Shown: positions 1 to 64,000 of the stretch, one piece after another
Layout of the letters: every line of letters begins with the position of its first letter
How positions within the stretch are numbered: position 1 is the stretch's first letter
Origin: a virus
Length of the DNA stretch: 64,000 nucleotides
Direction: 5' to 3' (one strand)
IMG/VR virus record: IMGVR_UViG_3300036760_000069
Location: 1 to 64,000 of that record
Notes under the pieces: model-generated
What the model saw: only the letters and a program-made list of their open reading frames with translations
Database searches by the model: none
Told to the model about the DNA's origin: nothing
Position numbers and translations under genes: made by a program

Positions 1-214
1 CCGACAAGAGGCAGTTAAGTCCTGCCGTCGTGACACTTTTGGCTTGGGCATTCATCACGGCCTTGACGCGCACACCTGTGGGCACCGTCAAGACTCGCGT
101 GACCGCCGCCGTCCCCGGGTTCGTCACATTCACGTCAAGGATGGCTACGTCCCAGGTAAAGTCGTCGCCCACCTGCGAGAACTTCACCCACTGGGCCGAG
201 CCGTTGGTCAGCCC
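1..214. repeat. Direct repeat, copy 1 (second copy at 59599..59812)
   Basis: Base-by-base comparison shows 2 mismatches over 214 nt; weaker homology continues to about 535 / 60127. Confidence 0.95.
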
Positions 215-1321
215 AGCGCCGATCCGCCTTTTGTAATCGTAGTTCGTGGGCATCGTCGGGGCCGAGGCACTGGTACTACACAGCACATCCACCACGCTCG
301 TATCCGTCCGCTTGATGACGTAGAAGTGATACCATGTGGAGTTTGCAATGGCCCCCGTATCCAGGCACCCTGCCGCCGCACCAACTGCCCATGCCGAGGT
401 CGTCTTTGCGGTCGACGCGGCGAGGGTTAAGGTATCGACGTTGCCAGAGTCTGTGGCTTGCCCAGCGGCGACGGTGAGCGTGGCAGAGGCCCCCGCCGTA
501 CTCATCGTGAGGCCCGCGAGGTACGAACGCGGGATCTGAACGGTGCTGGTAATCGTGATCGTGCCAGCCCCAGTTGAGCAATTTACCCCAGAGGAACAGG
601 ACAGCGACCCAGCAACCGGGATATTGCCAGTGCTACCGATGGCGAGTTGCCCGTTCGTCAAGGCAAGGGACGCAAGGAGCTTGTTGGTGTCGCCATACAC
701 CAACGCTTTTGCCGTCAACCCGGAGTCCGTCAGCCCTGCAAACGTCGGCGAGGCTCCGGTGTCAATGTTCTGCGGGGTCGACAGCGTGAGCGTGCCCGCC
801 CCTGGCGTCACCGTAATCTGGTTGGTCGTGCCAGCAATCGTGCAGACCGCCGGAATGGCCCCGGTCGAGCCGCAAATCATCTGCCCGTTGGTCAGCGCGG
901 CAAAAGACACCAGTGCGCCCGTCGCGTCGATATAAGGAAGCGTCTTGATCGTCAGGCCAGGAATGATCGGGTTCGAGGGAAGCGAGAGCGCGATCGTCCC
1001 AGCCCCTAACGTGACGGTGAGTTGGTTCGCCGTGCCAGCGATCGAGCCGAGAACTGGGGCAACCCCTGTCGATCCAATCAGCAATTGACCGTTTGTCGGG
1101 GATCCAGTGGACTGCAACAAGCCCGCCGCCCCCAAGTACACCATCCCGTTGACGGTCAGGCCGGCACCGCTGATCTTGAGGCCGCCCGTGAAGGTCTTGG
1201 TGCCTGTCACGGTCTGCGCGCTCTCCAGGTTCATCTGGGTCAGCGTGACGGCCTGAGCAGGGCTGACGAACAGCCCAGCTACTAAAATCGCCGCCAGTAG
1301 TTTTTGAATAGTAGTTCGCAT
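1..1321 (-). CDS. Fibre-like protein with N-terminal Sec signal peptide (runs off window start; absent from ORF track)
   Basis: Hand translation from ATG at 1321 (TGATG overlap with upstream stop): MRTTIQKLLAAILVAGLFVSPAQA|VTLTQ..., three TNGQxxxGSTGxxP repeats, then a PRSYLAGL...YDYKRRIG...WVKFSQV domain shared with 59384..60898. Confidence 0.8.
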   Translation of the reverse strand, partial: MRTTIQKLLAAILVAGLFVSPAQAVTLTQMNLESAQTVTGTKTFTGGLKISGAGLTVNGMVYLGAAGLLQSTGSPTNGQLLIGSTGVAPVLGSIAGTANQLTVTLGAGTIALSLPSNPIIPGLTIKTLPYIDATGALVSFAALTNGQMICGSTGAIPAVCTIAGTTNQITVTPGAGTLTLSTPQNIDTGASPTFAGLTDSGLTAKALVYGDTNKLLASLALTNGQLAIGSTGNIPVAGSLSCSSGVNCSTGAGTITITSTVQIPRSYLAGLTMSTAGASATLTVAAGQATDSGNVDTLTLAASTAKTTSAWAVGAAAGCLDTGAIANSTWYHFYVIKRTDTSVVDVLCSTSASAPTMPTNYDYKRRIGAGLTNGSAQWVKFSQVGDDFTWDVAILDVNVTNPGTAAVTRVLTVPTGVRVKAVMNAQAKSVTTAGLNCLLS

Positions 1322-1764
1322 CAGCTCACTCCTGCCGATCCCAGCCCGACGGTGATGGTGACGGTGCAGCCCGCGCACCCGGTAATCGGGGCCGCCATGA
1401 GGTTATAGCCAAAGACTCGGCACTCCCAGGCTCCGCTCGTAGTAGTCGACGTCACCGAGACCGTCCGATCCGCCGCGGTAAAGCACTCCTTACTCACGAA
1501 GTTCGTCCCATCCACAGAGGTCTGAAAGGTGACGGTAAAGGCGCCTGTCCCGAACACCTGGATCGTCGCGGTCGTGGCGTTCTTGACGTTCGCCACATTG
1601 CAGGTATTGACGCCAGACGGATTGCCGGAGTCCTTGCAGAGCGCGACCGCGCCCGTGTTGCTTGTCTTCACCGAGGCCAATGTGACGGTCTGGACGGTGA
1701 CAGCCGAGGCCGGTACCGCCAGTATCAACGCGAGCGCGAGCGTCAGGAGGCTAGTTCGCCACAT
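1321..1764 (-). CDS. Signal-peptide beta-rich protein, decoration/fibre-like, six Cys
   Basis: GAGGAG RBS then MWRTSLLTLALALILAVPASA|VTVQ; TVTFQTSVDGTNF beta-strand pattern. Confidence 0.7.
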   Translation of the reverse strand: MWRTSLLTLALALILAVPASAVTVQTVTLASVKTSNTGAVALCKDSGNPSGVNTCNVANVKNATTATIQVFGTGAFTVTFQTSVDGTNFVSKECFTAADRTVSVTSTTTSGAWECRVFGYNLMAAPITGCAGCTVTITVGLGSAGVS

Positions 1765-2473
1765 CGGCCGCTCCTCGATAGAGTTCCACCCAGTTCGTGC
1801 CGTCGTAGACAAAGGTGATCGCCCGGCTGAAGCCGTTCGCCGGTTGTGCCCAGGCGGCCCCGAGTTTGTAGAGGGTATCCCATGTCAGTACGCCGAGTGC
1901 CCCGCCGGCGGTATTCCGCACTAGGACCGTCAGATGTTGCCCAGTCGTGGCGGCCGTCGGATTCGCCACGGTAAACGCTGTGCCGTTGGTCGCCGTGATC
2001 CTGAAGGTGTTCCCCAGCGAGGCCGTGATCGTCACGGATGCCCCGTAGGTTGGGTTGACCAACCCCGCCACCACCGCCTTGCTCGCCGTGACGTTGGCGA
2101 CCCCCAGGCTCGTCGTGAGTGTCAGGGCGTTGAAGGTAGGGCTGGCGGTCGTCCGAATGTCCTGGATGGCGTCTAGCGTGAGTGTGCCCGCCCCTACGGT
2201 GGTCGTCAGCGAGGCCAAGGCCCCGATGGCGATGGTACTGGCAACAGGGACGGCCCCCGTCGAGCCGATCAGGAACTGCCCGTTGGTGAGTTGGACGGCT
2301 GTGAGGACTTGCGTGGTGCTGAGATAGAGGGCCGATTTCGCCGTCAATCCGGTGAATTTGGGCGTGCCGCTGATGACGGAGACGGGGCCCCCCGGGTCGA
2401 ACACATCCGCCGCCCTCGCGCTGACAGGGGCAAGGAGAAAGACCGCAAGAAGCGTGGCAAGGATCGGGCGCAT
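1751..2473 (-). CDS. Signal-peptide fibre-like protein
   Basis: MRPILATLLAVFLLAPVSARA|AD; TNGQFLIGSTGAVP repeat as in 1..1321; C-terminal fibre-tip-like domain (ITFVYDGTNW). Confidence 0.75.
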   Translation of the reverse strand: MRPILATLLAVFLLAPVSARAADVFDPGGPVSVISGTPKFTGLTAKSALYLSTTQVLTAVQLTNGQFLIGSTGAVPVASTIAIGALASLTTTVGAGTLTLDAIQDIRTTASPTFNALTLTTSLGVANVTASKAVVAGLVNPTYGASVTITASLGNTFRITATNGTAFTVANPTAATTGQHLTVLVRNTAGGALGVLTWDTLYKLGAAWAQPANGFSRAITFVYDGTNWVELYRGAADVAN

Positions 2474-2474
2474 T

Positions 2475-3137
2475 TTATGGTTGCTGCGTCCAGGTGGCGG
2501 AAATCCCGTAGAGGCGATAGACCCCCGTGTTTTGCATGACGGCTGTGAAATCCATGCCGACTGAGGCGTTCGCCGTGTTCATAAACGCCGGTGTCCCCAC
2601 GCCGCCGGAGGTGAGATAGGGATTGCCTTGCGTGGCCGTTGGGAGCGTGATCGTGATGGCGCCCCCGTAGGCCGCCACGGCGTTCGCCACGTTATTCGCA
2701 TAGGTTGTGGTCGAAAGGGCGTTGAAGGTGTTGCTCGTCAGCGCCGCCGTGCCGATAAAATGCGAGACGCTGAACGCGGTGAGTTTATAGCCTTTGCCGC
2801 TCGTCGTGCGGGTCGGGGCCGGCAGCTCGCACCGGATATTGTACGTCTCGGCGCCGCCCGCCGTGCGCGCCAGCGCCCAATCGTTCGACGCCACGCGGGT
2901 ATTGATGAACAGTGCATTGTCGGACCGGCAAAAGATCACCGCTGAGTAGACCCGCACAATGTCGGTCGGGGCCGTCTGCCCGCTGGCCGTCCAGGTCGTG
3001 CTGTCCGGCATCGTCACCGTGCCGGTAAAAGTCGGCGAGGCGCTGGGCGCGTTCCCGGACGGCTGGGAGATGGTTTGCGCCCACACGGGCGAGCCGGAAA
3101 GCAACATCCATAAGGCAAGGAGGCGCAGGGTCTTCAT
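2475..3137 (-). CDS. Signal-peptide fibre-like protein
   Basis: ATGA overlap at 3137; MKTLRLLALWMLLSGSPVWA|QT; ASPTFTGTVTMP fibre motif. Confidence 0.7.
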   Translation of the reverse strand: MKTLRLLALWMLLSGSPVWAQTISQPSGNAPSASPTFTGTVTMPDSTTWTASGQTAPTDIVRVYSAVIFCRSDNALFINTRVASNDWALARTAGGAETYNIRCELPAPTRTTSGKGYKLTAFSVSHFIGTAALTSNTFNALSTTTYANNVANAVAAYGGAITITLPTATQGNPYLTSGGVGTPAFMNTANASVGMDFTAVMQNTGVYRLYGISATWTQQP

Positions 3138-3718
3138 CCGACCACCGCCGCAGCGGCCTTCTCCGCGAGGGCCTGCGCCTTGCCGATCAGCTCGTCCAGC
3201 TTCGTCTGTCTGGATTTGATGTCCTCGTCCATGGCGTCGAGGCGACCCTGCCGGTCCCGTTGCGTGCCGGCAAAGTCCTCCTGGGCCTGCCGTGCCTGTC
3301 GGGCGAGATCCGCGAGGGCGTTCCGGGTGGCTTCCTCGGCCTCGGCCCGTTCCTTCCCCAAGGCGTCCAGTTTGTCGTCGTGGGCGCAACAGGCCGCGCT
3401 GTGCTTCTCGTCCAGCTCCGCCTTCTTATCCTCAAGGGCCTTTTCAAGGAGGGCCTTCTCACTCTTGAGTTGTTCGTCAAGGGCCTCGATCTCGCCCTGC
3501 TTGGCATCGGCCTGCGCCTGGAGGGCGTCCACCTGCGCGCTGAGAGAAGACGCTTCGTTCCGATAGGCGACGAGACGGGCTCCCGCCTGCCCCAGTACCT
3601 TGAGAACAGTCTGCAACCGCCCCAGCGTCGAATAGAACTGGAGGAGGTCGCCGAGTTGGCGCGCCGCTTCCTCGTATTCTTGCGGGGTGATGTCTTGATC
3701 TACGATGGGGTTTGCCAT
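3134..3718 (-). CDS. Coiled-coil protein
   Basis: 194 aa, A/E/K/Q heptad-rich, GGAGAGG RBS. Confidence 0.7.
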   Translation of the reverse strand: MANPIVDQDITPQEYEEAARQLGDLLQFYSTLGRLQTVLKVLGQAGARLVAYRNEASSLSAQVDALQAQADAKQGEIEALDEQLKSEKALLEKALEDKKAELDEKHSAACCAHDDKLDALGKERAEAEEATRNALADLARQARQAQEDFAGTQRDRQGRLDAMDEDIKSRQTKLDELIGKAQALAEKAAAAVVG

Positions 3719-3730
3719 GGTGTCCTCTCC

Positions 3731-3841
3731 TTATCGTCCCACGCCCATTAACATTCTGAACAATACGTTCGCAGTGAAGCCGCCGCTGGACGTCTTGATC
3801 GTGCTGATCGGCTGTTCAGAGATCGAATGAAAACTCAGCAT
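3731..3841 (-). CDS. 36-aa peptide MLSFHSISEQPIS...LMGVGR
   Basis: Hand translation; fills the gap between two genes; GAGG upstream. Confidence 0.5.
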   Translation of the reverse strand: MLSFHSISEQPISTIKTSSGGFTANVLFRMLMGVGR

Positions 3842-3845
3842 CGCC

Positions 3846-4775
3846 TCACCAGCAAATAATCATCACAAGGCCCGACCCACCATCGCCGCCCCGACCGCCT
3901 GTCGTGCCCCCGCCGCCTCCCCCGCCGCCCGCGCCGTAGGCCCCGGGGCCGCCGCCGCCGCCGATTCCGGCATTGGACGCCCCGCCGCCAAGCCCGCCAA
4001 AGCTGAAGAACGGTTTCCAGAGTTGCAGCCCCCCCGAGCCGTTAAACGAGCCCGCCGCAGGCGTGGCCGGACGTTGTTCAGAGAGCCAGGAGTTTGCAAT
4101 CGACGTGCAGGCCCCACCAGCGAAATCCGCCGAGGTCGTCCCGCCGCCGCCAGAACCAGCCTGACAGAGCGTGGAGGTCACCGGAATAGTGATGGCGGTC
4201 CCATTCCCGCCCGCCACCGCGCCGCCATTCACGCCAGCCTGTCCCGCGACGAATGTCACCAGCCCCGCTCCTACTAGGGCAATATCGCCAATGGCGGCAA
4301 TGGTGCTGGCCGCGCCGCCTGTTCCAACCGCACCCGCAGTCCCTGTCGTGCCCCCGACGGAGGCGACAGAACCGGACTTGGCAATGCAGTTGGCGGTTAT
4401 GCCCCCAAAACTCGGTGCAACTGAAACAAACGACAGCACGCCAGAGCCTGCGGTGCCTCCGCCAGACCCCACCCCCTGCCCCCCCGCGCCGACCGCCACA
4501 AAGAGCATATCGGGGAGAAGAAAGAGCGGAATCGTGACGCGGCAGACGCCGGACGAACCGCCTCCGCCCCCGCCCCCTCGCGCACTTGACGCGGCACCAG
4601 TAAACCCGCCCCCTCCACCCCCACCGCCGCCAATGCAGAGGATATGGGCCATCGTCTTGCCGCGAGGCTTGAGCCACGTCTTCCAGTCCAGAAAAGATGT
4701 GGACGTGCTCGCCGCAGTGAAAATCTGCACGTCCGAGCCGCTGGTTGCCGTGGGCAGATGACTGAAATCAAGCAT
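3846..4775 (-). CDS. Glycine-rich fibre protein
   Basis: GGGGGG tracts, ending GGSGLVMIICW; start MLDFSHLP after GAGG. Confidence 0.75.
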   Translation of the reverse strand: MLDFSHLPTATSGSDVQIFTAASTSTSFLDWKTWLKPRGKTMAHILCIGGGGGGGGGFTGAASSARGGGGGGGSSGVCRVTIPLFLLPDMLFVAVGAGGQGVGSGGGTAGSGVLSFVSVAPSFGGITANCIAKSGSVASVGGTTGTAGAVGTGGAASTIAAIGDIALVGAGLVTFVAGQAGVNGGAVAGGNGTAITIPVTSTLCQAGSGGGGTTSADFAGGACTSIANSWLSEQRPATPAAGSFNGSGGLQLWKPFFSFGGLGGGASNAGIGGGGGPGAYGAGGGGGGGGTTGGRGGDGGSGLVMIICW

Positions 4776-5031
4776 CGGTGGACCGCCTCTTCGCTCCCCG
4801 CCGCTCGCCAAGTGCCGCAACATCATAAGGAGCCGCCGATGCAAGGTCTTGGGCCTTCTTCATCCAATCAAGTAACGGCGGATTGCCGTCCGTGACCCTG
4901 CACCACTCAGATTCGGGAGGTTGAACAAACAACTCCACGCCGGTCCGATCAAGATACCGCTGAACGCACCCGAAAGACACTTCCTGGTACGCCTCACCAC
5001 TCTTCTCAAAGAGAACCTGAATGTAGTCCAT
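4768..5031 (-). CDS. Hypothetical protein
   Basis: ORF packed into the operon. Confidence 0.5.
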   Translation of the reverse strand: MDYIQVLFEKSGEAYQEVSFGCVQRYLDRTGVELFVQPPESEWCRVTDGNPPLLDWMKKAQDLASAAPYDVAALGERRGAKRRSTDA

Positions 5032-5033
5032 GT

Positions 5034-5471
5034 TTAGTATTTCCCTCCAATCGCCGTACACACCCATCCGGCTGCGACTGTGGTCCCCAGGTTGAAGTAA
5101 ATGCGGAAGCCGGGGTTCAAAGCAAAGCCCAGCGGGTAATCAATCTCTCCCGTCGCCGCCGTCGCAATCAGCGTGGTCGCCGGAAGGGAGATCTCGCCGA
5201 TGAAGGAGTTATTTGTCGCCGTGCCCGGCGTCGCGCCGTTGTTGAGGAAGATACGTGCGACCGAGGCGGTGTTCGTCCCGATAGCCTTGAAACGGAGCCG
5301 CTGGATGAACCCGCCATTGGTCGCGTCCGCCGTAAAAACCAGCTTGGCGTTGGCACCGATGCCGGTGTAGTCGTTGTCCGCCGTGAGGAGTGCGGCATTC
5401 ATGCCGGTTCCGGCGTTGTTGGATACCTCTCCGGCTTTGCTGTAGAGCGGATCAATGTTGGGTGCGGCCAT
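5034..5471 (-). CDS. Putative virion structural protein
   Basis: 145 aa beta-rich, ends GGKY, GGAG RBS. Confidence 0.65.
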   Translation of the reverse strand: MAAPNIDPLYSKAGEVSNNAGTGMNAALLTADNDYTGIGANAKLVFTADATNGGFIQRLRFKAIGTNTASVARIFLNNGATPGTATNNSFIGEISLPATTLIATAATGEIDYPLGFALNPGFRIYFNLGTTVAAGWVCTAIGGKY

Positions 5472-5480
5472 ATGTTCTCC

Positions 5481-5843
5481 TTACGGCATGGCAAGGCCGG
5501 TCAGCTTGGCCGTGACCATGCCATGCGTGTCTTCACGGTTCATCCAAAAAGCCGGAATGGTCAGAAACACGTCCTTCGTCCCGGCGCTGAAACTCACCAA
5601 AGCATCAGCATTGCTCGAATACAGCGAGGTGGTTCTGACCAGCGTCGTCGCGCCGCTCAGCACCCCGTAGCCCTCTTCCCATTCCGTGCCCGTCTGCCCG
5701 ACGATCGCGTACCAGAACGGCTCGCCCACCGCGAGACGGGACGCGAAGGATGAGAACTGCGCCACCGCCCCGGCCAGCGTGAGATCGCCCGTGCCGGTCG
5801 TCGTCGTCGTCTCATGCACCCGAGGATAGAATCGCAGCGCCAT
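5481..5843 (-). CDS. Fibre N-terminal-like structural protein
   Basis: RVHETTTTTGTGDLTLAGA...WEEGYG...FSAGTKDVF pattern typical of phage fibre heads. Confidence 0.65.
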   Translation of the reverse strand: MALRFYPRVHETTTTTGTGDLTLAGAVAQFSSFASRLAVGEPFWYAIVGQTGTEWEEGYGVLSGATTLVRTTSLYSSNADALVSFSAGTKDVFLTIPAFWMNREDTHGMVTAKLTGLAMP

Positions 5844-5890
5844 TATTTACCCCCCCCCGCGCACTGGCTCAGAATGCGGATCGTCGCCAT
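5843..5890 (-). CDS. 15-aa mini-ORF MATIRILSQCAGGGK
   Basis: AAGGAG RBS, G9 tract, stop overlaps next ATG (TAATG). Confidence 0.35.
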   Translation of the reverse strand: MATIRILSQCAGGGK

Positions 5891-5951
5891 CAGGAACTCC
5901 TTTTACACCCGCCCGCCCCGGGCCGCTCTTGAATCGCGCCCGTGTCCCGTC

Positions 5952-6458
5952 CTACACCTGGATCGTCCACGTGCCGTTCTTCTCGAACGGCGACCACTTG
6001 CCCGTCTCCTTGCAGCGGAACCGGATCGAGGAGCCCACAACAGCGGACGCTTCCAGGTATTTATTGATCGTCTGGTCGGCCGGCACGGCCGTCCCCAGCG
6101 CATTCAGGGTGCCGCTGGTAAAGTCCAGCGTGAACCGTTCCCCCGTCGCCGGGAGCACGCGGATGATCTGCGCCGCCGCGGCATAGAATTCCCCCGTCTC
6201 ATCCCCCGCCACGCCGGGCGGCAGGGTGAACGTGATCGTCCCGGCCGCGCCGCTGTTCGTCAGCAACGTGCGATAGTCCGCAATCCGCACCACCGTGTAA
6301 TCCGCCGTCTTCGCCGCCACTTTCAACATTGCGTCCGCCTCCTCTATCACCATCACCGACAGCGTGCAGGACGGATCGGCCGCCGAGTTGCCGGACAGCG
6401 CGCCCAGGTGATAGTCCAATAGCTGCTTGGCCGCGTAGCTGGTGAGATTCGCCGCCAC
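5952..6458 (-). CDS. Putative structural protein
   Basis: KTADYTV...GTITFTLP fibre-type motif; possible internal start (GAGGAGG before MLKVAA). Confidence 0.6.
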   Translation of the reverse strand: MAANLTSYAAKQLLDYHLGALSGNSAADPSCTLSVMVIEEADAMLKVAAKTADYTVVRIADYRTLLTNSGAAGTITFTLPPGVAGDETGEFYAAAAQIIRVLPATGERFTLDFTSGTLNALGTAVPADQTINKYLEASAVVGSSIRFRCKETGKWSPFEKNGTWTIQV

Positions 6459-6465
6459 CGTACAT

Positions 6466-6822
6466 CTACGCCTCCAAAAAGTAACTTACATGGCCACGCA
6501 GGCCGACCGCCCCCGAAAGATTGATTACCAGCGCATCCCCGACGGCCGTTTCCAGGAGCCATGACTGCGCCGGCGAGCCGACGGGAGAGGACACGCCGGA
6601 GCTGGCCACCAGCGACATCGCCCCAGATAAATCAGTGCCGGCCCCGCTTTTCCACTTCGCCGAGACCGGCGCGTCCGCCACGATCACATAATTCAGAACC
6701 TTGATCTTCCGCGTCGCGTCCGACGCAACGATCGTATTGTCCCCCGCCGCCGCGCCGCTGATCGGCGCAAAGAGAATCGTCAACCCGCGCCGGAGATCGA
6801 CGTTTTGCCCAAAGGGCGGCAC
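6466..6822 (-). CDS. Putative structural protein
   Basis: 118 aa beta-rich, within the late operon. Confidence 0.6.
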   Translation of the reverse strand: MPPFGQNVDLRRGLTILFAPISGAAAGDNTIVASDATRKIKVLNYVIVADAPVSAKWKSGAGTDLSGAMSLVASSGVSSPVGSPAQSWLLETAVGDALVINLSGAVGLRGHVSYFLEA

Positions 6823-6826
6823 GAGC

Positions 6827-7624
6827 CTACCCCTTCAAACGATAATTACACCGCGCCATGTTGCCGTCCGCGGCCGAGCTGATGATGGCCGCCAGGCCGT
6901 CGCACTGCGCCGGAAATTCCACTTCGCCCAGCCCGCGCATGACGCTTTCGACGTTCCCGTCTCCCAGGGATGCCAGCGAGTACCGCGACACGCCGATGAC
7001 GACGTTACGCGCCTTCCCGGAGGCGGCTGGGCCGCTCGTCTCACGAATCCGAATCCCGTACCAGCCCGGCGCGTCCACTGGAATCCCAGTCGAGTGCCCA
7101 GCCGCCATCACCGTCCAGTCCGTCCCCGGCATGGGGAAATGCACCAGTTGCTCGCCCACCGCCGGCGTCCAGTCGGGCGCCACAAACGATCCCGTGATGG
7201 CCTGCCAGGCCGCCCCGGTGATGCTGTAGGCGAGGTCAAAGGTCGCGCCTGCCGTCGCTACTGTGGTCGTCACCACCGAGATCACGTTGAACGGGATCCG
7301 GCACATGACGATGATGCCGCTGTTGGCGTCCGCGTTCACGCCCAAGTTGAACCCGTCGGCCACATCCGCCTGCGCGTTTGCTGTATCGTCCGTAAAGACG
7401 TTGGCGCCGGTCATCCTCCCGGCCTTCCAGAGATTGACCGGCAACCGTCCGGCCGCGGCGCAGGACACCGAGCCGCCTGAGCGGTTCTGGATGTCGAAAC
7501 TCGAAATGACGAACTGGTTCAGGAACCCCGTGGCGGGACGGACCGCCAGACAGAGGTTGTCCGCCTGAGTCGTCAGGAACTTCTTCTTCCATGCCCGATC
7601 AACCGGCTGATAGGTGTACTGCAT
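6827..7624 (-). CDS. Putative structural protein
   Basis: 265 aa, GGAGGG RBS. Confidence 0.65.
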   Translation of the reverse strand: MQYTYQPVDRAWKKKFLTTQADNLCLAVRPATGFLNQFVISSFDIQNRSGGSVSCAAAGRLPVNLWKAGRMTGANVFTDDTANAQADVADGFNLGVNADANSGIIVMCRIPFNVISVVTTTVATAGATFDLAYSITGAAWQAITGSFVAPDWTPAVGEQLVHFPMPGTDWTVMAAGHSTGIPVDAPGWYGIRIRETSGPAASGKARNVVIGVSRYSLASLGDGNVESVMRGLGEVEFPAQCDGLAAIISSAADGNMARCNYRLKG

Positions 7625-7639
7625 CGAGTTCCCTCCTGG

Positions 7640-8368
7640 TTAGGCCTTGGCCCCTGCCAGGGCGCGTGCGCTGGTCTTGACGGGTTTCTTCTCGGCGGCC
7701 GGTTTCAGTTTCCCAGGTTTCACGCCGCCTGCGTTGGTGTCCGCACCGTCGTCTATCATCTCACCGGGAAAGAACTGCATGGCCTCGCCCGGCACCCGCA
7801 AGAGCGTTCCGCCATCCTGTTGCTCCAGTTCCGCGCCCTCGATCAACCGTTGCTCTCCGTTCGGCATGGTCAGCATGACGCCCGCGTCGACCTGCGCCAA
7901 TACGGCACCTTCTGGCACCACCGTCGAAGGCAATGAGGCCTCCTGCGGTACCCGGCTCACCGCCGGCTTCGGGTACCCACCAGGCGGCATGGCCTTCAAC
8001 GAAGCCAGATCCGCCTCAGTCAGCGTGCCGCCAAGGGCCGCCGACAAGAGCATGAACAACTTCGTCTTCACCTCATCACCCAACCGCTCCGCCATGGCGT
8101 CCAGCGAGCCCGGCGCCTCCGTCGACCGCTGTTGCATGGCCTGATCGGCCTTCTCCTGCGCCGCCTCTGCCGCGCCGTTCTTCGCCAGCCACGCCGTCAC
8201 CAGGGCCGTCACATGGTCGCCAAAGCCCTCCACCTGGTCAAGGCTCGTCACGATCTGCCGCTCCTTGCCGGAGCCAAACTGGAAATGCCCCTTCGGAGTC
8301 AGGTGCAGGTGTTGCCCGATAGCGTTGGTAAAAGTGAGGTCAATCTCGTCGTTGCCCTGTCGTTGCAT
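7640..8368 (-). CDS. Hypothetical protein
   Basis: 242 aa, AAGGAGG RBS. Confidence 0.65.
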   Translation of the reverse strand: MQRQGNDEIDLTFTNAIGQHLHLTPKGHFQFGSGKERQIVTSLDQVEGFGDHVTALVTAWLAKNGAAEAAQEKADQAMQQRSTEAPGSLDAMAERLGDEVKTKLFMLLSAALGGTLTEADLASLKAMPPGGYPKPAVSRVPQEASLPSTVVPEGAVLAQVDAGVMLTMPNGEQRLIEGAELEQQDGGTLLRVPGEAMQFFPGEMIDDGADTNAGGVKPGKLKPAAEKKPVKTSARALAGAKA

Positions 8369-8444
8369 ACCGTCCTCCTTACTGCGGGAGACGGGAGACC
8401 CCCCGGAATTGAGGGGCCTCCGTCCCGCAGGGCTACTACCCCGC

Positions 8445-9377
8445 TTAGATGATGACTGTCACCAGCGCCCCACCCGAACCGGCCCCGACGGTGCCCTTGA
8501 AGTTGTTCGTGATATTGGCGATGGTATTGCCGCTCGCGTTCTTGACCGGGCCGGTGACGAGCGAGTTGAACAGGTTCTCCTCGATCTCGATGCCCGCCAC
8601 CTGATCCGCGCCCGTCAGGTCGATACCGACCGTCAAGGCCGTGCCGTAGCTGTGGATGCGGTTGTTGCCGATCCGCAACCCCAGACAGCCGGCGCCCGTC
8701 TGAATCCCCACGGCCCAGGAGCCCGCCGTGTTGTAGATGAAGTTCCCCTCGATCCGGCTGTGCAGGAGGGCTGTGGCGTCAATCGCCGGCCCCTGCGCGC
8801 CGTCCGCATTGAACTCGCACCCCGTAATCAGCACACCCGTCGCGGCCCCCGTCGCCACGATCCCCTTGGTGGCGATGTTCACCACCGGGGTATTCATGTC
8901 GAAGTGGCACCCTTTGACCCGGAGGTTGATGGCGGCGACCGTGAAGTCAAGAAATGACTTGGCCGTAACCGGAACGCACGTCACGCCCACCATGGTAAAG
9001 TCCGTCCCGGTGACGGTGATGCCCTTGTTGGCGGCGAAGGCCGTCAGCACCGCGCTCGGCTTGGCAGCGTCCATCCCGTAGAACGCCTCCGGGCCGTAGA
9101 TCTTCACATTGTTGGCTGTGACCGCCAAGGCCGCCGTCAGCGTATGCGCGCCAGGGAGTAGGACGATGCAATCGCCTCTCCCGCTCACTACATCGGCATA
9201 GGCGGCGTTGACATCGTTGTAGACGTACTTGTGCCGGCCCCGGACATACGCATTGTGCGTCGAGGCGGATCCGGGCAGGACGAACAGCGGCGTGCCGGGG
9301 ATCAGGTTCCCCATGCCGTTTGCTTTTTCGTCGGTGAACTGTTGCCAGGCGTATTTGTCGCGGATTGTGAGACTCAT
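8445..9377 (-). CDS. Right-handed beta-helix (pectin-lyase-fold) virion protein
   Basis: GDCIVLLPG motif and repeated I.gN.i / C.F strands; located just downstream of the capsid genes. Confidence 0.7.
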   Translation of the reverse strand: MSLTIRDKYAWQQFTDEKANGMGNLIPGTPLFVLPGSASTHNAYVRGRHKYVYNDVNAAYADVVSGRGDCIVLLPGAHTLTAALAVTANNVKIYGPEAFYGMDAAKPSAVLTAFAANKGITVTGTDFTMVGVTCVPVTAKSFLDFTVAAINLRVKGCHFDMNTPVVNIATKGIVATGAATGVLITGCEFNADGAQGPAIDATALLHSRIEGNFIYNTAGSWAVGIQTGAGCLGLRIGNNRIHSYGTALTVGIDLTGADQVAGIEIEENLFNSLVTGPVKNASGNTIANITNNFKGTVGAGSGGALVTVII

Positions 9378-9458
9378 AGCGGGATCTCCTTCCTGTCAAG
9401 TGCGGGGGGCCGGGCTCATTCCCGACCCCCCCTCTGCGCCTGAATGATTTCAGGTCGG

Positions 9459-10115
9459 TTATGCGCTGAACCCAGCCGCCAAGTTGGCGTAGGTCTCCGC
9501 TCTCGGCACCACGATGATAACCGGCACCCCAGACCCGGCCGTCGTGGTCGTGTTGACCAACGCCTGCACGGAATTTCCGGGGAGCAGGTCGATATCCAGC
9601 GTGTTGCTCAGATTCTTATACAGCACCGAGCCCACGGCCTGACTCGCCACGACCGAGGGGGCCGTGAGCGTGCCATCCGCCTGCGTGCCGGTCAGCCCTG
9701 CCGTCTTCGTCCCAATGGCATTGGGCGCGGTGTAGCTGTCAAAGAACAGGACGAGGGCCGTCACGGTGCCCGCCACCTGCCAGGCAAAGGAAATGTCCTC
9801 GACCGAACAGTAGTCCGACACCTGATGATTGAGCAGATTCGCCCCCGACGTCACGACCGGATTGGTGCCGCTGACGTTCGGAACCAAGGGTTGCCGGCTC
9901 TCCCAGCCATACCCCGCCCCGCACAGCGGACGCCCAAAGACCGACCGCGCAGCCAGCTCCGCCCAGTGGCGAGGCCCCTGCAAGAACTTCATCGCCGCCA
10001 CCGCCTGCGCTTCGTGACAGACATACGGGCCGAGATAGGTGCGCCGCACCGTTCTCCAGAACTCGTTCAGCTTCGACCGCAGGCTGAACCGTGGAATCAG
10101 AATCATCGTGTTCAT
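9459..10115 (-). CDS. Capsid decoration-like protein with long N-terminal leader
   Basis: Follows the MCP; basic leader ends at GRPLCGAG, then a beta-rich body. Confidence 0.6.
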   Translation of the reverse strand: MNTMILIPRFSLRSKLNEFWRTVRRTYLGPYVCHEAQAVAAMKFLQGPRHWAELAARSVFGRPLCGAGYGWESRQPLVPNVSGTNPVVTSGANLLNHQVSDYCSVEDISFAWQVAGTVTALVLFFDSYTAPNAIGTKTAGLTGTQADGTLTAPSVVASQAVGSVLYKNLSNTLDIDLLPGNSVQALVNTTTTAGSGVPVIIVVPRAETYANLAAGFSA

Positions 10116-10186
10116 GGGATCGTCCTCCCCTCCTTCAAGTTATGTCCGTGTCCCCAGACCTCTCCGCCAGTCAAGGCGGCGCGAGG

Positions 10187-11131
10187 TTAGCCGGTGACGT
10201 AGATGACCCGCGCCTCCCCGTCGTTGGCCGTGTTCCAGGTCTCGCCGAACGCGAGCATCCCGAACCATCCCACTGACCGCTGGAGGCCGAAATTCCCAGG
10301 AATGGCCGCCCGCAGTTCCGGCGACAGCACTTCCGCCATCAGCACCGGCTCCTCGCCGAACACCAGCACCTCGCCCAGCACCGAGCCTGTGCCCTTGGTG
10401 TTGGAGAGGGCATTGCTGTGCGTGATCTCGATCAAGCGGATATGCTCGATCATCCCCGCTTCGCCCCGGTAGAACGCCATGTCCGGCTGAATGTACCGGC
10501 GCCAGTCCACGAACTCTGGATCGTCCTTCACCCCACGCAACGCCTTCGTGGCCGCCAGCCCGATCCAGTCGTCCCCTTCGTAGGGCTCGGCGTGGATCGT
10601 CGACGCCAGATAGTCCCGGAGCTGCTTACAGTGATAGACGTTGAAGTTCGAGGTCGCCGTCCCGCTGGTCGCGTTCGTGGTGAACGTCCCCGTGGTCGTC
10701 GACGTGGGCGCGTACCGGATCTGACAGCCCTTGAAGGTCGTGAACACCGTCGTATCCAGGACCAGCTTCATCGTCTTGATGAGCGACCGCTGGATGAAGT
10801 CCTTCGGATCGAACAGCGACAGGAGTTCCGTCTCCTCGTCGTACTCGACCGCCCGCCCGTACTTCGACACCGTGATCGTGGTCGTCGAGAGGGTCAGGCT
10901 GTCCACCGGGACTTTCTGGTTCCGGCCGATGACGGCCGAGGTCGGCTCGGAAATGTTCCGAACACGCGGAATGGTAACGGTATCGCCCTGGTGCCGGCCA
11001 TAGCCGTCCACGGGCTTGACGAATTGCAGGCCCTTCGTCTCGGCGATGCTCGCGTAGCGGAGCTTCTTCGAGAGCGCCCGGTTCCGCATCGTCCCGGATG
11101 GCATGTCCGGAATCCATTGCAATGAACTCAT
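10187..11131 (-). CDS. Major capsid protein (HK97 fold, N4-gp56-like)
   Basis: GRHQGDTVTIPRV, YRGEAGMIEHIRLIE, FGLQRSVGW motifs; follows the scaffold gene. Confidence 0.85.
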   Translation of the reverse strand: MSSLQWIPDMPSGTMRNRALSKKLRYASIAETKGLQFVKPVDGYGRHQGDTVTIPRVRNISEPTSAVIGRNQKVPVDSLTLSTTTITVSKYGRAVEYDEETELLSLFDPKDFIQRSLIKTMKLVLDTTVFTTFKGCQIRYAPTSTTTGTFTTNATSGTATSNFNVYHCKQLRDYLASTIHAEPYEGDDWIGLAATKALRGVKDDPEFVDWRRYIQPDMAFYRGEAGMIEHIRLIEITHSNALSNTKGTGSVLGEVLVFGEEPVLMAEVLSPELRAAIPGNFGLQRSVGWFGMLAFGETWNTANDGEARVIYVTG

Positions 11132-11181
11132 GGTCGTTCCTCCTGTTGCCTACCCGTCCCCGCTCCGCGCCGACCTGAACT

Positions 11182-12132
11182 TTAGCCTCGGTGCGAGGCG
11201 ATGGTGTAGAGCGCACTGGACTTCGCAACTTGGTTCTTGCGAAGGGCTCTCATCCCATCAGCCATCGTTTCCGGGGCGTCGTCCTTGCCGCCTTTGGGGC
11301 TGGAACGTGGGCCTCGCCCGCCGCGATCGAGCTGTCCGCCCGCTTCGCGTTGGTGGGCCGCGTTGTCCTCGGTTGTCTTGTTTGTCATCTTCAGCACACG
11401 ATTAGCGATCCGAATGTACTGCTCGCCGGGCGGCACCACATCGAACCACTTGGGCTTGTCCGCGATGAGCGCGTTGACCACCCGCTCGAACAGCGGATAC
11501 GTCTTCTCGGGATCCAGCCCCACTTCCTCCAGTGCGATCTTGGCGTTGTCAATCGCATCCTTCTCAGCGGCTGTCTGTTGCTGGGACGCCGCCTGTTGCT
11601 GGGCCTGCCGCCCTTCCACCACCTGCACAGCGGTCTGGGTCGCCGCCTTCTGCAAGTCCAACAACTTCTTGGCGATGATCTTGTAGACGCCCTTCGTCCG
11701 CACATCCTGATCGTCGCTGGTGATCTTTGTCGCTTCGTTGAAGATCTCGTCTGCGAGCTTCTCCGCCGCCTCGTCAGGTGTGATCTGTGTGGCGGCCTTC
11801 AGCGCGGCCTCACGGGCATCCTCAACCGCCCGCAACCGTCCCACTTCCTTCAGGAGCTGATTGCGTTCGGTGGCGATCTCGTCCCGATCCTTCGCCTTCT
11901 GCTTGTAGCGTTCGACCCGCTTGGCAGCGTCCTCGCTCAAGCCCTCGATGTCGCCCTCCGGCGTCTCGTCATCCGTATGCTCGGTGCCGGTGTCGTCTTT
12001 GTCTTTTTTGTCGGTGCCGCCGCTGAGATCCAGCCCTTCCAGGTCAAGATCGTCTTCCTCGGCGGTCACAGCGCACAGGCCCCGGCCCTGGAATCCAGGG
12101 GAATCGGCGCCCATCAGAAAGGTATGTCGCAT
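11182..12132 (-). CDS. Scaffolding protein
   Basis: Acidic N-terminus, helical coiled coil, directly upstream of the MCP. Confidence 0.7.
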   Translation of the reverse strand: MRHTFLMGADSPGFQGRGLCAVTAEEDDLDLEGLDLSGGTDKKDKDDTGTEHTDDETPEGDIEGLSEDAAKRVERYKQKAKDRDEIATERNQLLKEVGRLRAVEDAREAALKAATQITPDEAAEKLADEIFNEATKITSDDQDVRTKGVYKIIAKKLLDLQKAATQTAVQVVEGRQAQQQAASQQQTAAEKDAIDNAKIALEEVGLDPEKTYPLFERVVNALIADKPKWFDVVPPGEQYIRIANRVLKMTNKTTEDNAAHQREAGGQLDRGGRGPRSSPKGGKDDAPETMADGMRALRKNQVAKSSALYTIASHRG

Positions 12133-12202
12133 CCTGTCGTCCTCCTCTCCGTCAACGAAGCGGCGCTCGGCCGGGTTGCGGAGTCTGGTTCGCCCGTTTG
12201 TC

Positions 12203-12397
12203 TTAGTCCCCGCCCCCGTGCTTCATGGGGCTCGTCCAGAACGAATCCCCGAGCGGGTGCGACCCCATGGACACATACCCCTGCTCGGCCGTCCCGCCAC
12301 CGCCATTGCCGTGCCCCGGACCCGCCGGTGCTTCGGCCTGCTGATTGAGTGCCGGGCCGTCCTGCATGAGGTCGCCCGGTGCCGATGACTTCTCCAT
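12203..12397 (-). CDS. Small head-region protein
   Basis: GGAGGG RBS, 64 aa. Confidence 0.5.
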   Translation of the reverse strand: MEKSSAPGDLMQDGPALNQQAEAPAGPGHGNGGGGTAEQGYVSMGSHPLGDSFWTSPMKHGGGD

Positions 12398-12419
12398 GAT
12401 CGTGCCCTCCTTGTCCCAT

Positions 12420-12462
12420 AAAAAAATGGCGTGAGCGGGGAACCTTCCCTACTCACGCCATT
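12420..12462 (-). terminator. Rho-independent terminator upstream of scaffold/capsid genes
   Basis: AATGGCGTGAG...CTCACGCCATT stem running into a T7 tract on the minus strand. Confidence 0.7.
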
Positions 12463-12498
12463 CCGTGGAACTGCGTCCCGGATTCTGCGTCAGATTCT

Positions 12499-12526
12499 GC
12501 TATAGCACAAACCAGCCCAAAAGCAA
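12499..12526 (-). promoter_or_regulatory. Putative late promoter
   Basis: TTGCTT-N16-TATAGC with extended -10 TG. Confidence 0.4.
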
Positions 12527-12529
12527 AGG

Positions 12530-12706
12530 CTATTTTTTAGACGGGTCGCGGATTTCGTCCTCACCCGACACTTTGACCTTGACTGACGCCAGCCCGCCCC
12601 CAAAGTAATTCAACCGCACCTGTAAGCACGCCTCCCCGTACTGGACTTCAGGGATGGCCTCCAAGGCCCCCAAGATCTCGTTTTTGGCCCAGCTCGGGAG
12701 TGGCAT
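12530..12706 (-). CDS. Small protein (DUF2292/YezD-like)
   Basis: ILGALEAIPEVQYGEACLQV pattern. Confidence 0.45.
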   Translation of the reverse strand: MPLPSWAKNEILGALEAIPEVQYGEACLQVRLNYFGGGLASVKVKVSGEDEIRDPSKK

Positions 12707-12707
12707 C

Positions 12708-12899
12708 TTACCGATTGACCTTCGGGTAGACCGTATCCTGGTTCGGGTTCGAGCTGGCATCCCGCTCGCCCGTCGGAGACTCCAGCAACGGGGCATCCCC
12801 CAGCCGCTTGTAGCCCTGCTTCACATCTTTGTCGCTGAACGCCGTGCGCCCGTCCAGGCCGCCCTTGTTCGTGTTCGTCGGTTCGCCGTGCTTATTCAT
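12708..12899 (-). CDS. Hypothetical protein
   Basis: GGAGGG RBS, overlaps neighbouring gene. Confidence 0.5.
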   Translation of the reverse strand: MNKHGEPTNTNKGGLDGRTAFSDKDVKQGYKRLGDAPLLESPTGERDASSNPNQDTVYPKVNR

Positions 12900-13203
12900 C
12901 GTCGGTGCCCTCCTGTTCTGCCGCCAACCGCACCGCCTGCTTTGTCGCAAAGCCGATGGCGGTCTTGATGAGGGCATGATCGCTCTCAAGGTGTTCGATC
13001 AGCCCCAGTACCCGTTGCCGCTTCTGCCGGATCGTCTCATCGTCGAGGTCGGGGTTGAGATAGTCCGCCAAGGCCAGCTCGATCCGCGCCGTCACGCTGG
13101 CAATGATCTGCTTACCGGCGTCCGTCTTGTACGCCATCGCCAGCTTCGAGCCGGCGGCGATCTGCGCGTTCTGTCTGGCATCGGTCTTCCCGTTCTGGCT
13201 CAT
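12892..13203 (-). CDS. Post-portal helical protein (Bbp19-like position)
   Basis: AAGGAG RBS, 103 aa, follows the portal. Confidence 0.55.
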   Translation of the reverse strand: MSQNGKTDARQNAQIAAGSKLAMAYKTDAGKQIIASVTARIELALADYLNPDLDDETIRQKRQRVLGLIEHLESDHALIKTAIGFATKQAVRLAAEQEGTDDE

Positions 13204-13213
13204 AGGTCTCCTT

Positions 13214-15235
13214 TTACTGCCGTTGTGGAATCGCCGACGCAACCGGCACGGTTCTCCCGCCCGCAACCATCGGCGGGGGAGCGGGCTGAGCCGTCGGACC
13301 CGGCACGCCTTCTGGGGTGAACTCCGGCGGTGCGCCACCCTTGCCGACATGCCCATGCGTCTGCACATGAGCGTCCGTGCCCGCCTTCATCGCGTTCTCA
13401 ATGGCGGCGGAGACGGCTTGCTGGTTCTGTTCCTGTTGCTGTTGCTGAGCGTCCTGGACGATCTCCTGCTCGTCCTTGATCCCCTCCTCGACGTTCATCT
13501 TGTCGGCGATCTTGGTCAGAATGACATACGGCTTGATGTACGCGGCAAACATCTCCTCCTTGCCCAGCATCGCCAGCTCCTTCCACTTCTGGAGTTCGTC
13601 GGCGGTCTTGAACAGGCGCGAGACCCCATGAATGTCGATGTCGCAATCCAGCTCCATGTCCTGTTGCCGCTGTTGCCAGGTATAGGCCCCGCCGGCACTC
13701 TGCACCATCTGGAGGTAGAACGGATCTTGCCCCATGTACTCCGCCAGACTCGGCTCAGTGAACTGATCCTGAAAGGTGGTCAGCACCTCCTTGATGGCCC
13801 AGAGGAGGTTCGTGCCGCCCTGCTCCACATCCTTCCCGATTGAGTCGAACACGCCCAAGCTCTGTTGCATCTTGAGCTGGATCTCGGTCGCGGTGATGTC
13901 CTTGCGGGACCCCTGGTCACCCTTAAGGAGCTCCGTCACCATCGACCCATTTTCCCAGAGGTTGGTGACGAGGCCCCACATAAATTGCACATCCTGAATA
14001 TTCGAGTCGCCCTTGAGGATGGGCCGCACGGCGGGCTTGCCCTCCGCCATGCGCTTCAGGATCCACGCCTTCAGCGGGTAGATTTCAAGGTCACTGGGGT
14101 CGTCCAGGTTGTTCGGGTCGATCTCGAACATATTGTTGATGCGCCAGTTCTCGTTGTCGATGAACAGGTTCAACAGCGCGTTCTGGAATTTCCACACCGC
14201 CATCACGCCCTCGAACAGGCCGTAGCCATGGAAGCGCAGGACGTGCGGGATCGGGCTGAAGTCCACCCACGGCCAGCGCATCCGCTTGAACGGACAGGGC
14301 CGCGCCTTGCGGATGACCACCCCGTTGCAGGTCGTGAAGGTGCCGCTGGGCATGATAACATCGCCGTCCTCGTCGAGGATCGTGCCCCAGAACTCGCGTA
14401 CGAGGACGGATTTGCGGAAGCGGTTCCGGTGCAGAGTCTGCCCCTTCCGCCGGCGCTCCTGCTCCTTGTCCTCCTGGTTGTAGCCAGCCCCGTCCTTCTG
14501 GGACTTGCCGATCTTCACCTGGTCGATGTTCTGGTAGTACCCCTGCGTCTCCAGTTCCTTGAGCTGGTAGAAGTCCACCCACTCCTCATGGATGTTGTAG
14601 AGGCCCGACCAGGCCAACCGTGGTTGCCGGTCTGGATCCGGGTAGGTCTTCCACGGTTCGATCAGCGGGAGGCGCAGGCGGTAGATGCCGTTCTCGTCCG
14701 GCTTGAACATGACCTTGATGGCGGAACTCTGCCCTGTGGTAAAGCCCATCTCGGCGGCGTCGGCAAAAGTGTACGGCAGGAACGAGTCCTTGCGGCTCGT
14801 CCAGAACTTCAGGTTCTTCTCCCAGAAGGCGGCCTTGAGCTTCGTCTCCTCGTTGTCGGGGTCGGTAGCGTTGAGGCCGAAGTAGTCCGGCCGGTCCATC
14901 AGGCCCTTCCGCACAAGGGACTTGGCCTGCATGACGGTGGTGAATGGGGTGTTGAGAACGATCTTACTCTGCCAGTCTTCCTTGTCGGCCATCTCGGCCA
15001 TCTGGGTTTCGTGAGCCGCCCAGAGGGTATCATCCTTGGCCCGGCGGTCTTCGTCTGCCTCGTAGCTCTCCTTGACACACTCCTGCTGGTACACATCGAG
15101 GTGACCGTCGTTTAGGTCATCGACATCCTCCTGCATGTCGGCCGTGACGTCCGCCAACTCCTCCGGGCTGAGTTGGGCGAGCTGCGCCATCAGCTCGTCG
15201 ATCTTGCCCTTCGCTGGGGAGACGCCGAGGGCCAT
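13214..15235 (-). CDS. Portal protein
   Basis: 673 aa between terminase and scaffold; FHGYGLFE and KDITATEI portal-type motifs. Confidence 0.85.
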   Translation of the reverse strand: MALGVSPAKGKIDELMAQLAQLSPEELADVTADMQEDVDDLNDGHLDVYQQECVKESYEADEDRRAKDDTLWAAHETQMAEMADKEDWQSKIVLNTPFTTVMQAKSLVRKGLMDRPDYFGLNATDPDNEETKLKAAFWEKNLKFWTSRKDSFLPYTFADAAEMGFTTGQSSAIKVMFKPDENGIYRLRLPLIEPWKTYPDPDRQPRLAWSGLYNIHEEWVDFYQLKELETQGYYQNIDQVKIGKSQKDGAGYNQEDKEQERRRKGQTLHRNRFRKSVLVREFWGTILDEDGDVIMPSGTFTTCNGVVIRKARPCPFKRMRWPWVDFSPIPHVLRFHGYGLFEGVMAVWKFQNALLNLFIDNENWRINNMFEIDPNNLDDPSDLEIYPLKAWILKRMAEGKPAVRPILKGDSNIQDVQFMWGLVTNLWENGSMVTELLKGDQGSRKDITATEIQLKMQQSLGVFDSIGKDVEQGGTNLLWAIKEVLTTFQDQFTEPSLAEYMGQDPFYLQMVQSAGGAYTWQQRQQDMELDCDIDIHGVSRLFKTADELQKWKELAMLGKEEMFAAYIKPYVILTKIADKMNVEEGIKDEQEIVQDAQQQQQEQNQQAVSAAIENAMKAGTDAHVQTHGHVGKGGAPPEFTPEGVPGPTAQPAPPPMVAGGRTVPVASAIPQRQ

Positions 15236-15238
15236 GGA

Positions 15239-15448
15239 TCAGCAGGGCCTCCGTGACTGGCGTTGCTCGTCCCTGAACCGCTCCTGCTCTAGTCGCTCGA
15301 TGCTCTGCTCGAACCGCTCATTGTCACGCTCCATGGTGCCCCAGTAGCCGGGACTTCCGAGGCTGGGCTCGCCCCCGGGCGTCCAGGCGCCGGTCGTGGC
15401 GACGGTCAGCGAGATCCCGATGATGATGCCGAGGATGAGTGTTCGCAT
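15239..15448 (-). CDS. Small exported or membrane protein
   Basis: MRTLILGIIIGISLTVATTGA hydrophobic N-terminus, GGAGG RBS. Confidence 0.55.
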   Translation of the reverse strand: MRTLILGIIIGISLTVATTGAWTPGGEPSLGSPGYWGTMERDNERFEQSIERLEQERFRDEQRQSRRPC

Positions 15449-15459
15449 AGGGTGCCTCC

Positions 15460-15750
15460 TTATCCGATCACGCCGGCCTGCCGTAAGAGGTCTTCGTCCG
15501 CGACCCGCTCGTCGTCTTCCAGTACCTTGCGCCGGCGCATCTCCTGCTCGGCATGGTCCTTGAGGCGGGACTCTCCGCACCGGGAGACATCGACGCCCGA
15601 CAGGCACCCCGTCACCGGGCGGTCGGCATCGCGGTCATAGAGGGGCTTGCGGCAGTTCATGCAGATCACGCCCTCGACGTTATCGGAGCCGATCTTGAGG
15701 ATCGTCTCCCTCCAGATGTGCCGGTTCGTCTCTTTGCGGATCGAGGCCAT
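15460..15750 (-). CDS. Small Cys-containing protein
   Basis: CMNC plus two further Cys. Confidence 0.5.
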   Translation of the reverse strand: MASIRKETNRHIWRETILKIGSDNVEGVICMNCRKPLYDRDADRPVTGCLSGVDVSRCGESRLKDHAEQEMRRRKVLEDDERVADEDLLRQAGVIG

Positions 15751-15779
15751 CAGTCGTCGAGACCTGCCAGTTGCTTACG

Positions 15780-16067
15780 TTACTCGGTGTTCGACATGAA
15801 GCCCTGTGTCGAGGATAGGCGTCCACGGTCACTGGTACCAGGGCGGATCTGTGTACTGTTGCGTGCCGCCTTGCCCTGCTCCAACTCCTTCTTGCTCAGG
15901 TTCAGCGGGTTCTCGTCAGCGGGGATGATCCGCTCGCCCTTATGCACGGTCGCGGGTCCGGTCTCTGGCACGACATCGACGCCCTGCTCGTAGGATGGCC
16001 GCCGCTGCCGCTTCATCATGGCTTTGAGCGAGGGCATCTTCTTCGGGGGCTTGGAACGATGGGACAT
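15780..16067 (-). CDS. Small basic protein with VP.TGPA..H.GE..IPADENP motif
   Basis: GGAGG RBS; motif shared with 49398..50597. Confidence 0.55.
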   Translation of the reverse strand: MSHRSKPPKKMPSLKAMMKRQRRPSYEQGVDVVPETGPATVHKGERIIPADENPLNLSKKELEQGKAARNSTQIRPGTSDRGRLSSTQGFMSNTE

Positions 16068-16142
16068 GCTCGACCTCCGCAATCGGTTGGGGGTACTTGC
16101 TTCCCCTATACCACAGGTGCGCTCAGAATCCAATGCCTTTAT

Positions 16143-16952
16143 TTAGAACCGCCTCGACCGCCAGCCGTACCTCCCACCAAAGCCAGGCACCGGCGGACGG
16201 AACCGTTCGTCCACAACGTAGAAGATTGTGTTGTTCTTGGCGAACACGACCGTCCACTCGTCCCGCGCATTGATCGCGTCCTGCAAGGCCGTGTCGATGT
16301 AGAGGATACCGGCACTATCCACGGTCAGGACGTAGACGTTCCCACCTGGCGCCGTCAGCACGAAGCCGAACATCTGCGGAGCCGTGGCGAGATCAACCTG
16401 TGCGACCGAGAGGATGCCATTGGCGTCCACCGTCACTGTCCAGGCCGTCGTGTTGTCCTCCGAGCGGACTGTGATCGCCCCCAGCGGATTGAGCCCGGCC
16501 CCAGACTGCGGGCCGTCCACCGCGTAGATGCCGGGATCCGCGACCGAGAGGGCCCAGACGTTCGAGGCGGGATCAATCAGCCCGGGCGAGGCGATGGCCT
16601 GCACATTCCAACTACTCCCCATCGTCCGGACGGTCAGCGCGCCAGCGTTGTTCACCTGGACCGCCCACTCGCGCCCGTTGGGGCTGAAGACGAACAAGTC
16701 CTCGTAGCCTCCAAAGGCGGCCGTCGGCATGGCGGTCATCGTCACCAGCGGGAGGACCGACGCATCCAGCCCGAAGCGGTAGGCCTGCGTGCGGTCAGTC
16801 GAAACCAAGGTGAGGCGCGGGTCCACGGTCGGAGCGTCCAACGTCGTGCCAGTGGCCTGCAACACGCCGGCGGCGGTGACTTCAAGGAACCAGTTCTGTC
16901 CCGAGCTGGCCTGCCGGATGATCGGCTGGGGATACTGCGGGTAGCTGCTCAT
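16143..16952 (-). CDS. Beta-repeat virion protein (hypothetical)
   Basis: Repeated W.(l/v).V...G.L strands. Confidence 0.6.
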   Translation of the reverse strand: MSSYPQYPQPIIRQASSGQNWFLEVTAAGVLQATGTTLDAPTVDPRLTLVSTDRTQAYRFGLDASVLPLVTMTAMPTAAFGGYEDLFVFSPNGREWAVQVNNAGALTVRTMGSSWNVQAIASPGLIDPASNVWALSVADPGIYAVDGPQSGAGLNPLGAITVRSEDNTTAWTVTVDANGILSVAQVDLATAPQMFGFVLTAPGGNVYVLTVDSAGILYIDTALQDAINARDEWTVVFAKNNTIFYVVDERFRPPVPGFGGRYGWRSRRF

Positions 16953-17155
16953 GGCGCGATGTGATCCTCAAACGGACAAGGGAGTGCCAGATGGCATTTA
17001 GGACATACGGGTGTCCCCACTTCTACCTGTGAGTAGGCCAGTACCATCGTCACCTTCAACCCGCAACTCTGAGCGACTTCTGAGAGTTTGTGGAGATCGA
17101 GCTTCGCCACGCCGTCATTGTTGGATGGCGCGATGGCATGTAGATAATCCATCAC
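16949..17155 (-). CDS. Small Zn-finger-like protein
   Basis: CPKCHLALPC; reading frame is open to a CTG at about 17209. Confidence 0.4.
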   Translation of the reverse strand: MMDYLHAIAPSNNDGVAKLDLHKLSEVAQSCGLKVTMVLAYSQVEVGTPVCPKCHLALPCPFEDHIAP

Positions 17156-17205
17156 AGGTCTCGGAATCCCGCCCGGTGGAATCTCGATCTTGACGTCGAC
17201 GGCGT

Positions 17206-17619
17206 TCAGACTCGCACCCCTTCTAGCCGGTATTTACACACCTCGATTGGCCGCTGATCCCGCTCGTCCCAACGGAAGGCCGCCACCTTCAAGTGTGGGT
17301 ACAGCGACACGATCACCATGAGCAACTTCGTCTCCATCATCAGCACCTGATCCGGCGGCGAGGGAATGGCCCGGCTTCGCGGGTGCGAGTGCCAGAGGGC
17401 CAACTCGAACCCGTCATACGCCGCCTTCTCAGCAAGGAAGTCCTTGGGGTCGATCTGGAACCCGTTCGCCGGATCCTCCGCCTCGTTCTCCAGCTCGCGC
17501 ACGGCAAAGAACACCCCGTCGAGGCCGGCCATGATGCCGCAGGCCTCCAACGGGGCACGCTTCTGGGCCGCCTCGATGATGGCGGTCTGTACCTGGGCTT
17601 TGATCTCGACCACGATCAC
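17206..17619 (-). CDS. JAB/Mov34/MPN metalloprotease
   Basis: EACG ... WHSHP ... PSPPD complete JAMM motif. Confidence 0.9.
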   Translation of the reverse strand: MIVVEIKAQVQTAIIEAAQKRAPLEACGIMAGLDGVFFAVRELENEAEDPANGFQIDPKDFLAEKAAYDGFELALWHSHPRSRAIPSPPDQVLMMETKLLMVIVSLYPHLKVAAFRWDERDQRPIEVCKYRLEGVRV

Positions 17620-17624
17620 CTCGG

Positions 17625-18059
17625 TTACGGGTACGGCACGCTCCCACGGTCCTGCACAATCGCCAGCTCGTCGTAGCCCACATCCAATGCGGTCGCTACG
17701 TTCTCCAGCACCTTCTGCGCGGCCGCACGGCTTGAGGACGGACGCCCCACCGGCTCGCCCACTGTGTTGCCGTCTGCGTCCTTGCGGTAGACATGGAACG
17801 GGTCTGACAGCATTCGTTGCCCGCTCGGCGTCGGCGGCTCCATGTCCTGAGCCTGCGGCGGCGGCGGGGCATCCGGCAACGCCTGCTCGATCGCTGGTAG
17901 GCCGTCGTCCACGATGAGAAACTCGCTGGTGTCGCTCGGTTTCCGGTTCGCGTCAATCTCGGCCTGCGCGTCGGCCTCCGTGGCAAAGCCCCCAGTGGTC
18001 GTTGGCGCGGGTGGCCCGCTCGGCTGTCCATCTTCCCCTTTGCGATAGATCTGAAACAT
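17625..18059 (-). CDS. Hypothetical protein with two internal repeats
   Basis: FQIYRKGEDG and FHVYRKDADG repeats; GGAGGG RBS. Confidence 0.6.
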   Translation of the reverse strand: MFQIYRKGEDGQPSGPPAPTTTGGFATEADAQAEIDANRKPSDTSEFLIVDDGLPAIEQALPDAPPPPQAQDMEPPTPSGQRMLSDPFHVYRKDADGNTVGEPVGRPSSSRAAAQKVLENVATALDVGYDELAIVQDRGSVPYP

Positions 18060-18075
18060 GATGCACCCTCCTTGG

Positions 18076-18285
18076 TTATTGAACCCCGTACCCTTTGGCC
18101 CGTGCCCGCCCGCTCCGTGCCGGCATCAGGAACCGGAACCGCCCGGCCTGCACCGCGTCCGTCACCCGTTGCTCCGGGTCGCACCCATGCTCGTTGCCCG
18201 TGTACACGCCCCCGCAGATGCCGCACTGGAACTTGGGCGGCTGGTGCCCCAGCAGGATCTCGGCGGCGGCGGCGAGGAGGTTCAT
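18076..18285 (-). CDS. Small Zn-binding protein
   Basis: CGIC...HGC. Confidence 0.4.
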   Translation of the reverse strand: MNLLAAAAEILLGHQPPKFQCGICGGVYTGNEHGCDPEQRVTDAVQAGRFRFLMPARSGRARAKGYGVQ

Positions 18286-18319
18286 GCGAGGCCACCTTTT
18301 CTTCCAGCTTCAACCTTGC

Positions 18320-19765
18320 TCACGATACTGAATAACCTTTGCTGCGTTGCTTCTCCCGATCCTTGCTCCGCGGCGTCGGCTTCTCCTGCGGCCGGAACAG
18401 GACGCGCCCCAGAACGTGCGTGATGGAATCGCCGACGTGCGAACTCGGCTGCTTCTTATCCGGCCCGTCCTTCAGCACTTCCCCCATGGCGTTCACCTTG
18501 TAGCTGTACCCGCCGGCAAAGGCTGCGTCGACTCGGTTGAACGGCTCGCCCTCCGTCACATGGGGCGAGACCTGCACCATCGGAATCCCGCCCGGCATCT
18601 GCGTGAAGATGAACTTCAGCGCGTTCTTCCGCGTCTGCCAGTCCGAGACACCAGGATGATACACCGTTTTCAGTAAGTCCTCAATAATTCTCGCCCCCGA
18701 GTAGTCGCTGTTACTCTGCTCGCGTGACTCCAGTGCCGGGTCGCCGCCGTCATACCACTTCTTGCACCGGGCATACCGGGGCTGGGCGAGGAGCGGCTGG
18801 AGCTTGGTGGTAATCATCTGGTGCATCCCGCCGCCAGGGAGCATGACGGAATCGAGAAAGTGCAGACGGCCCGACGGCGTGAACTGCGCCAGCACGCAGG
18901 TCGGATTCAGCCCGCCATCATACATCCGCAGGATCTGTTGCTCCGGCAATGGATCAATCCGGTGCTTGGCGAGGTGAAACTGTTGCTGGTACTCCTCGGT
19001 GATCCGCACCCCGTCATAGACGTCCGAAAACTCACCCTCATCGTACCGGGCGGCGAGATCGGGGCGGTTGCGGAAGGCCTCGACACGGGCGTCCCGGTCG
19101 GTCTGGGAGATGTGCGGGTTCTCGCCTTTGCGGATCCGGTACACCTCGGCGCCGGTCGCGGGCCGCTCGATCGCCCACTTGTACGTCCAGTGCTTGCGCT
19201 CGGCCGGGTTCATGGCGACCTGGAGACGCTTAGGCCCCGTGCCGCCGGCGGCCACCCGGCGCATCCCCATCAGGTAGACCTCCTCGCGCATCCCCTGGTT
19301 GCCGGTGTGAATGATCGGCGCGGGTTCTTCGAGGTGGATGATCTGGTACTCGGCCCCTTGGATGCGGTTCAGTGAATCTGGGGCGTCCATGCCGAACAGG
19401 TCGATGTCCATGCCGTCAGCGTAGAGCTTGTGGTAGTCGTCGTGGAACTCACAGATGTCCCCGAACGGGGACCGCTTGATCGAGTCCACGGTGATGCGCT
19501 TGAGGTTGATGTGCGTGTCCCGGATGAAGGCCCCGCGCATGTCGAACGGGTCGTCCTTCCGCCACTTGCCGGCAGGGTCGTCGTTCTGGTGGACCGGCAG
19601 GTACGGGCGTACCTCTTGGAGAAAGGCAAAGAAGGCGGCGATCGAGGCGAAGGTCTTGCCCTCGCGCTCCGGGCCAATGATCCACGGGTAGCGGGACTTC
19701 GACAGCACGAACTCAGCCTGGGTCAGCGTCAGCTCGAGGAGCAGGTCAACAGGGGTCACGCTCAC
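18320..19765 (-). CDS. terL: Terminase large subunit
   Basis: Walker A GPEREGKT, Walker B IHLEE, MNP coupling motif, RNase-H-like YDGG and HVGD; GTG start at 19765. Confidence 0.88.
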   Translation of the reverse strand: MSVTPVDLLLELTLTQAEFVLSKSRYPWIIGPEREGKTFASIAAFFAFLQEVRPYLPVHQNDDPAGKWRKDDPFDMRGAFIRDTHINLKRITVDSIKRSPFGDICEFHDDYHKLYADGMDIDLFGMDAPDSLNRIQGAEYQIIHLEEPAPIIHTGNQGMREEVYLMGMRRVAAGGTGPKRLQVAMNPAERKHWTYKWAIERPATGAEVYRIRKGENPHISQTDRDARVEAFRNRPDLAARYDEGEFSDVYDGVRITEEYQQQFHLAKHRIDPLPEQQILRMYDGGLNPTCVLAQFTPSGRLHFLDSVMLPGGGMHQMITTKLQPLLAQPRYARCKKWYDGGDPALESREQSNSDYSGARIIEDLLKTVYHPGVSDWQTRKNALKFIFTQMPGGIPMVQVSPHVTEGEPFNRVDAAFAGGYSYKVNAMGEVLKDGPDKKQPSSHVGDSITHVLGRVLFRPQEKPTPRSKDREKQRSKGYSVS

Positions 19766-20151
19766 AGTTCGAGGGGACTCCTTGGGCGGTTGTAAGCGTC
19801 CATGATCGCCTTGTCCATCATGCGCGTCATGGCCTTGGAGTCCCACGCCTTGGCGAAGACCTCCTCGAACATGGCGGCACAGGCATGGATCTCGGTCGCG
19901 GTGAGCGGCGGCAGGATCGGCGACTCGTAGCTGATGGAGCTGGCGGCAGGAGTCGAACCCGCGGCCTGAGCTTTACGAAAGCCCTGCTCTACTGTCTGAG
20001 CTACGCCAGCCCCCAGAAAGACGAACCCCAGCAGGCCCTTGAGAATGTTGCGCCGAGACAAGTTGGTAGCGGGGGCTGGACTTGAACCAGCGACCTGTTG
20101 CTTATGAGGCAACCGAGCTACCATCTGCTCCACCCCGCTACTTCGTTGCAT
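19762..20151 (-). CDS. 129-aa ORF spanning two tRNA genes, with Tat-like motif SRRNILK
   Basis: Start overlaps upstream stop (TGATG), stop overlaps terL start (GTGA), no in-frame stop through either tRNA. Confidence 0.45.
   Translation of the reverse strand: MQRSSGVEQMVARLPHKQQVAGSSPAPATNLSRRNILKGLLGFVFLGAGVAQTVEQGFRKAQAAGSTPAASSISYESPILPPLTATEIHACAAMFEEVFAKAWDSKAMTRMMDKAIMDAYNRPRSPLEL
19935..20010 (-). tRNA. tRNA-Thr(CGT)
   Basis: 76 nt; GCTGGCG/CGCCAGC acceptor stem, loop TTCGTAA, GTTCGAC T-loop, encoded CCA; D-loop lacks GG. Confidence 0.85.
20064..20139 (-). tRNA. tRNA with CAT anticodon (Met; initiator-like body)
   Basis: 76 nt AGCGGGGTGGAGCAGATGGTAGCTCG...CTCATAA...GGTTCAAGTCCAGCCCCCGCTACCA. 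Confidence 0.88.
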
Positions 20152-20378
20152 CAGTTTAGCACAAGCCGCCGGCCCACAAAGCCAGACAACCAGGCGCCGC
20201 GGCTCTTGGCGGCGACGTGGAAGATCGGCGGCCCGTGCGGCTTCTTGGCCCGGATGGCATAGGCCCGCTTTATCAGCTTGCTCTGCCGCTTCACCGGCAC
20301 CATGGTCCCATCCTCGCCTTCTTGAATGAAATGCACCTCGCCCTTCCAGGTCGTGTCGTCGTGGTAGCGTTTGCCCAT
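20151..20378 (-). CDS. Hypothetical protein
   Basis: Coupled ORF. Confidence 0.5.
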   Translation of the reverse strand: MGKRYHDDTTWKGEVHFIQEGEDGTMVPVKRQSKLIKRAYAIRAKKPHGPPIFHVAAKSRGAWLSGFVGRRLVLN

Positions 20379-20713
20379 CAGGCACGCCCTCCCAGCGTGA
20401 TAATGCGCGTGTCCTCGTTCTTGGTGGGCTTCGTGTCGCCAGCAATCACCGTCGCCGCCACGCCGAGCCCAGACCCGATCAGCCCGACCACCCCCGCCGG
20501 CGGCAGGTTGTTCGACCAGCTCAGGTACGGCGTGCCATCGCTCCCCGCCACGATCAGGATGGTCGCCATCGGCTTCACGCCCACAGGCAGGCTGTAGAGG
20601 TGGTTGAACTTCTCGCGCTCGCCCTGCACCATCGGGATCGGCGGCAGGCCGGGCTTGTCACTATCACGCAGGGCCATTGGGGTCTCCTTTCGTCGTTTGA
20701 TCTTCCAGCTCAT
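20378..20713 (-). CDS. Hypothetical protein
   Basis: Coupled ORF; start may be MALRDS after AGGAG. Confidence 0.5.
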   Translation of the reverse strand: MSWKIKRRKETPMALRDSDKPGLPPIPMVQGEREKFNHLYSLPVGVKPMATILIVAGSDGTPYLSWSNNLPPAGVVGLIGSGLGVAATVIAGDTKPTKNEDTRIITLGGRA

Positions 20714-20961
20714 CGTCGGCTCGGATCGTCCAGCATCGTCACGCGGGCCCCAAGGGCCTCGATCGCGCTCTCCAGCTCACGCACACGGGCCTCCAGCAGA
20801 ATCACCATCGGGATCTCCGGGGTCGAGGTGAACTTGCGAGCCTCGCCGTAGAACCGCAGGGCCGCCTCGTCCATCGGATGCACCACGGCAGCCCGCCAGC
20901 CGAACCAGGCGAAGATGGCGCGGAGGCGGTCAATCAGTGTCTGGGGGATTGGCTCCGCCAT
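20710..20961 (-). CDS. Hypothetical protein
   Basis: Coupled ORF. Confidence 0.5.
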   Translation of the reverse strand: MAEPIPQTLIDRLRAIFAWFGWRAAVVHPMDEAALRFYGEARKFTSTPEIPMVILLEARVRELESAIEALGARVTMLDDPSRR

Positions 20962-21530
20962 CAGCGTCCCGCCGGCGGCACAGGCCCTGCGGGCTTCTTT
21001 ACGATGAAGGTGAAGGGCTTCGTCCTGGGCCGCGCCGTCTCGCTCTTGAGATCCACGATGGTCTGGGGCTTCTTCGATTTGCCGCCCGTGCCGATGATGA
21101 ACGTGATGTTGATGGGCGGCCGTGGCGGCGCCGGCATCTCCATCTTCGCTGGGCGCGTGCCGTAGGCGTCCATCACCCGATCCACCGCCTTGAGCTGCAC
21201 ATCGAAGTCTGGCTTGGCGATCACCTCCAGCTTCTTGTCCTCACCATGGCCCGTCGTCACGGGGAAGAACTTCTCCGCGTCGAGGCACTCGTCTAACCGC
21301 TGCGCCGCCTTGTCCACGATGCCGGGGTTGCGCCGTTCCAGCGCGTCGGTCATCAGGGACTGGACGATGGGCCGCTGAAAGACCTGGTAGCCCTTCTTCT
21401 GGGCATAACTGGCGGACCAGCCGGCTGCCTTCACCGCCTGTCGCTGAGAGGCCCCCCCCATGACGGCGGCCACGGCCTTGCGCTCCTTTTTGTTGGCGGT
21501 TTTCTGCCGGGGTGCGCGTTTGACCGCCAT
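20961..21530 (-). CDS. terS: Terminase small subunit
   Basis: HTH-like SQRQAVKAAGWSASYA motif, AGGAGG RBS, upstream of terL. Confidence 0.7.
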   Translation of the reverse strand: MAVKRAPRQKTANKKERKAVAAVMGGASQRQAVKAAGWSASYAQKKGYQVFQRPIVQSLMTDALERRNPGIVDKAAQRLDECLDAEKFFPVTTGHGEDKKLEVIAKPDFDVQLKAVDRVMDAYGTRPAKMEMPAPPRPPINITFIIGTGGKSKKPQTIVDLKSETARPRTKPFTFIVKKPAGPVPPAGR

Positions 21531-21532
21531 GC

Positions 21533-21769
21533 CTACCTCCTGCCCACCTTCACGACGCCGCTGATCTTCAACAGCTCCTCCCGCGCACTGAACGGCAGGA
21601 ACTCCCGGACTACATCGCCCCAGACATCGCCACGCACCCACATGCGGCGGCAGAGATAGTCGGCCGCGTCCTGCCGAATGACCAACGCCACGTTCGGGCT
21701 CTGCGCGTCCTTGACGGCCTGCTCGACCACCGCACAGGCGAGGCGTAGCTCGGGCGACTCCACGACCAT
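21533..21769 (-). CDS. Hypothetical protein
   Basis: LACAVVEQAVKD motif common in phage pre-late genes. Confidence 0.55.
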   Translation of the reverse strand: MVVESPELRLACAVVEQAVKDAQSPNVALVIRQDAADYLCRRMWVRGDVWGDVVREFLPFSAREELLKISGVVKVGRR

Positions 21770-21772
21770 AGC

Positions 21773-21982
21773 CTACGCCCATCCCTTCTGCTTGGCGATC
21801 CAGAGCGAACAGACGAACTCGCCCGTCTTGTCCTTGCAGTCCACCTCGTTCTCGCCGTCGCAGATCTGGCTCCGCGGGATCCATTGCGGCGTGCCGTCGT
21901 CGACGTCGATCAGGATGGCCTTGCCGCTTTCAGCGGTGCAGGTCGCTTGGACACGATAGAGCGGTTCGTCGTCACGCATCAC
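21773..21982 (-). CDS. Small beta protein
   Basis: KAILI...WIPRSQI...WIAKQKG. Confidence 0.55.
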   Translation of the reverse strand: MMRDDEPLYRVQATCTAESGKAILIDVDDGTPQWIPRSQICDGENEVDCKDKTGEFVCSLWIAKQKGWA

Positions 21983-22572
21983 CCCTCCTTCGGCTCGCGA
22001 GAGAGTCCGTCGTCTATCGACCCAACTGCTGCCATGATTTCAAACTTCGCTTTCTCGTTGCCGTGAAGGTCGTCAAACTGAAGTTTTGACCATCCTTTCG
22101 CCACACGATAGAGCCGTTCGTAGAGCTTGACCCGCGCCTCCAGCGCGGCCTTCTCGCGCTCTAGCTCCTGATGATGGTCAAGGAATACTCCAAGGTTTTC
22201 TAGTAAATCTTTATGCTGTCGGTCGTCGTCGGTATAGTTCTTCTTTGCAAACTCAACCGATATAACTTGCTCAATTCCTGCGCGTTCCTGCATCAGCCGT
22301 TCATTCTCCACGCGGAGGGCGTCGCGCTCGACGGTCGTTCCAGATACAGCAATCTCGCACTCTTTGCCAACAGTAACGTAGCCATCATGGCGGCGCAGGA
22401 TTTCCTCGGTAAGTCCTTTTGCGCGATACGCCTCTAGTTCCGCCAGCACCGCCTCCACGTCGGCGGCTTTGTAGACCTCTATTGTCTCATCAGGAAAAGA
22501 GATGTTTGCATAGGTCGGCCCCTTATCCTGTAGGCTAAATTTATCTCGCACCCACCAGCGCGTCGGCGTCAT
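21979..22572 (-). CDS. Hypothetical coiled-coil accessory protein
   Basis: Lower-GC mosaic ORF. Confidence 0.5.
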   Translation of the reverse strand: MTPTRWWVRDKFSLQDKGPTYANISFPDETIEVYKAADVEAVLAELEAYRAKGLTEEILRRHDGYVTVGKECEIAVSGTTVERDALRVENERLMQERAGIEQVISVEFAKKNYTDDDRQHKDLLENLGVFLDHHQELEREKAALEARVKLYERLYRVAKGWSKLQFDDLHGNEKAKFEIMAAVGSIDDGLSREPKEG

Positions 22573-22576
22573 GGCG

Positions 22577-22771
22577 TCACCCCTTCCGTCGTACAATCTG
22601 AACGAAATTCTGGATATAATGTAGTGCGCCATCAGGACGCTTGATTACCCAACAATCACCTGTGGCGCATGGTCGTGAAACTACTTCTCCATGAAAACTC
22701 TCACCATAAGTAGTACCGATAAACAATACAACCTCTACGACATCGCCATTTTCAATCATCAGGTCACTCAT
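22577..22771 (-). CDS. Hypothetical protein
   Basis: Low-GC small ORF. Confidence 0.45.
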   Translation of the reverse strand: MSDLMIENGDVVEVVLFIGTTYGESFHGEVVSRPCATGDCWVIKRPDGALHYIQNFVQIVRRKG

Positions 22772-23159
22772 GGCGCGGCTCCTGCATCTGCGCCTTCGCC
22801 TCGGCGACGGCCAGCTTCAGTCGGAGCGTGCTGATGACCTCCGCGTGTCCTTCAGCAAGTTCCTTGATGAGCGGTTTGAATGTCTGTACAGGGCATCCGT
22901 GCATTGCAAACAGGCCGGAGATGATCTCCTCACTCTCGGCTCGGACCAGTGCCAAATCATTCGTCTCCCAATGACACATCAGACACGGAGACCCGGCGGC
23001 GTCTTGCAGGTCCACCCGATACGCCGGATGCCGGACGCAGGTGCGGGCAGTCGGGCGCGGCCACTTCACGATCACAACCCTGACCACGACGGCGAGGAAC
23101 AAGATAATCAGCCCAGCGATGGCCCCGGCGAGAAACTCCCCCTGTTCTGTATTCATCAC
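22764..23159 (-). CDS. Membrane protein
   Basis: N-terminal TM helix; CVRH/CLMC. Confidence 0.5.
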   Translation of the reverse strand: MMNTEQGEFLAGAIAGLIILFLAVVVRVVIVKWPRPTARTCVRHPAYRVDLQDAAGSPCLMCHWETNDLALVRAESEEIISGLFAMHGCPVQTFKPLIKELAEGHAEVISTLRLKLAVAEAKAQMQEPRHE

Positions 23160-23338
23160 GATGTCCTCCCAAACGTCTCGTCGACCAGCACCTTGACCTT
23201 GATGCTCAGGTTCTTCCCGCGATACCCGACCAGCAACTCGGCGACCTGCTTGCGGAACTCCTCGCTGACCTCGAACGTGACTTTGGTGCCGCCCTCCGTG
23301 TCCGTAATCCGATCCAGGGCGGCGGTAAATTCCATCAT
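23156..23338 (-). CDS. Hypothetical protein
   Basis: GGAGG RBS, MMEFTAALD. Confidence 0.5.
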   Translation of the reverse strand: MMEFTAALDRITDTEGGTKVTFEVSEEFRKQVAELLVGYRGKNLSIKVKVLVDETFGRTS

Positions 23339-24381
23339 ACGGGGGCCTCCGTGCAGGTGGCGTAGATGTCGGGGAACATTTTCAGAAACTGCCCGCGCTT
23401 CACATCGAGCGAGGTGGTGGTGATGTCCCCGGCGAAAATGCCCCCGATCGCCCGAGCTGTCACCTGAATTGCGGGATGGGTGTAGGGCACCTTGCCCCCT
23501 TGCCGGTGCGCTTCGACCTCGGCCCACGCGACCGCGGCAGTCAACGTGCCGGATGTCGGAGTGGCGCGGTGCGGGGTCTCCGGGGTCAGCCAGTCCCTCC
23601 ACGGCTCGTTGCCCTTACCATCCCGCAGGAATCGCTTCGGGTCTTTCGTGGCCAGGCCCTGTGTGACGAGGTCGCTGGCGGCGTAGTGTGTAGCGGCGGT
23701 ACAGGCGGCAGCCCGATCCTCGGCGGTGAGCAAGAGGAATCGCCGGCGGGTCTCCGTCTTCTCCAGCTTCTTGCCGTTCCGTGCCGGATAGGCTTTCCAG
23801 AACTGCTCGAACAGGGTGTCCCCCTCACCAGAGGGGTGAGAGTTCTTCTGAGAACTCGATAGAGTCTTCTTCTGTTTCTGACTCTGACTCTGACTCTGAC
23901 TCTGACTCTGTATGCGTTGGCTATGCGTTCGCATATTCGTTCGCACTGCATTCGTATTACCGACATGATGCGGACGCACTCCATTCGTATCAGCCCACCG
24001 CTTCTTTGCACTCTCTCGATTTTGCTGACATTTTCGATCTTCTTCGCATTGGATACCGTGGAGTTTCATGTTCACCATGCGGTCAAGTAGGTCTGGATGG
24101 GGAACAAAACACTGGGCGACCACCCCTGCAAGGTCATCGGCATTGTACGGGCGGGCGGTCTTGGCATAGGTGTCGCTGTCGAAGGGCATGACGGACGCAA
24201 TGCGTTCGCATTGCGTGGGGATGCTCCCCTCCAGCCACTGAAAACACAGGAGCTTGATATAGATGCCCACCTGGGCATTGCTCATCATTTGGACTTTCTC
24301 ATCGAACAAGAAGTCACGGGCGTAGAGCTTGAACCACGGAAGTTTCGAGACCTTGCCGGTGCCGTTGGTGTGCCCCATCAT
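23335..24381 (-). CDS. Replication initiator (DUF1376/YdaU N-terminus)
   Basis: LPWFKLYARDFL...GIYIKLLCFQWLEGSIP, QS-repeat linker, FEQFWKAYP C-terminal domain. Confidence 0.8.
   Translation of the reverse strand: MMGHTNGTGKVSKLPWFKLYARDFLFDEKVQMMSNAQVGIYIKLLCFQWLEGSIPTQCERIASVMPFDSDTYAKTARPYNADDLAGVVAQCFVPHPDLLDRMVNMKLHGIQCEEDRKCQQNRESAKKRWADTNGVRPHHVGNTNAVRTNMRTHSQRIQSQSQSQSQSQKQKKTLSSSQKNSHPSGEGDTLFEQFWKAYPARNGKKLEKTETRRRFLLLTAEDRAAACTAATHYAASDLVTQGLATKDPKRFLRDGKGNEPWRDWLTPETPHRATPTSGTLTAAVAWAEVEAHRQGGKVPYTHPAIQVTARAIGGIFAGDITTTSLDVKRGQFLKMFPDIYATCTEAPV
23824..23990. repeat. Putative replication origin inside the initiator gene
   Basis: (TCTGAC)x5, iteron-like TGCGTTCGCAT/TGCATTCGTAT variants, hairpins CTCACC-N5-GGTGAG and GAGTTCT-N4-AGAACTC. 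Confidence 0.5.
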
Positions 24382-24530
24382 CGACTCCGCTTCCGCCGCG
24401 TGCCCCAGCGCGCCGCCGCCCCGGCCTTGCCGATCTGTGAGAGTTTCTGCTTGGTGTGGTTCTTGGTCCGTTGGAGACCGCCTTTGCGGCCCAGCGCGAC
24501 GGCATGGGGGTTCTTCTTTACGGGCGGCAT
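24378..24530 (-). CDS. 50-aa basic protein (KNPHAVALGRKGG...AAARW type)
   Basis: Hand translation; coupled to the initiator. Confidence 0.65.
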   Translation of the reverse strand: MPPVKKNPHAVALGRKGGLQRTKNHTKQKLSQIGKAGAAARWGTRRKRSR

Positions 24531-24536
24531 CCTGTC

Positions 24537-24566
24537 CTTCTATTCCTTTCGCTAGGTACTTGTCAA
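24537..24566 (-). promoter_or_regulatory. Putative promoter for the replication genes
   Basis: TTGACA-N18-TAGAAG, 6 nt before ATG. Confidence 0.45.
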
Positions 24567-24573
24567 GCCCAAT

Positions 24574-24900
24574 TTATGCGGGCCACTTCTTGGACGCCGG
24601 ATCCGCCTCCTGCCGGTCCTCGATCGCCTTGGCGATGCGGAGCGCGCCCTGCACCTTATGATCCGGCACGCCATGGATGGCGGCCTGGTTCGCCCAGCCC
24701 CGGATGATGCGCGGCGCGAGCGGGTCGGTGCCCCGCAGGACGAAGATGATCTCGTCGTCCTTGGCGCGCTTCAGCACCTGGCAGGTGGCCTTGGTCGGAA
24801 GATCACCCGTCGTTAGCAATCCCTCGTGAACCATTTTGGATACCGCCTCGCCGTAAGTACCAGCCTCACCTGCCACCGTCTTGTTTTCTTGTTCTGCCAT
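24574..24900 (-). CDS. Hypothetical protein
   Basis: DDEIIFVLRGTDPLAP conserved-looking motif. Confidence 0.6.
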   Translation of the reverse strand: MAEQENKTVAGEAGTYGEAVSKMVHEGLLTTGDLPTKATCQVLKRAKDDEIIFVLRGTDPLAPRIIRGWANQAAIHGVPDHKVQGALRIAKAIEDRQEADPASKKWPA

Positions 24901-25034
24901 TGTCCTCTCTCCTTGTTGTGGGGGTGGGGCCGGCTCCAGCAAGACCCGGCCCCACCGATCCAACCAAATCCCCCCGAGAGCCATCCCCCCAGCGCCAGCC
25001 GGGTCGGCCTCATCGGACGTCGGGGGCGCGCCCG

Positions 25035-25391
25035 TTAGAACGTCTCCAGCCTGATCGTGACCCCTGCTAGCGCCTTACACGGGGGCAGGTTGGTCTGCAC
25101 CTCCCACTGGATGATTTGGCTATCGTCCTTCACCACGCCGGCGCGTTCCAGCACATGACAGAGGGCATCCAGCATCCCCGGCACATCGCGCCGGCGCCGA
25201 TCCGCATGGGTGAACACCACCGAAATTTTCAGCAGCTCGGTGAGGGGTGTCGTAGGCGGGTGAATCTGTGTGAGCATTGCGTCCCGCCACACCGCCCAGC
25301 GCGGCAACGGGTAATGCCGCCCGGTCCGCGTGATCTGCATGTGGTTTTTCCCCGACAGGCACTGGCCTTTCAGCACATAGGTCAGGAGCAT
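25035..25391 (-). CDS. rusA: RusA-like Holliday junction resolvase
   Basis: RRRDVPGMLDALCHVLERAGVVKDDSQI. Confidence 0.75.
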   Translation of the reverse strand: MLLTYVLKGQCLSGKNHMQITRTGRHYPLPRWAVWRDAMLTQIHPPTTPLTELLKISVVFTHADRRRRDVPGMLDALCHVLERAGVVKDDSQIIQWEVQTNLPPCKALAGVTIRLETF

Positions 25392-26122
25392 TAGGCGATC
25401 ACCGGGAGGCCGTGAACGCGCTCCTCCAAATACGCCTTGATTGCCAATACCGTCGTCATCTTCCAATGCCCCCCGTCAGCCTCGAACAGGGCGCAGACCG
25501 GGATCTGCCCCTCACCGGCAGGGCGCAGGCGGAAGACGAACTCTGAGGCGGGCTGGTCGATCTCCGGGAAGGTGCGATAAGGCGCCAGCGTCCACCGGGG
25601 ACGCACCACCACCCCCTCCTTGAGCGTTACGCCCGTCTTCACAGCGGTCTTCTGGGAGATCCCATCGTCTTGGCTGGTCGTGATGGTCTCCCCGGTCAGG
25701 TTCGAGACCAGCTTGAGCAACTCTTGACACTCTGACGTCTGCACAAAGCAGGACTGCACCCAGATGATGAACGCTTCCTGTTCCAGAAACTTCGAGAACG
25801 GAAAGGGTTGCTCACCAAGACGGGCTTTGGCCTCGATATGCAGTTCCCGCTGGCCCCACTCATCGCAGAGCGTATTGCCGACGACGACATGCCCATAGCC
25901 GCGCACGACGACGATTTCGCTCCCGACTTCTTCGTGAATCCCGTTGAGGTGGTGTCCGATCAGATCACACAGGCCGGTCAACGTCTGCACGGTCACGGGT
26001 TCCGGCAACTGCATCTTGACCGGAAAGACGGGCTTCGTCGTGTACTTGTGCCCATCAATGTCCAGCTCATCCCCATGCCCGAGCTCGACAATCTTCTCAA
26101 TCGCTTCCTTGGTTAGATCCAT
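25391..26122 (-). CDS. Conserved phage protein (partner of 26152..26529)
   Basis: LAPYRTFPEIDQPASEFVFR and ALFEADGG motifs. Confidence 0.7.
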   Translation of the reverse strand: MDLTKEAIEKIVELGHGDELDIDGHKYTTKPVFPVKMQLPEPVTVQTLTGLCDLIGHHLNGIHEEVGSEIVVVRGYGHVVVGNTLCDEWGQRELHIEAKARLGEQPFPFSKFLEQEAFIIWVQSCFVQTSECQELLKLVSNLTGETITTSQDDGISQKTAVKTGVTLKEGVVVRPRWTLAPYRTFPEIDQPASEFVFRLRPAGEGQIPVCALFEADGGHWKMTTVLAIKAYLEERVHGLPVIA

Positions 26123-26151
26123 GTGCGGTCTCCTTTGTGTGGTGGGGTCGA

Positions 26152-26529
26152 TTACCCCCGGATCGGGTGAACTTTGCCCTCTTTGTCGATGGCCTTCTCC
26201 TTGAACAGCTTTTCCTGCCGCTGGTCGGACGGGTAGGCGGTCACATGGCCGCCCTTGTCTGAGATGAAGATACTGGCCTTGACCGCCGGCACGGAGACCA
26301 GTTTCGAGGTACAGACAAACGAGACCTCCGCTACGCTCCGATCATTCGAGGGCGTGATGTCGAAGGTCAGCGTCACCCGGCGGGACTTTTTGGGGTCGGT
26401 GTTCACATCGGCGACGTTTTCCAGCACTTCCTGCAACACCCGACCGAAGACCTCCTCGGCCGCGCCGCCACAGATATTGCCCAGATTGAGGGTCTTGCTC
26501 TCTGCTCCCATCAGCGTTGCTCCTTTCAT
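26152..26529 (-). CDS. Phage protein of the family often labelled 'replication terminator'
   Basis: VLENVADVNTDPKKSRRVTL motif. Confidence 0.65.
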   Translation of the reverse strand: MKGATLMGAESKTLNLGNICGGAAEEVFGRVLQEVLENVADVNTDPKKSRRVTLTFDITPSNDRSVAEVSFVCTSKLVSVPAVKASIFISDKGGHVTAYPSDQRQEKLFKEKAIDKEGKVHPIRG

Positions 26530-26562
26530 TCGTAATAGCCCTAGCCCGTGTGTGATGCAGCA

Positions 26563-26763
26563 TCATGCCACTGTCTTTCTCGCCCACTCCTTTGCGGCGA
26601 TCCGCATCTGGCGCGCCAGCCATTTCAGTTCGTCGTACTCCGCCATGGCGGCCCGATCAGCAGGTGTTCGCAGCACCCACTTGTTACATACGACATGGCT
26701 GGCCTTCAGCTCTTTCGCAAAGCCGTCCAACACCGCCGCGGCCCGGAGGAGGTCCGTCTTCAT
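26563..26763 (-). CDS. Hypothetical protein
   Basis: Small ORF in operon. Confidence 0.45.
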   Translation of the reverse strand: MKTDLLRAAAVLDGFAKELKASHVVCNKWVLRTPADRAAMAEYDELKWLARQMRIAAKEWARKTVA

Positions 26764-26818
26764 CGCGGCATCTCGTCCCACGTCGCGTCCGTCCACTCGA
26801 TCTTGGTGTTCGTGCCCA

Positions 26819-27124
26819 TTAGCTCACCTTCTTGAACTCGTGATACCAAATCGTTTGTTTGGGGTCATAGCCCTTGCGCGGATGGATTTTCTCCCAGATG
26901 GCGATGAAGGCCTCGGAAGTCTCGAACCCTTCCTGGCGGTATCGAGCCTGGGCGACAAAACCGAGAGAGTGCGGCCTGACCAGCGTGAACTCAAACTGCT
27001 GACCGAACACGTAAAAGACATCGCCAGGCTTCCCCAACGGCTTCGTCCTGCTGGTAGCTGTCTTGCGTCCAGAGCACAGCCGCTCCTCGAACTCAGGCAG
27101 GAAGCGAATCACGCTCTGCTTCAT
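26819..27124 (-). CDS. ASCH domain protein
   Basis: SGRKTATSR...EGF...F..IW. Confidence 0.75.
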   Translation of the reverse strand: MKQSVIRFLPEFEERLCSGRKTATSRTKPLGKPGDVFYVFGQQFEFTLVRPHSLGFVAQARYRQEGFETSEAFIAIWEKIHPRKGYDPKQTIWYHEFKKVS

Positions 27125-28530
27125 CAGTTGCCTTTCCGCACGAACAACGGCGCAACGGCCGTGATGCGGGCGTCGGCCAGCGCGATGTAGTCTGGGTTCA
27201 GTTCGATGCCGACGAACTCACGGCCGAGGCGGAGGGCGACCGCCCCAACAGTTCCACTGCCCGTAAAAGGATCGAAGACCACGCAGGGCACCGGCTCGCC
27301 CGCCTTCTTGCAGGCACAGGTCGGGCGCCAGCCAGTCGTCATGGCCTGCGGGAACGCGTTATCGTGATCGTTGCCTCGCGCCCGCTTCTCTTGCCGTACC
27401 ATCGCCAGCCTGTTCGCCGTCGAGCCCTTAGGGTAGGCCGTGCCGGTTGCGCCCTTGTGCGGGATGATCTCCTTCTCGACCACCCGCGCCCACGGCGCCA
27501 TGCACTTACTACAGGCACCGCGCTCGCTGGTGCCGGCGAGGATGCACGGCTCGACCAACTTCTCAGGGAAGGTGGCGAAGTGGGCCTCTTTGAACGGCAT
27601 CGTGGGGATCGTCCAGACGGTGCGCTTGTTGCGGGTCAGCGTTGGATAAGTGTCAGCTCGATCAGGTCGATGCGTACCGACGGTCTGCCCAGGATGCACT
27701 GCTGCTCGTTTTGAGTTTTCGCGTCGAAAGTTATCTCTCGCTGATGGCTTGCTGTACGTGGTGTCGGCATGGGTGCAGGGTTCAGCGATCGCCTCTGCAT
27801 CGTAGTAGTACGTCTGGCTCTTGGTGAGCAGGAATAGGTACTCATGCGCCTTAGTTGGGCGGTCCGTCACCGACTCTGGCATGGGGTTGGGCTTGGCCCA
27901 GATAATGTCGCTCCGCAGCCACCAGCCGTCCGCTTGCAGCGCGAAGGCCACGCGCCAGGGGATGCCGACGAGGTCTTTGGACTTTAATTCCAAAAACTCT
28001 TTTTTCTCGCGGATGGACGCCCCCGATTTTTTTGCAGCGTCGTTCTTCCCGCCCGATGAGCCGCCCCATTTACCAGTAGAAGCATACGTATCTCCGAGGT
28101 TCAGCCAGAGCGTGCCGTCGCTGCGGAGGACGCGGCGCACGTCGCGGAAGACTTCGACGACATGCTCGACGTAGAGGTCGACCGAGGATTCTAAGCCGAG
28201 CGAGCCCGCCCACGCCCCACAAGCTGAACAGACGGCTCCATGGCGAATCTCCTGCCGCTTCCAGCCGACCCGTTTCTCTGGTGCGACCTGCTCGTCCCGT
28301 CCGTTGCGCGTATGTTGCCACCGCCGCTTATCGGTGTAGTTCGTCTCCGAGGTAGCCACCACATCCCGCCAGTCGTGTTCGCAACTTTGTGCCCCCCCCC
28401 AGACCTGCGGCGGGATCTTGTAGTCGCGTAGACCCCAATACGGCGGGCTCGTACACACCATCTGCACCGACTCCGCCGGCATCGTCGCCAGCTCCGTCAG
28501 CACATGGCCCTGGTGGAGGGTGTAGTTCAC
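27124..28530 (-). CDS. DNA amino-methyltransferase (N4-C/N6-A, beta class)
   Basis: TSPPY motif IV precedes DPFTGSGT motif I; HFATFP. Confidence 0.9.
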   Translation of the reverse strand: MNYTLHQGHVLTELATMPAESVQMVCTSPPYWGLRDYKIPPQVWGGAQSCEHDWRDVVATSETNYTDKRRWQHTRNGRDEQVAPEKRVGWKRQEIRHGAVCSACGAWAGSLGLESSVDLYVEHVVEVFRDVRRVLRSDGTLWLNLGDTYASTGKWGGSSGGKNDAAKKSGASIREKKEFLELKSKDLVGIPWRVAFALQADGWWLRSDIIWAKPNPMPESVTDRPTKAHEYLFLLTKSQTYYYDAEAIAEPCTHADTTYSKPSARDNFRRENSKRAAVHPGQTVGTHRPDRADTYPTLTRNKRTVWTIPTMPFKEAHFATFPEKLVEPCILAGTSERGACSKCMAPWARVVEKEIIPHKGATGTAYPKGSTANRLAMVRQEKRARGNDHDNAFPQAMTTGWRPTCACKKAGEPVPCVVFDPFTGSGTVGAVALRLGREFVGIELNPDYIALADARITAVAPLFVRKGN

Positions 28531-30107
28531 GCGATCAGCTCACGACACAGCGCCATCGCCAGGTTCACGGGAACCGCGTTCCCGATCTGTTTGACGCGCT
28601 GCTCCCGCGTCCCAGAGAATAGGTAGTCGTCGTCAAACGACATGGCCCGGGCAAGCTCGTGCGGCTGGAGCATCCGAAAGCGAATGTCGAGCGTCACCTC
28701 GTTCCCGTCCACGGTCACCAGGGCGAAGCGGTCCTTGGCCGTGATCGTGTCCAGCGGCTCACTCACTGGCTTGGCCTTCCCGGTCCCGTAGTATTTCGAG
28801 ATGAACGGTTCGACGAGTCCGCCGGCGCCGTGTGATGTAACAGTCGGTAACGGGTCGTCAACCGAGTGAACGCGAGGTAACTGACCGTCGCGCTCGCCAA
28901 AGAACGGCACAAGGAAAGGTTCGACAAGGCCGAACTGCTTGGAGCCGGTCAGGGTCGGAATAGGCTTGTCGGTAGAATGGGATCGGCGTCTGTACTGCCC
29001 AGGTCCTTCGCGCTTATCCGTACCGTGGTTGGCCGTAACGAGAAACGGCTCGACCAAGGCGTGATGCGCGCCCGTCGTCGAAAGTGTCGACAATGGCTGC
29101 TCAATCGACCGTACCTTGGATTGACCGCGCAGGATCGCTACGAACGGCTGCACCAGCGAGATCGCTCCAGCCGTGGCAATCGTCGGGAGTGGTTTATTCA
29201 CCGAACGCGGAGCCGCACAGCTCTGCTGCCCAATCACGAACGGCTCGCAGAGGCCCATGTGTTCGCCGCCGGCCGTGAGCGTAGGAAGCGGCTGATCGAC
29301 CGAGCGCCCGTTGCCATGACGGCGGAGGACCGCGATGAACGGCTCGGCATTGGCCCCCCCGAACTTCCGCAGGCCCGCCTCGATCCGGGCCAGGGTCGCC
29401 GGCGCGAGCGGGCGCTTGCGGGTGAAGATGCTCTGACTGACGAGCGACCAGTCGATGATCTCCCGCGCCGCCTTCCACTTTTCCAGCCCCATCGGCAGCC
29501 GACCGTCGGCGGCATGGGACGCATCCGGCCAGGTGATCGGCCGGCGCCCACGACGGGCGATGATGAACAACCGCTCCCGCGTCGTCGGGTCGCCGTAGTT
29601 GGCCGCGTTCAGAATCCGATCCTCGACGACGTAACCGAGTGACCGCAGGGAATTGAGAAAGGCCCGGTAGGTGTCGCCGCGCTTGGTTTTGAGCGGCCGT
29701 CCGTTCGTGCCGATCGGCCCCCAATCGCGGAACTCCCGCACGTTTTCAATCAGGATGCTGTCGATCCGGAGCGCCTCGGCCCAGCGAAGCACATGCCAGG
29801 CTGTGGACCGGGATTGATCGGACACCGGCTTGCCGCCGCGGGCGATGGAGTGATGGGTACATTCCGGGGACGCGACCAGCAGATGCAAATGGCCGGAAGG
29901 GACAACCTTGCGCGGGTCTACGCTGTCGAGCGACGTACAAAGATGCTGCGCCGTGGGATGGTTCGCCGTGTGCGTCTTGATGGCGATGTCCCAATGGTTC
30001 ACGGCAATCAGACTGAGCCCCATCCCAAGGCTTTCACAGGCCCGCGCCAGCCCGGTCGACGTGCCGCCGGCACCACAGAACAAATCAGCCGCGTGGATGA
30101 CCTTCAC
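28527..30107 (-). CDS. DNA cytosine-5 methyltransferase with internal repeats
   Basis: DLFCGAGG, SPEC, ENV, RER, QIGNAV motifs; repeated PLPT.T...LVEPF units. Confidence 0.92.
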   Translation of the reverse strand: MKVIHAADLFCGAGGTSTGLARACESLGMGLSLIAVNHWDIAIKTHTANHPTAQHLCTSLDSVDPRKVVPSGHLHLLVASPECTHHSIARGGKPVSDQSRSTAWHVLRWAEALRIDSILIENVREFRDWGPIGTNGRPLKTKRGDTYRAFLNSLRSLGYVVEDRILNAANYGDPTTRERLFIIARRGRRPITWPDASHAADGRLPMGLEKWKAAREIIDWSLVSQSIFTRKRPLAPATLARIEAGLRKFGGANAEPFIAVLRRHGNGRSVDQPLPTLTAGGEHMGLCEPFVIGQQSCAAPRSVNKPLPTIATAGAISLVQPFVAILRGQSKVRSIEQPLSTLSTTGAHHALVEPFLVTANHGTDKREGPGQYRRRSHSTDKPIPTLTGSKQFGLVEPFLVPFFGERDGQLPRVHSVDDPLPTVTSHGAGGLVEPFISKYYGTGKAKPVSEPLDTITAKDRFALVTVDGNEVTLDIRFRMLQPHELARAMSFDDDYLFSGTREQRVKQIGNAVPVNLAMALCRELIA

Positions 30108-30112
30108 CTCAG

Positions 30113-30124
30113 CCCCCCCCCCCC
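30113..30124 (-). repeat. G12 homopolymer at the 5' end of the C5 MTase
   Basis: 12 consecutive C on the plus strand. Confidence 0.9.
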
Positions 30125-30204
30125 ACCTTGATTTCCCGCCGCCTATTAAAACGATCCATGCGCTCCTTCTGGCATTGCCGACAGACACGACGTTGCGGCG
30201 CGGC

Positions 30205-30519
30205 TTAGTTTCCGACATACGCGAACACCTTAATTTCACGATGATGGTTCGTGACGATCACGCTTGGCCGCCGGTCAATGACGCGCCAGTGCGGCCCACG
30301 CAACACACAGCCCCACGCATTAGGATGAGCCGGTTTAAGCCCCCACTTGTCTGCTAGGACACGGAGGTCGTCGCAACTGACGGACCCGTAGGCCAGCGCT
30401 AGCTTCACCGCAACCGTCCGCATAGTGGCAACGAAGGGCGCGTTGTGAATCTCTACCAGGTCCAGGCCAAACGCCTTCTCCTTCGCGGCGAGCTCATCGT
30501 CGAGGGTGAGTTGGCTCAT
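30205..30519 (-). CDS. Hypothetical protein
   Basis: HPNAWG motif. Confidence 0.6.
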
Positions 30520-30821
30520 TTGTTCCCCGTCGGCTTCACATGGAAATAGGTGTGATAACCGAGAATTGCAAACTCGTTGAGGTCGATCCCTAACGCTTCA
30601 CTTTCGAGCAGGCCCGGCCACCAGCCCGTCCAGCGGGCAAAGAGCGGGTCATGCGCCTTCTCGTGGTGGTGGGGTGCCCCCCAGCACATCAGACCCTGCT
30701 TACCGCAGACGCTACAGCGTTCGACATCGCATCCGTTGTGGTGCGGCTGGCCCGGCTTCACGCCACAGTCCGGACAGGGCGTCGGGTCACGGTCAATCTT
30801 CGTATCAGTCATGGGAGCCAT
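30516..30821 (-). CDS. Cys-rich Zn-binding protein
   Basis: [24 protein letters not shown]. Confidence 0.65.
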
Positions 30822-30924
30822 ACTCGACCTCCTGTTTATTGGGCGAGCCCCGGACACCAGCGGCCCCTGCGGGACACCCCCCGGCATTTCGCAGGGGTGA
30901 AGCTGGGCCGGGACTCGCCGCCTG

Positions 30925-32277
30925 TCATGCGCCGACCTTCACATGAAGACGGTCAGCGACCTCGCGCAACTCCTCCAGATAATTCTGGCGGGCTTCGTGT
31001 CCCTCTGGCAGTTGCTGGAGAGCGACATTGAAATTCCGGCGGACGCCCCAGAGGGCATCATTGCCATCGCGTGTCTCCACCAGCGCGGCGACCAGCTTGC
31101 GGATCTCCGCCTCCTGCATCGCACCTGCGTCGATGGCCTTAGCCGTATTCTTTGCACCGTGGGATGGTTTAGCGTGACCTTGCGCGGACGCGGTTGTCGT
31201 TGCAGGGGGAACATTCACCGCCGCCTCCCTTGTCATGCGTCCATTCCGGAGACCGATCTCGGCATCAAGATGCGAGAGCAGGAGCATGTTGGCATCCCGC
31301 GCCATCGCCTTGAGCGGGTCGTTCGCTTCGACCTCGATGCTCTTGAGGTACTTCACCAGATCGTCAAGCGGCACGGCAGGGTCGTCGAGATGCCGTTTCC
31401 CAAACGGCCCGTAGGCCGGGAGCTGCGGCCCCTTGAACTTGGCGGGGGCGGTCTTCTCCTTCCGGGGATCCGGTTGAATCAGCCTCGCTCCTTCGGGCAT
31501 GGGTTCATCTTCCCCCTCGCCTTCGATCTGCACATCCGCAGGGTCGAGCTTCGGGTTCTCCTCGATCGGGGCCGGGAGTTGCGGCAGTTGCTGAACGTAC
31601 CCCAGCCCCTGCTGGCGATAGGACGCCACCGCCTCCTCTTTCCCGGCAAAGGCCAGCTTGAGGGTGTAGTGGGTCTGCTTCTTCTGGTCGTGGTGCGTCT
31701 CGCGCTTCTCGCGCCAGAGCGTCAGCGGCACCATGGCAAGGCGTCCGCCCAAGAGGAGCTTCGTGTACTCCATGCCGCTGTTCAGATCGACGACTGAATG
31801 GAAGGACTTCGTCGTGAGCTGGTAGAGGCCGCCCATGTTGACCTCTGGGAGCATGAACAGGAGCGTGGCCTGTTCCGTACACTCCCCTCGCGGGTTTTCC
31901 TCGCTCTTGAGTTGCTCGCAGGGACAGGCCATCTCGCCCCAGACACCATCTTGACCGAGCCGTTCTGCCACTTCCCCGTCGCCGCGGCATTTAAGGCCTT
32001 TGCTCGACCCATACCAGGCGTAGCTCTGCGGGAAGTCGATCTCAATGTCGTCCGACAGGAGCATGATCGGGAGCGAGACGGGCTTGTCGCCGTGAATCGC
32101 TTGTACTTCAGGAGGACAGACGAAGTAGTCGGTCTCCGTCGGGTACTCCACGATGCTCTTGTCCGGGCGGGTCTTCTGGACCTTCAGGCCCAAGCGAATC
32201 TTGCCGAGGATCGGCAAGCGCCGGTGTTCACTGAACCGGCCTTTGATCTTGGTGAAGCGTCGTCGAAAGTTCTCCAT
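30925..32277 (-). CDS. Recombination-directionality-factor-like (Gp3-like) protein
   Basis: LGKIRLG, TDYF, CRGDG, CPC motifs. Confidence 0.7.
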
Positions 32278-32293
32278 CGGGGGCCTCCTTGGG

Positions 32294-32914
32294 TTAATAG
32301 CCGTGGTTCGCTCGCCAGTTCAGGACGGCCGCCATCGACAGGGCGGCGATCTCCGTGGCGGCGTCCGGGTACACGATCACTTCCTTGTAGTCGGTGGTGC
32401 GCCCGTCAATGTAGAGGATCAGCAACTGGCGGGCCTTCTCGTAGCCCTCCAGAAAGCGGTACAGCATGACCTGCACCTTATGCTCCGGTTGCACCGTGCC
32501 GGTCTTGAGGTCGGGGATCGTCAGGATCTGCTTCTTCCCGTACCAGCCATCACAATCCGGCGTGCCAGCGATGCCGTAGCGGTCGTTCTTTGAGGCCTGC
32601 TCGACCCAGCGCGGCTTGAAGCCGGTGTCGTTCACCCACTTGAGCATCGCGGCGTGAGCATAGTAGAGCCGCTCGTCTTCAAAGTTGACGGCGGGGGCAT
32701 CACACAGCCCTTGCATCGAGGCTAAAAGCGTGGCGAATAATCTGTGCGCCTTGTTGCCAAACAGGATCGCGGCCTCCAGCGTGTCCTCATCCACAAAGGC
32801 GAACGGGTCGCGCCCTGTCAGCGCGTGCGTGATCGCCGACACCGGCCGGTAGATTTTTCCGGCCTCGTCTTGGTAGGCGCGGTTCTCGCGGTCTTCGTTA
32901 ATTACTGTGAGCAT
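32294..32914 (-). CDS. PD-(D/E)XK exonuclease
   Basis: AGTPD...DLKTG...QVMLY. Confidence 0.8.
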
Positions 32915-33336
32915 CTAGCGTTCTTCATTCTTTGGTCGTAATCTCTGCATCGTTGCAACGTACAAGTTCTACAGTGGCGATTTCGCCTGCCCGTCTTGCT
33001 CCAATAGGTGTTCTTTTTGTCGTAGCGATGCCCCTTCGGACAGTACGTTTTAAGAATGTTCTTTGCTCCAACACCAACGCCGCGCATAATGTTAACTTTT
33101 CTAGTGACTGGTTCTAGATGAGAGACATTAAGACAGGCTCTGTTGCGACAGAGATGGTCAAGCTCAAGTCCATCTGGAATTGGACCATGAGCCTGCTCGT
33201 AGGCGAAGCGATGAACCCGCACCATTTTCCCATTCAGTTTGAACCGCCCATATCCATTATCCAGTTTGCCTGTCCAGACGATGCACGCACCTTCGCAGCG
33301 CGTCTTCTCGTCGATTCGTTTAAGTCCGGTCAGCAT
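32902..33336 (-). CDS. HNH homing endonuclease
   Basis: HRFAY...[17 protein letters not shown] Zn finger; low GC. Confidence 0.9.
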
Positions 33337-33338
33337 CG

Positions 33339-34031
33339 CTATCCCTTGTTGGCGAGAGTCTTCACTTTACGAACCGTAATTCCTGAAATTGCACCGCCTT
33401 TGCCTGCCTTAACCAATGTTCCGATCAGCGTGGTATCAAGCATCGGCTTGGTAAAGTAGTAATCGGTAATCTCTTTGAGATCAGTGTTCGCCCTGCTAAG
33501 ATCAGCACCGGGCTGAACTTTTCCAGCAATCACTACCGGCAAACAGTCCCATGTGGTCAGCTCCACGAAAGATACGCCAGCTTCTGACTTGGCGGGGGCC
33601 TGCACGATGGGCGGCGGTGCCACAGGGCGCACCGGCAGACCCTTCGCCTCGGCCTTTTTCTCCTCCTTCTCGATCTTCTTCTGGTACTCCGCATTGAGCC
33701 GATCCTGCTCCTTACGGGCCTCGGCGTCGGCGCGTTCTTGGTAAGCGATCAGCCCCGTCTTGAGCGTCGAGACGTTGTTCGCGCAGAGCGTCAACAGGAC
33801 ATTGGCCTTCTCCGTCTCGGTCTTGATGAAGGCCTTCGCGTCCTTGATGGTCTCGTCCAGATCCGCCTTGACCTTCTTGGCGTAGGCATCGCCCTGCTTC
33901 CAGAGTTCCTTGGCGAAGGTCGCCGTCTCCGGCGTGGTGATCGTCAGGGCCTTGACTTGGGCGTCAAGCTCTTGCAGGGCGGTGGGAATTGTAGACTTTG
34001 TCGCTGGGAGTGTAGTGGGGGGCGTCTCCAT
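33339..34031 (-). CDS. Coiled-coil protein of the recombination cluster
   Basis: GGAGG RBS, helical. Confidence 0.6.
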
Positions 34032-34197
34032 GGTCGTCGATCCTCCTGGGTTGATTGAACATGATGATGGCAAAGACAGACAGAATCACCATCGCCCATG
34101 CAAGGCCGTGTAGGAACCAGAGCATCCGAAGGCGGCTCCGCTGGCGCGAGGCATAGTAGAGGGCGAGATCGTCCTGACTGAAGCGGTTGCTTTTCAT
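33964..34197 (-). CDS. Small membrane protein
   Basis: One TM helix, GGAGG RBS. Confidence 0.5.
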   Translation of the reverse strand: MKSNRFSQDDLALYYASRQRSRLRMLWFLHGLAWAMVILSVFAIIMFNQPRRIDDHGDAPHYTPSDKVYNSHRPARA

Positions 34198-34409
34198 TGG
34201 CGGCCCTCCTCCTGGTCATTCTCCCACTTGGCAATATCCGCCTCGCCCTTCTCGATGGTGGCCTCTGAGCGATACGGGGCAAAGAACCGAGGACGAAGCC
34301 TCGGGCGTTCATGGGCGGCACAAATGTAGGTGGGGATGCCCGTGGGCCCGTCCACGCGGCATCCACAGACCATGATCCGCTGGCGATCCTGCGCGTTCAT
34401 CGCCGCCAC
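34194..34409 (-). CDS. Hypothetical protein
   Basis: CGC...CAAH. Confidence 0.45.
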   Translation of the reverse strand: MAAMNAQDRQRIMVCGCRVDGPTGIPTYICAAHERPRLRPRFFAPYRSEATIEKGEADIAKWENDQEEGRQ

Positions 34410-34669
34410 CTGAACGGTCTCTCAGATGTTGCGAATCTCTCCTGCACTGAGATCAGGCGGTGATTCAGTGCATGGGCGAACAGCTCAGGGAGGCTGGCGG
34501 TGTGCGTCTTGCGATAGATCGCCACGCGATGCACTTCCACCGTGCGGTTACTGATGCCGAGGTTCGTCCCGGCCTCCTTGCTCGTATAACCGAGCCAGAC
34601 CTGTTGCAGAACGTCCCGTTCCCGCTTCGTCAGGGGCGGCATCGTGCCGGTCGTCCGTGCGGCGATCAT
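34397..34669 (-). CDS. LuxR-type HTH regulator
   Basis: LTKRERDVL...GYTSKEAGTNLGISNRTVEVHR. Confidence 0.85.
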   Translation of the reverse strand: MIAARTTGTMPPLTKRERDVLQQVWLGYTSKEAGTNLGISNRTVEVHRVAIYRKTHTASLPELFAHALNHRLISVQERFATSERPFRWRR

Positions 34670-34956
34670 CGCGTCGATCCCCCGTAGACAGAGTGAAAGC
34701 AATCGGGACAGAGGAGGGTGTAGTTGGGCTTGTCGCACCCTGGGTAGAGCGGCGTCCCGTTCTCGAAGTCGGGAAAGTCACGCTCAATTTTGTCGGTGCC
34801 GAGGGCGTAGAGTTCGCAGGCTTCTTCAGCGGCGAGCGCGATCAGATGCCCCTTCTCCGGCAGGAGTGATGTCCTCCCTTCGATGATGGCGTAGGCTTCC
34901 TTGAGGAAGTCGCGGGGCGGATCAGCTTGAACGTCTGTGGCGTGTGGTAGCGACAT
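34666..34956 (-). CDS. Hypothetical protein
   Basis: GGAGG RBS; CPDC. Confidence 0.5.
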   Translation of the reverse strand: MSLPHATDVQADPPRDFLKEAYAIIEGRTSLLPEKGHLIALAAEEACELYALGTDKIERDFPDFENGTPLYPGCDKPNYTLLCPDCFHSVYGGSTR

Positions 34957-35278
34957 GGGGGGCGTCCTCCGGTTTGAGTTTATTTTGCCTGCACCGATTT
35001 ATACGGTTGTTGCGATGGATATTCAGCGATGGGTTGAGTCGTTCAATCCAGTATCCTTCTCTGAAATAACGATCACCAAATTCGACTCGTTCTTCAAGGA
35101 TTTCAAAAACTGGTCGTAGCTTTGCTCGTTGAAGATCACGGCACCACTGATTTATTCGTTTGTTGGCTGTACGCTTTGGCCGACTCATCCACACGATTCT
35201 ACGCATCATGGGGCGGATTGTCCTACCGATGTATACAACCTTGCTGGTGCGCGGATCTCGAAGGGCGTAGATCATCAT
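34922..35278 (-). CDS. GIY-YIG endonuclease
   Basis: IYAL...YIGRT...R...E...LN; low GC. Confidence 0.8.
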   Translation of the reverse strand: MMIYALRDPRTSKVVYIGRTIRPMMRRIVWMSRPKRTANKRINQWCRDLQRAKLRPVFEILEERVEFGDRYFREGYWIERLNPSLNIHRNNRINRCRQNKLKPEDAPHVATTRHRRSS

Positions 35279-35282
35279 GGCA

Positions 35283-35453
35283 TTACTTTCCGTCGGTCTG
35301 GTTGCGATACTTGTCGAGCAGAGTTTCGCGCACGATTGCGGATGCTGATGTCCCGCGCCTATCTGCTTCGTCGTGGAGCTTTTTTAGGAGCGGAGCTGGG
35401 AGCTTGAACGTGAACGATGGATCGAACGGCCCATGCTTTTTTCTGTATGCCAT
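35283..35453 (-). CDS. Ribbon-helix-helix (CopG/Arc-like) repressor, 56 aa
   Basis: Hand translation: FTFKLPAPLLKKLHDEADRRGTSASAIVRETL. Confidence 0.75.
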   Translation of the reverse strand: MAYRKKHGPFDPSFTFKLPAPLLKKLHDEADRRGTSASAIVRETLLDKYRNQTDGK

Positions 35454-35455
35454 GG

Positions 35456-35520
35456 TTTGAGCCTACCATTTGCTCAAAACCGTGTCAAGTACAAAATAAG
35501 ATTATTTTTTACTCTATCCT
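35456..35520 (-). promoter_or_regulatory. Early sigma70 promoter with operator; leaderless mRNA
   Basis: TTGACA-N17-TAGGCT with TG extension, AT-rich UP element, inverted repeat TTTGAGC-N9-GCTCAAA, ATG 6 nt after the -10. Confidence 0.75.
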
Positions 35521-35546
35521 TTTATGTACTGTTTCGCGTGGCACAA

Positions 35547-38500
35547 TTATGGAAAGACGCCCTCGCCAGCGGGGACGAGATCCGCCAGCAAGGGTTTAGC
35601 CGGCGTCAGCCAGTGGTGGGCTTTGAGTTTGGCGATGAAGGCGCGGCGGTCGCCCTCTGGGAGGACTTGGAGCATGGTGGTCGCGTAGTAATTCTCGGCC
35701 CGTTGCAGGATGCGCCGCTCCGCCGGCTCCAGTTGCTTGACCACGGCGTCCCGGTCATTCTTGGTCAGCCCCCAGAGGGGAGTCTTATCCCGGAGCGACT
35801 GGTGCATGGTCTTTGAGGTGCCGCCCAGCTCCTTGTACTCGGCGCGGTATTTCGCCTCGGCGGCCGTGTCTCCGTACTTGATCGAGAGCGCGATGTTCTG
35901 CAAGGCCTCGCCCTTGGGGGTGCGCCAGTAGAGCCCGCCGTCGTCCTTCCCAAGGCGTTGCTTGTACTTGGCCTCGATGTCCTGCCAGCTCTGGTAGGCC
36001 GCCTGGTCGGGGTTGATCTTTCGGATCCCGAGGAAGCCCGTCAGGTTGTCCGATCCGAGGTAGGGCTTGGTCGGCTTGCCGGCGAGGGCGCGTGCCTCCT
36101 GCCCAACGGTCGCCTGCTGGGCCAGATAGTCCCCACGGCTCTGCATCGGGCGCGGGTTAAAGACATCCGGGTAGGTGTTGATACGGCCCACCAGATCCAC
36201 CGTGTCCTTGACCAGCGGGGTGATCCCCTGCCAGACCTTGTTGATCGGGGCGTGCCACGTCTTCTGCCAGATCTCGCCCAGCGTCAGGCGCCCATGCAGG
36301 TAGTCCCCGACCAGCCCGGGGGCCTGGTCGAGGCCGAACCACGACAGGGCATCCCCCAGCGCACCCAGGCCGGTGAAGACCGGGATGCTCCCGTCCTCCC
36401 GTTTGCCACCCAGAATGACATGGATGCGGTTGGCGATCGTGGGGTCCGTGTCCTGCAATTCCCGCTCCTCGTCGTCGAAGACGAAGTTATTCCAGACCTG
36501 GAGCATCGTCCACAGGGCGGCGGCCCGGATCAGGAAGGCGGCGACCTTCTTACCAGCGACACCGGCCCCCCTCGCCCCTGCCCCGTAGTCGGCGTCCTCG
36601 AAGGCGTTCCGCAAGAGATGGGCGTACCGGCCCATATTGACCTCCTGCCAGCTCCAGAAGGGGTACCAGAACCGCCGCAGGGTCTGACCCGCCACAGAAA
36701 CCCGGTCGTAGGCGCCCAGCAGCTCGTTGGAGAGCTTAAACGCCCGATCCCGGATGTCTGGCAAGGCCATGACGGTCTCGCGCCTGGAGGCCCCCCAGTT
36801 CGCCGGGCGGCCCTCTGTGTTACCCTGCATCTGCTCCAGATAGTCGAGGTAGGCAGCGTACCGGAGCATGGCCTCGCGGTAGTCCGTCCCTAACCTCGCG
36901 GCTTTCCAGTATTTATTGAACGCTTCGACGGGCAGAGCCAGCGCGCCACCCTTGCCTTCGCGGTCGATCGTGGCCCGGAAAGCCTTGAGTTCGTTGAGAT
37001 CGCCCATCTCCTGCACCTGGAGGGTGGACCCGTAGCCCCCACGCTCTGCCCATTCCTTTGCCTCGCCGGTCAGGGGTTCATCCTTGAACATGACGGGCCA
37101 CATCTCTTTGATGGCCTGCTGGACCTTCTTGAAAGCCCCCGGGTTGCCGACGAACAGGGCATCCGAGTCGCCGGACAGGTTCCGCAGGTTGTACCCGATC
37201 ACCCGCCGCGGGGCGATCAGCATGACCTGCTTCCAGTGGGATAGGGCCGCCCGGTTGAGATCGACAAACCAGTTCGGTGCCGGCTGGGCCAGCTCGTCGA
37301 GCGTGACCGCCACCTCGTCCTTGACGACATACTGCTCGCGGGGCCCGCCCTGGGCCATCATCGTCCGGAGCATCTCCTTGGTCAGGCCCACCTCCTCCAG
37401 CGCGTGTTCGTGCAGGGCCTTGGCGAGCTGGGCGGGGATCGTGTCCGCCATGTAGAAGATGTTGCCCTCGCGGGGCTGCCAGAGCGTGTACCCGTCCGGG
37501 ACGAGATCCTGCCAGGTCTTGTACGCCTTCCCCAGCACGCCCTTGATGAACGCTTTGCGCTCGCCGATCGCCTTGAAGATCCCCAGCGCGTGCATCTGGC
37601 CGGGGGATTCCGGGTCGTTGGCGATGGCCTGAATCTGCTCCATCGTCAGCTTGTCGGCCGGTTGCAGATCGAGCGCGTCCCGGAGGCGGTGCTGGTGCAT
37701 CCCCAACCGCTGGCGGAAGTGCTTCATCTGGACGTCAATGAGGCTCACCCCGCCGGGGGCCGCCAGCTCGGCGTCGATCCGCTTTTGAAGGGTCTGCTGG
37801 TTGGCGGCCCGCGCCTCCCCCTTGAGCCGTTGCCGGATGTTATGGGCCTCGTCGACGCCCTTGATGACCTTGGCGAGCTGGGTGTCGTAGGCCATCTGGG
37901 CCATGACCTCGAACTCGGCCTGGATGTAGTTCGCGTTGATGTCGAAGGTGGACCCCTCACGCTTCTTGAGGAACCCCCGACCGGTCGGCGTCCGGAGCCG
38001 CTTGCCAGACCCAGCAATCAACCGTTGCTCACGGGCATAGTCCAGTACCTGATGCCGGAAGTAGTCCTCCTTGGTCAGCTTCTTGCTCACATCGAACCCG
38101 ATGGCGTCCATGGCCTTCTTGTAGTCGGTCGTCAGGCCCTTCCAGAGTTCCTTTCGAGCGGCCCAGGCGGCTCGAATAGCGGGATCCTTCTGGACGCGAT
38201 CATCAATCCGTTCCAGATCGTGCGTGACCGAGTCCGGCGTGTACTCGAACGGGAGTTTGTTCCCCTTCGCCGCTTCGTGCGAGAGGTCGGTCAGCAACGC
38301 CTTCCATTCGAGGTCGTCGTATTGCATTGGCGAGAGGGGCTTGACGATCCGCGCCAGTTCGCGCTCGATCCGGTCTGCCTGGATGCCCTTCTGCTTCGAG
38401 AGCTTGAGGAGGTCGTTGCGGAGCCGGCTGAACTCGGCGGTATCCGGCAGATGCTCGAACTCGCGGGAGGTCAGGCGCCAGACCTGCTTGAGATGCTCTT

Positions 38501-41500
38501 TGGCCCACTCCTTCCAAGAGATCGGTTGCAGACCCTTCTTGGCCTTGCGAACGCGAGCATCAATAGTCGGATTGGCCGATCTGAACCAGCCAGGCTTTGG
38601 CCCCTCGTTCACCTCCTTCCCGAGCGGCACGCCGCCACGCTCATTGAAGCGGCGCATCTTGGAGATACCCTCGTTCGGCACCCAGGCGAGGATGGCCTTG
38701 ACGCCCTTGTTGATCGCAGCGTACTGCCGGCGGCGGCCGTCGAGAGCTTCGCCGCCTTCGCCGTCAATGATGATCGGGTACTTCCCGGTCGGCGTCTCGG
38801 TGGTCAGCTCGAGTGTCTTAGGGTTGACCGCCTTCAGCGTCCACTTGTCGCCGTACCCGCTGATGCCGTGGAGGTCGTTATAGTCGAGCTTGCCGAAGGA
38901 GTCCTTCAGGGGGAGGGTGTCGAGGTAGTCCTCGAACTCGGCGCGGGTGAGCGTGTCGCCTTGGACAGGCTGGCCTCTCTTGGCGCGACGATCAGGTAGT
39001 GCGGCGCGGGATGATACCGCTTGGGCCGGACGCTGACGGCGGCCTGGTAGAGGGATTTGGGATTGTGCCCCGCCGCCTTCGCCTCCTTCAGGATGTGCCG
39101 CACCGAGTCCGCGTCCACGAAATCGTTCATGGCCGGTGCTAATCTTCTCAAAAACGTCATGTGATTCTTCACCCTGAAAGGGTTTGAGTGTGTCGACGTC
39201 AGCGGCAATTTGTGCAAGGAGAGTTTTGGCACCATTGGGGCCTCCCATGTCGCCCAGCATCACCTCAAGGGCGGCGGCGCTTTCCTTGATCGTGCGGGCT
39301 TGATTGTAACTGTTGATGGCGGCGAACGCTTCATTGTGCGGGCGCACGGACTGATGACTGATTTCATGCACCGCCGTCGAGATCACCATGGCGGCAAACT
39401 CTTTCGCCAGATTCTCCGGCGGAATCCGTCCGTTCAGCACATGCCCATTGACATCCTGGTAGATGTCGTAGGGGTTGATGAGAATGTAGTTGCTCTGGTC
39501 GCCCTTGAAGATCGAACTCCCGCCGATGTTCACGCCGAGGTACTTGCCGATTCCGATCCCCTGGAAGACGACCGATCCGTACTGATCTCCGTAGGGGATC
39601 AGCGCCTTCTGGAGTGGCGCAAAGGCGCGGGCCATCATCAGCGCGAGTTGCTTGACATGCGGTTGGTCCGCCATCTCCTTCAGGATCTCCGGCGGCACGG
39701 TCTGCTCGGTGTCCATGAACTGGAAGTCCGTGCCGGGGACATCCGGGGCCTCCTCGAACGCCTTGCGGAACGTCTCCCGCTCCACATCCAGCGCGTCGGT
39801 GACGAGGTCTTGGATCAGGTACTTGCGGATGACGTCCTTTACATCGCCGCGCAACTTCTCCCGGTTCGTCGTGAAGGGGTAGCCCGTCTGCCCCGGCGTG
39901 CGGCGCGACCGGATGTTGGCGAGGATGGTATGCGGGAGCTTGAGCTTGTGCCCTTTGCCGAAGCTGACGTTGATCGTGAACTGGTAGAGGCCGTTGTTCA
40001 GGATCTGCACCTTGCCTGTCTCCATCTCGGCGGTGCCTTCCGCTGCGGAGAAGTCCACCTCGCCGCCCTGGAACTCCAGCGTGCGTGTCCGGGCCACGCC
40101 CATCGCCTTCCAGTTCTTCTCGGGGTTGATCTCCAAGCCCCCGATCGAGGCCGAGAGCTTGAGCGGCATCTGGTGAAAGGCCGTGACGTTCTCCAGCCAC
40201 TTGCGAATCGCCGGCGTATCGAACTCCATCTTGTCCGGGTACTTGAGCCGGACACGGGTGCCTGGGGTCGCGTCGGGATCGGCCGCCTTGATCGTGGCGG
40301 TCAGGCCCTTCTCCTGGTTCAGCCAGTCGGCCCCGGACCCGCTTAGATGCGTCTCAACCATGCCACGGGCCGGATCGTAGGCGACCGTCTTGATGTCGAT
40401 GTTGTCGGCCCCGGCGAAGATGACCACCTTGGCGACCCCGAACATGCCGGCGGCGTCTTCAGTCTTCTTGCTCCCGCCAAAGTCCACCAGCTCCTTGAAC
40501 GCCACATCAGGGAGCATCCCGGTTCCCGTGTCGTCAATCGTGATCTTGTGATCGTCCGGGAAGACCTCGATCCGCACCATGGCCCCCGCTTTGTCGGTCA
40601 GCCCGCGGGTGCCGTCCGTGGCGTTCTGCACCAGCTCCTTGACGATGACCTTGGAGGGATGCTCGGAGTACAGGCCCTCGCCCATGGCCTTGATGCGGTT
40701 CGGGTCGATGCCGGCGGCGGCCCCGTGCCCACCCTCCTCTTTGACGACCTTGATATAGGAAACATCAGCACGCCCATATTGTGTATCTAACACGACCATC
40801 GCTGGGAACGACTTCGCCCCCAGTAACTTCAGCGCGTCGAAGCGGTGGCCGCCTTCCAACACATACGGGCCTGCCTTACTCCCATCCTCGACGACGATCA
40901 GCGGTTCGATTTCACCAGACTCCTTGATCGTGTTCGCAAGAGCTTCGACCTTGTGCTTCTCTGTCCGGGAATAGAATGAAGGCTTTCCATCGTCTTGAAA
41001 TGCGGAGATCGGCACCTCGCGTACACCGTCAAGTATTTCGTACTTCGTCAGGCTGGCCTTAATGGAGGACTGGTTGGACGCCTCGCCCACCACCCGGCGC
41101 CCATCAACCACATTACCGGCCCGCTTGAACTTTGTCTTGAACGCCTTCATGTGGCTGGTGATCTCGCCCTGCCCCATCTCGGAATCCACGATCTCGGCGA
41201 CGGGGTGGTTCGCCACGATCTTTTCAAAGGCCGAGGCCCCCTTCTCGCCCGTCGGGATGAAGATGCGCGTCTTGAACTGGATGATCTCGCGGAACGCCCC
41301 GGCGGCCTCCAGCTCCTTCCACGCCCGCTCGACCCCGTTGCCCACGATCTCGATGCGCGTCTCGCCGGCGACGGTCTTGCGCTCGAACCGCCACCCGTTG
41401 ACCAGCGCGATCTTGCTCCGCTTCTTGAGGATGGTGTCCATGGCCTGCGCGGGCGTCAGCGTCGGCAAGTCCACCGAGGCCCCCAGCCGGCGGAGAACAG

Positions 41501-44500
41501 CCGACACATCGCCCTCCCGGACCACCCGCCCCAGATACCGCTTGCCGGTGTCGTCCTGGACGCGCATGACTCGGACATGGTCCTGCGGGAGCCTGTCCCA
41601 TATCGGGAGCAAGGTGCCGGAAATCAGATGCAGGGGTTCCTCGCGGTAGGGTGGATGCGTGTCAATCGTCTTCTTCCAGAGGGCTTTGCCGGCGTCTGGA
41701 TTGATCGCCGCGTAGTGCTTGCTCAGGCCGTCCTCGTCCACATAGTAGTACGTCTCGGCGACGGGGCTGATGAGGCGGAAGTGTTTGTTGACGCCTCCCG
41801 TTTTCGGGTCCGTGCGCGTTCCGGTATAGACCGAGGCGAAGACCTTCTCGGTCTTGTTGCTCTGGACGTACCCCTGAAAGCCCTCCTTCTTCTCGACCTC
41901 CTTGGTCTGGACGAAGTTCACATCATGCTTGGTGTCCATCGAGACCATCGACGTTGTGGCGCCGCTGATCGGATCGCGGTAGACCTGTTGTTCCTTGATC
42001 GTCTTCACGCTGCGAGCCTTGTACGTTTCGAGACCCACATCGAGTTGTCCGAGCGAGGCCGCGTGGTCGATCGCCTGCTCCATGCGCTCGCTGAAAGCAT
42101 CGAACACGGCGTTTTGATCGTGGATCTCCAAGGCCAGAATCCGATTAAGAAACTGCGGGACTTTCGGGATCTTGTCCTCGTTGATGGACCCATCATCGGC
42201 GACAAGGCCCGTCAGCCCCATCTTGCCCTCGATCATCTCCTTGAAGTCCACGGTCGGGACTTCCCCGCGATGGGCGTCCAACACCAGTGCCCGCACCGCG
42301 CCTTGCGCGTATTTGTTTTCAAGGTTGTCTTTGGCGTTGATGAGGCCTGAGCTGCCCGTCTTGCGCTCGCCCTTGGTCATGGCCCCAAGCTGATCCAACC
42401 GGCGGCCGATGGTCGAGATAAACCGCTTGTGCCCTTTCAGGTTCGTCATCACCAGCACATAATGCGGGGCATTGGCCTCGTTCGTGCGGTGTGAACGGCC
42501 CAGCCCTTGAATGAACTTTTCCGCCCGCCAGCCAGGTTGCACGCCATAGTGCCAGCGTTGCCGCTGGTTCTTGATACGCCGATCCGAATGGAAGCTGCGC
42601 CCAGTGCCGCCGGCGTCTGAAAAGACAAGGATCGACTTCTTATCAGCAAGGTATTCGTCTACCTCATGGGCGGCGAGCGAGGGTGAACGAGACTGGATCA
42701 CCGTCTTCTCGCGCCCCAGATTGTCTTTGAGGCGCACCACGCGGCGGCTCCGACCCGTGACTTCCGCCACGGCGTCCGGCCCAAAAGTGTTGATGATGAA
42801 CTCCAGCGGGCCTTCGGGTACCTTCAGCGACCCGACCGAGAGAAGCATGTCCTGCTTGAGCTGGATGGCGTCCTGGTTCTGCACGGGGTTGCCATCATGG
42901 TCCAGCACGGGGCGAGACCGGATGTTCCCTTGCTCGTCCTGGTACTGCTCGTACTGTTGCGTCGGAAAGGACTTCTCCAGAAACTGCATCAGGGCATCGC
43001 GTGGCGTGAGATCGAGATTTTCCAGATCGCCGTCTTCTTGCTCGGCGTTTTGGATCTGCCGCTCCATGCCCGCCTCGTTGGTGTTGACGAGTTGAGCGAT
43101 AATGGCCTTGCCATCCTTGATCTTCGCTTCCATATCGGCGATGACGGTGGGCATCTGCATGGCCGTCAGCACCTGATTGAAGAACCGGAGTTCCGTGCCC
43201 CAGAAATTGGAGAGCAAGGTGGACTTGGCGCCCGCGTTCTTGGCCTTCCCGCCCTCGGTGACGCCCGTGAGTTCGAGGGCCTGATTGATGTTTGCCAATA
43301 CCACCTGCCATGCCCGCGCCAGTCCGTTGTAGATGTCTTCTTGTTCTGGCGTCAACACATGCTCAAGAGTGCTATATGTGACCTCTGAGAAGTCGAGCGA
43401 GCGAGCGATATAGACGCCCATGGCCTTCATGTCACGGGCGACCACTTCCATCGCACCCAAACCGCCTTCCGTGATCTTCGCCGAGAAATCATTCTGGTCA
43501 GGGAAGGCCGTACCGGGCCCCCACAGACCGAGCCGTTCAGCATACCCCAGCGTGTCTACCGAGTTCGCGCCGGTCGCCGAGGCATACACAATGCGAGCCT
43601 TCGGCACCTGCTTGCGGAGGTCAAGGGCCGCAAGAGCCTGGATGGAGGCTTGCTGGTGGATGCCACGCGCCCCCATCGACTGCGTGGTCTTTTGCATGTT
43701 ATGGGCTTCGTCGAACACGATCACGCCATCGAAGTCTTTGCCGAGCCACGCTAGGATCTGATTGACCCGCGATTGTTTGGGCTGGTTCGTTTTCTTGTCT
43801 GTAATGGGAATGACCTTGCCGGTCTTATCCGTCATTAAGTTGGAGCGGATCGTGGCATAGGTGGTGAACATAATGCCCTTGGGTTGGTCGATCGGTTCGC
43901 CGAGTTTGGTCTTGCCGAGTTCAAAAACTTGGCCCTTGTCGCCGCCAATATCCACCCAGTCGCGCTTGGCGTCGGCTATGAGCCTAGAAGACTCCGAGAC
44001 CCAGATGGCTTTCTCGCGCCCGTTGCGGAAGTTATCCAGAATGACGGCGGAGATCTGCCGGCCCTTCCCGACCCCCGTGCCATCGCCCAAGAAGAAGCCC
44101 TTGCGCGTCCCGTCTGACAGAAATAACTCATGGGCCTGTCCTGCGTACACGGGCGTCTCGAGCTGGGCCAGCGAGAGGGCGCCGGAATCAATCAGATCCT
44201 GCGGCAGGTTGGGCGTGTAGGTCGGATCGGGCGGGAGCGTGTCCGCCATGGCCGCCGACTCTACCAGTTTGCCAGGGTGCGGTTTGGCACCAGGAATCCG
44301 CACCTTGGGTGGTTGGTACTCGTCGTAGACGGCGTCGGTGAGTTCTTTGGTCGTGCTGGGGAACTTGGATTCAGGTTCGCTGGAAGCGACGACCGTTATC
44401 CCGGACTGAACGGGTATATGGGCGGGTACGTTCCCTTCATCCGCGGGTCGTCCCGCAGGCGCAGGTCGAGGGCCTCCAGTACCTTCACCGCCGCCCGCCT

Positions 44501-47500
44501 TGGGCTCATGGCCTTGGATAGGTCGCTCTCCTCCAGCAACGGGGAGTCCGGGCTCTCTGGGCTGTTGAGGAACCACTCCAGCGCCCTCTTTCCGTCCGGG
44601 TACGCGAGGAGGCCGTCCAGTTTCTGTCGCAGGATGTCGCTGTCCCCCCCCGGCGGTGTGGTCAACCGGCCGTGGTCGAGTCCCCACATCGCCAGTTGGA
44701 ACAGGTACGGCAGATCCGGGTCCGGTTTGGCCCCCGCCACCTTCAGCCACCGCTTGGCCTCCACGTTGAGCGGGTGGTCGTTGTTCGTCTGGTCGGGTCG
44801 CTTGTCCTTCAACGCTGGGGCGGTCATCGCGCACCTCCTTGAGGAGATTGAGGGCTTCATAGGGGTTCTCGGCCTTCCCTGTTACCACCTCTACTGAAGG
44901 AGAGGGGGCCACTTTATCGAAAATCAAGATGCGGTTGTCAAAATCAGTGCCGTATTTCTTGTACCCCTTGCCGGACATGACCACGCTGGCACGAAGCTGG
45001 TACTTCTTGGCGAGGGCGTCGATGGCGCGGGAGACCCCCTCGGACTGCCCCATGAACCCCTCGCCGATCAGGGCGACGAGTCGCCCATTCGGGGCCAGGA
45101 GCTTCAGGGCCTGGTCGATGTGTTTGCTGATGGCGTTGGTACTCTTGCGCTCGCCCGTGATCCGGCCGGCCGTCGAGGAAAACGGCGGGTTCATCACGAT
45201 CACCGTGGGCGTGACTTTGAGGATGTTGGCAATCTGTTCGGCGTTCTCCGTCGTCACCTTGTTGAAGACGATGGTATTGAGGAGTCCGGCCCGCCGCGGC
45301 GAAAGTTCGTTGACATCCACATCGGCCCCGAAGTTCTTGGCGAAGATCGCCAGCCCACCCAAGCCGGCACTTGGCTCCAGCATGACATCCTTGGGGGTGA
45401 TGTGCGCCGCCCAGTTCATCACGAACGCCAGATCCGGGGGGGTCGAGAACTGTTGGAACTCGACCATCTCCGGCGTGCGTCTCGTCCCCTGCGACGGGAT
45501 CTTGTCCATGATCTGCTCACGCAGGTAGTTGAGCATCTCCCGCGCTTTTATGAGGCTATAGGTGGTGGGTCTGTAGACGCCATCAGGGCCCAGCATCTCG
45601 CCGATGAAGCGGTTGATCCCCAGCTCGAGGGCATCATTCAGATCCTTGACGGTGTAGGTGCCGTCCGCCTGTGTGCCCCCAAAGTCCTCATTGGCTCGCG
45701 TGACCAGTTGATCCATGCTGAACGACAGTACACCAGGCGCCGTGTCCTCTTTCAGGCGTTCCTCGACAAAGTAGGCGATGTTCATACTCGCGCCGACGAT
45801 CTTCTGCTCCGTGGTCGCTGGAGCTTCAACCGCCGGGATCGTGGGCTCGTCGGGTAAGACCGCGCCGCGCCCGCCCTTGGTGAGCAGGTCCGCCTTCTCC
45901 TGATCGGTCATGGCGGGCTTCGGAGCGGGCAGGCTGGGGGTCGTCGGGCTGGGCGTCTTCGGTTCGCTGGCCTTGACCTGTGAATCGTAGAAGGCATCCA
46001 ACGCAGACTTCTCGCTCCCGATCGGACGATCAGGCGTCCCCGGCATGAAGCCCCATTTTGAGCCATCTGGGCGGTAGATGTTCCATTCCTTGCCGGTGCG
46101 CCGTGCAGTCCACCCTGCGGCGAGAAATTCATCCTTGGTCATGTCGGCAGGGTTGGCCGTTGGGACGGTCTTTGTCTCTGGCACCAGCCCAGGCGTCTGA
46201 GCTTCGGCCTTCTGCGGATACTCGTCAGGGTGGTGCGCGAGCTTGTACTTCGCGTCCTCGATCGCCCGCTCCCATCGTGCCCAGTCGTCCGGGTAGCCGT
46301 GCGTTTCAAAGTCGTCGAGGCCGGCTTGCGCGACTTCGATGATTCGGTATGGATCGCCAGCATTCTCGGCCTTTGTCAGGGCGCGCTTGTGCTTGCGGTA
46401 GAGATCCTGCCGGAAGTCGCCCGTGGGGGCCTTGTCCTCGTCCTTCCAGCCGCCGGGAGGGGGCTTGTCGGCGACGGTCGGACGCTCAGGAGAAGGCAGG
46501 CCAGGAGCGGCATGGTGTTCGGCCTTGGGTGCTTCCGGTTTTGGCTCCTCTGGTGTTTTCTTGGCGACAGGTCGATAGACTTGGATCCCCTCATCCCCTC
46601 GTTGAATAGCTTCGTAGAGACGGTTATTGCCATCAATCACCTCGCCCGCATGATCCAGCACAATCGGGCCATTCGTCATTGACCCTCGCGGAACAAACTC
46701 GGCGCCATCCCAGAGCATCTCGTTACCTTTACGAAGTGATTCGATCGGCACTCTTGCCTGTTCCCACTGTGAATCGGTGAGATGGGCGTCCTCGTTCTTG
46801 TTTGTTTTACGTCCCAGCTCCGTGTACCCGATAGCGTTCTGAGCGGACTCTGGGAGTTCCTTAAAAGCCAGCGTCTTTATCGATTTGATTTCCTGTTTGG
46901 GGATTGGGAATCCTGGTGCGGCAGGGCGTTCGGCTTTGACTTCTGGTTTTGGCTCCTCTTTTGAGGGCGCAGAACCGGAACCTGCCGGCATCGTCAGCGC
47001 ATCCTGCACCTGCTTCTTCTGCTCATCGCTCAGGCCGTTGTACGGGCGCCCGAACAAACCACGTGCTGCCTCGTTCGGCGTGGCATACTTCTTGGGCGAG
47101 AGGGCCTCATTCGCCGTCTGCCCCTTCCCGACCGTGAAGTTCGCCTCGGCGGCGGCGGCGGCCTCCTCCATCGACGGGTAGGTGCCAAGCGTGTCCTTAC
47201 CGCGAATGTCCCACGCCTCAAACTGCCCGTCGTCGCGCTCAATGACCATGGCCTTCGGCTTCTCAGGATTGCCGCCGGCCCAGATGTAGGTCGATTCGCC
47301 AGGTACGGCCCCATGTTCCCACCCCGCCGGCAAGCCTGTCGTTGGTTCATTCGCCGGAGCCACACCTTGCTCAGTTTGGGGGGCTGGCAGGCCAGGAACA
47401 GGGGTAGGTTGAATGTCGGAGACCCTATCCGCACGCTTCTTCAGGAACGGTTCGCGTTGAACTGGAGCCAATTCTGGCGGAATGGCGGCTACTTCGGCCT

Positions 47501-49394
47501 TGGCCCGCGCATTGACCTGATCGCCCACCCTGGGTGGACGGGCTTCGGGGCCAGCGGCAGGGGGTGGGGCTTCGATGCCGGGGACGGTTCCCGTAATCTG
47601 CTTCACTGAACCAGAATCTGTCTCAGCGCGCCGCCCACTTTCTGCGGGGTTAGGCGGTTCTTGTCCTTCAGGTTGTCCTGGCGGTTGGACCGTCCGCCCG
47701 CCCTTCTGGGCCGCTTTGAGGGCGGTATTGTACGCCTCGGTCAGGTCCATGAAGGCCTTTGTCTTGGCGGCCTGCGCCTTTGGGTCTGGGTCTACAAGGT
47801 CCGGGCGCATGGACTTAACCGCGTTTCGGTACGCGGCCTTCACATCGGCATCCGTCGCCGTGTCAGGGTCCAGCCCAAAGAACTCGAACGCCTTGGCATT
47901 GTATTGCTTGGTGGGTTCGCCGGCCTGGCTCTCCCATCTGGCCCGCACCCCCTCCATGGCGGCCGTCGGGATGCCGAACATCGCCGCCATCGAGACCACA
48001 TCCTTCCAGTCGTCCCCAAAGGCAGCTCCGTAGGCGGCCCCCGTGGCGGTCTGGGCGGCAACATGGACGGCCTTTCCGAGTGGGCGTGTGACTTGTCCCA
48101 CTACGCCTGGTACCGTAAAGAGCGCGGCGGTTTTAGCCGCTTCGGCGGGAGACTCCTCGGCACCCTTGGTGAATCCCACGATCCCAGGAGCGACGGTTGC
48201 GGCGGTCTTTCCGACCATCCCGAGAGCGGTCAGTCCTTTGGTGACGGCGGACAACGGGATGCCATATTCAGCCGCGAATCCAGCCAGACCCGAGGCAACC
48301 CGATCTGCAATGTCGAGAGCATCCTGTGTGCTGGTGGTGGCTCCACTCTGCCGATTCGTCTTAGCAGGCAGGTACTTTTCGAGACCATCGGCATAGGAGT
48401 TCAAAATCTGGCTGAACTCCGGGATGCGCGGATCCTCTGCCATCCGCCGTCGAGTGGCTTCAGGAAGACGGGTCAGGATGTCAGGGAGTGGACCTTCACC
48501 GGCTTCCTGTCGGCTCATGGTGATGGCGTCGAGTTGTGCGCTGAGTGACCGCAGGAGATTCGCCCCACCCGAATTAACGGCCTGGGCAACTGAGAATGTG
48601 AAATTCTCAAGGCTTTGTGGAGAGGCTGGCCCTTGGCGTTGCGGGGTTGGCAGTCCTGGTACTTGGACGGTCGGACGCAGAACCTCCGGTTGCTCAATCG
48701 CCTGTCCGGTAACACGGGTGGTCGGGATTGCGTTTTTGTCAATCGTGGGCGCGGGTTCTTCAACCGGGTTGCCGGTGATCGTGTCGATCATCTGCCCGCT
48801 CTGGGTGACAAAGCGGTTGGGATGCTCCGGGAGCTTGAACCGCGACGGCCAATGCCCGCTGGCGTCCGGGGTGGCGCCGGCGGTGTAGGCTCCACGGTAG
48901 TCGTAGAAGTGTTGCGGGTCGTCCGGGTTGGGGTTCAGGCCCTGCGTGGCGGCGTGCCCCCCGTACCACTCCTGGAAGGCGGGTTCGTTGAAGGCGGGCT
49001 TGGCGGCAACGGGCGCGGGCGTCGGAGCCGGGCGTGGCTGCGGCACCAGATCCCCGTAGAAGGAGCCGACCTCCTTGGCGGTCTCAATCGGCGAGGTGAT
49101 GACGTCGACCGCACTCTTGCCGAGGCTGGCGGCGCCGGTCTTGATGTCCTGCCAGAACCCTTGCGGCTGGGGCGTGGTCTCCAGCCCCTGCACCTGTTGC
49201 AGCTCGGCACGCCGTTTCTGGATATAGGCGTCGAAATCTGGTTTGGGGGCGGTCTGGAGGTGCTTGAGCCACCGCTCATCGCCGGGCAGAGACCCGACCT
49301 TCAGCTCGGCGATCGCCGCCTCGCGGGTCGAGGTGGGGACGAAGTCCCGGAGCCAGGTCGCCGTCTCGTCGTCTTCGAGGAGCGGCCGGGCCAC
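35547..49394 (-). CDS. Giant polyvalent ejection protein (DarB-like): J-domain, 3 ParB-like, N6-MTase, strawberry-notch helicase, GHKL ATPase, HExxH
   Basis: EPSAGLG/NPPF; GDGTGVGKG/DEAH/QGLGRSHR; ELVQNATD/DTGTGM/GMFG; HEISH; IDGNNR, LEGGHR, LDGRRR. Confidence 0.88.
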   Translation of the reverse strand: MARPLLEDDETATWLRDFVPTSTREAAIAELKVGSLPGDERWLKHLQTAPKPDFDAYIQKRRAELQQVQGLETTPQPQGFWQDIKTGAASLGKSAVDVITSPIETAKEVGSFYGDLVPQPRPAPTPAPVAAKPAFNEPAFQEWYGGHAATQGLNPNPDDPQHFYDYRGAYTAGATPDASGHWPSRFKLPEHPNRFVTQSGQMIDTITGNPVEEPAPTIDKNAIPTTRVTGQAIEQPEVLRPTVQVPGLPTPQRQGPASPQSLENFTFSVAQAVNSGGANLLRSLSAQLDAITMSRQEAGEGPLPDILTRLPEATRRRMAEDPRIPEFSQILNSYADGLEKYLPAKTNRQSGATTSTQDALDIADRVASGLAGFAAEYGIPLSAVTKGLTALGMVGKTAATVAPGIVGFTKGAEESPAEAAKTAALFTVPGVVGQVTRPLGKAVHVAAQTATGAAYGAAFGDDWKDVVSMAAMFGIPTAAMEGVRARWESQAGEPTKQYNAKAFEFFGLDPDTATDADVKAAYRNAVKSMRPDLVDPDPKAQAAKTKAFMDLTEAYNTALKAAQKGGRTVQPPGQPEGQEPPNPAESGRRAETDSGSVKQITGTVPGIEAPPPAAGPEARPPRVGDQVNARAKAEVAAIPPELAPVQREPFLKKRADRVSDIQPTPVPGLPAPQTEQGVAPANEPTTGLPAGWEHGAVPGESTYIWAGGNPEKPKAMVIERDDGQFEAWDIRGKDTLGTYPSMEEAAAAAEANFTVGKGQTANEALSPKKYATPNEAARGLFGRPYNGLSDEQKKQVQDALTMPAGSGSAPSKEEPKPEVKAERPAAPGFPIPKQEIKSIKTLAFKELPESAQNAIGYTELGRKTNKNEDAHLTDSQWEQARVPIESLRKGNEMLWDGAEFVPRGSMTNGPIVLDHAGEVIDGNNRLYEAIQRGDEGIQVYRPVAKKTPEEPKPEAPKAEHHAAPGLPSPERPTVADKPPPGGWKDEDKAPTGDFRQDLYRKHKRALTKAENAGDPYRIIEVAQAGLDDFETHGYPDDWARWERAIEDAKYKLAHHPDEYPQKAEAQTPGLVPETKTVPTANPADMTKDEFLAAGWTARRTGKEWNIYRPDGSKWGFMPGTPDRPIGSEKSALDAFYDSQVKASEPKTPSPTTPSLPAPKPAMTDQEKADLLTKGGRGAVLPDEPTIPAVEAPATTEQKIVGASMNIAYFVEERLKEDTAPGVLSFSMDQLVTRANEDFGGTQADGTYTVKDLNDALELGINRFIGEMLGPDGVYRPTTYSLIKAREMLNYLREQIMDKIPSQGTRRTPEMVEFQQFSTPPDLAFVMNWAAHITPKDVMLEPSAGLGGLAIFAKNFGADVDVNELSPRRAGLLNTIVFNKVTTENAEQIANILKVTPTVIVMNPPFSSTAGRITGERKSTNAISKHIDQALKLLAPNGRLVALIGEGFMGQSEGVSRAIDALAKKYQLRASVVMSGKGYKKYGTDFDNRILIFDKVAPSPSVEVVTGKAENPYEALNLLKEVRDDRPSVEGQATRPDEQRPPAQRGGQAVAEGGGGQTGPGSAVPVPTGDVGTRPRPVDHTAGGGQRHPATETGRPPRVPGRKEGAGVVPQQPREPGLPVAGGERPIQGHEPKAGGGEGTGGPRPAPAGRPADEGNVPAHIPVQSGITVVASSEPESKFPSTTKELTDAVYDEYQPPKVRIPGAKPHPGKLVESAAMADTLPPDPTYTPNLPQDLIDSGALSLAQLETPVYAGQAHELFLSDGTRKGFFLGDGTGVGKGRQISAVILDNFRNGREKAIWVSESSRLIADAKRDWVDIGGDKGQVFELGKTKLGEPIDQPKGIMFTTYATIRSNLMTDKTGKVIPITDKKTNQPKQSRVNQILAWLGKDFDGVIVFDEAHNMQKTTQSMGARGIHQQASIQALAALDLRKQVPKARIVYASATGANSVDTLGYAERLGLWGPGTAFPDQNDFSAKITEGGLGAMEVVARDMKAMGVYIARSLDFSEVTYSTLEHVLTPEQEDIYNGLARAWQVVLANINQALELTGVTEGGKAKNAGAKSTLLSNFWGTELRFFNQVLTAMQMPTVIADMEAKIKDGKAIIAQLVNTNEAGMERQIQNAEQEDGDLENLDLTPRDALMQFLEKSFPTQQYEQYQDEQGNIRSRPVLDHDGNPVQNQDAIQLKQDMLLSVGSLKVPEGPLEFIINTFGPDAVAEVTGRSRRVVRLKDNLGREKTVIQSRSPSLAAHEVDEYLADKKSILVFSDAGGTGRSFHSDRRIKNQRQRWHYGVQPGWRAEKFIQGLGRSHRTNEANAPHYVLVMTNLKGHKRFISTIGRRLDQLGAMTKGERKTGSSGLINAKDNLENKYAQGAVRALVLDAHRGEVPTVDFKEMIEGKMGLTGLVADDGSINEDKIPKVPQFLNRILALEIHDQNAVFDAFSERMEQAIDHAASLGQLDVGLETYKARSVKTIKEQQVYRDPISGATTSMVSMDTKHDVNFVQTKEVEKKEGFQGYVQSNKTEKVFASVYTGTRTDPKTGGVNKHFRLISPVAETYYYVDEDGLSKHYAAINPDAGKALWKKTIDTHPPYREEPLHLISGTLLPIWDRLPQDHVRVMRVQDDTGKRYLGRVVREGDVSAVLRRLGASVDLPTLTPAQAMDTILKKRSKIALVNGWRFERKTVAGETRIEIVGNGVERAWKELEAAGAFREIIQFKTRIFIPTGEKGASAFEKIVANHPVAEIVDSEMGQGEITSHMKAFKTKFKRAGNVVDGRRVVGEASNQSSIKASLTKYEILDGVREVPISAFQDDGKPSFYSRTEKHKVEALANTIKESGEIEPLIVVEDGSKAGPYVLEGGHRFDALKLLGAKSFPAMVVLDTQYGRADVSYIKVVKEEGGHGAAAGIDPNRIKAMGEGLYSEHPSKVIVKELVQNATDGTRGLTDKAGAMVRIEVFPDDHKITIDDTGTGMLPDVAFKELVDFGGSKKTEDAAGMFGVAKVVIFAGADNIDIKTVAYDPARGMVETHLSGSGADWLNQEKGLTATIKAADPDATPGTRVRLKYPDKMEFDTPAIRKWLENVTAFHQMPLKLSASIGGLEINPEKNWKAMGVARTRTLEFQGGEVDFSAAEGTAEMETGKVQILNNGLYQFTINVSFGKGHKLKLPHTILANIRSRRTPGQTGYPFTTNREKLRGDVKDVIRKYLIQDLVTDALDVERETFRKAFEEAPDVPGTDFQFMDTEQTVPPEILKEMADQPHVKQLALMMARAFAPLQKALIPYGDQYGSVVFQGIGIGKYLGVNIGGSSIFKGDQSNYILINPYDIYQDVNGHVLNGRIPPENLAKEFAAMVISTAVHEISHQSVRPHNEAFAAINSYNQARTIKESAAALEVMLGDMGGPNGAKTLLAQIAADVDTLKPFQGEESHDVFEKISTGHERFRGRGLGAAHPEGGEGGGAQSQIPLPGRRQRPAQAVSSRAALPDRRAKRGQPVQGDTLTRAEFEDYLDTLPLKDSFGKLDYNDLHGISGYGDKWTLKAVNPKTLELTTETPTGKYPIIIDGEGGEALDGRRRQYAAINKGVKAILAWVPNEGISKMRRFNERGGVPLGKEVNEGPKPGWFRSANPTIDARVRKAKKGLQPISWKEWAKEHLKQVWRLTSREFEHLPDTAEFSRLRNDLLKLSKQKGIQADRIERELARIVKPLSPMQYDDLEWKALLTDLSHEAAKGNKLPFEYTPDSVTHDLERIDDRVQKDPAIRAAWAARKELWKGLTTDYKKAMDAIGFDVSKKLTKEDYFRHQVLDYAREQRLIAGSGKRLRTPTGRGFLKKREGSTFDINANYIQAEFEVMAQMAYDTQLAKVIKGVDEAHNIRQRLKGEARAANQQTLQKRIDAELAAPGGVSLIDVQMKHFRQRLGMHQHRLRDALDLQPADKLTMEQIQAIANDPESPGQMHALGIFKAIGERKAFIKGVLGKAYKTWQDLVPDGYTLWQPREGNIFYMADTIPAQLAKALHEHALEEVGLTKEMLRTMMAQGGPREQYVVKDEVAVTLDELAQPAPNWFVDLNRAALSHWKQVMLIAPRRVIGYNLRNLSGDSDALFVGNPGAFKKVQQAIKEMWPVMFKDEPLTGEAKEWAERGGYGSTLQVQEMGDLNELKAFRATIDREGKGGALALPVEAFNKYWKAARLGTDYREAMLRYAAYLDYLEQMQGNTEGRPANWGASRRETVMALPDIRDRAFKLSNELLGAYDRVSVAGQTLRRFWYPFWSWQEVNMGRYAHLLRNAFEDADYGAGARGAGVAGKKVAAFLIRAAALWTMLQVWNNFVFDDEERELQDTDPTIANRIHVILGGKREDGSIPVFTGLGALGDALSWFGLDQAPGLVGDYLHGRLTLGEIWQKTWHAPINKVWQGITPLVKDTVDLVGRINTYPDVFNPRPMQSRGDYLAQQATVGQEARALAGKPTKPYLGSDNLTGFLGIRKINPDQAAYQSWQDIEAKYKQRLGKDDGGLYWRTPKGEALQNIALSIKYGDTAAEAKYRAEYKELGGTSKTMHQSLRDKTPLWGLTKNDRDAVVKQLEPAERRILQRAENYYATTMLQVLPEGDRRAFIAKLKAHHWLTPAKPLLADLVPAGEGVFP
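44396..44827 (-). CDS. Nested out-of-frame gene (143 aa) inside the giant ORF
   Basis: AAGGAGGT 5 nt before ATG; globular-looking product while the host frame reads as a G/R/P linker. Confidence 0.6.
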   Translation of the reverse strand: MTAPALKDKRPDQTNNDHPLNVEAKRWLKVAGAKPDPDLPYLFQLAMWGLDHGRLTTPPGGDSDILRQKLDGLLAYPDGKRALEWFLNSPESPDSPLLEESDLSKAMSPRRAAVKVLEALDLRLRDDPRMKGTYPPIYPFSPG

Positions 49395-49397
49395 GGC

Positions 49398-50597
49398 CTA
49401 CCCTTGACGGCTACCGAGAATCGCCGGACTCACCAAGTCGGACTGGCGGCGCGCACGGGGAATACCAGACCCCCCGCCAGGAGCCGCTCGGAATCCACGC
49501 GGCTTGTGCGTGAAGTTCTGCTCAAGGACAGCGCGTTCGCCGCGGGTCGTCCCCTTGTCCAGCCAATGCGTCAAGCCAGCATGCAGATCCTTGTCGGTGA
49601 TCTGCCCGTTCTCGTCCATGGCGAGCCCCAGCACGTTCTGGCGGAAGTCCGCCAGTTGCTTTTCGTAATACTGTTGCGTGCCCTGCATCTCCAAGAGCTT
49701 CGCCTCGATCCCTGGCACCTTCTCTGGATCGGCGTTCTTGGCAATGTCGAGTTGCTGTTTGAGGTGCCGCGCCTGATAGACATGCTGGGCAAGGCTCGAC
49801 TCCAACCCCTTATAGCCCGCCATCTCCTCCTTGAGCTGGAGCATGAAGTTGTCCCGCGCCTTGGCTTGCTGGCCCATCTGCCGGTACTTGCTGATCGTGG
49901 CAGGGTCAGCTTTGTCCGGGAACTCCTCGGCCTGTTGGAGCGGTCCACCGCCAGCCAGGGTGGCCTCGGCGCCGCCCGTCGGTCCCTGCATCGCCAGCGT
50001 CTGCGGTTTCGCCGCCAGCACATCCGCTCGCGGGGGCGGCTCCATCGCCTGCGCCGCCTCCACGCCAGGGTTGTTGGGGTTCTCGTCCGCCGGAATCACT
50101 TCCTCGCCTTGATGAAGCATGGCCGGGCCGGTGCGCGGCACCAACGGCGTGCCCTGCGCGTAGGCAGGCATGTTTGACATGCCACCCATTTGCTCCGACG
50201 CCGTATTGTCAGGAGTCAGAGGGGCACCATCTCGATTCAACGTAAACTGAAACGGATCTTGGGGGGGCAACTGTGCGGGGCCCTCATCAACCTTTTCTGT
50301 CACAGGAGCGTCCGGCACGCCGCCCATGGACGTTGCATCCGGTGCGCTGGTCGCCGGTTTAGGTCGGTACGTCTTTGACGGAGCTTGCGGATCTCGTCCG
50401 CCCGCCTCGAAATCAAACTTGTCGCGGGCCAGCTTGTCCGCACTTTCACCCCGCGCTTTCAAGTCGTCAATGTGTTTCTGGTAGGCCTGGTTCCGCTTGT
50501 GCGCGAGGTAGAACTGCATGATCTGTGGAACGGCGTGCGCGATCCCGCCGGCGATGGCATCCGCACGCGGCGGCTTTTTAAGCTGATACGGGGGCAT
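49398..50597 (-). CDS. Putative ejection (internal virion) protein
   Basis: Precedes the giant protein; P/A/Q-rich plus coiled coil. Confidence 0.6.
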   Translation of the reverse strand: MPPYQLKKPPRADAIAGGIAHAVPQIMQFYLAHKRNQAYQKHIDDLKARGESADKLARDKFDFEAGGRDPQAPSKTYRPKPATSAPDATSMGGVPDAPVTEKVDEGPAQLPPQDPFQFTLNRDGAPLTPDNTASEQMGGMSNMPAYAQGTPLVPRTGPAMLHQGEEVIPADENPNNPGVEAAQAMEPPPRADVLAAKPQTLAMQGPTGGAEATLAGGGPLQQAEEFPDKADPATISKYRQMGQQAKARDNFMLQLKEEMAGYKGLESSLAQHVYQARHLKQQLDIAKNADPEKVPGIEAKLLEMQGTQQYYEKQLADFRQNVLGLAMDENGQITDKDLHAGLTHWLDKGTTRGERAVLEQNFTHKPRGFRAAPGGGSGIPRARRQSDLVSPAILGSRQG

Positions 50598-50889
50598 GGC
50601 TCACCTCCTCACGTTGCTCGACCTGAATAAACCGATACCCACATTCCGGCACCGTCGCAATTCCCACCGGCACCTGTGGAAAGATCCGACAGAGATCCGG
50701 GCGCGTCTCGTAGATGCGGCACTTCGCCATCCCGTTCTCCCAGATCAGTTCCGAACACTCACCGCTCCCGTCCGCCTTGAGGGCGGGAAACACCACCGAC
50801 ACCTGCGGGTTGCCTTGAAAGGCCGCCAGACTGCAGCAGCGCCCGCAGAAGCGTGAGCATGATCCGGTGCGCGTGAGCGGTTCAGGCAT
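50578..50889 (-). CDS. YkgJ / CxxCxxCC Fe-S or Zn cluster protein
   Basis: CSRFCGRCC...C...CRIYETRPDLCRIFP. Confidence 0.85.
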   Translation of the reverse strand: MPEPLTRTGSCSRFCGRCCSLAAFQGNPQVSVVFPALKADGSGECSELIWENGMAKCRIYETRPDLCRIFPQVPVGIATVPECGYRFIQVEQREEVSHAPVSA

Positions 50890-51307
50890 TGGCCGCCCTC
50901 GATATTTGATGTCTATTCCGGTCGCACATTCGACATCGACGCCTCACTCCTTGATGGATAGCCGTATTGGCTTTGTCGTAAACGTGACCTTTCGGACACG
51001 CTTTTTTCGCTGCATTCATAGCCGCAATCGTATCGCCTCGGAGGACGTTTACTTTTCCTGTCACAACCTCTAGATGATCTGGATTGACACAGCGGATGTT
51101 CCGACATAGATGGTCGATCTGTAGGCCGTCAGGTATCGGCCCGTGCGCCAGTTCGTAAGCGAAGCGATGCGCGTATACCTGTCGCGTGCCGTTCCAAAAT
51201 ACGCCGTACCGGTTGCCATTGGCAGCGCCTGTCCAGACATCGCAGTCCCTGATACTTTGTACGAACAAGGCAAAACGCTCTGCTGCTGGTTTATGTGGTC
51301 TGCTCAC
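50882..51307 (-). CDS. HNH homing endonuclease (paralog of 32902..33336)
   Basis: HRFAY...DHLCRNIRCVNPDHL, CPKGH. Confidence 0.9.
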   Translation of the reverse strand: MSRPHKPAAERFALFVQSIRDCDVWTGAANGNRYGVFWNGTRQVYAHRFAYELAHGPIPDGLQIDHLCRNIRCVNPDHLEVVTGKVNVLRGDTIAAMNAAKKACPKGHVYDKANTAIHQGVRRRCRMCDRNRHQISRAANA

Positions 51308-52136
51308 GCATTCCTTCTCCGACTGGGGTACAGTATTTCAGCGTCTTAAACAGAGCTGCACGGGTCGCTTCGTGCTCCTCAAAGGAGCGGGCAATGTTCG
51401 GAATCAGCGCCCCGTCGCGTTTGGGGCAGGATACTTGCTCACCACGATGGTTGGAATTTAAACAATTGTAGCATGTGACCATGCGATCAGGATTGACACT
51501 TTCGATATTATCTACATACCTGCGCCGATCGAATGGAAGATCGTAATGAGCGATATAGGCCCACACATCATCATCAGTCCAATCACTTAGCGGGAAGGCG
51601 ACCATCGTGGTCGCGTACTGCACGCAGGGCATCATCGGCCCCGACCGATCCGCCAAATGAAACGGGTCGCCTTCCTTCGATCCCATGATCGTCAAATCCC
51701 ATGGGTAGTCGGTGGCGAGGGCCTTGGGGCGGAGCAGGAAATCGTCAATGGCGCAGAAGTACCGCTCGCCGTCCGACGGCTTGTACGCCCGGATGCCGTC
51801 CACCATGATGATGTTGTCGCTCAGGCCACACCGATAGAAGTCCAGAATCTCAAAGTAGTCCCCTTGCTGGTATTCGATGGTCGCCGACGGCATCAGGTCG
51901 AACACCTCCAGATCCCACTCGCGGGCCACTTGGTAGGCATGTTCAAACTGCGCCTGAAACTTGGCGTGGCGAAAGAACAGCACCGGCACCTTCTTTTTGA
52001 TCCGCAAGGCGAGATGCAGGGCGACAATGGAGTCCTTGCCGAAACTACAACAGACCACAGGCCGCGCCGACGTCGACAGATGGGCCGCCATCCGTGCGAG
52101 GGTCCGAGATTCCATCTCTTTCATCATCGTGTCCAT
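51291..52136 (-). CDS. PAPS-reductase-family (PP-loop) protein
   Basis: SFGKDS, PLSDWTDDDVWAYI, C-terminal CYNC...CPK. Confidence 0.8.
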   Translation of the reverse strand: MDTMMKEMESRTLARMAAHLSTSARPVVCCSFGKDSIVALHLALRIKKKVPVLFFRHAKFQAQFEHAYQVAREWDLEVFDLMPSATIEYQQGDYFEILDFYRCGLSDNIIMVDGIRAYKPSDGERYFCAIDDFLLRPKALATDYPWDLTIMGSKEGDPFHLADRSGPMMPCVQYATTMVAFPLSDWTDDDVWAYIAHYDLPFDRRRYVDNIESVNPDRMVTCYNCLNSNHRGEQVSCPKRDGALIPNIARSFEEHEATRAALFKTLKYCTPVGEGMREQTT

Positions 52137-52138
52137 GG

Positions 52139-53026
52139 TTATATCGCAATAATGCCCGCGCCGATGATTGCCCCGCCCGCGCCGATCCCGGCCCCCATCA
52201 ACCCACTACTCCGACCAGACGCGGCCGAACTCAGCCCCGCATTGGTGTTATACATACCCATATTGAATTGGTCCTGCTGCCAGCGATCCTGTTGCCGCTG
52301 TTGAATCGCATTGCCCGTGATGTTGGCCGCGTTGGCGGTCAAAGCCGCCCCGCCTGTGTACTGTGCCGAGGTCACATTCGCGTTCCGTGCCAGCCGGTTC
52401 GTGAGTTCCATCTGGCGGTTGTTGACAATCGCTTCGGCGCCGGTGATCCGGCCCTCTCGGACGGCGTCCTCGGTACTGGTACGGGCCCGCCTGAACTCCG
52501 CCATGGCCCGCGATCCACCCGTCGAGTTCTCCCATCCTGGCCCGAACTGTTCGGTCAGCCGGCTGATGAGTTGCTGTTCGCCGCGATCCCAGTCATTCGT
52601 GACGGCATCACCCACCGGGAGTCGGCCTTCCAGCCCCGCGATGGAGCGCGCATTCGCCAGCCGCCCGACCTTGAGAGTGTCTTGCACATCCTGCGGGAGT
52701 TCGGCTTCAGGAATGTCCTCAAAGGTGATGGCGCCGGTTGTGGGGTCCACCACTTTACGAATCCCTTGGTTCGCATAGTAACGTCCAGCGAACGCTTCCT
52801 GTTCTTTGCCCTGCGTAGCGGCTAGCTCATTCGACCGGCGCGCCTCGATCAGTTGCTCATGCTGAAGATCCAGCTCGTCCTGCGTCTTGGGGGTTGGTTG
52901 CGGTGTCGGTGGCGGATCATCCCCTCCCCCGGCGCCGCACAGGATCGGCCACCAGCGGCCCGTGGACACCTCGACAAACCCGTCCAATCCGCGCCGGGTG
53001 GTCTGAATGAACGTAATGAGCGGCAT
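52139..53026 (-). CDS. Pilot/ejection protein with N-terminal leader
   Basis: GGGDDPPP start after leader, Q/N/A-rich, hydrophobic Gly-rich C-terminus. Confidence 0.65.
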   Translation of the reverse strand: MPLITFIQTTRRGLDGFVEVSTGRWWPILCGAGGGDDPPPTPQPTPKTQDELDLQHEQLIEARRSNELAATQGKEQEAFAGRYYANQGIRKVVDPTTGAITFEDIPEAELPQDVQDTLKVGRLANARSIAGLEGRLPVGDAVTNDWDRGEQQLISRLTEQFGPGWENSTGGSRAMAEFRRARTSTEDAVREGRITGAEAIVNNRQMELTNRLARNANVTSAQYTGGAALTANAANITGNAIQQRQQDRWQQDQFNMGMYNTNAGLSSAASGRSSGLMGAGIGAGGAIIGAGIIAI

Positions 53027-53460
53027 CAGCGTCCCCCCCCACGAATCCGATCCACCATCTCCGCCAACGTCGGACAGACGGCCGGCGGGGCCTTGGTGAT
53101 CGCCTTCATAAAAAACTGCTCCGTCTTGTTCTCACCGTACTGATGCGCTCCCAGTGCCGGATAGATGCGGAGCATCCGGTGGTTCGTCTTGTCGGTACTC
53201 GCCATCCAGCCGATCTTGCCTGACTTCCAGATTTCCCATTCCATCCTCCACCAGTCCTCGACCAGTGCCCGCATCTGGCTCATCCGGTTCCGGAGCGGCG
53301 GCATCTCCCGGATAACGTACCAACTCCGCAGGCCATCCAGCCGTTCATGCACCGAAAACACCCTCCGGCGGTCACGGTGGATGACGCTTTTAGAGCTTCT
53401 CGATAAAGCCGGTACGGGTAGCATGAGCGCGCCATCCCATCGGAACCGTCTCGCCGCCAA
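53026..53460 (-). CDS. GNAT-like protein (T7 gp13-like position)
   Basis: NHRMLRIYPALG motif; lies between nozzle and ejection genes. Confidence 0.4.
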   Translation of the reverse strand: MAARRFRWDGALMLPVPALSRSSKSVIHRDRRRVFSVHERLDGLRSWYVIREMPPLRNRMSQMRALVEDWWRMEWEIWKSGKIGWMASTDKTNHRMLRIYPALGAHQYGENKTEQFFMKAITKAPPAVCPTLAEMVDRIRGGGR

Positions 53461-54193
53461 ACTCCACGATGACCCCCTTGGGCATCAGGGCCCGACGGGC
53501 CGCATCCTGGTCGAGTATATACCCGGCAGCCGTGATTAACTCACCAGCAGCGGGTATTTTCTGGTGTGCGTCCATGATGTCCTCCGGTCGCACCTTTCCC
53601 ACCAGATCGACTTGGCTCCAGCGGTACAGGTAGGTCGCCCAGCGTGACGGATGAAGATGCTGGGCCATGTTGTTGTTCCAGGCCGTCTGCAAGATGCCAT
53701 CCACGCCGGCCCACTGGCAGGCCAGCACATCCAGCGCATCCTCCGTACGGATCTCACAGTCCGCGCAGTGCAGGGCGTTCATCGCCACGGTCTGCTTGAT
53801 GAGCGGCAAGCGGTACAGAAAGGGGGTCGTCCGTAGATGCGGGAGCGGCAGGAGCGTGAAGGCCGTCGCCTCACCGAGCCCATCCTTGGAGGGCAACGTC
53901 ACCCGGTTCCCCTCACCATCAAGCATCATGCGCCACGCCTTCAGTGGGCGGTTGCATTTCCAGCAACCAACATGGGCGAGGATATGCCCGTCGTAGCGGT
54001 GGTGATCGGCCGGATACCAGGGCTTGCCGTCGGCATCATCCTGCGCCTGCGCCTGCTTCGAGATCGTCCGCGGCAGAGCGCGCCAGCGTTCCCGCTTGCG
54101 GGTTTCGGTGACCATCGGCAGACCCGTCAAAGAGTCCACCTCCGACCCGCTCAGGCCGCCGCCACTAGGCACCTTTCTCAACTCCTCGCTCAT
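53390..54193 (-). CDS. Hypothetical protein with CxxC pairs and a collar-like C-terminus
   Basis: CWKC, CADC; PKGVIVEFGGETVPMGW. Confidence 0.55.
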   Translation of the reverse strand: MSEELRKVPSGGGLSGSEVDSLTGLPMVTETRKRERWRALPRTISKQAQAQDDADGKPWYPADHHRYDGHILAHVGCWKCNRPLKAWRMMLDGEGNRVTLPSKDGLGEATAFTLLPLPHLRTTPFLYRLPLIKQTVAMNALHCADCEIRTEDALDVLACQWAGVDGILQTAWNNNMAQHLHPSRWATYLYRWSQVDLVGKVRPEDIMDAHQKIPAAGELITAAGYILDQDAARRALMPKGVIVEFGGETVPMGWRAHATRTGFIEKL

Positions 54194-54205
54194 GCCGCTC
54201 TCCCG

Positions 54206-54240
54206 TTGACGGTCAGAAATTTGCATAGTATAATAAAATT
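54206..54240 (+). promoter_or_regulatory. Consensus sigma70 promoter for the antisense HNH gene (leaderless)
   Basis: TTGACG-N17-TATAAT, ATG 6 nt later. Confidence 0.8.
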
Positions 54241-54777
54241 ATGGTAAAAATCTGTACAAAATGTAAACGAAAACTCACACTGAAGTCGTTTAATAAATCC
54301 TCCGGCAAACGCTTTGGCCGGCATAATCTTTGTAGAGTCTGTCATCGTATTGATTCTCAAAGGCGGTATATTCCACGCCCACGAATTAAGAAAACGCACT
54401 GCAAGCAGTGCGCTGTTCGCCTTACAAACGAGAACTGGGCTCCGTCTTGCAGGGATAGCCGTAGCTATTCGTGTAGAACGTGCCATAACGCGATGTGCAG
54501 GCAACGCAACCTTCGCATGAGACTTGAGGTGTTGAGCGCTTACGGAGCTATATGCGTCTGTTGTGGAGAGACTCGGCAACAGTTCCTTGGGTTTGATCAT
54601 ATCAATGGGGGTGGTACTCAGCACCGCAGAGAAGTTGGAGATGGCGACCAATTCTATAGGTGGTTGAGGCGTGAAGATTACCCTCTTGGCATTGTTCAGG
54701 TGATGTGCCACAACTGTAACATGGCAAAAGGCTTCTATGGCCAGTGCCCGCACGTTCTTGAACAGAAAACACATTAA
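54241..54777 (+). CDS. HNH-type endonuclease with Zn fingers, opposite strand
   Basis: CVCCG...DHING...CHNCN; low GC; own promoter. Confidence 0.85.
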   Translation: MVKICTKCKRKLTLKSFNKSSGKRFGRHNLCRVCHRIDSQRRYIPRPRIKKTHCKQCAVRLTNENWAPSCRDSRSYSCRTCHNAMCRQRNLRMRLEVLSAYGAICVCCGETRQQFLGFDHINGGGTQHRREVGDGDQFYRWLRREDYPLGIVQVMCHNCNMAKGFYGQCPHVLEQKTH

Positions 54778-56357
54778 GCAGCCCTTCCTGGAGTATATCG
54801 TATAGCCGTGTCCATCACCGCGAAATTCTGCCCCGCTCCGCTGTTATACCCAATCAGTTTAGTGAAGATCGCCTCGCCAGTCAATTCATGTTTCACGGTC
54901 GAGACGGTCTTGCCGGCCATCACATCAGCGTCCAGCGACATCGACCCGACCGCCCCACCAGGGGTATTCATCGAATAGGCCAGCGTCTGACTCAGCACGC
55001 CATCCCGATGTACCTCCATCGTCAGATCCCAATTCCCTTGCGGGTCCATGGTGAGCTGCAACTCATGCAGGTTCGAGAACTGCCCGACCCCACTGGGCGC
55101 GACCGGCGGACACTCGTACTGTCCGTTGTACCCCGCCCCATTCTTGCTCCGTGTAGCCTGATCCATGTCGTAGAGATTCCCCGAGCTGTCGCCGAAGCAG
55201 GGTTTGAGGATCGCCGTGGTGGTCGCCCGACGCATCCCCAGCGCAGGGCAGGTGTCCCGGCTCGACCAGAAGAACTTCGGCGCGCCTGGCATGTGCAGGT
55301 CGAGGATGATCCGCGCATCGCAGACGGTGCTGGTGCCGGACGGCACGGCGAAGTGCAATTGCCGTTTGGATCCATACCAGCGTCCACGGACAAGATCCAG
55401 CCGGCTCAGGTTCAGCTTTTCCTTGATGAACTGCGCGGTCTCCATCGGGAGGAAGGGTGGCACCGAGACCTGCCCCTGCGTCTGAATCTGCGAGAGCGAA
55501 TAGAGAAAGCCGTCCGTGGCGAGCATGACAATATCGTCCTCGATCACCACCGCACTCTCGGGGCTGGCCACCCCGATGGCCTCGGTGATCTTCGGCACGC
55601 TCCAGTTGGCGATCGAGGGGTCCGTATCGTTCAGGACAAAAATGCCACGAGGGAACTTCCACAGGTAGAGGATTTCCCGCCAGGAGGCCCCGGCGACCAA
55701 CCGTTCCCCTGAACCAGGATAGACGGGCTGGACAAACGATTCGCCTCCGTTATAATCGTTCTCGGAGCCGGGGACCGTGCCGTAGATGTTATGGGGAAAG
55801 TTGGCGTTGCCGAACCCGATCATGCGTGCCCGGTGTGAGACCGGCGTGGTCGGCCAGTTGGCTACCGTCCAGTCCAGCGGGAGTTGTCCGGGCCCGCCGC
55901 CACCCGTCAGTACCGTGGCCGTGGCCCCACCCGTGTACGACATAGGATTGTCGAGGTTGCTGAAAATGTAGAGCGTCTTAGTGGTGCCGTTCCATCCCTC
56001 GGAAAAGGTGATGTAGCTCCCCGTCGTCAAGCCGGAGATCAGCGTCTTCACAACCGCCCCCGATGCGGGCACGACCACGATGCTGACCGAGATGCCGTTG
56101 TCGATGGCGGTAATGTCCTCCTGCACACCTGCCCCAGAGATGAACTGCCAATGCGCCTTGACCGCCCAGGTGCCAGCCCCGCCCGAGAGAGGCGTGGTGT
56201 TGACCAACGCCGCACCGGGCTCCTTCTCGATGAGGTCACGCTCCACTGTCACAGTGTCGGCATAGGTCAGGTCGGAGGTTGGCATCCTGGTCAAGGCCTT
56301 GCTCCGATTGATCCCCCCGGCACCGCCAGGAATCGTGATGGTTTGCAGATCACGCAT
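54774..56357 (-). CDS. Tail nozzle / stabilisation protein (P22 gp10 / T7 gp12-like)
   Basis: 527 aa beta-propeller-like; GAGGIN start; follows the adaptor. Confidence 0.7.
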   Translation of the reverse strand: MRDLQTITIPGGAGGINRSKALTRMPTSDLTYADTVTVERDLIEKEPGAALVNTTPLSGGAGTWAVKAHWQFISGAGVQEDITAIDNGISVSIVVVPASGAVVKTLISGLTTGSYITFSEGWNGTTKTLYIFSNLDNPMSYTGGATATVLTGGGGPGQLPLDWTVANWPTTPVSHRARMIGFGNANFPHNIYGTVPGSENDYNGGESFVQPVYPGSGERLVAGASWREILYLWKFPRGIFVLNDTDPSIANWSVPKITEAIGVASPESAVVIEDDIVMLATDGFLYSLSQIQTQGQVSVPPFLPMETAQFIKEKLNLSRLDLVRGRWYGSKRQLHFAVPSGTSTVCDARIILDLHMPGAPKFFWSSRDTCPALGMRRATTTAILKPCFGDSSGNLYDMDQATRSKNGAGYNGQYECPPVAPSGVGQFSNLHELQLTMDPQGNWDLTMEVHRDGVLSQTLAYSMNTPGGAVGSMSLDADVMAGKTVSTVKHELTGEAIFTKLIGYNSGAGQNFAVMDTAIRYTPGRAA

Positions 56358-56360
56358 AAA

Positions 56361-57269
56361 TCAGACCCCCAACCCGAATCGCGGACGGAACCAGAGCCGT
56401 TGCTTCGAGGTCGGCTTGAGGTAGGTGTCGACCATCTGGGCAATCTTCTGGTCGGCGCGGATCCACGCCGAGTCCGCAAGGTTGTCGTTCTTCCCCCGCC
56501 AGAGATGCCACTTGGCCCGCTCGGCGATCACCCACCGATCTTGGAGCGGGAGGACCGGCGTATCCGTCCCTGCCACCCCGTCATAGGTCAACGTCTGGAA
56601 CTTTGTAAACTCGTATTCCATATTGACCTGCAACTCCGTCCAGGGGGCAATCTGGATCTGGATAGACTTCGCCGCCCCGCCGCCTGGATCGTAGTCGCGG
56701 ATGATCGTTGCCACTTCCGTCAGACCTACGGCCGCGACCCGTGCCCAACCGTACTTGGCCTTAAACTCGTTTTCGTTGATGAGCGCGACTTCCCCCTCAT
56801 ACTGCCCGCGCAGATAGAGCGGCCCCCAGACCTTCATGGCCGACGAGTCCAGCGCGTATTCGTCCTGATAGATGACCCCCGCCCCGGATGCCTGTGTCTC
56901 TACATAGGTCGCGTCCAGCGTCAGCACCGCCGTCCCCGCTGTGTGCGCGCTGATGCGGTACATGGCCTGGTTCGCCGTGACGTAGAACTTTCTCCCGGCC
57001 TGCGAGGTCGCAATCACGGCCGACAGCGTGACCGTCGTTCCGACAATGCTGGAGACGGTGACATTCTGGCTGGCAACCGTCGTCACCACCTTGGGGGGGT
57101 GCCCCAGCGCGAACCGCCACTTGTTCAGGCACAGGATCTCCCAGTAGTTGAGATTGAGGGCCGCTTTGGCGCGGGTCGCATAATCGTCTGAGGTGGACGT
57201 ACTCTGTCCCACATCCTTCATCAGGTACTGAAAGAGGTCAAGCCCGGTGGCGAGGTCGTCGAGGGCCAT
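56361..57269 (-). CDS. Head-tail adaptor (tubular protein A-like)
   Basis: LNLNY...WRF...DTPVLP pattern. Confidence 0.65.
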   Translation of the reverse strand: MALDDLATGLDLFQYLMKDVGQSTSTSDDYATRAKAALNLNYWEILCLNKWRFALGHPPKVVTTVASQNVTVSSIVGTTVTLSAVIATSQAGRKFYVTANQAMYRISAHTAGTAVLTLDATYVETQASGAGVIYQDEYALDSSAMKVWGPLYLRGQYEGEVALINENEFKAKYGWARVAAVGLTEVATIIRDYDPGGGAAKSIQIQIAPWTELQVNMEYEFTKFQTLTYDGVAGTDTPVLPLQDRWVIAERAKWHLWRGKNDNLADSAWIRADQKIAQMVDTYLKPTSKQRLWFRPRFGLGV

Positions 57270-57592
57270 CAGTCAAGCTGCAGCCCCTTCTCGGCCTTAT
57301 CAGCCGTGCGGCTTTCCTTGGCCTCCTCCAGATCCCCCTCGATGCCGTGATCGCACTCGCAGGAGTTGACCTCCATGGAGATATTCGCCGGCCCGTACTG
57401 GTCGCTGGCGCGCACGCTCTTGATCCGCCCCGTCAGCGTCACCGTGACCTTCTTGCCGACGTGGATGGCGGGCAATGTCGTGCCGTCCGGGAAGTCAATG
57501 TTCGCGCTCGGTTTAGACTTCATCGGCATCGAGGCCATCGCCCCGCCGCCGCTCCGATGCTCCACGATCACCCGACGAGTTTTTTCTGCCAT
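57269..57592 (-). CDS. Hypothetical protein
   Basis: GAGGAG RBS. Confidence 0.55.
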   Translation of the reverse strand: MAEKTRRVIVEHRSGGGAMASMPMKSKPSANIDFPDGTTLPAIHVGKKVTVTLTGRIKSVRASDQYGPANISMEVNSCECDHGIEGDLEEAKESRTADKAEKGLQLD

Positions 57593-57906
57593 GCTGGCGA
57601 CTCCTCTTTATGAGACGGCTCCATGCCGCAGTAGACACGATCTCCCGTTAAGGTAAAACAAGCCGCCTTCATCCACTTGATGAGATAGAGCTGGTCGGCC
57701 TTCCGAATGACCAGGCACCGCTCCGTGCCGCACGGAATCTCGATCGGGGCCATCTCGTACTCAGGGAACGCGGGGAGCAAGGCCGGGTCCAGCTTCGACA
57801 CGGCGTTCTGGGGCGCGCACCCGCAGATCACCCCCAGCATCGCCGCTCTCAGCCATCCACTTGCCTGCCTCCGCCACCCGCCGGAGTCCTGCGTTTTCCA
57901 GTTCAC
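57568..57906 (-). CDS. Outer-membrane spanin (Rz1-like lipoprotein)
   Basis: Lipobox-like VICGC; overlaps the preceding gene out of frame. Confidence 0.55.
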   Translation of the reverse strand: MNWKTQDSGGWRRQASGWLRAAMLGVICGCAPQNAVSKLDPALLPAFPEYEMAPIEIPCGTERCLVIRKADQLYLIKWMKAACFTLTGDRVYCGMEPSHKEESPAWQKKLVG

Positions 57907-58012
57907 GCTCGACCAGCTCCTTAAAGTCCGCCCGTCCCTGATAATACTGCACCGTGGCGACCGCCAGCCGGATCAGGAGGGCTTGTACGGCCGCCCACGC
58001 TGCCGCCCCCAC
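57761..58012 (-). CDS. Inner-membrane spanin (Rz-like)
   Basis: N-terminal hydrophobic helix then helical tail; follows the holin. Confidence 0.5.
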   Translation of the reverse strand: MGAAAWAAVQALLIRLAVATVQYYQGRADFKELVERELENAGLRRVAEAGKWMAESGDAGGDLRVRAPERRVEAGPGLAPRVP

Positions 58013-58225
58013 TTAGCCGACCTTGGTGGCCTCGCCCGGCTTCTGCGCGTTGCTCACGTTGCCGTCCTTGGCCGCGATCAGCCCAAAAGCAATGGCGAGA
58101 GCGCATAGCGAGTGGAGCAGAACATTGTACTTCTCCGGCAACACGCCCGAGAGTTCGGTGCCGGAACAGACCAGCACGACTACCCCGGCGAGGGTCGTCC
58201 AGATGTTGGTAAAGATCGTTTTCAT
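58013..58225 (-). CDS. Holin
   Basis: 70 aa, two TM helices, NIWTTLAG. Confidence 0.65.
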   Translation of the reverse strand: MKTIFTNIWTTLAGVVVLVCSGTELSGVLPEKYNVLLHSLCALAIAFGLIAAKDGNVSNAQKPGEATKVG

Positions 58226-58268
58226 AATGTTCTCCTTGGGTTATTTGGGAATTATCCCTTTAACTCCC

Positions 58269-58550
58269 TTACTCAAGAATTGCGCCAAGATTCTCGATCT
58301 TTAGGCTGTGCGTGCTGATACGCAATGGATCGGGAACACCATTCGGCGCGTATTGGCTACCGGACGCCTCAACCCTCACGATTTGGTTGTCAGGATAGAC
58401 AGCCAATGTCGCCGCGATGGTCGCCGCAGCGTTGTTCTTGGCAAGTTGTTCAGGATTTTCCATGTTCATCCGATCAATATTCGCTAAATCAGCCGCCAGT
58501 TTCACCGCTACTGCCTTGGGCTTTCCTAATGCGCTTACACTCCAACTCAT
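58269..58550 (-). CDS. Hypothetical low-GC insertion in the lysis module
   Basis: GGAGG RBS, 93 aa. Confidence 0.6.
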   Translation of the reverse strand: MSWSVSALGKPKAVAVKLAADLANIDRMNMENPEQLAKNNAAATIAATLAVYPDNQIVRVEASGSQYAPNGVPDPLRISTHSLKIENLGAILE

Positions 58551-58603
58551 TTTGTACCTCCTGGTTGCCCCTCGCTTGAGGGAGTTAACGATATAATTCC
58601 CGG

Positions 58604-58873
58604 TTATTTCCGTTGCCGCAATTTCTCGATGCCCCGTGGCTCCTTTGTCCAGAGATCCTTCGCCTTCTCTGGGTTGGCATGAACGTAGGTGAGCGCGTCC
58701 ATGCTGTCAATCATCTCCTCATGCTGAACATAGCTGAAATACGTCATCGCGGCCAACAAGAGCATGACCATCAGCATCATCATGCCGCGCATCCCGCGAG
58801 CTTCCATCTGGAGCTTACCGAACTTGACCCCAAAACTCTGCCCGCCATGAATGTCGACCGTCTTCTCAGCCAA
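58604..58873 (-). CDS. Membrane protein of the lysis module
   Basis: TTG start after GGAGG; one TM helix. Confidence 0.5.
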   Translation of the reverse strand: MAEKTVDIHGGQSFGVKFGKLQMEARGMRGMMMLMVMLLLAAMTYFSYVQHEEMIDSMDALTYVHANPEKAKDLWTKEPRGIEKLRQRK

Positions 58874-58875
58874 AG

Positions 58876-59361
58876 TTAGACCTCCACGACCTTGATGTTG
58901 GACAATGTGGCGCATTCCAAATGGCACTTGGGGAGACCGCCCTCCTCCCACAGCACCACGACGATCACCCCTTCACGTTGATAACTCTCGATCGCCTCTC
59001 GCACCTGCGCGTTGACGGATGATGGTTGGAGATCCACGCAGGGGCACGGCAGTAAAAGATGGTGCGAAATAGCCCTCGCCAACTCAGGGTTCAGCGTCAT
59101 CGCCTGAAACAACTCCTCGCCGATCCGCTCCACCGTCACCCATTCCGGGTGGGCGTCAACCAGCGCCTGCAACGCCTGTCCATGCCGGTAGGTCTTGCCG
59201 ATAAAGTTGCGCCGTTGCACCACATTGACCGCCATGGCTCGCGCCTGCCCCGCCACGCTCCGGTGCCCACTGGTCGGCACCGCTCCCAGGCGTACCAAGT
59301 CGGCACAAACCGATTCGGCGTCGGTGGTAAGACTCATTTCGTCGCCGTCTTGCGTGAGCAT
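58876..59361 (-). CDS. Putative endolysin, M15-like Zn peptidase
   Basis: TSGHRS...Q, SHHL..DL, HLE. Confidence 0.55.
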   Translation of the reverse strand: MLTQDGDEMSLTTDAESVCADLVRLGAVPTSGHRSVAGQARAMAVNVVQRRNFIGKTYRHGQALQALVDAHPEWVTVERIGEELFQAMTLNPELARAISHHLLLPCPCVDLQPSSVNAQVREAIESYQREGVIVVVLWEEGGLPKCHLECATLSNIKVVEV

Positions 59362-59383
59362 GGGGTCACCCTGCCAACAGCAT

Positions 59384-60898
59384 TTAGTCGTCCCTCCCGC
59401 GCCGATCAATCCAGCCGGTTGTAGCAATCACCAAGGCATCGGAGCCTGCACTCGCACTAAATCGAGACCGAATAGACGCACTGGTGTCTGTCCATATCCC
59501 CAGTTGTGCGAACGGGCCTCCCGTGAGATTCCCCCCGTATCCCATATTCCCTAATGGAGCCACCGTGAGACTGGCGGCGGCATCCGTAATAGCCAAATCC
59601 GACAAGAGGCAGTTAAGTCCTGCCGTCGTGACACTTTTGGCTTGGGCATTCATCACGGCCTTGACGCGCACACCTGTGGGCACCGTCAAGACTCGCGTGA
59701 CCGCCGCCGTCCCTGGGTTCGTCACATTCACGTCAAGGATGGCTACGTCCCAGGTAAAGTCGTCGCTCACCTGCGAGAACTTCACCCACTGGGCCGAGCC
59801 GTTGGTCAGCCCCGAGCCGATCCGACGCTTGTAATCGTAGTTGGCGGGCATCGTCGGCGCGGTCGCACTCAACGAGATCAGCACGTCAGTCACGCCTGTA
59901 TTGCTGCGCAGAATGGCCCAGAAGTGATACCAGGTCGAGTTCGCAATCGCGCCGGTGTCGAGGCCCCCCGCTGCCGTGCCGACAGACCACGCCGAGGTCG
60001 TTTTCGCAATCGCGGCGACCGTGATATTCTTGGCGTTCGTGCTGTCCAGACAGGTTCCAGCGGCAATGGACATGGTGGCAGAACTGCCCGCCGTCGACAT
60101 GCCCAACCCGGCGAGATAGGAGCGCGGCAGCGACACAATGTCCGACACCAGCGTCTTCTTCTTTTTGTTTGAGTCTGAGACATCGGCGATGGCGACATAA
60201 TCACCTGATGCCGCTATTACCGTCGTCAGATCGTTGACCACCGAATCATTCAGCATCGCGCCGGTAATGGCCCCCGCCACGACGCCCACCGCGTTCTCGC
60301 TCGTCCCCAATGCCCCCAACGTCGCCCGCGCCGCCGCCGCCGTGGTGTCGTCCAGCACCGTCGTCATAAACGCCGTCACGGGCGGGCTGGTCAGGCCCCC
60401 GCTACTGGCAATCGGATTGCCGGAGGCGTCGAACGCCAGGAACTTGCTCGCCCGATCCGTCGCCGACGGCAGGGTCGTCTTCGCCGCTGTCCCCACCTCC
60501 GTCTCCGGCAGATGCAACGAGCGGTTCACCATATCCTCGATCTGCTGGACCATCCGCACGCTCTGATCGAACGTGTCCTCGATCGTCTCCAGGTTGAACG
60601 CGCCCTGGTTGCGAAGGTCCGCGCTCTGCTGCGTGGTGCGCTTGAAGCGCAGCGTCAACAGGTAGTTCAACGTGAGATTGCCCGCGACCAGGGTAATGGT
60701 CCCGCCGTTCGGGTTGTTGATGTCCGCCGCCGGGATTGTAAAGTCCGTGGTGTAGACGAGCGTCGTCTCCACGCCAGCCGTATCGGCCTTCGTGACCAGC
60801 AGGTCCGTTGCGGCAAAGATTTTAAAGCCAAAGGCATAGGCCGCCAGGGCGCCCGTGCCGATGTAGTCGTTGCGGGGAGGGGTCGTGGAGAAGGACAT
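59384..60898 (-). CDS. Tail fibre with T7-gp17-like anchor domain
   Basis: YIGTG...FGFKIF...DLLV N-terminus, E..FD...Q linker, tip shared with 1..535. Confidence 0.8.
   Translation of the reverse strand: MSFSTTPPRNDYIGTGALAAYAFGFKIFAATDLLVTKADTAGVETTLVYTTDFTIPAADINNPNGGTITLVAGNLTLNYLLTLRFKRTTQQSADLRNQGAFNLETIEDTFDQSVRMVQQIEDMVNRSLHLPETEVGTAAKTTLPSATDRASKFLAFDASGNPIASSGGLTSPPVTAFMTTVLDDTTAAAARATLGALGTSENAVGVVAGAITGAMLNDSVVNDLTTVIAASGDYVAIADVSDSNKKKKTLVSDIVSLPRSYLAGLGMSTAGSSATMSIAAGTCLDSTNAKNITVAAIAKTTSAWSVGTAAGGLDTGAIANSTWYHFWAILRSNTGVTDVLISLSATAPTMPANYDYKRRIGSGLTNGSAQWVKFSQVSDDFTWDVAILDVNVTNPGTAAVTRVLTVPTGVRVKAVMNAQAKSVTTAGLNCLLSDLAITDAAASLTVAPLGNMGYGGNLTGGPFAQLGIWTDTSASIRSRFSASAGSDALVIATTGWIDRRGRDD
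59599..59812. repeat. Direct repeat, copy 2
   Basis: Matches 1..214 with 2 mismatches. Confidence 0.95.
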
Positions 60899-60939
60899 GG
60901 GTTACCTCTCGTCTTTCGGTCGTTTGTAGAGCATTTCTT

Positions 60940-63900
60940 TCACGGGTGCGGCATCCCTCGCTTGGGGACTGGCCCCAGCCGACTAGAGGAGGGCCGCTCC
61001 CCTGTCAGATTTTCGCGGGTCGTTCCCAGCTTCTCTAAATATCGCTTGGTAAAGTCTTGATGTGAGTCCATGAACAACTTAAAAGCTTGCTGGCGATAGA
61101 GCGTGGACAGATCCTCGATCAGTGTCTTTTTTCCGGTTCCGCCCGTGGCGCTATCCGTGCGGGCTGTATAGGTCGGCCCCATCTGATCGTCGAATAAGGC
61201 CTTCATGCCGTCATGGAGCGTCAGGCCCTTGATGGTTGCTTCCTTCCCGAAGATATGCACGAGATCGTGATACTCGTCCGAGGTCAACCGAATGCCATCA
61301 ATCACGTGCGGCGGCATCGACGGCGAGGCTTTCTGTTTCACCATTTCCTCGGCCACTGGATCAGTCTTGGCACGCTTGAGAAAGACCGGCGAGACGAGAT
61401 CAACGGGCCAGCCTTCCGTCAGAATCGGGTCGCCGAAGAAGTCCAGTTTTGGCTTGAGGGTGGCGCTGACGCTGGGAATGCGCGACTCGACACTCTCCAG
61501 AGCCGTGTTGACTTCTCGCTGCTGCGTTTCAAAGAAGGCCTTATTGATACCTGAGACGATACCGGGAATCAGCACCGACGCATGTTCCTTCTCGCGCTTG
61601 GCGATGATCTGGCCGGTCTGATCCGGATTACGGGCCGCTTCCTCGATGGCGTCAATGTACTTCGCAATGCCCTGCACGTAGGTTTTGGATGTGATGATCC
61701 GCGCATTCGCCACGATCAGGACCGACGGGACGGACTCCCATGCAGATTGATCCGTCGCCTCTTGCATCAACATCACCGCGTCGGCCGCTTCGCCCAAACT
61801 CATGGCAATCGGATCGAGGCGGTTATAGCCCACCCACTGATCCCCGATCTTGACGGCATAGGGCTGGTGGGTCTGCAACCAGAGCTTGCGCGTGTCGGGA
61901 TCGCTCGGCCCTTTGCCGGTGATATAACCTCCGGATGCCAATGTGGCGCCGATGCCGGCCAGCCCAGCCCCCATGACGATCTTAGCTTGGGCGAGTTGAG
62001 CGCGTGTCCCGCCAGCGGTCAGATCATCCCGGAGGCTTTTTGCGGCTAGGTTGAGAATGGGCGTCCGTTCCCAGTAGTAATGGGCGATGTTGACCGGCGT
62101 TTTCACGAACGGGGCCACGCTGATTTTCAGCAGCGGATGCTCTTGCAGAAACGACTGAAGGCCCTGCCCGCCCCGGCTGAGTTCATCGGTAAACGTCTGC
62201 ACGGCACCAAACTGCTGCGCGGAGAGCTGAGCCTTGACTGACGGGCGCATAGTGAGATCAGCAATAGAGGAATTGATGGTGGCGGCATCGGTCAAGCTTT
62301 TTGCCGCCGTTTCCCGCACGGCCTGCGCCGCTATTTCCATGTTGTAGTTGATGCCGCGCATGAGGGCATCTTCGGTCTGGAGGGCCTTCGTCGGCACACG
62401 CAGCAGCATGCCAACACCTTGGGCGACACTGCCCAACCATCCAGCCCGGAGCGATTCAGGCACGTTCTGTCTGGCAAAGGCCGGCATGATGCCGCGATCG
62501 AGCTTGCTCTGCTGCCCTTGGGTCACACGATCCAGTAACTCCATGACGCCTGCTTTACCGTCCGTGCGGTAGGAATCGGCCACGGCCCGCCAGGCATTCT
62601 GCATGGTGCTGACCCAGGCCCGCCCCATCGCCAGCGCCTCCGTGGCCCGCACGCCTTCTCCGGGCAGCAAGCCAGCGATCTGGCGTTCCATGATGGCCTG
62701 CAACGGCGTCAGAAAGACCGAGCCGGTCAGGTTGACCGCATGGGTCGCCGGGTTCGAGAGATAGGAGAAATACACATACTCCTGCAGGAAGTCCGTCCAG
62801 TGCGGTTTGCTCAGGACTTCCGCGACGACGTTCTTGTCCACGTTCAGCATGATGTCGGCCAAGGCTTCCATTTCGCCGTCTTTGCCGACCGCTACGCCCG
62901 CTTTCTCCAGATCCCGCATCGCGGCGCGGTAGCGTTTCAACGGGTGCTGAATGGCGTCCTCGCGCATGATCCGAAGGGTTTGAGCCGCGTCCGTGCCCTT
63001 GCCGGCCGTGGCCTTGCCGATGGCCTGGTAGCGCGTCACGGCATCCAGGAATCCATCCTGCGACAACGTGCCCGCCTTGAACGCTGCGGCGGCCGTCTCG
63101 GCCTCCCGTTCTGACGCCTCTAGGAACAGCGCGTTCTTGTAGATTTCCTCCATCTTGACCTGCTGGCCGCGTAGCTCGGCGAGTAGATCGTCCGGCGTGG
63201 TCCGGCTCCAGGCGGCCATGAGCTTGGCGTCCTCAATCGGAATCGGCTTGGTGCCGCGTTCGAGTTCTCCCATCGTTTTCGTGCCGAATTGGGCCTTTTT
63301 CGTCTCCCACAGTGTTTGCTTGGCCTGCTCGATGGCCTCCGGCGTGGTGAGCGCATTGAAATCGATCTTCACCTGCTTGGTGCCCATCGGCACGGCTTGC
63401 GGATCGGCGGGAGACTTAGCCGAGATCGGCGTGACGGTGACGGCTGGATAGCGTTTCTCAATGTCGGCGAGTTGCGCCTGAAGTGCAGATTTCTGTGCAG
63501 GATCATTCGTCGCCTCAAGTTGCTGCTGGAGCGTGGCCCGCTGTTCGTTGGCACCTTGGCGTTCCAGTTTACTGATTTCGCTTTGCAACACAGTCTTGGC
63601 TGCATCATCCGGCGCGGCGGCCATCTGCTCGCGTAGGCTCTTGAGTTCAAGGTCACGGCCTTGCGTGATAATGTCCTGAGAGACAGACCCTTCTCCGGTG
63701 ATCCCTTTGGTGAAGGCAGAAGAAAACTGCTCGTTCAACGGACCCATATCTTTCTGCACGCTGGAGGTATAGGGTCGGGTCAGTGTTTCCGGTTGAACGT
63801 CACCGGAAATCCGATCCCACACCAGTTGCTCCTTGGGCGTAGATGGTGCTGTCCCTTCGGCAAACTTGTTTAAGGCGGCATCCACATCCTTGCGCGTCAA

Positions 63901-64000
63901 TCGAATGGCTTCCGCACCTTTCGGCAGTGGTCCCGTGAGGTCCTTATACCACTCCGGAGCTGTAGACTTGAATCCGGTCACATCGGGCGCTCCACCTTTG
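60940..64000 (-). CDS. Large internal virion protein (LPD38-like C-terminus), 5'-truncated by the window
   Basis: LSNPATH, PFVKTPVN, ITGKGP, QPYAVKIG, YNRLDP motifs. Confidence 0.75.
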   Translation of the reverse strand, partial: KGGAPDVTGFKSTAPEWYKDLTGPLPKGAEAIRLTRKDVDAALNKFAEGTAPSTPKEQLVWDRISGDVQPETLTRPYTSSVQKDMGPLNEQFSSAFTKGITGEGSVSQDIITQGRDLELKSLREQMAAAPDDAAKTVLQSEISKLERQGANEQRATLQQQLEATNDPAQKSALQAQLADIEKRYPAVTVTPISAKSPADPQAVPMGTKQVKIDFNALTTPEAIEQAKQTLWETKKAQFGTKTMGELERGTKPIPIEDAKLMAAWSRTTPDDLLAELRGQQVKMEEIYKNALFLEASEREAETAAAAFKAGTLSQDGFLDAVTRYQAIGKATAGKGTDAAQTLRIMREDAIQHPLKRYRAAMRDLEKAGVAVGKDGEMEALADIMLNVDKNVVAEVLSKPHWTDFLQEYVYFSYLSNPATHAVNLTGSVFLTPLQAIMERQIAGLLPGEGVRATEALAMGRAWVSTMQNAWRAVADSYRTDGKAGVMELLDRVTQGQQSKLDRGIMPAFARQNVPESLRAGWLGSVAQGVGMLLRVPTKALQTEDALMRGINYNMEIAAQAVRETAAKSLTDAATINSSIADLTMRPSVKAQLSAQQFGAVQTFTDELSRGGQGLQSFLQEHPLLKISVAPFVKTPVNIAHYYWERTPILNLAAKSLRDDLTAGGTRAQLAQAKIVMGAGLAGIGATLASGGYITGKGPSDPDTRKLWLQTHQPYAVKIGDQWVGYNRLDPIAMSLGEAADAVMLMQEATDQSAWESVPSVLIVANARIITSKTYVQGIAKYIDAIEEAARNPDQTGQIIAKREKEHASVLIPGIVSGINKAFFETQQREVNTALESVESRIPSVSATLKPKLDFFGDPILTEGWPVDLVSPVFLKRAKTDPVAEEMVKQKASPSMPPHVIDGIRLTSDEYHDLVHIFGKEATIKGLTLHDGMKALFDDQMGPTYTARTDSATGGTGKKTLIEDLSTLYRQQAFKLFMDSHQDFTKRYLEKLGTTRENLTGERPSSSRLGPVPKRGMPHP

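Follow-up and report, generated by a model that had tools for sequence, protein, structure and literature searches.

Tailed-phage assembly is, in the textbooks, entirely cytoplasmic. What, then, are four neighbouring fibre-like genes with secretion signals doing in a tailed phage? These genes, here called A to D, lie at the start of the window, a stretch of 64,000 nucleotides that makes up positions 1 to 64,000 of the 87-kb virus record IMGVR_UViG_3300036760_000069. We find that the host-recognition gear of this phage most probably matures outside the cytoplasm, by a route that is so far unexplained.

Organization of the locus

The features referred to throughout are as follows.

3134–3718, minus strand: coiled-coil protein upstream of A, 194 aa, without a leader; its stop overlaps the A start
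2475–3137, minus strand: gene A, 220 aa; leader, disordered linker (ASPTFTG) and 160-aa β-sandwich core
3078–3137, minus strand: gene A leader, codons 1–20; predicted cut VWA↓Q
1751–2473, minus strand: gene B, 240 aa; leader, one TNGQFLIGSTG shaft repeat, ASPTF and C-terminal domain
2411–2473, minus strand: gene B leader, codons 1–21; predicted cut ARA↓A
Residues 135–240 of B, minus strand: C-terminal domain of the type that ends many phage fibres
1321–1764, minus strand: gene C, 147 aa; leader and 126-aa body with six Cys in three close pairs
1702–1764, minus strand: gene C leader, codons 1–21; predicted cut ASA↓V
2–1321, minus strand: gene D, at least 440 aa; leader, three TNGQ shaft repeats, ASPTF and tip; C-terminus lost at the contig start
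1250–1321, minus strand: gene D leader, codons 1–24; predicted cut AQA↓V
2–538, minus strand: gene D tip, residues ~262–440, common to D and the fibre at 59384–60898
59384–60898, minus strand: canonical fibre (P0005), 504 aa, without a leader; residues 1–131 are the anchor domain
1–423: DNA repeat, 86% identical to 59599–60018, with at least the first 100 bases identical

Genes A–D are coupled on the minus strand. The A start, an ATG at 3137, shares the sequence ATGA with the stop of the coiled-coil gene before it, which indicates that the cassette is read within the same late transcript. B starts at the ATG at 2473, one base past the A stop; C starts at the ATG at 1764, with GAGGAG 7 nt upstream and a 14-nt overlap with B; and D starts at the ATG at 1321, preceded by AGGAG and overlapping the C stop (TGATG). 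Third-position GC of 0.75–0.83 across A–D supports the minus strand as the coding one. These starts and leaders are the ones that an earlier, sequence-only reading had placed, and all four held. Its entry for D has to be amended in one respect: the gene is not complete, being truncated by the contig start, and about 70 residues are missing from its C-terminus as judged from the paralogue P0005. A search for convincing leaderless internal starts in A–D found none, although an in-frame GTG at codon 24 of B, with GAGG upstream, remains a possible one.

The N-termini of A–D share one design, in which one or two Lys/Arg residues are followed by 10–14 uncharged hydrophobic residues, a Pro at −5/−6 and a small-x-small motif. 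All four thus have the charged n-region and the h-region of 7–15 uncharged hydrophobic residues that define Sec-type signals, along with the small residues at −3 and −1 that signal peptidase I expects in the c-region. Scored with a simple hand-written rule, four of four cassette leaders pass, as compared with four of the roughly 91 other minus-strand open reading frames of the 87-kb record, all of which encode small membrane or lysis-type proteins. When lipoprotein and Tat signals were sought in the A–D leaders, neither a Cys at +1 nor an RR motif was found. A true lipobox occurs elsewhere in the record, at 74402–74605.

B and D are fibre-like by homology

By homology of shaft and tip, both D and B resemble phage fibres. 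The fibre motifs named by the sequence-only reading are real: D holds three copies of TNGQxxxGSTG and B one, and ASPTF is found in A, B and D. As for cysteines, C has six in three close pairs, D has three close pairs and one further residue, and A has two. Weighing against the periplasmic route proposed below, B lacks Cys altogether and the overall Cys content of A–D is not far from the contig mean.

The tip of D is 72% identical to that of P0005, and the last 70 aligned residues are identical. Residues 1–131 of P0005 match the tail-fibre/tailspike virion-anchor domain (tail-fibre PHROGs, E 1e-23). No match to such an anchor above threshold was found in A–D, which carry the leader at the N-terminus instead. 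Moreover, the three close Cys pairs of D are absent from its leaderless paralogue. The N-terminal 270 residues of D (leader and shaft) match 659 proteins at E ≤ 0.001. A leader is present in 23 of 120 D homologues, which include a D-like fibre subfamily with a leader, a conserved mature N-terminus and the shaft directly after the leader. The best D homologue, P0006, is encoded on an 89-kb contig. A weak match of D to BppL_N (E 0.025) lies under the family cut-off.

Library proteins carrying the tip of B number 1,442 at E ≤ 1e-10. Most are 450–1,200 aa long and have it at their C-terminus; hundreds of long fibres with ordinary N-termini bear it. The top six matches in a structural search with B were all phage spike or fibre domains, among them Solidus gp83 (Z 9.1), CBA120 TSP4 (Z 7.9) and the Pa223 capsid spike (Z 7.3). 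Only one B orthologue is full-length, P0127 (67% identity), and it too starts with a leader. Among B and D homologues, an even, non-zero Cys count is found in about 60% of leader-bearing and about 26–31% of leaderless proteins, a weak trend.

C had no sequence homologue among 5.8 billion proteins. Its nearest clusters in the ESM Atlas are unnamed small viral proteins, one set of which belongs partly to the XepA family (score 0.87, a weak lead). Pfam and PHROGs searches with A–D and ten neighbours returned nothing above threshold, and no enzymatic domain was detected in A–D. The folds and domains recognised in the cassette are of fibre or adhesin type, contrary to the unrelated folds that would have refuted the sequence-only reading.

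The A family retains its leader as a property

The model of A (pLDDT 85) has a helix at residues 2–13. Its closest structural match is the carbohydrate-binding module 7zvo (Z 11.7, rmsd 2.9, 128 residues), and further matches are CBM61 (Z 10.5) and Cry domain III (Z 10.7). As modelled, the core is a carbohydrate-binding-module-like β-sandwich of the sugar-binding type; a sugar-binding role is predicted, fold alone not being function.

Most A homologues do not start past the hydrophobic segment: the leader is kept in about 60 of 75, as it is in P0127 and in the D-like subfamily. Pairwise identity in the A family is 16% across the leader and 50% across the core, and 52 of 61 A-family leaders have an [A/S]Q junction, as do 18% of control windows. 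These values indicate that the leader is kept as a property and not as a sequence. Its flavour follows the host: low-GC relatives have leaders of Bacteroidota type, and high-GC ones have leaders rich in Ala and Leu. The relatives of the present phage are high-GC, and two of them lie in Methylomirabilota bins. No match to A was found in 50,697 cultured phage records.

The leader is also linked to a conserved cysteine pair, Cys70/Cys103. Among A homologues with a leader, 59 of 60 have both residues, whereas 15 of the 23 without one lack the two; the exceptions are for the most part truncated proteins or borderline leaders. Since the leader-bearing members form a closer clade, this correlation may reflect a single ancestral event.

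In contigs of related podoviruses, a leaderless A-like gene is always the one immediately following the capsid gene. Exactly one A-like copy, with or without a leader, is present in every locus and in this contig, which points to replacement and not duplication. Across the lineage, large leader-bearing proteins follow the head genes, making up 12 of 68 open reading frames downstream of the A-like gene and 3 of 97 upstream of it.

The leader-linked Cys pair and the leader-keeping homologues support export well at the sequence level, and A–D are probably genuine Sec and signal-peptidase-I substrates. This is the part of the sequence-only interpretation that stands; both fates it offered, joining the virion at lysis or acting as decoys, are candidates.

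The phage and its contig

The phage is an uncultured, short-tailed podovirus with terminase, portal and HK97-type capsid genes. Its portal is about 22% identical to those of Roseobacter and Pelagibacter podoviruses, and a query with the capsid found only one short relative. Because the repeat at 1–423 matches 59599–60018, the contig begins inside this repeat, which is exact over 214 bp, too long for unitigs or short reads to span. It is possible that the 87-kb contig joins two phages as a chimera; tetranucleotide composition did not separate its two halves. If the contig is closed on itself at the repeat, the cassette falls directly upstream of the lysis block. If instead the 87-kb contig is one genome, an ordinary fibre with the D tip is already present, and a decoy role for the exported proteins, considered below, fits better. 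A 120-aa protein at 5481–5843 was suspected of matching the N-terminus of a fibre in L031, a candidate we dropped as not significant (E 0.74).

A possible two-compartment assembly route

Our leading explanation, to which we assign a probability of roughly one in three (0.35), is that A–D are the phage's own surface or host-recognition virion proteins, matured by way of the periplasm. On this view the four fibre-type, glycan-binding proteins are made late and probably exported, and would then be trimmed in the periplasm and acquire disulfide bonds as they fold. They lack a cytoplasmic virion-anchor domain. They would encounter the DNA-filled particles only at lysis, when holin and endolysin open one compartment to the other. 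All interacting partners would have to be in the same compartment, and this would account for the leader on every one of the four genes. For the step of joining the particle we rely on synteny, on leaderless relatives being replaced one for one, and on a parallel in a cultured phage: gp085–087 of Cellulophaga phage phi18:3 (KC821620) have leaders of the same kind and are listed in its record as "structural protein, experimental MS/MS proteomics". Detection in virions does not prove that the Cellulophaga proteins are exported or attached to the particle. It does mean that the sequence-only reading's premise, that fibres of tailed phages have no signal peptides, holds only with qualification. 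More broadly, and tentatively, tailed phages of this lineage, and convergently of several others, might not assemble their outer host-recognition and decoration proteins in the cytoplasm. The host Sec system would export these proteins, which would be trimmed and gain disulfides in the periplasm and attach to the finished, DNA-filled particle only in the seconds of lysis when the compartments merge, a two-compartment pathway of Caudoviricetes. The sequence-only reading had put the system forward as its best candidate for an undescribed one. The feature exists in public records; our literature searches turned up no description of such signals on the fibres of tailed phages.

Alternative explanations

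A–D could be exported and yet remain free, as receptor-binding paralogues that act as decoys by occupying or covering the receptor glycan in the infected cell's envelope and on its debris. Superinfection by the same or a competing phage would be blocked, and progeny would not be wasted on debris. D looks the part, since it is exactly the tip of an anchor-bearing fibre with a leader in place of the anchor, and in its leader-bearing homologues the shaft follows the leader directly; exported phage proteins that block entry are, besides, textbook knowledge (T5 Llp, phi80 Cor, T4 Sp and Imm). However, one protein would suffice for this purpose, and here there are four different ones, including the orphan, Cys-rich C. 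The A-like gene has never been duplicated into a virion copy and a decoy copy, Sec export reaches only the periplasm and not the cell surface, and the leader-bearing proteins of phi18:3 were detected in virions. We consider decoys rather unlikely.

A less probable role for exported A–D is that of envelope accessories, which would bind capsule or exopolysaccharide for release or aid lysis, with the fibre domains serving as targeting modules only. The exported XepA of PBSX has been proposed to assist lysis, and C lies near small viral clusters of which one is partly XepA family, a lead only. The carbohydrate-binding-module fold of A would suit such a role, as would the position of the cassette just upstream of the lysis block, if the contig closes at the repeat. 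Against it, the proteins have no detected enzymatic domain, and leaderless A-like relatives lie within head modules, not lysis cassettes. Equally, the N-termini might not serve export at all. They could tether the proteins to the membrane from its cytoplasmic side, or be helices for assembly or docking in what are ordinary cytoplasmic virion parts. The helix modelled at residues 2–13 of A agrees with this, and the detection of Cellulophaga proteins in virions would fit without a new route. A docking helix would be expected to keep its sequence, however, whereas the A-family leaders, at 16% identity, keep their charge, hydrophobic run and A/S-Q junction; their flavour follows the host and the Cys pair tracks them, all of which makes a tether or docking helix distinctly improbable. 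Finally, the genes themselves could be artefacts of calling on the wrong strand or from wrong start codons. A GC3-minus-GC2 caller did favour short plus-strand open reading frames in this region, and the GTG at codon 24 of B could be read in the same sense. Yet the minus-strand frames are long and have the high GC3 given above, hundreds of database proteins align to them, and leaders stand at the homologues' own N-termini. Such an artefact is most improbable and is effectively refuted by these homologue data.

Implications

If the periplasmic route is true, fibres would fold with disulfides and without cytoplasmic chaperones; the route would also change how recombinant receptor-binding proteins and engineered phages are produced. 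Gene callers and annotators would have to rethink leader-bearing "hypothetical" proteins in structural modules, and lysis timing would be coupled to particle maturation. If A–D are decoys, they would form a new class of receptor-masking exclusion factor made from the phage's own fibre modules.

Comparison with known systems

The closest parallel is offered by two Cellulophaga phages of the Pachyviridae, phi18:3 (gp085–087) and phi46:3 (gp079–083; KC821622), which like the present phage encode three to five consecutive large, late, leader-bearing proteins. Their leaders are of cleavable-looking Sec type and end in Ser/Ala-Gln, and their head, portal and ejection proteins have none. The leader cassette adjoins the lysis genes, in phi18:3 with the cassette followed by the lysis genes. 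In contrast, their proteins have no detectable sequence similarity to A–D, and they belong to another phage family with hosts of another phylum (Bacteroidota). Their records do not remark on the leaders, and export is likewise predicted only.

In Porphyromonas phages, genes with "Q-rule" signal peptides have been described, in which the predicted signal-peptidase-I cut exposes an N-terminal Gln, a feature read by the authors as an adaptation to the host secretion system (Matrishin et al. 2023, PMC10367356). The function of these genes is unknown; they are read as host-envelope modifiers, and fibre or virion parts are not named (PMC10367356). A and most of its family share the A↓Q junction, but the host phylum there is Bacteroidota, unlike the high-GC relatives here with their two Methylomirabilota bins.

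Podovirus fibres of the T7 gp17 type, represented here by P0005, have the same tip as D, and shaft and collar motifs of the TNGQ and ASPTF kind occur in hundreds of fibres. These fibres have a virion-anchor domain where A–D have a secretion leader, and D has extra paired Cys.

Phage-encoded proteins with Sec-type signals that act in the envelope, often encoded beside the receptor-binding gene, are known from T5 (Llp), phi80 and N15 (Cor) and T4 (Sp, Imm). They are small, either lipoproteins or membrane proteins, and are not built like fibres, whereas A–D lack a lipobox and are made of fibre modules.

The pIII protein of filamentous phages is a Sec-exported receptor-binding protein that forms disulfides in the periplasm and joins the particle outside the cytoplasm. 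Inoviruses, however, assemble at the membrane with no preformed capsid, while the phage described here is a tailed one with terminase, portal and HK97-type capsid.

Four adjacent genes encode proteins with predicted secretion leaders

The left end of the window, which makes up the first 64 kb of the 87,117-bp IMG/VR virus record, holds four tightly packed genes, termed A to D, on the minus strand, like nearly all other genes.

Genes of the leader cassette
3137-2475, minus strand: gene A, 220 aa
2473-1751, minus strand: gene B, 240 aa
1764-1321, minus strand: gene C, 147 aa
1321-2, minus strand: gene D, at least 440 aa, cut by the contig start

The gene upstream of A encodes a coiled-coil protein, and its stop codon overlaps the ATG of A; B begins a single base past the stop of A. 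C and D have ribosome sites (GAGGAG and AGGAG, respectively), and each of these two genes overlaps the one before it. Third-position GC of 0.75-0.83 confirmed the four reading frames. Each N-terminus starts with one or two basic residues, followed by an uncharged hydrophobic run of 10-14 residues, then a proline and a small-x-small motif, with predicted cut sites VWA↓Q (A), ARA↓A (B), ASA↓V (C), and AQA↓V (D); neither a lipobox nor a twin arginine was found in these leaders. All four proteins passed one simple leader rule, as opposed to 4 of the other ~91 ORFs of the record, all of them small membrane or lysis proteins. The leaders are therefore genuine sequence features, well beyond what chance would give. 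Leader architecture and this contrast confirm the run of four consecutive leader-bearing genes described in the sequence-only reading, with the correction that D is incomplete. Codon 24 of B (2402-2404) is an in-frame GTG, three codons past the predicted cut and with GAGG upstream, from which a leaderless cytoplasmic isoform is conceivable.

Leaders and paired cysteines are conserved among homologues

Among 75 homologues of A, at least 50 carry a leader by a strict rule and about 60 by eye. Pairwise identity within this family is 16% in the leader and 50% in the core, and 52 of 61 leaders have an Ala/Ser-Gln junction, versus 18% of control windows. Because charge, hydrophobic run, and junction are retained despite the low identity, the sequence pattern is that of signal-peptide evolution, unlike that of docking helices. 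The sole full-length orthologue of B (P0127, 67% identity) keeps its leader, and one subfamily of D-like fibres carries a leader and, past it, the conserved mature sequence V-S/T-K-I-Q-x-N-x-x-S-x-Q-T-x-S-N-K-T-F; the mature end of D corresponds to this sequence. Homologues beginning downstream of the hydrophobic segment would have spoken against the leaders; this check did not refute them.

Cys70 and Cys103 occur together in 59 of 60 leader-bearing members of the A family, and both are missing in 15 of 23 leaderless members; exceptions are mostly truncated proteins or borderline leaders. Leader-bearing members contain 2, 4, or 6 cysteines. Since they form a closer clade, this correlation possibly reflects a single event. 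Three close cysteine pairs occur in D (150/160, 242/248, and 319/348), the last within the part aligned to a leaderless paralogue that has Gly and Ile there, and C has three pairs within 126 residues. As judged from sequence, the cysteine pattern of the A family, C, and D is that predicted by export to an oxidising compartment. B lacks any cysteine, and homologues of B and D show the trend only weakly. Sec export and cleavage of A-D are likely.

Three of the four proteins have fibre-like bodies

The fibre-like bodies proposed for all four proteins were borne out for A, B, and D; C is an orphan, with no sequence homologue found among 5.8 billion proteins. The C-terminal 180 residues of D align with the leaderless paralogue, a 504-aa protein encoded at 59384-60898 on the minus strand (BLASTP, 72% identity over 207 residues, the final 70 aligned residues being identical), whose residues 1-131 match the anchor domain found at the N-terminus of many PHROGs for tail fibres and tailspikes (E 1e-23). 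The N-terminal 270 residues of D contain three TNGQxxxGSTG repeats and matched 659 proteins, the majority of which have different N-termini without a leader. More than 1,400 library proteins end with a counterpart of the last 105 residues of B, and carriers of this tip in viral contigs are 450-890 aa long with N-termini of ordinary fibre type. In a structural search with the modelled B domain (pLDDT about 90), the top six matches were all phage spike or fibre domains, including Solidus gp83 (Z 9.1), CBA120 TSP4 (Z 7.9), and the Pa223 capsid spike (Z 7.3); Z fell to 5.5 past the top six, and 204 viral models also matched at E<=1e-3. The modelled core of A (residues 57-219, pLDDT above 90) has a jelly-roll beta-sandwich-type fold nearest to carbohydrate-binding modules (7zvo, Z 11.7).

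A leaderless 168-aa protein at 5952-6458, which shares 29% identity over 140 residues with the C-terminal part of the leader-bearing D-like fibre P0111, possibly represents a free-standing domain of tip type within the same operon.

The leader-bearing A gene replaces a leaderless capsid-adjacent gene

In uncultured podovirus contigs (L040, L043-L053, L079, and L084), leaderless A-like proteins of 200-225 aa are always encoded directly 3' of the major capsid gene and 5' of the adaptor and nozzle genes. The leader-bearing version occupies this slot in L041 and L042. There is exactly one A-like gene per locus, and likewise in the whole record; therefore, the leader-bearing form replaces the leaderless one and is not added beside it. 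Head genes in related contigs are followed by large leader-bearing proteins of 477-1,616 aa, some with pectate-lyase-like, collagen, or BNR signatures near or below family thresholds.

Large leader-bearing proteins in related contigs
L052: 10780-13335
L053: 11058-13424
L079: 2974-8075
L084: 8967-12421
L044: 14757-19604
L050: 17038-19335

On the downstream side of the A-like gene, 12 of 68 ORFs had leaders, versus 3 of 97 on the upstream side. Leader type in these contigs is Bacteroidota-like at low GC and Ala/Leu-rich at high GC. By eye, the adaptor at 56361-57269 resembles their adaptor-slot proteins. The adaptor and nozzle genes are followed downstream by a single ORF of 4,615 aa (35547-49394), and a 69-codon ORF with a leader-like or transmembrane N-terminus (15239-15448) lies between the portal and upstream genes.

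Only two A homologues were found in 185,579 species genomes, both in Methylomirabilota bins of ~70% GC (L057 and L058; 77% and 54% identity) and both with an N-terminal leader given the right start codon. In L057 (JBGQEL010000001.1, 76209-96703) the gene has a DnaB/RecA-like ATPase and a tailspike-like protein as neighbours, and the region is therefore probably a prophage or binned phage. These bins offer a tentative host clue for the A family.

The record may join two phages

Each end of the record falls within a sequence that is repeated internally. Positions 1-423 recur at 59599-60018, where at least their first 100 bases are unchanged, and positions 86925-87117 match 27779-27971 at 96% identity. 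Two complete and mutually unrelated terminase/portal/capsid sets are present.

Structural modules of the record
10-20 kb: set 1, divergent terminase, portal, and capsid
59.4-84.5 kb: set 2, T7-like, including tail tube A/B, internal virion protein, and anchored fibre
76-84.5 kb: terminase, portal, and capsid of set 2

A circle closed over 1-59598 would supply the missing end of D, the 71 codons of 59384-59598, and restore the lineage order of head, A-like gene, leader cassette, lysis genes, adaptor, and nozzle. On these grounds we lean towards a chimeric join of two co-occurring phages, probably one of about 59.6 kb in full and only the structural half of the other, which is T7-like. If not, the record would be a single, very unusual genome with a double structural module; three near-identical patches connecting the two halves, and an 89-kb contig carrying the best D homologue (P0006), argue in this direction. 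If the phage is 59.6 kb long, A-D are its only fibre-like proteins with recognisable tips; if the genome is 88 kb, D coexists with an anchored fibre bearing the same tip.

A 41-bp segment is shared across the halves (5853-5893 and 73222-73262, 40/41 identical); in both structural modules it lies in a short region that is intergenic or holds a mini-ORF. The only protein pair common to both head modules consists of 310-aa proteins with parallel beta-helix-like repeats (8445-9377 and 76114-77049; 39% identity), encoded shortly after each capsid gene and possibly forming a small spike on the capsid or tail.

Possible fates of the exported proteins

The sequence-only reading had proposed exported fibres that either fold in the periplasm and join the virion at lysis or serve as receptor-masking decoys. 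This proposal is supported in part: leaders, their conservation, and the cysteine pattern point to export, and the choice between virion part and decoy is a matter of interpretation. Leader architecture and conservation, fibre homology, cysteine pattern, and synteny were observed directly. We tentatively prefer (probability about 0.35) that A-D are surface and recognition proteins of the phage itself, which would mature in the periplasm and be picked up by particles at lysis, because all four neighbours share a compartment, the A-like gene is replaced and not duplicated, the cassette lies in the structural operon, and leader-bearing proteins of the cultured phage phi18:3 are recorded in virions. 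That A-D are decoys or receptor-masking proteins seems unlikely, even if this best fits D's exchange of anchor for leader and would gain weight if the record is one genome. Envelope-acting accessory proteins are less likely still, followed by a non-export role of the hydrophobic segment, which would have to accommodate the signal-peptide pattern of the A family. An artefactual origin of the leaders is highly improbable.

Comparison with cultured phages

The premise that tailed-phage fibres lack signal peptides calls for qualification. Cellulophaga phage phi18:3 (KC821620) encodes gp085, gp086, and gp087 (547, 785, and 559 aa) with Bacteroidota-type leaders ending SQ or AQ, all annotated as 'structural protein, annotation based on experimental MS/MS proteomics analysis'. 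Leaders of this type are also present on five consecutive genes of phi46:3 (KC821622; gp079-083), and were not found on the other structural proteins checked (gp095, gp099, gp109-112, and gp117-119) nor on gp120. In both phages, lysis genes come next after the leader cassette. A literature search found no discussion of secretion leaders on such phage proteins, and the closest paper notes signal peptides of the Q-rule type on functionally uncharacterised genes of Porphyromonas phages (Matrishin et al. 2023, PMC10367356). Secretion leaders on fibre or receptor-binding proteins are already in cultured phage records, unremarked there. The window adds to these a high-GC, non-Bacteroidota lineage with leader-bearing fibre-type proteins, a clean, family-wide link of leader to cysteine pair, the one-for-one replacement of a capsid-adjacent leaderless protein by a leader-bearing form, and an anchored and a leader-bearing fibre with almost identical tips.

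Follow-up and report, generated by a model that had tools for sequence, protein, structure and literature searches.

A candidate signal-peptide gene with a tRNA-Thr gene inside its reading frame, directly upstream of terL in a phage genome

In the stretch of viral DNA analysed here, which we call the window (64,000 nucleotides), a tRNA-Thr gene lies between two segments that resemble coding DNA in the same reading frame, the first of them encoding a peptide that resembles a twin-arginine signal. The codon statistics of these flanks, together with the signal-like motif, exceed chance. The explanation that we favour, with somewhat less than even confidence, is a gene for a small signal-peptide protein that has the tRNA-Thr within its frame and is translated from the spacer preceding the tRNA through the tRNA itself.

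Organization of the locus

The original prediction described a 129-codon frame that runs through two 76-nt tRNAs and the 53-nt spacer between them, with a TGATG overlap at its start and a GTGA overlap at its end, and all of these features are present (Table 1). At the upstream junction the TGA of a 75-aa ORF (orf75) is shared with the ATG of the frame (20151-20149), and at the downstream junction the TGA of the frame (19764-19762) is shared with the GTG (19765) of the 481-aa terL. The source annotation places only a 36-aa ORF at the frame; its stop forms the GTGA overlap and its sequence includes the AAGGAG that precedes terL. Neither orf75 nor the 129-aa frame or its tail matched any family in Pfam or PHROGs. 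The terL product retains G31, G36 and K37, which are invariant in the homologue comparison (Walker A motif), matches phrog_3717 weakly (E 0.0077), and has P0002 (75%) and P0003 (64%) as its nearest relatives. The small terminase-like gene starts at ATG 21530, with AGGAGG 5 nt upstream. The genome carrying the locus is an 87,117-bp contig with a GC content of 62%.

Table 1. Features of the locus, in window coordinates.
Feature	Coordinates	Strand	Evidence and remarks
terL, large terminase subunit, 481 aa	18320..19765	-	P0001 and 130 homologues, several with PF04466/PF03237
Annotated 36-aa gene (P0121)	19762..19872	-	Source-record call, 100% identical; codon score +21.8
129-codon open frame plus stop	19762..20151	-	No stop inside
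Pre-ATG tail, 20 codons from tRNA-Thr to the annotated ATG	19873..19934	-	Coding-like codon score; no canonical start codon
tRNA-Thr(CGT), 76 nt, wholly within the frame, reading AGVAQTVEQGFRKAQAAGSTPAASS	19935..20010	-	ARAGORN; Rfam RF00005 61.3 bits; CCA encoded
Spacer between the tRNAs, 53 nt, in-frame reading NLSRRNILKGLLGFVFLG	20011..20063	-	Resembles a signal peptide n-region with twin arginine plus h-region
TTG, candidate start of a 99-codon gene	20059..20061	-	Directly 5' of SRR; 2 nt past the CCA end of tRNA-Met
tRNA-Met(CAT), 76 nt, or Ile2 if lysidine-modified	20064..20139	-	ARAGORN; Rfam RF00005 67.3 bits, E 1.6e-13; CCA encoded
orf75, 75-aa ORF upstream	20151..20378	-	GC by codon position 0.61/0.45/0.83; GGAGG Shine-Dalgarno 9 nt 5' of its ATG
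Small terminase-like gene, 189 aa	20961..21530	-	phrog_641 E 3.6e-5, phrog_51 E 1e-3

Both tRNA-Met(CAT) and tRNA-Thr(CGT) are genuine tRNAs that pass the family cut-off (Rfam RF00005 gathering score, 29 bits), and the commonest Thr codon of the phage is ACG. No promoter of the tRNAs' own was found at the locus. Canonical in-frame starts of the 129-codon frame occur at 20151, 20133, 20124, 20112, 20061 and 19872, with further ATGs inside the annotated 36-aa gene at 19830, 19821, 19818 and 19803; the best-scoring start is TTG 20061. No Shine-Dalgarno sequence was found 5' of ATG 20151, TTG 20061 or ATG 19872, and a GGAG lies 3 nt 5' of ATG 20124, within tRNA-Met. About 56% of the called ORFs in this phage (75 of 134) have no Shine-Dalgarno sequence.

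Coding signature on both sides of the tRNA-Thr

The openness of the 129-codon frame is no more than expected by chance, because 36% of the six-frame codon positions in this 62% GC genome fall in stop-free runs as long or longer. The tRNA is read in the phase GVAQ..., which is commonly open and gives many spurious database ORFs across tRNA arrays; for 125 tRNAs, 56 of 375 tRNA-frame combinations (15%) were open from 17 codons before the tRNA to 20 codons past it. These figures favour an alternative that we nevertheless consider unlikely, namely that the tail alone is a gene (the 36-aa ORF from ATG 19872, or a slightly longer one from a near-cognate ATC or CTG), that the rest is a chance open frame, and that the signal-like spacer reflects coincidence and the common descent of a tRNA cassette that spread recently. 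It is also in line with the catalogues, which are full of spurious ORFs in the same tRNA frame, with the source record, which calls the 36-aa gene only, and with upstream starts that lack a Shine-Dalgarno sequence.

Against this alternative stands the codon content of the flanks, which we scored as codon-usage log-odds trained on 25 genes of this phage, with Markov and wrong-frame nulls. Scores equal to the median of genuine coding windows were obtained for the spacer (+8.6, 17 codons; P 0.003-0.010), the pre-ATG tail (+9.9, 20 codons; P 0.002-0.008) and the whole tail (+31.6; P < 0.001); taken broadly, P is about 0.002-0.02 for each of the first two. GC content by codon position is 0.59/0.33/0.83 in the spacer and 0.54/0.46/0.89 in the tail, compared with 0.63/0.41/0.85 in terL. 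Were only the 36-aa ORF translated, the pre-ATG tail would be coding-like with no start codon of its own, and the agreement in phase would be a 1 in 3 event. In a control with 125 distinct tRNAs from the loci compared, only tRNA-Thr combined a frame open through it with P <= 0.03 in each flank; the runner-up had 0.21, and 0 of 124 control tRNAs behaved like it.

The two flanks are tied together by the distribution of start codons. There is no in-frame ATG, GTG or TTG between TTG 20061 and ATG 19872, so that a shared phase of the tRNA-Thr flanks requires reading through the 76-nt tRNA. Within the frame the tRNA-Thr itself has neither a canonical start nor a stop, its sole near-cognate being ATC 19935, the first base of which is the terminal A of the tRNA; the near-cognates of the pre-ATG tail are ATC and CTG only. 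Excision of the tRNA followed by ligation was rejected, since with 76 or 73 nt removed the tail would be read in a non-coding frame (scores of -25 and -75). A plus-strand ORF at 19802-19930 shares its third positions with the frame and was also rejected, with a codon score of -8.2.

The dual coding that had been proposed for the entire frame thus holds up in part. A coding signature is present in the named frame for the spacer and for 170 nt past tRNA-Thr, but nothing of the kind is seen in the first 30 codons, from ATG 20151 through tRNA-Met, and these codons are probably not part of the protein. The tRNA segments score about -2 to -3 (tRNA-Met -2.1, tRNA-Thr -2.8), and the codon score is uninformative within them.

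The spacer peptide and its second copy

The spacer had also been predicted to encode a Tat signal. It reads SRRNILK, following the twin-arginine pattern S/T-R-R-x-F-L-K, and continues into an uncharged h-region, GLLGFVFLGAGVA, whose 13 residues (mean Kyte-Doolittle hydropathy of 2.11) fall within the customary range of about 12-20. Among the 174,230 six-frame codons of the genome, the spacer has the single instance of [ST]RR..[LIVMF]K with 13 uncharged residues after it, and a validated search of 2.9 million viral contigs in IMG/VR found RRxxLKG within 1-9 nt 3' of no other tRNA. The likeness is kept in a diverged second copy, P0123, which has SRRGLLK and an h-region of 16 uncharged residues. 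Curated Tat models, however, are less accommodating: on the Pfam TAT_signal model (PF10518 / TIGR01409; cut-off 22.7 bits) the spacer copy reaches 7.7-8.7 bits and P0123 14.4 bits, both below the cut-off, and TIGR02811 gives 15.3 bits against a cut-off of 48.45. Four ordinary bacterial Tat signals scored 16.1-28.2 bits on the same Tat model, two of them under the cut-off. The motif and the uncharged run were thus borne out, and membership in a curated Tat family was not. An AlphaFold prediction from the single sequence is of low confidence (pLDDT 56); in it a helix at 55-73 spans the annotated Met-64.

P0123 is a single Logan ORF on a 1,126-nt contig, recovered by an exhaustive protein search (E 8e-12) after a word-indexed protein search with the 129-aa frame had returned nothing, P0123 included. 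It consists of a tRNA translation, ISRRGLLKGLLGLLALPLLP and a second tRNA translation, followed by a DUF1565-like protein. Its spacer is about 61% identical in amino acids to that of the window, differs from it in length by four codons in frame (12 nt), and keeps SRR..LKGLLG (SRRGLLKGLLG plus a hydrophobic run); the changes, I>L, F>L, V>L and F>A but also G>P, mostly keep the h-region hydrophobic. Judging from its codons, the second tRNA would differ at 4 of the 5 anticodon-stem pairs, all still pairable. These differences suggest that the copies diverged deeply and that the spacer was constrained meanwhile, although, with a shallower divergence, an identity of about 61% could also result from neutral change at roughly 80% nucleotide identity. 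The comparison involves the two known copies and was made on protein alone, a level at which protein and nucleotide conservation are inseparable. The open frame of P0123 is an ascertainment effect, because the sequence was found via a protein catalogue, and TTG 20061 is not kept there as a canonical start, its place being taken by Ile.

Because the diverged P0123 keeps the twin-arginine-like peptide, the latter is not a one-off. This bears on the reading in which only the tail is a gene. That reading can call on the Tat scores under the curated cut-offs, and on the very many windows scanned, among which rare coincidences are expected. Yet it requires several independent low-probability events at once, including a motif with no second occurrence in the genome and none beside the other IMG/VR tRNAs, and its survival in P0123, whose tRNAs have diverged.

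The original prediction offered, as a second possibility, that the tRNAs had been inserted into an existing gene for a Tat peptide. This fits poorly, as the two copies share the order tRNA, signal, tRNA and differ in their downstream proteins, so that the shared unit is a cassette and not an interrupted gene. A broader version, to which we give a little less credence than to the tail-only reading, is that the locus is a relic: a signal-peptide gene broken by the arrival of a tRNA, or a fragment of one captured with the tRNA cassette, with flanks that are now untranslated and only the tRNAs, perhaps with the 36-aa ORF, still functional. A relic would explain the coding-like flanks with no ribosome crossing the tRNA, and it is consistent with the missing Shine-Dalgarno sequence, the orphan tail and the low score that the window's copy obtains on the Tat model. 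A dead fragment, however, should decay, and P0123 keeps the motif and the hydrophobic run, with an in-frame indel and with tRNAs that differ, including compensatory-looking stem changes. The differing downstream proteins also argue against a single interrupted gene, and the GTGA coupling of the tail to terL is intact.

A last alternative, that the spacer is kept as a nucleic-acid element (a processing determinant, a weak terminator or attenuator, or a protein-binding site) and that the peptide is incidental, can point to one weak terminator-like hairpin with a T-run at 20038-20023 and to the conservation of the spacer along with the tRNAs in P0123, but is very improbable, given that the spacer RNA folds worse than 194 of 200 shuffles (z +1.65, less structured), that terminator-like matches are within chance (1 found, 1.4 expected), that the spacer matches no Rfam family, that the 12-nt length difference and the hydrophobic-for-hydrophobic changes suit a peptide better than a site, and that the coding-like pre-ATG tail is left unexplained.

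Other relatives were sought widely. In about 15 billion proteins the tail had no homologue save the record's own 36-aa call, and DNA and tblastn searches of cultured phages and plasmids gave tRNA matches only. Relatives of terL at 44-52% identity in IMG/VR and metagenomes lacked the cassette, and neither tail nor spacer had a homologue there; these same relatives (at most 52% identity) carry unrelated small ORFs before terL, with tRNAs beside it only sporadically. A strict cassette pattern had no match in the viral and genome collections. Its relaxed form matched 9 times in viral contigs, all random, and at least 120 times in genomes, where no tRNA-flanked cassette was seen among the 80 loci screened; 9 of these listed loci passed the uncharged-stretch filter and were ordinary Tat proteins or noise. 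No such spacer was found in 15 contigs with the same tRNA-Thr anticodon arm, and there were no variants at the locus in the sole DNA run listed, which is probably the source sample, kept as contigs; no RNA run carrying the locus was listed.

Proposed expression and comparison with known systems

With the tRNA-Thr nested in a signal-peptide gene, as we tentatively propose, translation would start at or just 5' of the spacer. TTG 20061 is the strongest candidate and would give M-SRRNILK... and a frame of 99 codons; P0123 begins at the residue that corresponds to ATG 20124, in tRNA-Met, and this ATG is an alternative. The predicted product would comprise an N-terminal twin-arginine-type signal peptide whose h-region ends in the first tRNA codons, a linker of 25 residues rich in Ala, Gly, Ser, Thr and Pro read from the tRNA-Thr sequence, and a tail of 57 residues, probably helical, whose end coincides with the GTGA overlap at terL. 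The operon transcript of the same DNA would also yield tRNA-Met and tRNA-Thr. Since the same DNA would give both tRNAs and protein, no single transcript could serve for both: processing by RNase P and at the 3' end would release tRNA-Thr and sever the message, whereas translating ribosomes would pass through the tRNA sequence and prevent it from folding. A difficulty for this model is that RNase P is expected to cut such a message. We infer translation, the start site, export of the product, the competition between processing and translation and any effect on terL; the gating of terL, suggested in the original prediction, is pure speculation.

One may further envisage, with rather less assurance than the nested gene itself, a portable phage cassette of tRNA, signal peptide and tRNA, which would place a functional tRNA, in frame, after a twin-arginine-type signal and before any protein that happens to follow. 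Each transcript would be cut for its tRNA or translated into an exported protein, and the result would be a same-strand RNA/protein dual-coding switch, located directly upstream of terL and translationally coupled to it.

If the tRNA does sit in a translated gene, the locus would add a new type of gene overlap and would be, to our knowledge, the first phage case of a structured RNA gene nested on the same strand in a protein frame. A gene of such design would be dropped from every catalogue, because annotation pipelines mask tRNAs first and forbid overlap with protein genes. It would provide a direct system for studying the competition of RNase P processing with translation, and would indicate that the 'benign' reading phase of a tRNA can serve as a protein linker. 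Should the locus be a relic instead, a mobile tRNA cassette with a signal-peptide fragment would still have been documented.

Phage tRNA genes are known to be co-transcribed with protein genes and freed by RNase P, as in the tRNA cluster of T4. The tRNAs described here similarly lie in a same-strand protein operon, have no promoter of their own that we could find and need to be cut from a longer transcript. The known cases, however, have small ORFs between or beside the tRNAs, whereas here the coding signature precedes and follows a tRNA in a single phase, and no start codon comes after the tRNA. tmRNA keeps its tRNA-like part and its coding part in distinct domains. As in tmRNA and in mRNAs with tRNA-like structures, one RNA here would have tRNA-type and messenger roles, but the tRNA itself would be translated. 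The spurious catalogue ORFs across tRNAs (P0122, P0130, P0139) have the same phase, ..GVAQ..VE..GS.P.., which is open by the nature of tRNAs. Their spacers, however, share nothing with one another, whereas the spacer described here is conserved, motif-bearing and coding-like, and its downstream flank is coding-like too.

The peptide resembles the Tat signals of PF10518 / TIGR01409 in its S-R-R-x-(I/L)-L-K, its 13-16 uncharged Gly/Ala/Leu-rich residues and its A-x-A-like sites (AGVA, AQA), and differs in that the h-region would be partly, and the c-region wholly, encoded by the tRNA; its export is a prediction. Overlapping, or overprinted, virus genes are the subject of a review (PMC8227390). 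Known pairs of such genes encode two proteins in different frames. The locus would be like them in that one stretch of nucleotides serves two products under a double constraint, and unlike them in that one of the two products would be a structured RNA, its gene enclosed in a protein frame of the same strand.

Two tRNA genes and the frame that crosses them

The IMG/VR virus record is 87,117 bp long and rated 100% complete, the window being its first 64 kb. GC content in the window is ~62%, nearly all genes lie on the minus strand, and the genome's tRNAs are the two considered here. The locus had been described as a 129-codon frame running through both tRNAs from one gene overlap to another, and every feature of that description is present. 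Both tRNAs are real (Rfam 67.3 and 61.3 bits, with CCA encoded in each), the 53 nt between them read NLSRRNILKGLLGFVFLG in frame, and the frame opens with an ATG overlapping the upstream stop (TGATG) and closes with a TGA overlapping the GTG of the large terminase gene, terL (GTGA).

Layout of the tRNA locus and of other features discussed (positions in the window)
Feature	Position	Strand	Size	Remark
ORF listed as small terminase	20961-21884	-	307 aa	Probably two genes, 21769-21533 and 21530-20961
Small-terminase-like gene	likely start ATG 21530	-		phrog_641 match; strong AGGAGG ahead of the ATG (second half of the 307-aa ORF)
Small ORFs, tightly overlapping		-	83, 111, 75 aa	Between small-terminase-like gene and tRNAs
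Open frame	20151-19762	-	129 codons	Ends at terL start
tRNA-Met(CAT)	20064-20139	-	76 nt
Spacer	20011-20063	-	53 nt
tRNA-Thr(CGT)	19935-20010	-	76 nt
Tail, between tRNA-Thr and terL	19934-19762	-	173 nt
terL		-	481 aa	Downstream of tRNAs and tail
Hammerhead_II match	17326-17382	-		Weak
Giant ORF	35547-49394	-	4,615 aa	Single ORF

Taken alone, the openness of the frame carries no weight. Of the window's six-frame codon positions, 36% fall within stretches of 129 or more codons that contain no stop, the tRNA phase reading ..GVAQ..VE..GS.P.. is generally stop-free, and 56 of 375 tRNA-frame combinations in a control were open through the tRNA plus both flanks. An exhaustive protein search recovered about 40 catalogue 'proteins' that are simply tRNA genes, or arrays of them, read in the ..GVAQ.. 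phase. The tRNA-encoded segments of the frame have a codon-usage score of about -2 to -3, and no result supports coding in its first 30 codons, across tRNA-Met.

In the Rfam alignment A1 and U72 of the CAT-anticodon tRNA are paired and its anticodon stem lacks the three-G:C run, which excludes an initiator; the gene may encode an elongator tRNA-Met or a lysidine-dependent tRNA-Ile2 (the phage uses few ATA codons, 1.4 per 1000). The Logan contigs of the probable source run break within this gene (20064-20093), overlapping by 30 nt at depths of 14.6 vs 10.1, as repeated tRNA k-mers typically cause. A single Logan contig carries the spacer, tRNA-Thr, tail and terL. Among the sequencing runs searched, no RNA run contains the sequence.

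Elsewhere in the window, the giant ORF looks like a 'polyvalent' phage protein, with Strawberry-notch-type helicase domains (AAA_34, E 1e-111; Helicase_C_4, E 9e-81) and sub-threshold matches to ParB_N (23.5 bits, cut-off 26.3) and, weakly, to DnaJ (20.3 vs 27.8). The Hammerhead_II match scores 23.9 bits where the gathering score is 37 (E 0.18) and is probably due to chance.

Codon usage on either side of tRNA-Thr

A codon log-odds model was trained on 25 of the phage's long genes. In the frame in question, the 170-nt tail as a whole scores +31.6 (coding mean 26.8; wrong-frame 99th percentile 12.7), its first 20 codons, from tRNA-Thr to the ATG (19872) of an annotated 36-aa gene, score +9.9, and the 17 codons of the spacer score +8.6, each matching the median for true coding windows. 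With Markov and stop-free wrong-frame windows as nulls, the spacer and the pre-ATG tail reach P 0.002-0.010 each, and GC by codon position agrees with the scores for spacer and tail. The two share a phase only if the 76-nt tRNA-Thr is read through. Between 20061 and 19872 no in-frame ATG, GTG or TTG occurs, and any translation of the pre-ATG tail would therefore need ribosomes that enter upstream of tRNA-Thr.

Protein searches found no homologue of the tail, which is an orphan, and the cassette is missing from relatives of terL that share 44-52% identity with it. Several of terL's relatives have lengths of 770-1,170 aa (catalogue proteins P0007, P0010, P0011, P0018 and P0119; fetched loci L099 2870-5311, L089 2828-6349 and L090 2741-5350), with homing-endonuclease/intein domains (PF05204, PF05203) in P0007, P0010 and P0119 and extra sequence directly after the Walker A motif in the three loci. 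The window's terL is without such an insert.

The spacer motif and its second copy

The original prediction placed a Tat signal in the spacer. A twin-arginine motif is indeed present and unique, since the genome's 174,230 six-frame codons contain [ST]RR..[LIVMF]K plus 13 uncharged residues a single time, in this spacer, but curated Tat thresholds are not reached. Pfam TAT_signal gives 8.7 bits for the window's copy and 14.4 for a second copy, P0123, compared with 16-28 bits for four ordinary bacterial Tat signals from a genome scan. A pattern of tRNA 3' end plus RRxxLKG within nine bases, validated on the window, found no other tRNA in 2.9 million viral contigs, where a relaxed motif ahead of the tRNA 5' end turned up only nine matches, all random.

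P0123, a 152-aa catalogue ORF on a 1,126-nt Logan contig, has the order translated CAT-anticodon tRNA, ISRRGLLKGLLGLLALPLLP, translated second tRNA and then a different protein, similar at its start to beta-helix proteins of the DUF1565/Pel9A kind. Both spacers contain SRR..LKGLLG, elsewhere they differ mostly by changes that leave the run hydrophobic (F>L, V>L, F>A; one G>P), and their four-codon length difference is in frame; the TTG before SRR (20061) is not conserved. Judging from P0123's codons, as it was compared as protein, the second tRNA differs at four of five anticodon-stem pairs yet would still be pairable, which suggests deep divergence. Two copies are known, the window's read as DNA and P0123 as protein, and the open frame of P0123 is an ascertainment effect of the protein-catalogue search. 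Queried with the 129-aa frame, a word-indexed search did not return P0123 despite several shared 5-residue words, so word-index negatives need caution; exhaustive HMMER search recovered it at E 8e-12.

In another catalogue ORF (P0148; L188 4944-5291), a near-identical tRNA-Thr translation is fused in frame to a nuclease-like protein, and its nearest viral homologue has its own ATG ~20 residues ahead of the shared region. The residues directly after the tRNA (x-P/S-Y) are alike in P0148, the window and P0123, suggesting a conserved 3' trailer.

Gene model and competing readings

We tentatively favour current translation through tRNA-Thr, mainly because P0123, a diverged copy followed by a different protein, retains both the motif and the hydrophobic run. 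For the same reason the shared unit looks, from its sequence, more like a tRNA/signal peptide/tRNA cassette than like a single gene that was interrupted. The simplest gene model would comprise 99 codons from TTG 20061, two bases 3' of the tRNA-Met CCA, its product beginning M-SRRNILK... The tRNA-encoded stretch would contain putative signal-peptidase sites (AGVA, AQA), and the tail of 57 residues would be translationally coupled to terL. In keeping with tRNA maturation in general, RNase P processing would then be set against ribosome read-through. No Shine-Dalgarno lies ahead of the starts TTG 20061, ATG 20151 and ATG 19872, and 75 of the 134 called ORFs are without one too.

Two readings are in contest with translation, namely a signal-peptide gene that survives as a decaying relic, and a constraint of another kind on the spacer. 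RNA-level or DNA-level alternatives for the spacer are weak: 194 of 200 shuffles fold better than its RNA does, no Rfam family matches it, no promoter was found at the locus, and the single terminator-like match there is within chance. Pure coincidence would take several independent rare events and seems unlikely.

The original proposal of a dual-coding locus draws partial support from the codon-usage signature on both sides of tRNA-Thr and from the motif kept in P0123, but its part across tRNA-Met is unsupported, and competition between tRNA excision and translation is hypothetical. Dual coding is only a candidate reading, translation through tRNA-Thr being given slightly less than an even chance. 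An automated test covered 125 distinct tRNAs, taken from every locus retrieved; no other tRNA combined an open frame with P <= 0.03 on both flanks, and the next best reached P 0.21. Compared with other tRNA loci, this one is a genuine outlier and merits experiment.

What the first reader, a model, noticed from the sequence alone, without database searches (positions are those of the whole stretch)
44396..44827. Same-strand gene hidden inside the giant ejection protein
Seen: between the MTase and helicase domains the giant frame reads as R/G/P-rich low-complexity linker. A shifted frame has a perfect AAGGAGGT RBS, an ATG and 143 codons of normal helical protein (EAKRWLKV, YLFQLAMWGLD, RALEWFL). 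Inference: a real nested gene, with the linker being its overprinted by-product. It could be a chaperone or an inhibitor of the flanking enzymatic domains.
Basis: partly seen in the sequence, partly recalled or inferred. Interest (0 to 1): 0.7.

Follow-up and report, generated by a model that had tools for sequence, protein, structure and literature searches.

The report
Hidden gene inside giant gene's linker
A real, unannotated 143-codon gene for a small folded helical protein is written one base out of step inside the floppy spacer that joins the methylase and helicase parts of a 4,615-residue phage protein. Related phages and some plasmids keep both readings intact, so one stretch of DNA makes two products; the small protein's job is still unknown.

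Summary
On the minus strand, AAGGAGGT (44840-44833), five bases, ATG (44827) and 143 codons lie in the +1 frame of the 4,615-aa ORF, between its N6-adenine methylase and strawberry-notch helicase. The nested frame carries the coding signal: GC3 is 0.86 against 0.45-0.49 for the giant frame. It has 104 homologues and a confident six-helix model (pLDDT 87). The same SD-ATG-ORF sits at the same spot in about 23 of 25 related viral contigs and in three Methylococcaceae plasmids. The giant frame there is an unconserved, low-confidence R/G/P spacer, yet it stays open far more often than chance allows (P=0.0055 here). Both frames are therefore maintained. Free-standing, HTH-fused and tandem versions of the small protein exist. 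Pfam, PHROGs, NCBIfam, PADLOC and PDB do not name it, and it is not TnpV by the tests run. Its function is unknown: a non-enzymatic binding module, either a TraH-like helper of the giant protein or an autonomous mobile-element module. A second candidate nested gene (38906-39235) lies in another linker; its relatives sit next to, or are fused with, relatives of the first. This scan has already reported the same kind of nested gene in at least 20 other genomes. I found no published description.

The parts
44396..44827 (-). Nested gene 1: 143 codons plus stop, in the +1 frame of the giant ORF. It encodes a small six-helix protein of an unnamed family (P0001 from residue 12).
   Evidence: GC1/2/3 in this frame about .63/.49/.86; 104 homologues; pLDDT 86.7; family HMM E=1e-47; codon-usage r=0.60.
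44833..44840 (-). Shine-Dalgarno AAGGAGGT, 5 nt upstream of the nested ATG. In the giant frame it encodes K-E-V of the conserved motif LL[KE][EG][VI]R[ND]xR.
   Evidence: An SD core (GGAG/GGAGG/AAGGAG) lies at the same distance in most relatives, even where the giant-frame residues differ (K-E versus E-G).
44391..44858 (-). Giant-frame spacer (about aa 1513-1668): R/G/P/A-rich, unconserved, no predicted structure. Its frame is kept open across the nested gene.
   Evidence: P open = 0.0055; no conserved columns; pLDDT 39-52, no secondary structure; r=0.15.
44859..45857 (-). N6-adenine DNA methyltransferase module of the giant protein (NPPF motif; about aa 1180-1512).
   Evidence: PHROG DNA methyltransferase; invariant M-N-P-P-F-S.
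42024..44282 (-). Strawberry-notch-type SF2 helicase module (AAA_34 at aa 1705-2023, Helicase_C_4 at aa 2197-2457).
   Evidence: E=1e-111 and 9e-81.
35547..49394 (-). Giant 4,615-codon polyvalent-protein ORF that hosts the nested gene(s). The exact start codon is uncertain.
38906..39235 (-). Candidate nested gene 2: 109 codons plus stop, +1 frame, inside a second R/G/P-rich linker (giant aa about 3405-3475). SD GGGAGG is at 39246..39241.
   Evidence: giant-frame GC1/2/3 = .80/.56/.45; 62% identity to a free-standing gene next to the gene-1 homologue in L029; 38% identity, E=1e-13, to the N-terminus of fusion protein P0004. Not found in relatives.

Best explanation
SHOWN OR STRONGLY SUPPORTED. 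The segment 44396..44827 (-) is a genuine protein-coding gene fully embedded, in the +1 frame, in the spacer between the methylase and helicase modules of a polyvalent-protein gene. Both frames are maintained. The small gene is under ordinary protein-level constraint. The giant frame is constrained only to stay open, as a disordered tether.

INFERRED. The small protein is made by internal initiation at its own conserved SD-ATG on the giant gene's mRNA. No internal promoter or terminator was seen. It would therefore be produced whenever the giant protein is, but as a separate chain with its own stoichiometry.

INFERRED, about 65%. The small gene's frame is the older one, and the giant protein's spacer was overprinted on it, as proposed for the HBV polymerase spacer over the S gene.

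FUNCTION, inferred with low confidence. The product is a non-enzymatic, mostly acidic helical binding or oligomerisation module. My preferred reading (about 40%) is an accessory factor for the giant protein or the DNA-entry process it serves. The precedent is the acidic TraH, encoded inside traI of RP4, which stabilises the TraI-TraJ relaxosome. In this phage it may work with the product of a second nested gene at 38906..39235.
For: - Coding signal: over gene nt 4500-4950 the giant-frame GC1/2/3 is .85/.6-.7/.45-.49, against .65/.44/.78 gene-wide. The normal pattern sits in the +1 frame.
- Codon usage: correlation with the rest of the gene is 0.60 for the nested frame. In-frame chunks have a 5th percentile of 0.56. 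The linker frame gives 0.15, like off-frame chunks. The direction is the same in 16 of 18 relatives.
- Homologues: 104 proteins at E<=1e-3, mostly 120-150 aa, with motifs N..PLNQEA..WL, LYLLQL..WGL and SP..AA.
- Fold: AF2 pLDDT 86.7, pTM 0.77, six helices.
- Conservation in relatives: the family HMM hits the +1 frame in 20 of 25 related viral loci (E=1e-5 to 1e-39) and never the giant frame. Three further loci carry divergent copies.
- Same-column test: on the same aligned columns, nested-frame amino-acid identity exceeds giant-frame identity in 10 of 10 pairs (window-L002.44 versus .23). Nested codon position 2 is the most conserved.
- Start site: SD plus ATG are conserved at one spot. In 18 of 19 sequences the giant codon is [AG]AT followed by G... 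The T-ending Asn/Asp codon is used every time, although gene-wide shares are .24-.81 (product 10^-6.7).
- Giant frame kept open: synonymous resampling of the nested codons leaves it open in 0.55% of trials here (4.5 stops expected) and in <=1.25% in 19 of the 22 related loci that carry the nested gene.
- Plasmids: the same layout is in Methylotuvimicrobium alcaliphilum 20Z plasmid MEALZ_p and in Methylomonas LL1 and AM2-LC plasmids, unlisted in their gene tables.
- Non-nested forms: free-standing genes (L028-L031, L035), an XRE-HTH fusion (P0028) and a tandem duplicate (P0015).
- Linker length: dyads without the gene are shorter from NPPF to DEAH (389-410 aa against 441-572 aa), apart from L020 at 496 aa.
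- TraH precedent: PMC7314908. HBV model: PMC8227390.
Against: - There is no direct evidence of translation. No RNA, Ribo-seq or proteome data could be reached.
- All evolutionary tests use diverged sequences that are not phylogenetically independent.
- On polarity: the closest free-standing copy (L029, 60% identity) still has the 'giant' frame open for 113 codons (P<2e-4), and its DNA homology is limited to the small gene. It looks like an escape from a nested state. Free-standing copies therefore do not prove that the small gene came first.
- On the helper reading: bacterial genomes G055 and G006 carry free-standing copies but showed no strawberry-notch helicase match. HTH fusions also argue for a role independent of the giant protein.
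- The window's own copy is not acidic (pI 6.1, against a family median of 4.8).
- Relatives L018/L019 and L020 lack the gene and have no copy elsewhere in their records.
Confidence: 0.87

Rival explanations
1. The nested gene is real but autonomous. It would be one more conflict or regulatory module of mobile elements (for example an anti-defence or partner-sequestering protein). It merely resides in the linker and acts on host or element targets unrelated to the giant protein.
For: Free-standing copies occur in mobile-element or defence-island-like surroundings. L035 lies between an AriA/GajA-like ATPase and a PIN gene, near an Eco57I-type methylase and an E1/E2/JAB system. L029 lies near an AAA_25 RepA-like gene. 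G055 and G006 show no Sbno helicase match. There is an XRE-HTH fusion, P0028. Distribution is sporadic: 3 of 81 related bacterial genomes. A stand-alone, fused and in-polyvalent-locus distribution is what Iyer et al. describe for polyvalent-protein modules (PMC5512222).
Against: The gene is kept at exactly one position, between methylase and helicase, over deep divergence (flanks 35-50% identical) and in both phages and plasmids. There is no PADLOC hit. The charge is too modest for a DNA mimic (median -7; window copy -1.3).
Confidence: 0.4
2. The helical segment is really part of the giant protein. It would be reached by recoding (+1 then -1 frameshifts, or a +1 shift giving a truncated N-terminal product), or the frame offset would be an assembly artefact.
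For: An internal SD can stimulate +1 frameshifting (the prfB precedent, from my own knowledge). The nested frame has the coding signal, and the giant frame looks like 'wrong-frame' sequence.
Against: The same offset, bounded by stops on both sides, recurs in more than 25 independent assemblies, including finished plasmids of cultured strains. In-frame stops lie 1-2 codons upstream of the nested ATG in several relatives. ATG and SD spacing (5-8 nt) are those of an initiation site, and the T of ATG is selectively kept. The giant frame is kept open, which artefact or double-shift models do not need. Free-standing homologues are about the same size.
Confidence: 0.04
3. The +1 ORF is a relic or a compositional accident that is no longer expressed.
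For: In this GC-rich window alone the +1 frame stays open in 14% of linker resamplings, and AAGGAGGT occurs four times in the gene. There are no expression data.
Against: A 125-codon copy persists in a 33%-GC relative (L023), where the chance of staying open is 0.15%. Motifs, start site and fold are conserved across sequences only about 30% identical.
Confidence: 0.03

Closest known systems
RP4 (IncP-alpha) traH inside traI
   Same: [quoted passage not shown] TraH stabilises the TraJ-TraI complex at oriT (PMC7314908). It is the best functional analogy for a 'helper made from inside its client's gene'.
   Different: No sequence relationship was tested or implied. The host gene there is a relaxase, not a methylase-helicase polyvalent protein. 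Binding of the present protein to its host gene's product is not shown.
Hepatitis B virus polymerase spacer over the preS/S gene (modular-evolution model)
   Same: A disordered, tolerant spacer between two enzymatic modules of a large protein shares its DNA with a folded protein read in another frame. The model posits a short pre-existing gene between two modules that was later read through (PMC8227390). The asymmetry is the same: constrained small gene, free-running spacer.
   Different: HBV is an animal reverse-transcribing virus with a 3-kb genome under extreme compaction. Here an 87-kb phage and >100-kb plasmids have no obvious need for compaction. Polarity here is not settled.
Rz/Rz1 embedded spanin genes of lambda-like phages (my own knowledge, not re-examined)
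   Same: A complete gene with its own SD lies in the +1 frame wholly inside another phage gene. The two products work together.
   Different: Rz1 is a short lipoprotein (about 60 aa) inside a gene of about 150 codons. Here a 143-aa folded cytoplasmic-type protein lies inside a 4,615-codon gene, confined to an inter-domain spacer.
DarB-type methylase-helicase dyad of polyvalent proteins (Iyer et al. 2017, PMC5512222)
   Same: The host gene has the described architecture: an EcoKI/TaqI-like N6-adenine methylase (NPPF) followed by a SWI2/SNF2-clade helicase, here the strawberry-notch type that the paper notes in a Methylomonas protein.
   Different: The paper does not mention a nested or overlapping gene in the dyad linker.
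TnpV-like genes nested in polyvalent genes
   Same: Same layout, as reported by other agents on other genomes.
   Different: The present family is not TnpV by the tests run. There is no Pfam hit in 40 members and no PF14198 match in the genome at E<=10. hhalign probability is 0.07% against one TnpV.

Membership tests
Embedded same-strand overlapping gene pair | Inner ORF lies wholly within the outer ORF, same strand, different frame, both open | tested here: met
   +1 frame, 143 codons inside 4,615. The same holds in about 23 of 25 relatives and 3 plasmids.
Embedded same-strand overlapping gene pair | Inner gene has its own translation start signals | tested here: met
   AAGGAGGT-N5-ATG. SD and ATG are conserved in position, and the T of ATG is kept against codon preference.
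Embedded same-strand overlapping gene pair | Protein-level selection on the inner frame | tested here: met
   104 homologues, an HMM specific to the +1 frame, same-column identity higher than the giant frame in 10 of 10 pairs, and a confident fold. No formal two-frame dN/dS was run.
Embedded same-strand overlapping gene pair | Outer frame is also maintained across the overlap | tested here: met
   Synonymous resampling gives P(open)=0.0055 here and <=0.0125 in 19 of the 22 related loci that carry the nested gene.
Embedded same-strand overlapping gene pair | Both products demonstrated experimentally | not testable with these tools
   No RNA run is listed for this DNA. There is no proteome access.
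Polyvalent protein with DarB-type methylase-helicase dyad (PMC5512222) | N6-adenine methylase with an NPP[FY] motif fused N-terminal to a SWI2/SNF2-clade helicase, within a many-domain protein of a phage or plasmid | tested here: met
   NPPF and invariant methylase motifs. AAA_34 plus Helicase_C_4. ParB_N, DnaJ-like and further domains are present. The record is a virus record.
Polyvalent protein with DarB-type methylase-helicase dyad (PMC5512222) | Delivered with the DNA (virion-packaged or ejected) | not testable with these tools
PHROGs gave no structural or ejection annotation.
TnpV (PF14198) | Match to the Pfam TnpV profile, or profile-level similarity | tested here: not met
Ocr/ArdA-type DNA-mimic anti-restriction proteins | Very acidic surface mimicking DNA; known fold | tested here: inconclusive
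   Family median pI is 4.8 with net charge about -7, but the window copy has pI 6.1. No such chain appeared in the fold searches, which does not exclude it.

The most novel reading that the evidence does not exclude
The disordered linkers of giant polyvalent proteins serve as shelters for separately translated partner subunits. In this phage, two small proteins are each written in the +1 frame of a different linker of one 4,615-codon gene. Their relatives are adjacent genes in L029 and a single fused protein in P0004. Together they would form a hidden module that is co-expressed with, and acts on or with, the methylase-helicase machine during DNA entry or virion/T4SS loading. That would add unannotated subunits to DarB-type anti-restriction systems in phages and conjugative plasmids.
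Probability: 0.3. Interest if true: 0.8.

Novelty: new variant of a known kind. Interest (0 to 1): 0.64.

Why it matters
- **Rarity.** Long, fully embedded same-strand genes are rare and usually contested in bacteria and phages. This one rests on independent lines: codon signal, homologues, fold, start-site conservation and maintenance of both frames. It recurs in phages and in plasmids of cultured methanotrophs, so it can be tested at the bench.
- **Annotation blind spot.** Gene finders forbid nested calls, so a whole protein family is invisible in phage and plasmid records. It shows up only on short contigs or where it is free-standing.
- **Unusual asymmetry.** A folded, normally coded small gene lies under a disordered spacer of a giant protein. 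The closest parallel is HBV, but here there is no genome-size pressure. This raises the question of why the arrangement is kept: co-expression, stoichiometry or lock-in.
- **Possible missing component.** If the small protein works with the methylase-helicase dyad, a component of a widespread anti-restriction device has been overlooked.

Tried and rejected
- **Complex prediction:** nested protein against the methylase module plus the helicase N-lobe, each with an alignment, gave no verdict (score 0.00, controls not run). This is not evidence either way.
- **The look-up of encoding contigs:** The contexts of most of the 104 homologues, and how many are nested, could not be read.
- **The look-up of sequencing runs:** no RNA holder is listed. 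The only run is the probable source DNA, held as contigs.
- **Fold and feature searches:** Foldseek against PDB and BFVD found nothing at E<=1e-3. VIA-align wide gave a best Z of 3.8. The ESM Atlas gave no usable hit. An HMM against PDB sequences found nothing below E=0.05.
- **Family libraries:** Pfam, PHROGs, NCBIfam and PADLOC found no family.
- **GenBank phages:** tblastn and blastn found no match to the small protein or to the methylase-helicase region. The plasmid collection had no match to the small protein by tblastn; the plasmid copies were found only by HMM.
- **Whole-segment identity:** global pairwise identity of the two frames did not discriminate (.28 versus .31), because low-complexity linkers align spuriously. 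It was replaced by the same-column test.
- **Helicase tree:** the base is unresolved. One row (L003) was wrongly cut and one (L016) was dropped. The tree needs at least 4 changes of the trait, but a single origin is not excluded.
- **TnpV lead from earlier notes:** negative.
- **Second nested gene:** not found in five relatives' records or in viral contigs, no near-length homologues, no Pfam hit.
- **Internal signals:** no sigma-70-like promoter or terminator around the nested gene.


Full report
**1. What is there**

The window belongs to an 87,117-bp IMG/VR virus record. On the minus strand a single ORF runs from 49394 to 35547 (4,615 codons). Pfam finds AAA_34 (aa 1705-2023, E=1e-111) and Helicase_C_4 (aa 2197-2457), which is the strawberry-notch type of SF2 helicase. 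It also gives weaker ParB_N and DnaJ matches.

Upstream of the helicase lies an N6-adenine methylase with the NPPF motif. This is the methylase-helicase dyad of 'polyvalent proteins' described by Iyer et al. 2017, with P1 DarB as archetype (PMC5512222).

Between the two modules the giant frame reads about 150 residues of R/G/P/A-rich sequence.

**2. Which frame carries the coding signal**

- Gene-wide, GC at codon positions 1/2/3 is .65/.44/.78. Over gene nt 4500-4950 the giant frame shows .85-.88/.60-.71/.45-.49. The normal pattern has moved to the +1 frame (.63/.49/.86).
- Codon usage of the nested frame correlates with the rest of the gene at r=0.60. Ordinary in-frame chunks of this size have a mean of 0.76 and a 5th percentile of 0.56.
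- The linker frame gives r=0.15, like off-frame sequence (mean 0.01, 95th percentile 0.29). The same direction holds in 16 of 18 relatives.

**3. The small protein is a real family**

- A full HMMER scan of 1.84 billion representatives found 104 proteins at E<=1e-3 (18 at <=1e-10), mostly 120-150 aa.
- They share the motifs N-x-x-P-L-N-Q-E-A-x-x-W-L, L-Y-L-L-Q-L-x-x-W-G-L and S-P-x-x-A-A. The conserved residues are mainly hydrophobic. Asn32 is the only nearly invariant polar residue, which argues against an enzyme.
- With that alignment AlphaFold2 gives pLDDT 86.7 and pTM 0.77, with six helices between residues 30 and 137.
- No library names the family: Pfam, PHROGs, NCBIfam and PADLOC.
- No solved or predicted viral structure resembles it convincingly.
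- The family is mostly acidic (median pI 4.8; 84% below 5.5), but this window's copy has pI 6.1.

**4. Conservation of the nested layout**

Twenty-two viral contigs encode relatives of the methylase-helicase region at 34-51% identity. Four more were found through the small protein.

- In nearly all of them the giant frame is continuous and the +1 frame holds an open stretch of 115-166 codons at the same place.
- A profile of the family hits that +1 stretch in 20 of 25 loci (E=1e-5 to 1e-39) and never the giant frame. L005/L006 and L023 carry visibly related but more divergent copies. L018/L019 and L020 lack the gene.
- On identical aligned columns, amino-acid identity in the nested frame exceeds that in the giant frame in all ten pairs tested (for example .44 versus .23). 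Nested codon position 2 is the most conserved.
- An alignment of the giant-frame segment shows conserved flanks (...LEGVRNxR and ELTDxVYxxYxPxxxxIxGAKPHPGKLVESAAM) with no conserved column between them. Its AF2 model has no secondary structure and pLDDT 39-52 across the spacer.

**5. The start site**

In 18 of 19 sequences the nested ATG is formed by a giant-frame Asn/Asp codon ending in T, followed by a codon beginning with G, within the motif R-[ND]-x-R.

- The T-ending synonym is used every time, although its gene-wide share is .24-.81. The product of these shares is 10^-6.7, though the sequences are not independent.
- An SD core lies 5-8 nt upstream in most loci. It persists where the giant-frame residues differ (K-E = AAGGAG, E-G = GAAGGAG), which points to a constraint on the nucleotides.
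- No promoter-like or terminator-like site lies inside.
- I therefore infer internal initiation on the giant gene's mRNA.

**6. The giant frame is also maintained**

I kept each nested protein and redrew its codons from the gene's own usage.

- The giant frame then acquires 4.5 stops on average here and stays open in only 0.55% of trials. The figure is <=1.25% in 19 of the 22 related loci that carry the nested gene.
- Read-through of the spacer is therefore under selection. This is true dual coding, not a small gene lying between two genes.
- The converse test is weaker here: the +1 frame stays open in 14% of trials given the linker residues. It is striking in the 33%-GC relative L023 (0.15%).

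**7. Beyond phages**

GenBank phages gave no match. However, 593 plasmid records carry a related dyad.

- Three Methylococcaceae plasmids have the long linker, the LLEGIRNDR motif, SD-ATG and a nested ORF of 113-115 codons. They are M. alcaliphilum 20Z MEALZ_p, Methylomonas sp. LL1 and Methylomonas sp. AM2-LC. The HMM gives E=1.6e-10 and 3e-8 for two of them; the third is their clear homologue by eye.
- None of these nested ORFs is in the gene tables shown.
- Seven alphaproteobacterial and Nostoc plasmids have no such ORF. In the four measured, NPPF to DEAH is 389-398 aa, against 441-572 aa in loci with the nested gene (493 aa here).
- A helicase tree does not resolve whether the trait arose once.

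**8. Free-standing and fused forms, and polarity**

- The small protein also occurs as an ordinary gene in L028/L030/L031 (after a secreted repeat protein).
- It does so in L029 too (60% identical, same C-terminus; a neighbourhood with an AAA_25 RepA-like gene).
- In L035 it sits in a defence-island-like stretch with an Eco57I-type methylase, an M78 peptidase, ubiquitin-like E1/E2/JAB genes, an AriA/GajA-like ATPase and a PIN gene.
- P0028 fuses it to an XRE-type HTH, and P0015 is a tandem duplicate.

By the usual criteria (codon usage, disorder of the novel frame; PMC8227390) the small gene looks like the older frame and the spacer like the overprint. The short-linker dyads fit a gain.

There is one caution. 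In L029 the frame that corresponds to the giant frame is still open for 113 codons (P<2e-4), and DNA similarity to the window is confined to the small gene. That copy probably escaped from a nested state. Traffic runs both ways, and I put the 'small gene first' reading at about 65%.

**9. Function**

Nothing tested reveals it.

- The conserved hydrophobic core, the HTH fusion and the tandem duplicate point to a binding or oligomerisation module.
- For a helper of the giant protein: the fixed position between methylase and helicase in phages and plasmids, guaranteed co-expression, and the precedent of acidic TraH inside traI of RP4 (PMC7314908).
- Against an obligatory partnership: G055 and G006 carry free-standing copies but gave no strawberry-notch helicase match.
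- I rate helper at about 40%, autonomous mobile-element module at about 40%, and other at 20%.

**10. A second candidate**

A scan of the whole giant gene for the same frame switch found one more region, aa 3360-3500, where giant-frame GC1/2/3 is .80/.56/.45. It holds a +1 ORF of 109 codons (38906..39235), preceded by GGGAGG-N5-ATG.

- Its product is 62% identical to a 79-aa free-standing gene that lies 30 nt downstream of the gene-1 homologue in L029.
- It is 38% identical (E=1e-13) to the N-terminus of P0004, whose C-terminus is a gene-1 homologue.
- Adjacency in one genome and fusion in another suggest that the two small proteins work together. Here they sit in two different linkers of one gene.
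- Support is thinner than for gene 1. There is no copy in five relatives or in the viral collection, no family, and the giant frame stays open in 3.9% of resamplings.

**11. Standing**

I found no published description of a gene nested in the dyad linker. The polyvalent-protein paper does not mention one, and literature searches returned only general work on overlapping genes.

Within this scan the same kind of layout has been reported for at least 20 other genomes. Some of those have TnpV-like inner genes, others have unnamed small acidic proteins. The present family is not TnpV by the tests run.

I class it as a new variant of a known kind (embedded out-of-frame genes such as Rz1 in Rz, traH in traI, and HBV S under the polymerase spacer).

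Noticed in passing
window 38906-39235 (-): Second candidate nested gene: 109 codons, +1 frame, own SD, inside another R/G/P-rich linker of the same giant ORF. Its relatives lie next to (L029 4421..4660) or are fused with (P0004 N-terminus) relatives of nested gene 1. It was not found in other relatives.
   Followed up: partly
L029 3974-4390: This free-standing copy of the small gene (60% identical) keeps the former 'giant' frame open for 113 codons (P<2e-4). DNA homology to the window stops at the gene's ends. It looks like a gene that escaped from a nested position and is now start/stop-coupled (ATGA) to an upstream lipoprotein-like gene.
   Followed up: partly
L035 1-20000 (G055:C22:78151-98150): The free-standing homologue (9959..10465) sits in a defence-island-like stretch. 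The stretch holds an Eco57I/TaqI_C-type methylase (1,124 aa), an M78 (IrrE-like) peptidase, Multiubiquitin+E2, JAB+ThiF(E1), an AAA_15/21 ATPase (best PADLOC hits NsnB/AriA/GajA) and a PIN gene.
   Followed up: partly
window 36635 (-), inside the giant ORF: AGGAGG-N5-ATG lies in the giant gene's own frame, 362 codons before its stop. It could be an internal in-frame start giving a separate C-terminal product.
   Followed up: no
window 49394 (-): The listed GTG start of the giant ORF has no SD and lies 4 nt from the end of the upstream ORF (49398..50597). The true start of the giant gene is uncertain.
   Followed up: no
window 46395-48794 (-), giant aa about 200-1000: In several further stretches giant-frame GC3 is not the highest codon position (P/A/E-rich linkers). 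They hold +1 ORFs of 86-136 codons. Their GC2 is too high for ordinary coding, so they look compositional, but they were not compared with relatives.
   Followed up: no
L020 about 3650-3900; L018/L019: These relatives lack the nested gene. L020 keeps a long linker (NPPF..DEAH 496 aa). L019 has a short one (410 aa). No copy of the small gene is found elsewhere in their records. They may be secondary losses.
   Followed up: partly
L028 4470-4919, L030 230-679, L031 1919-2362: A conserved secreted protein with NPYG/SPYS repeats (78-87% identical among the three) lies immediately upstream of the free-standing small gene in three related bacterial contigs. In L028 the small gene appears C-terminally truncated.
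   Followed up: no
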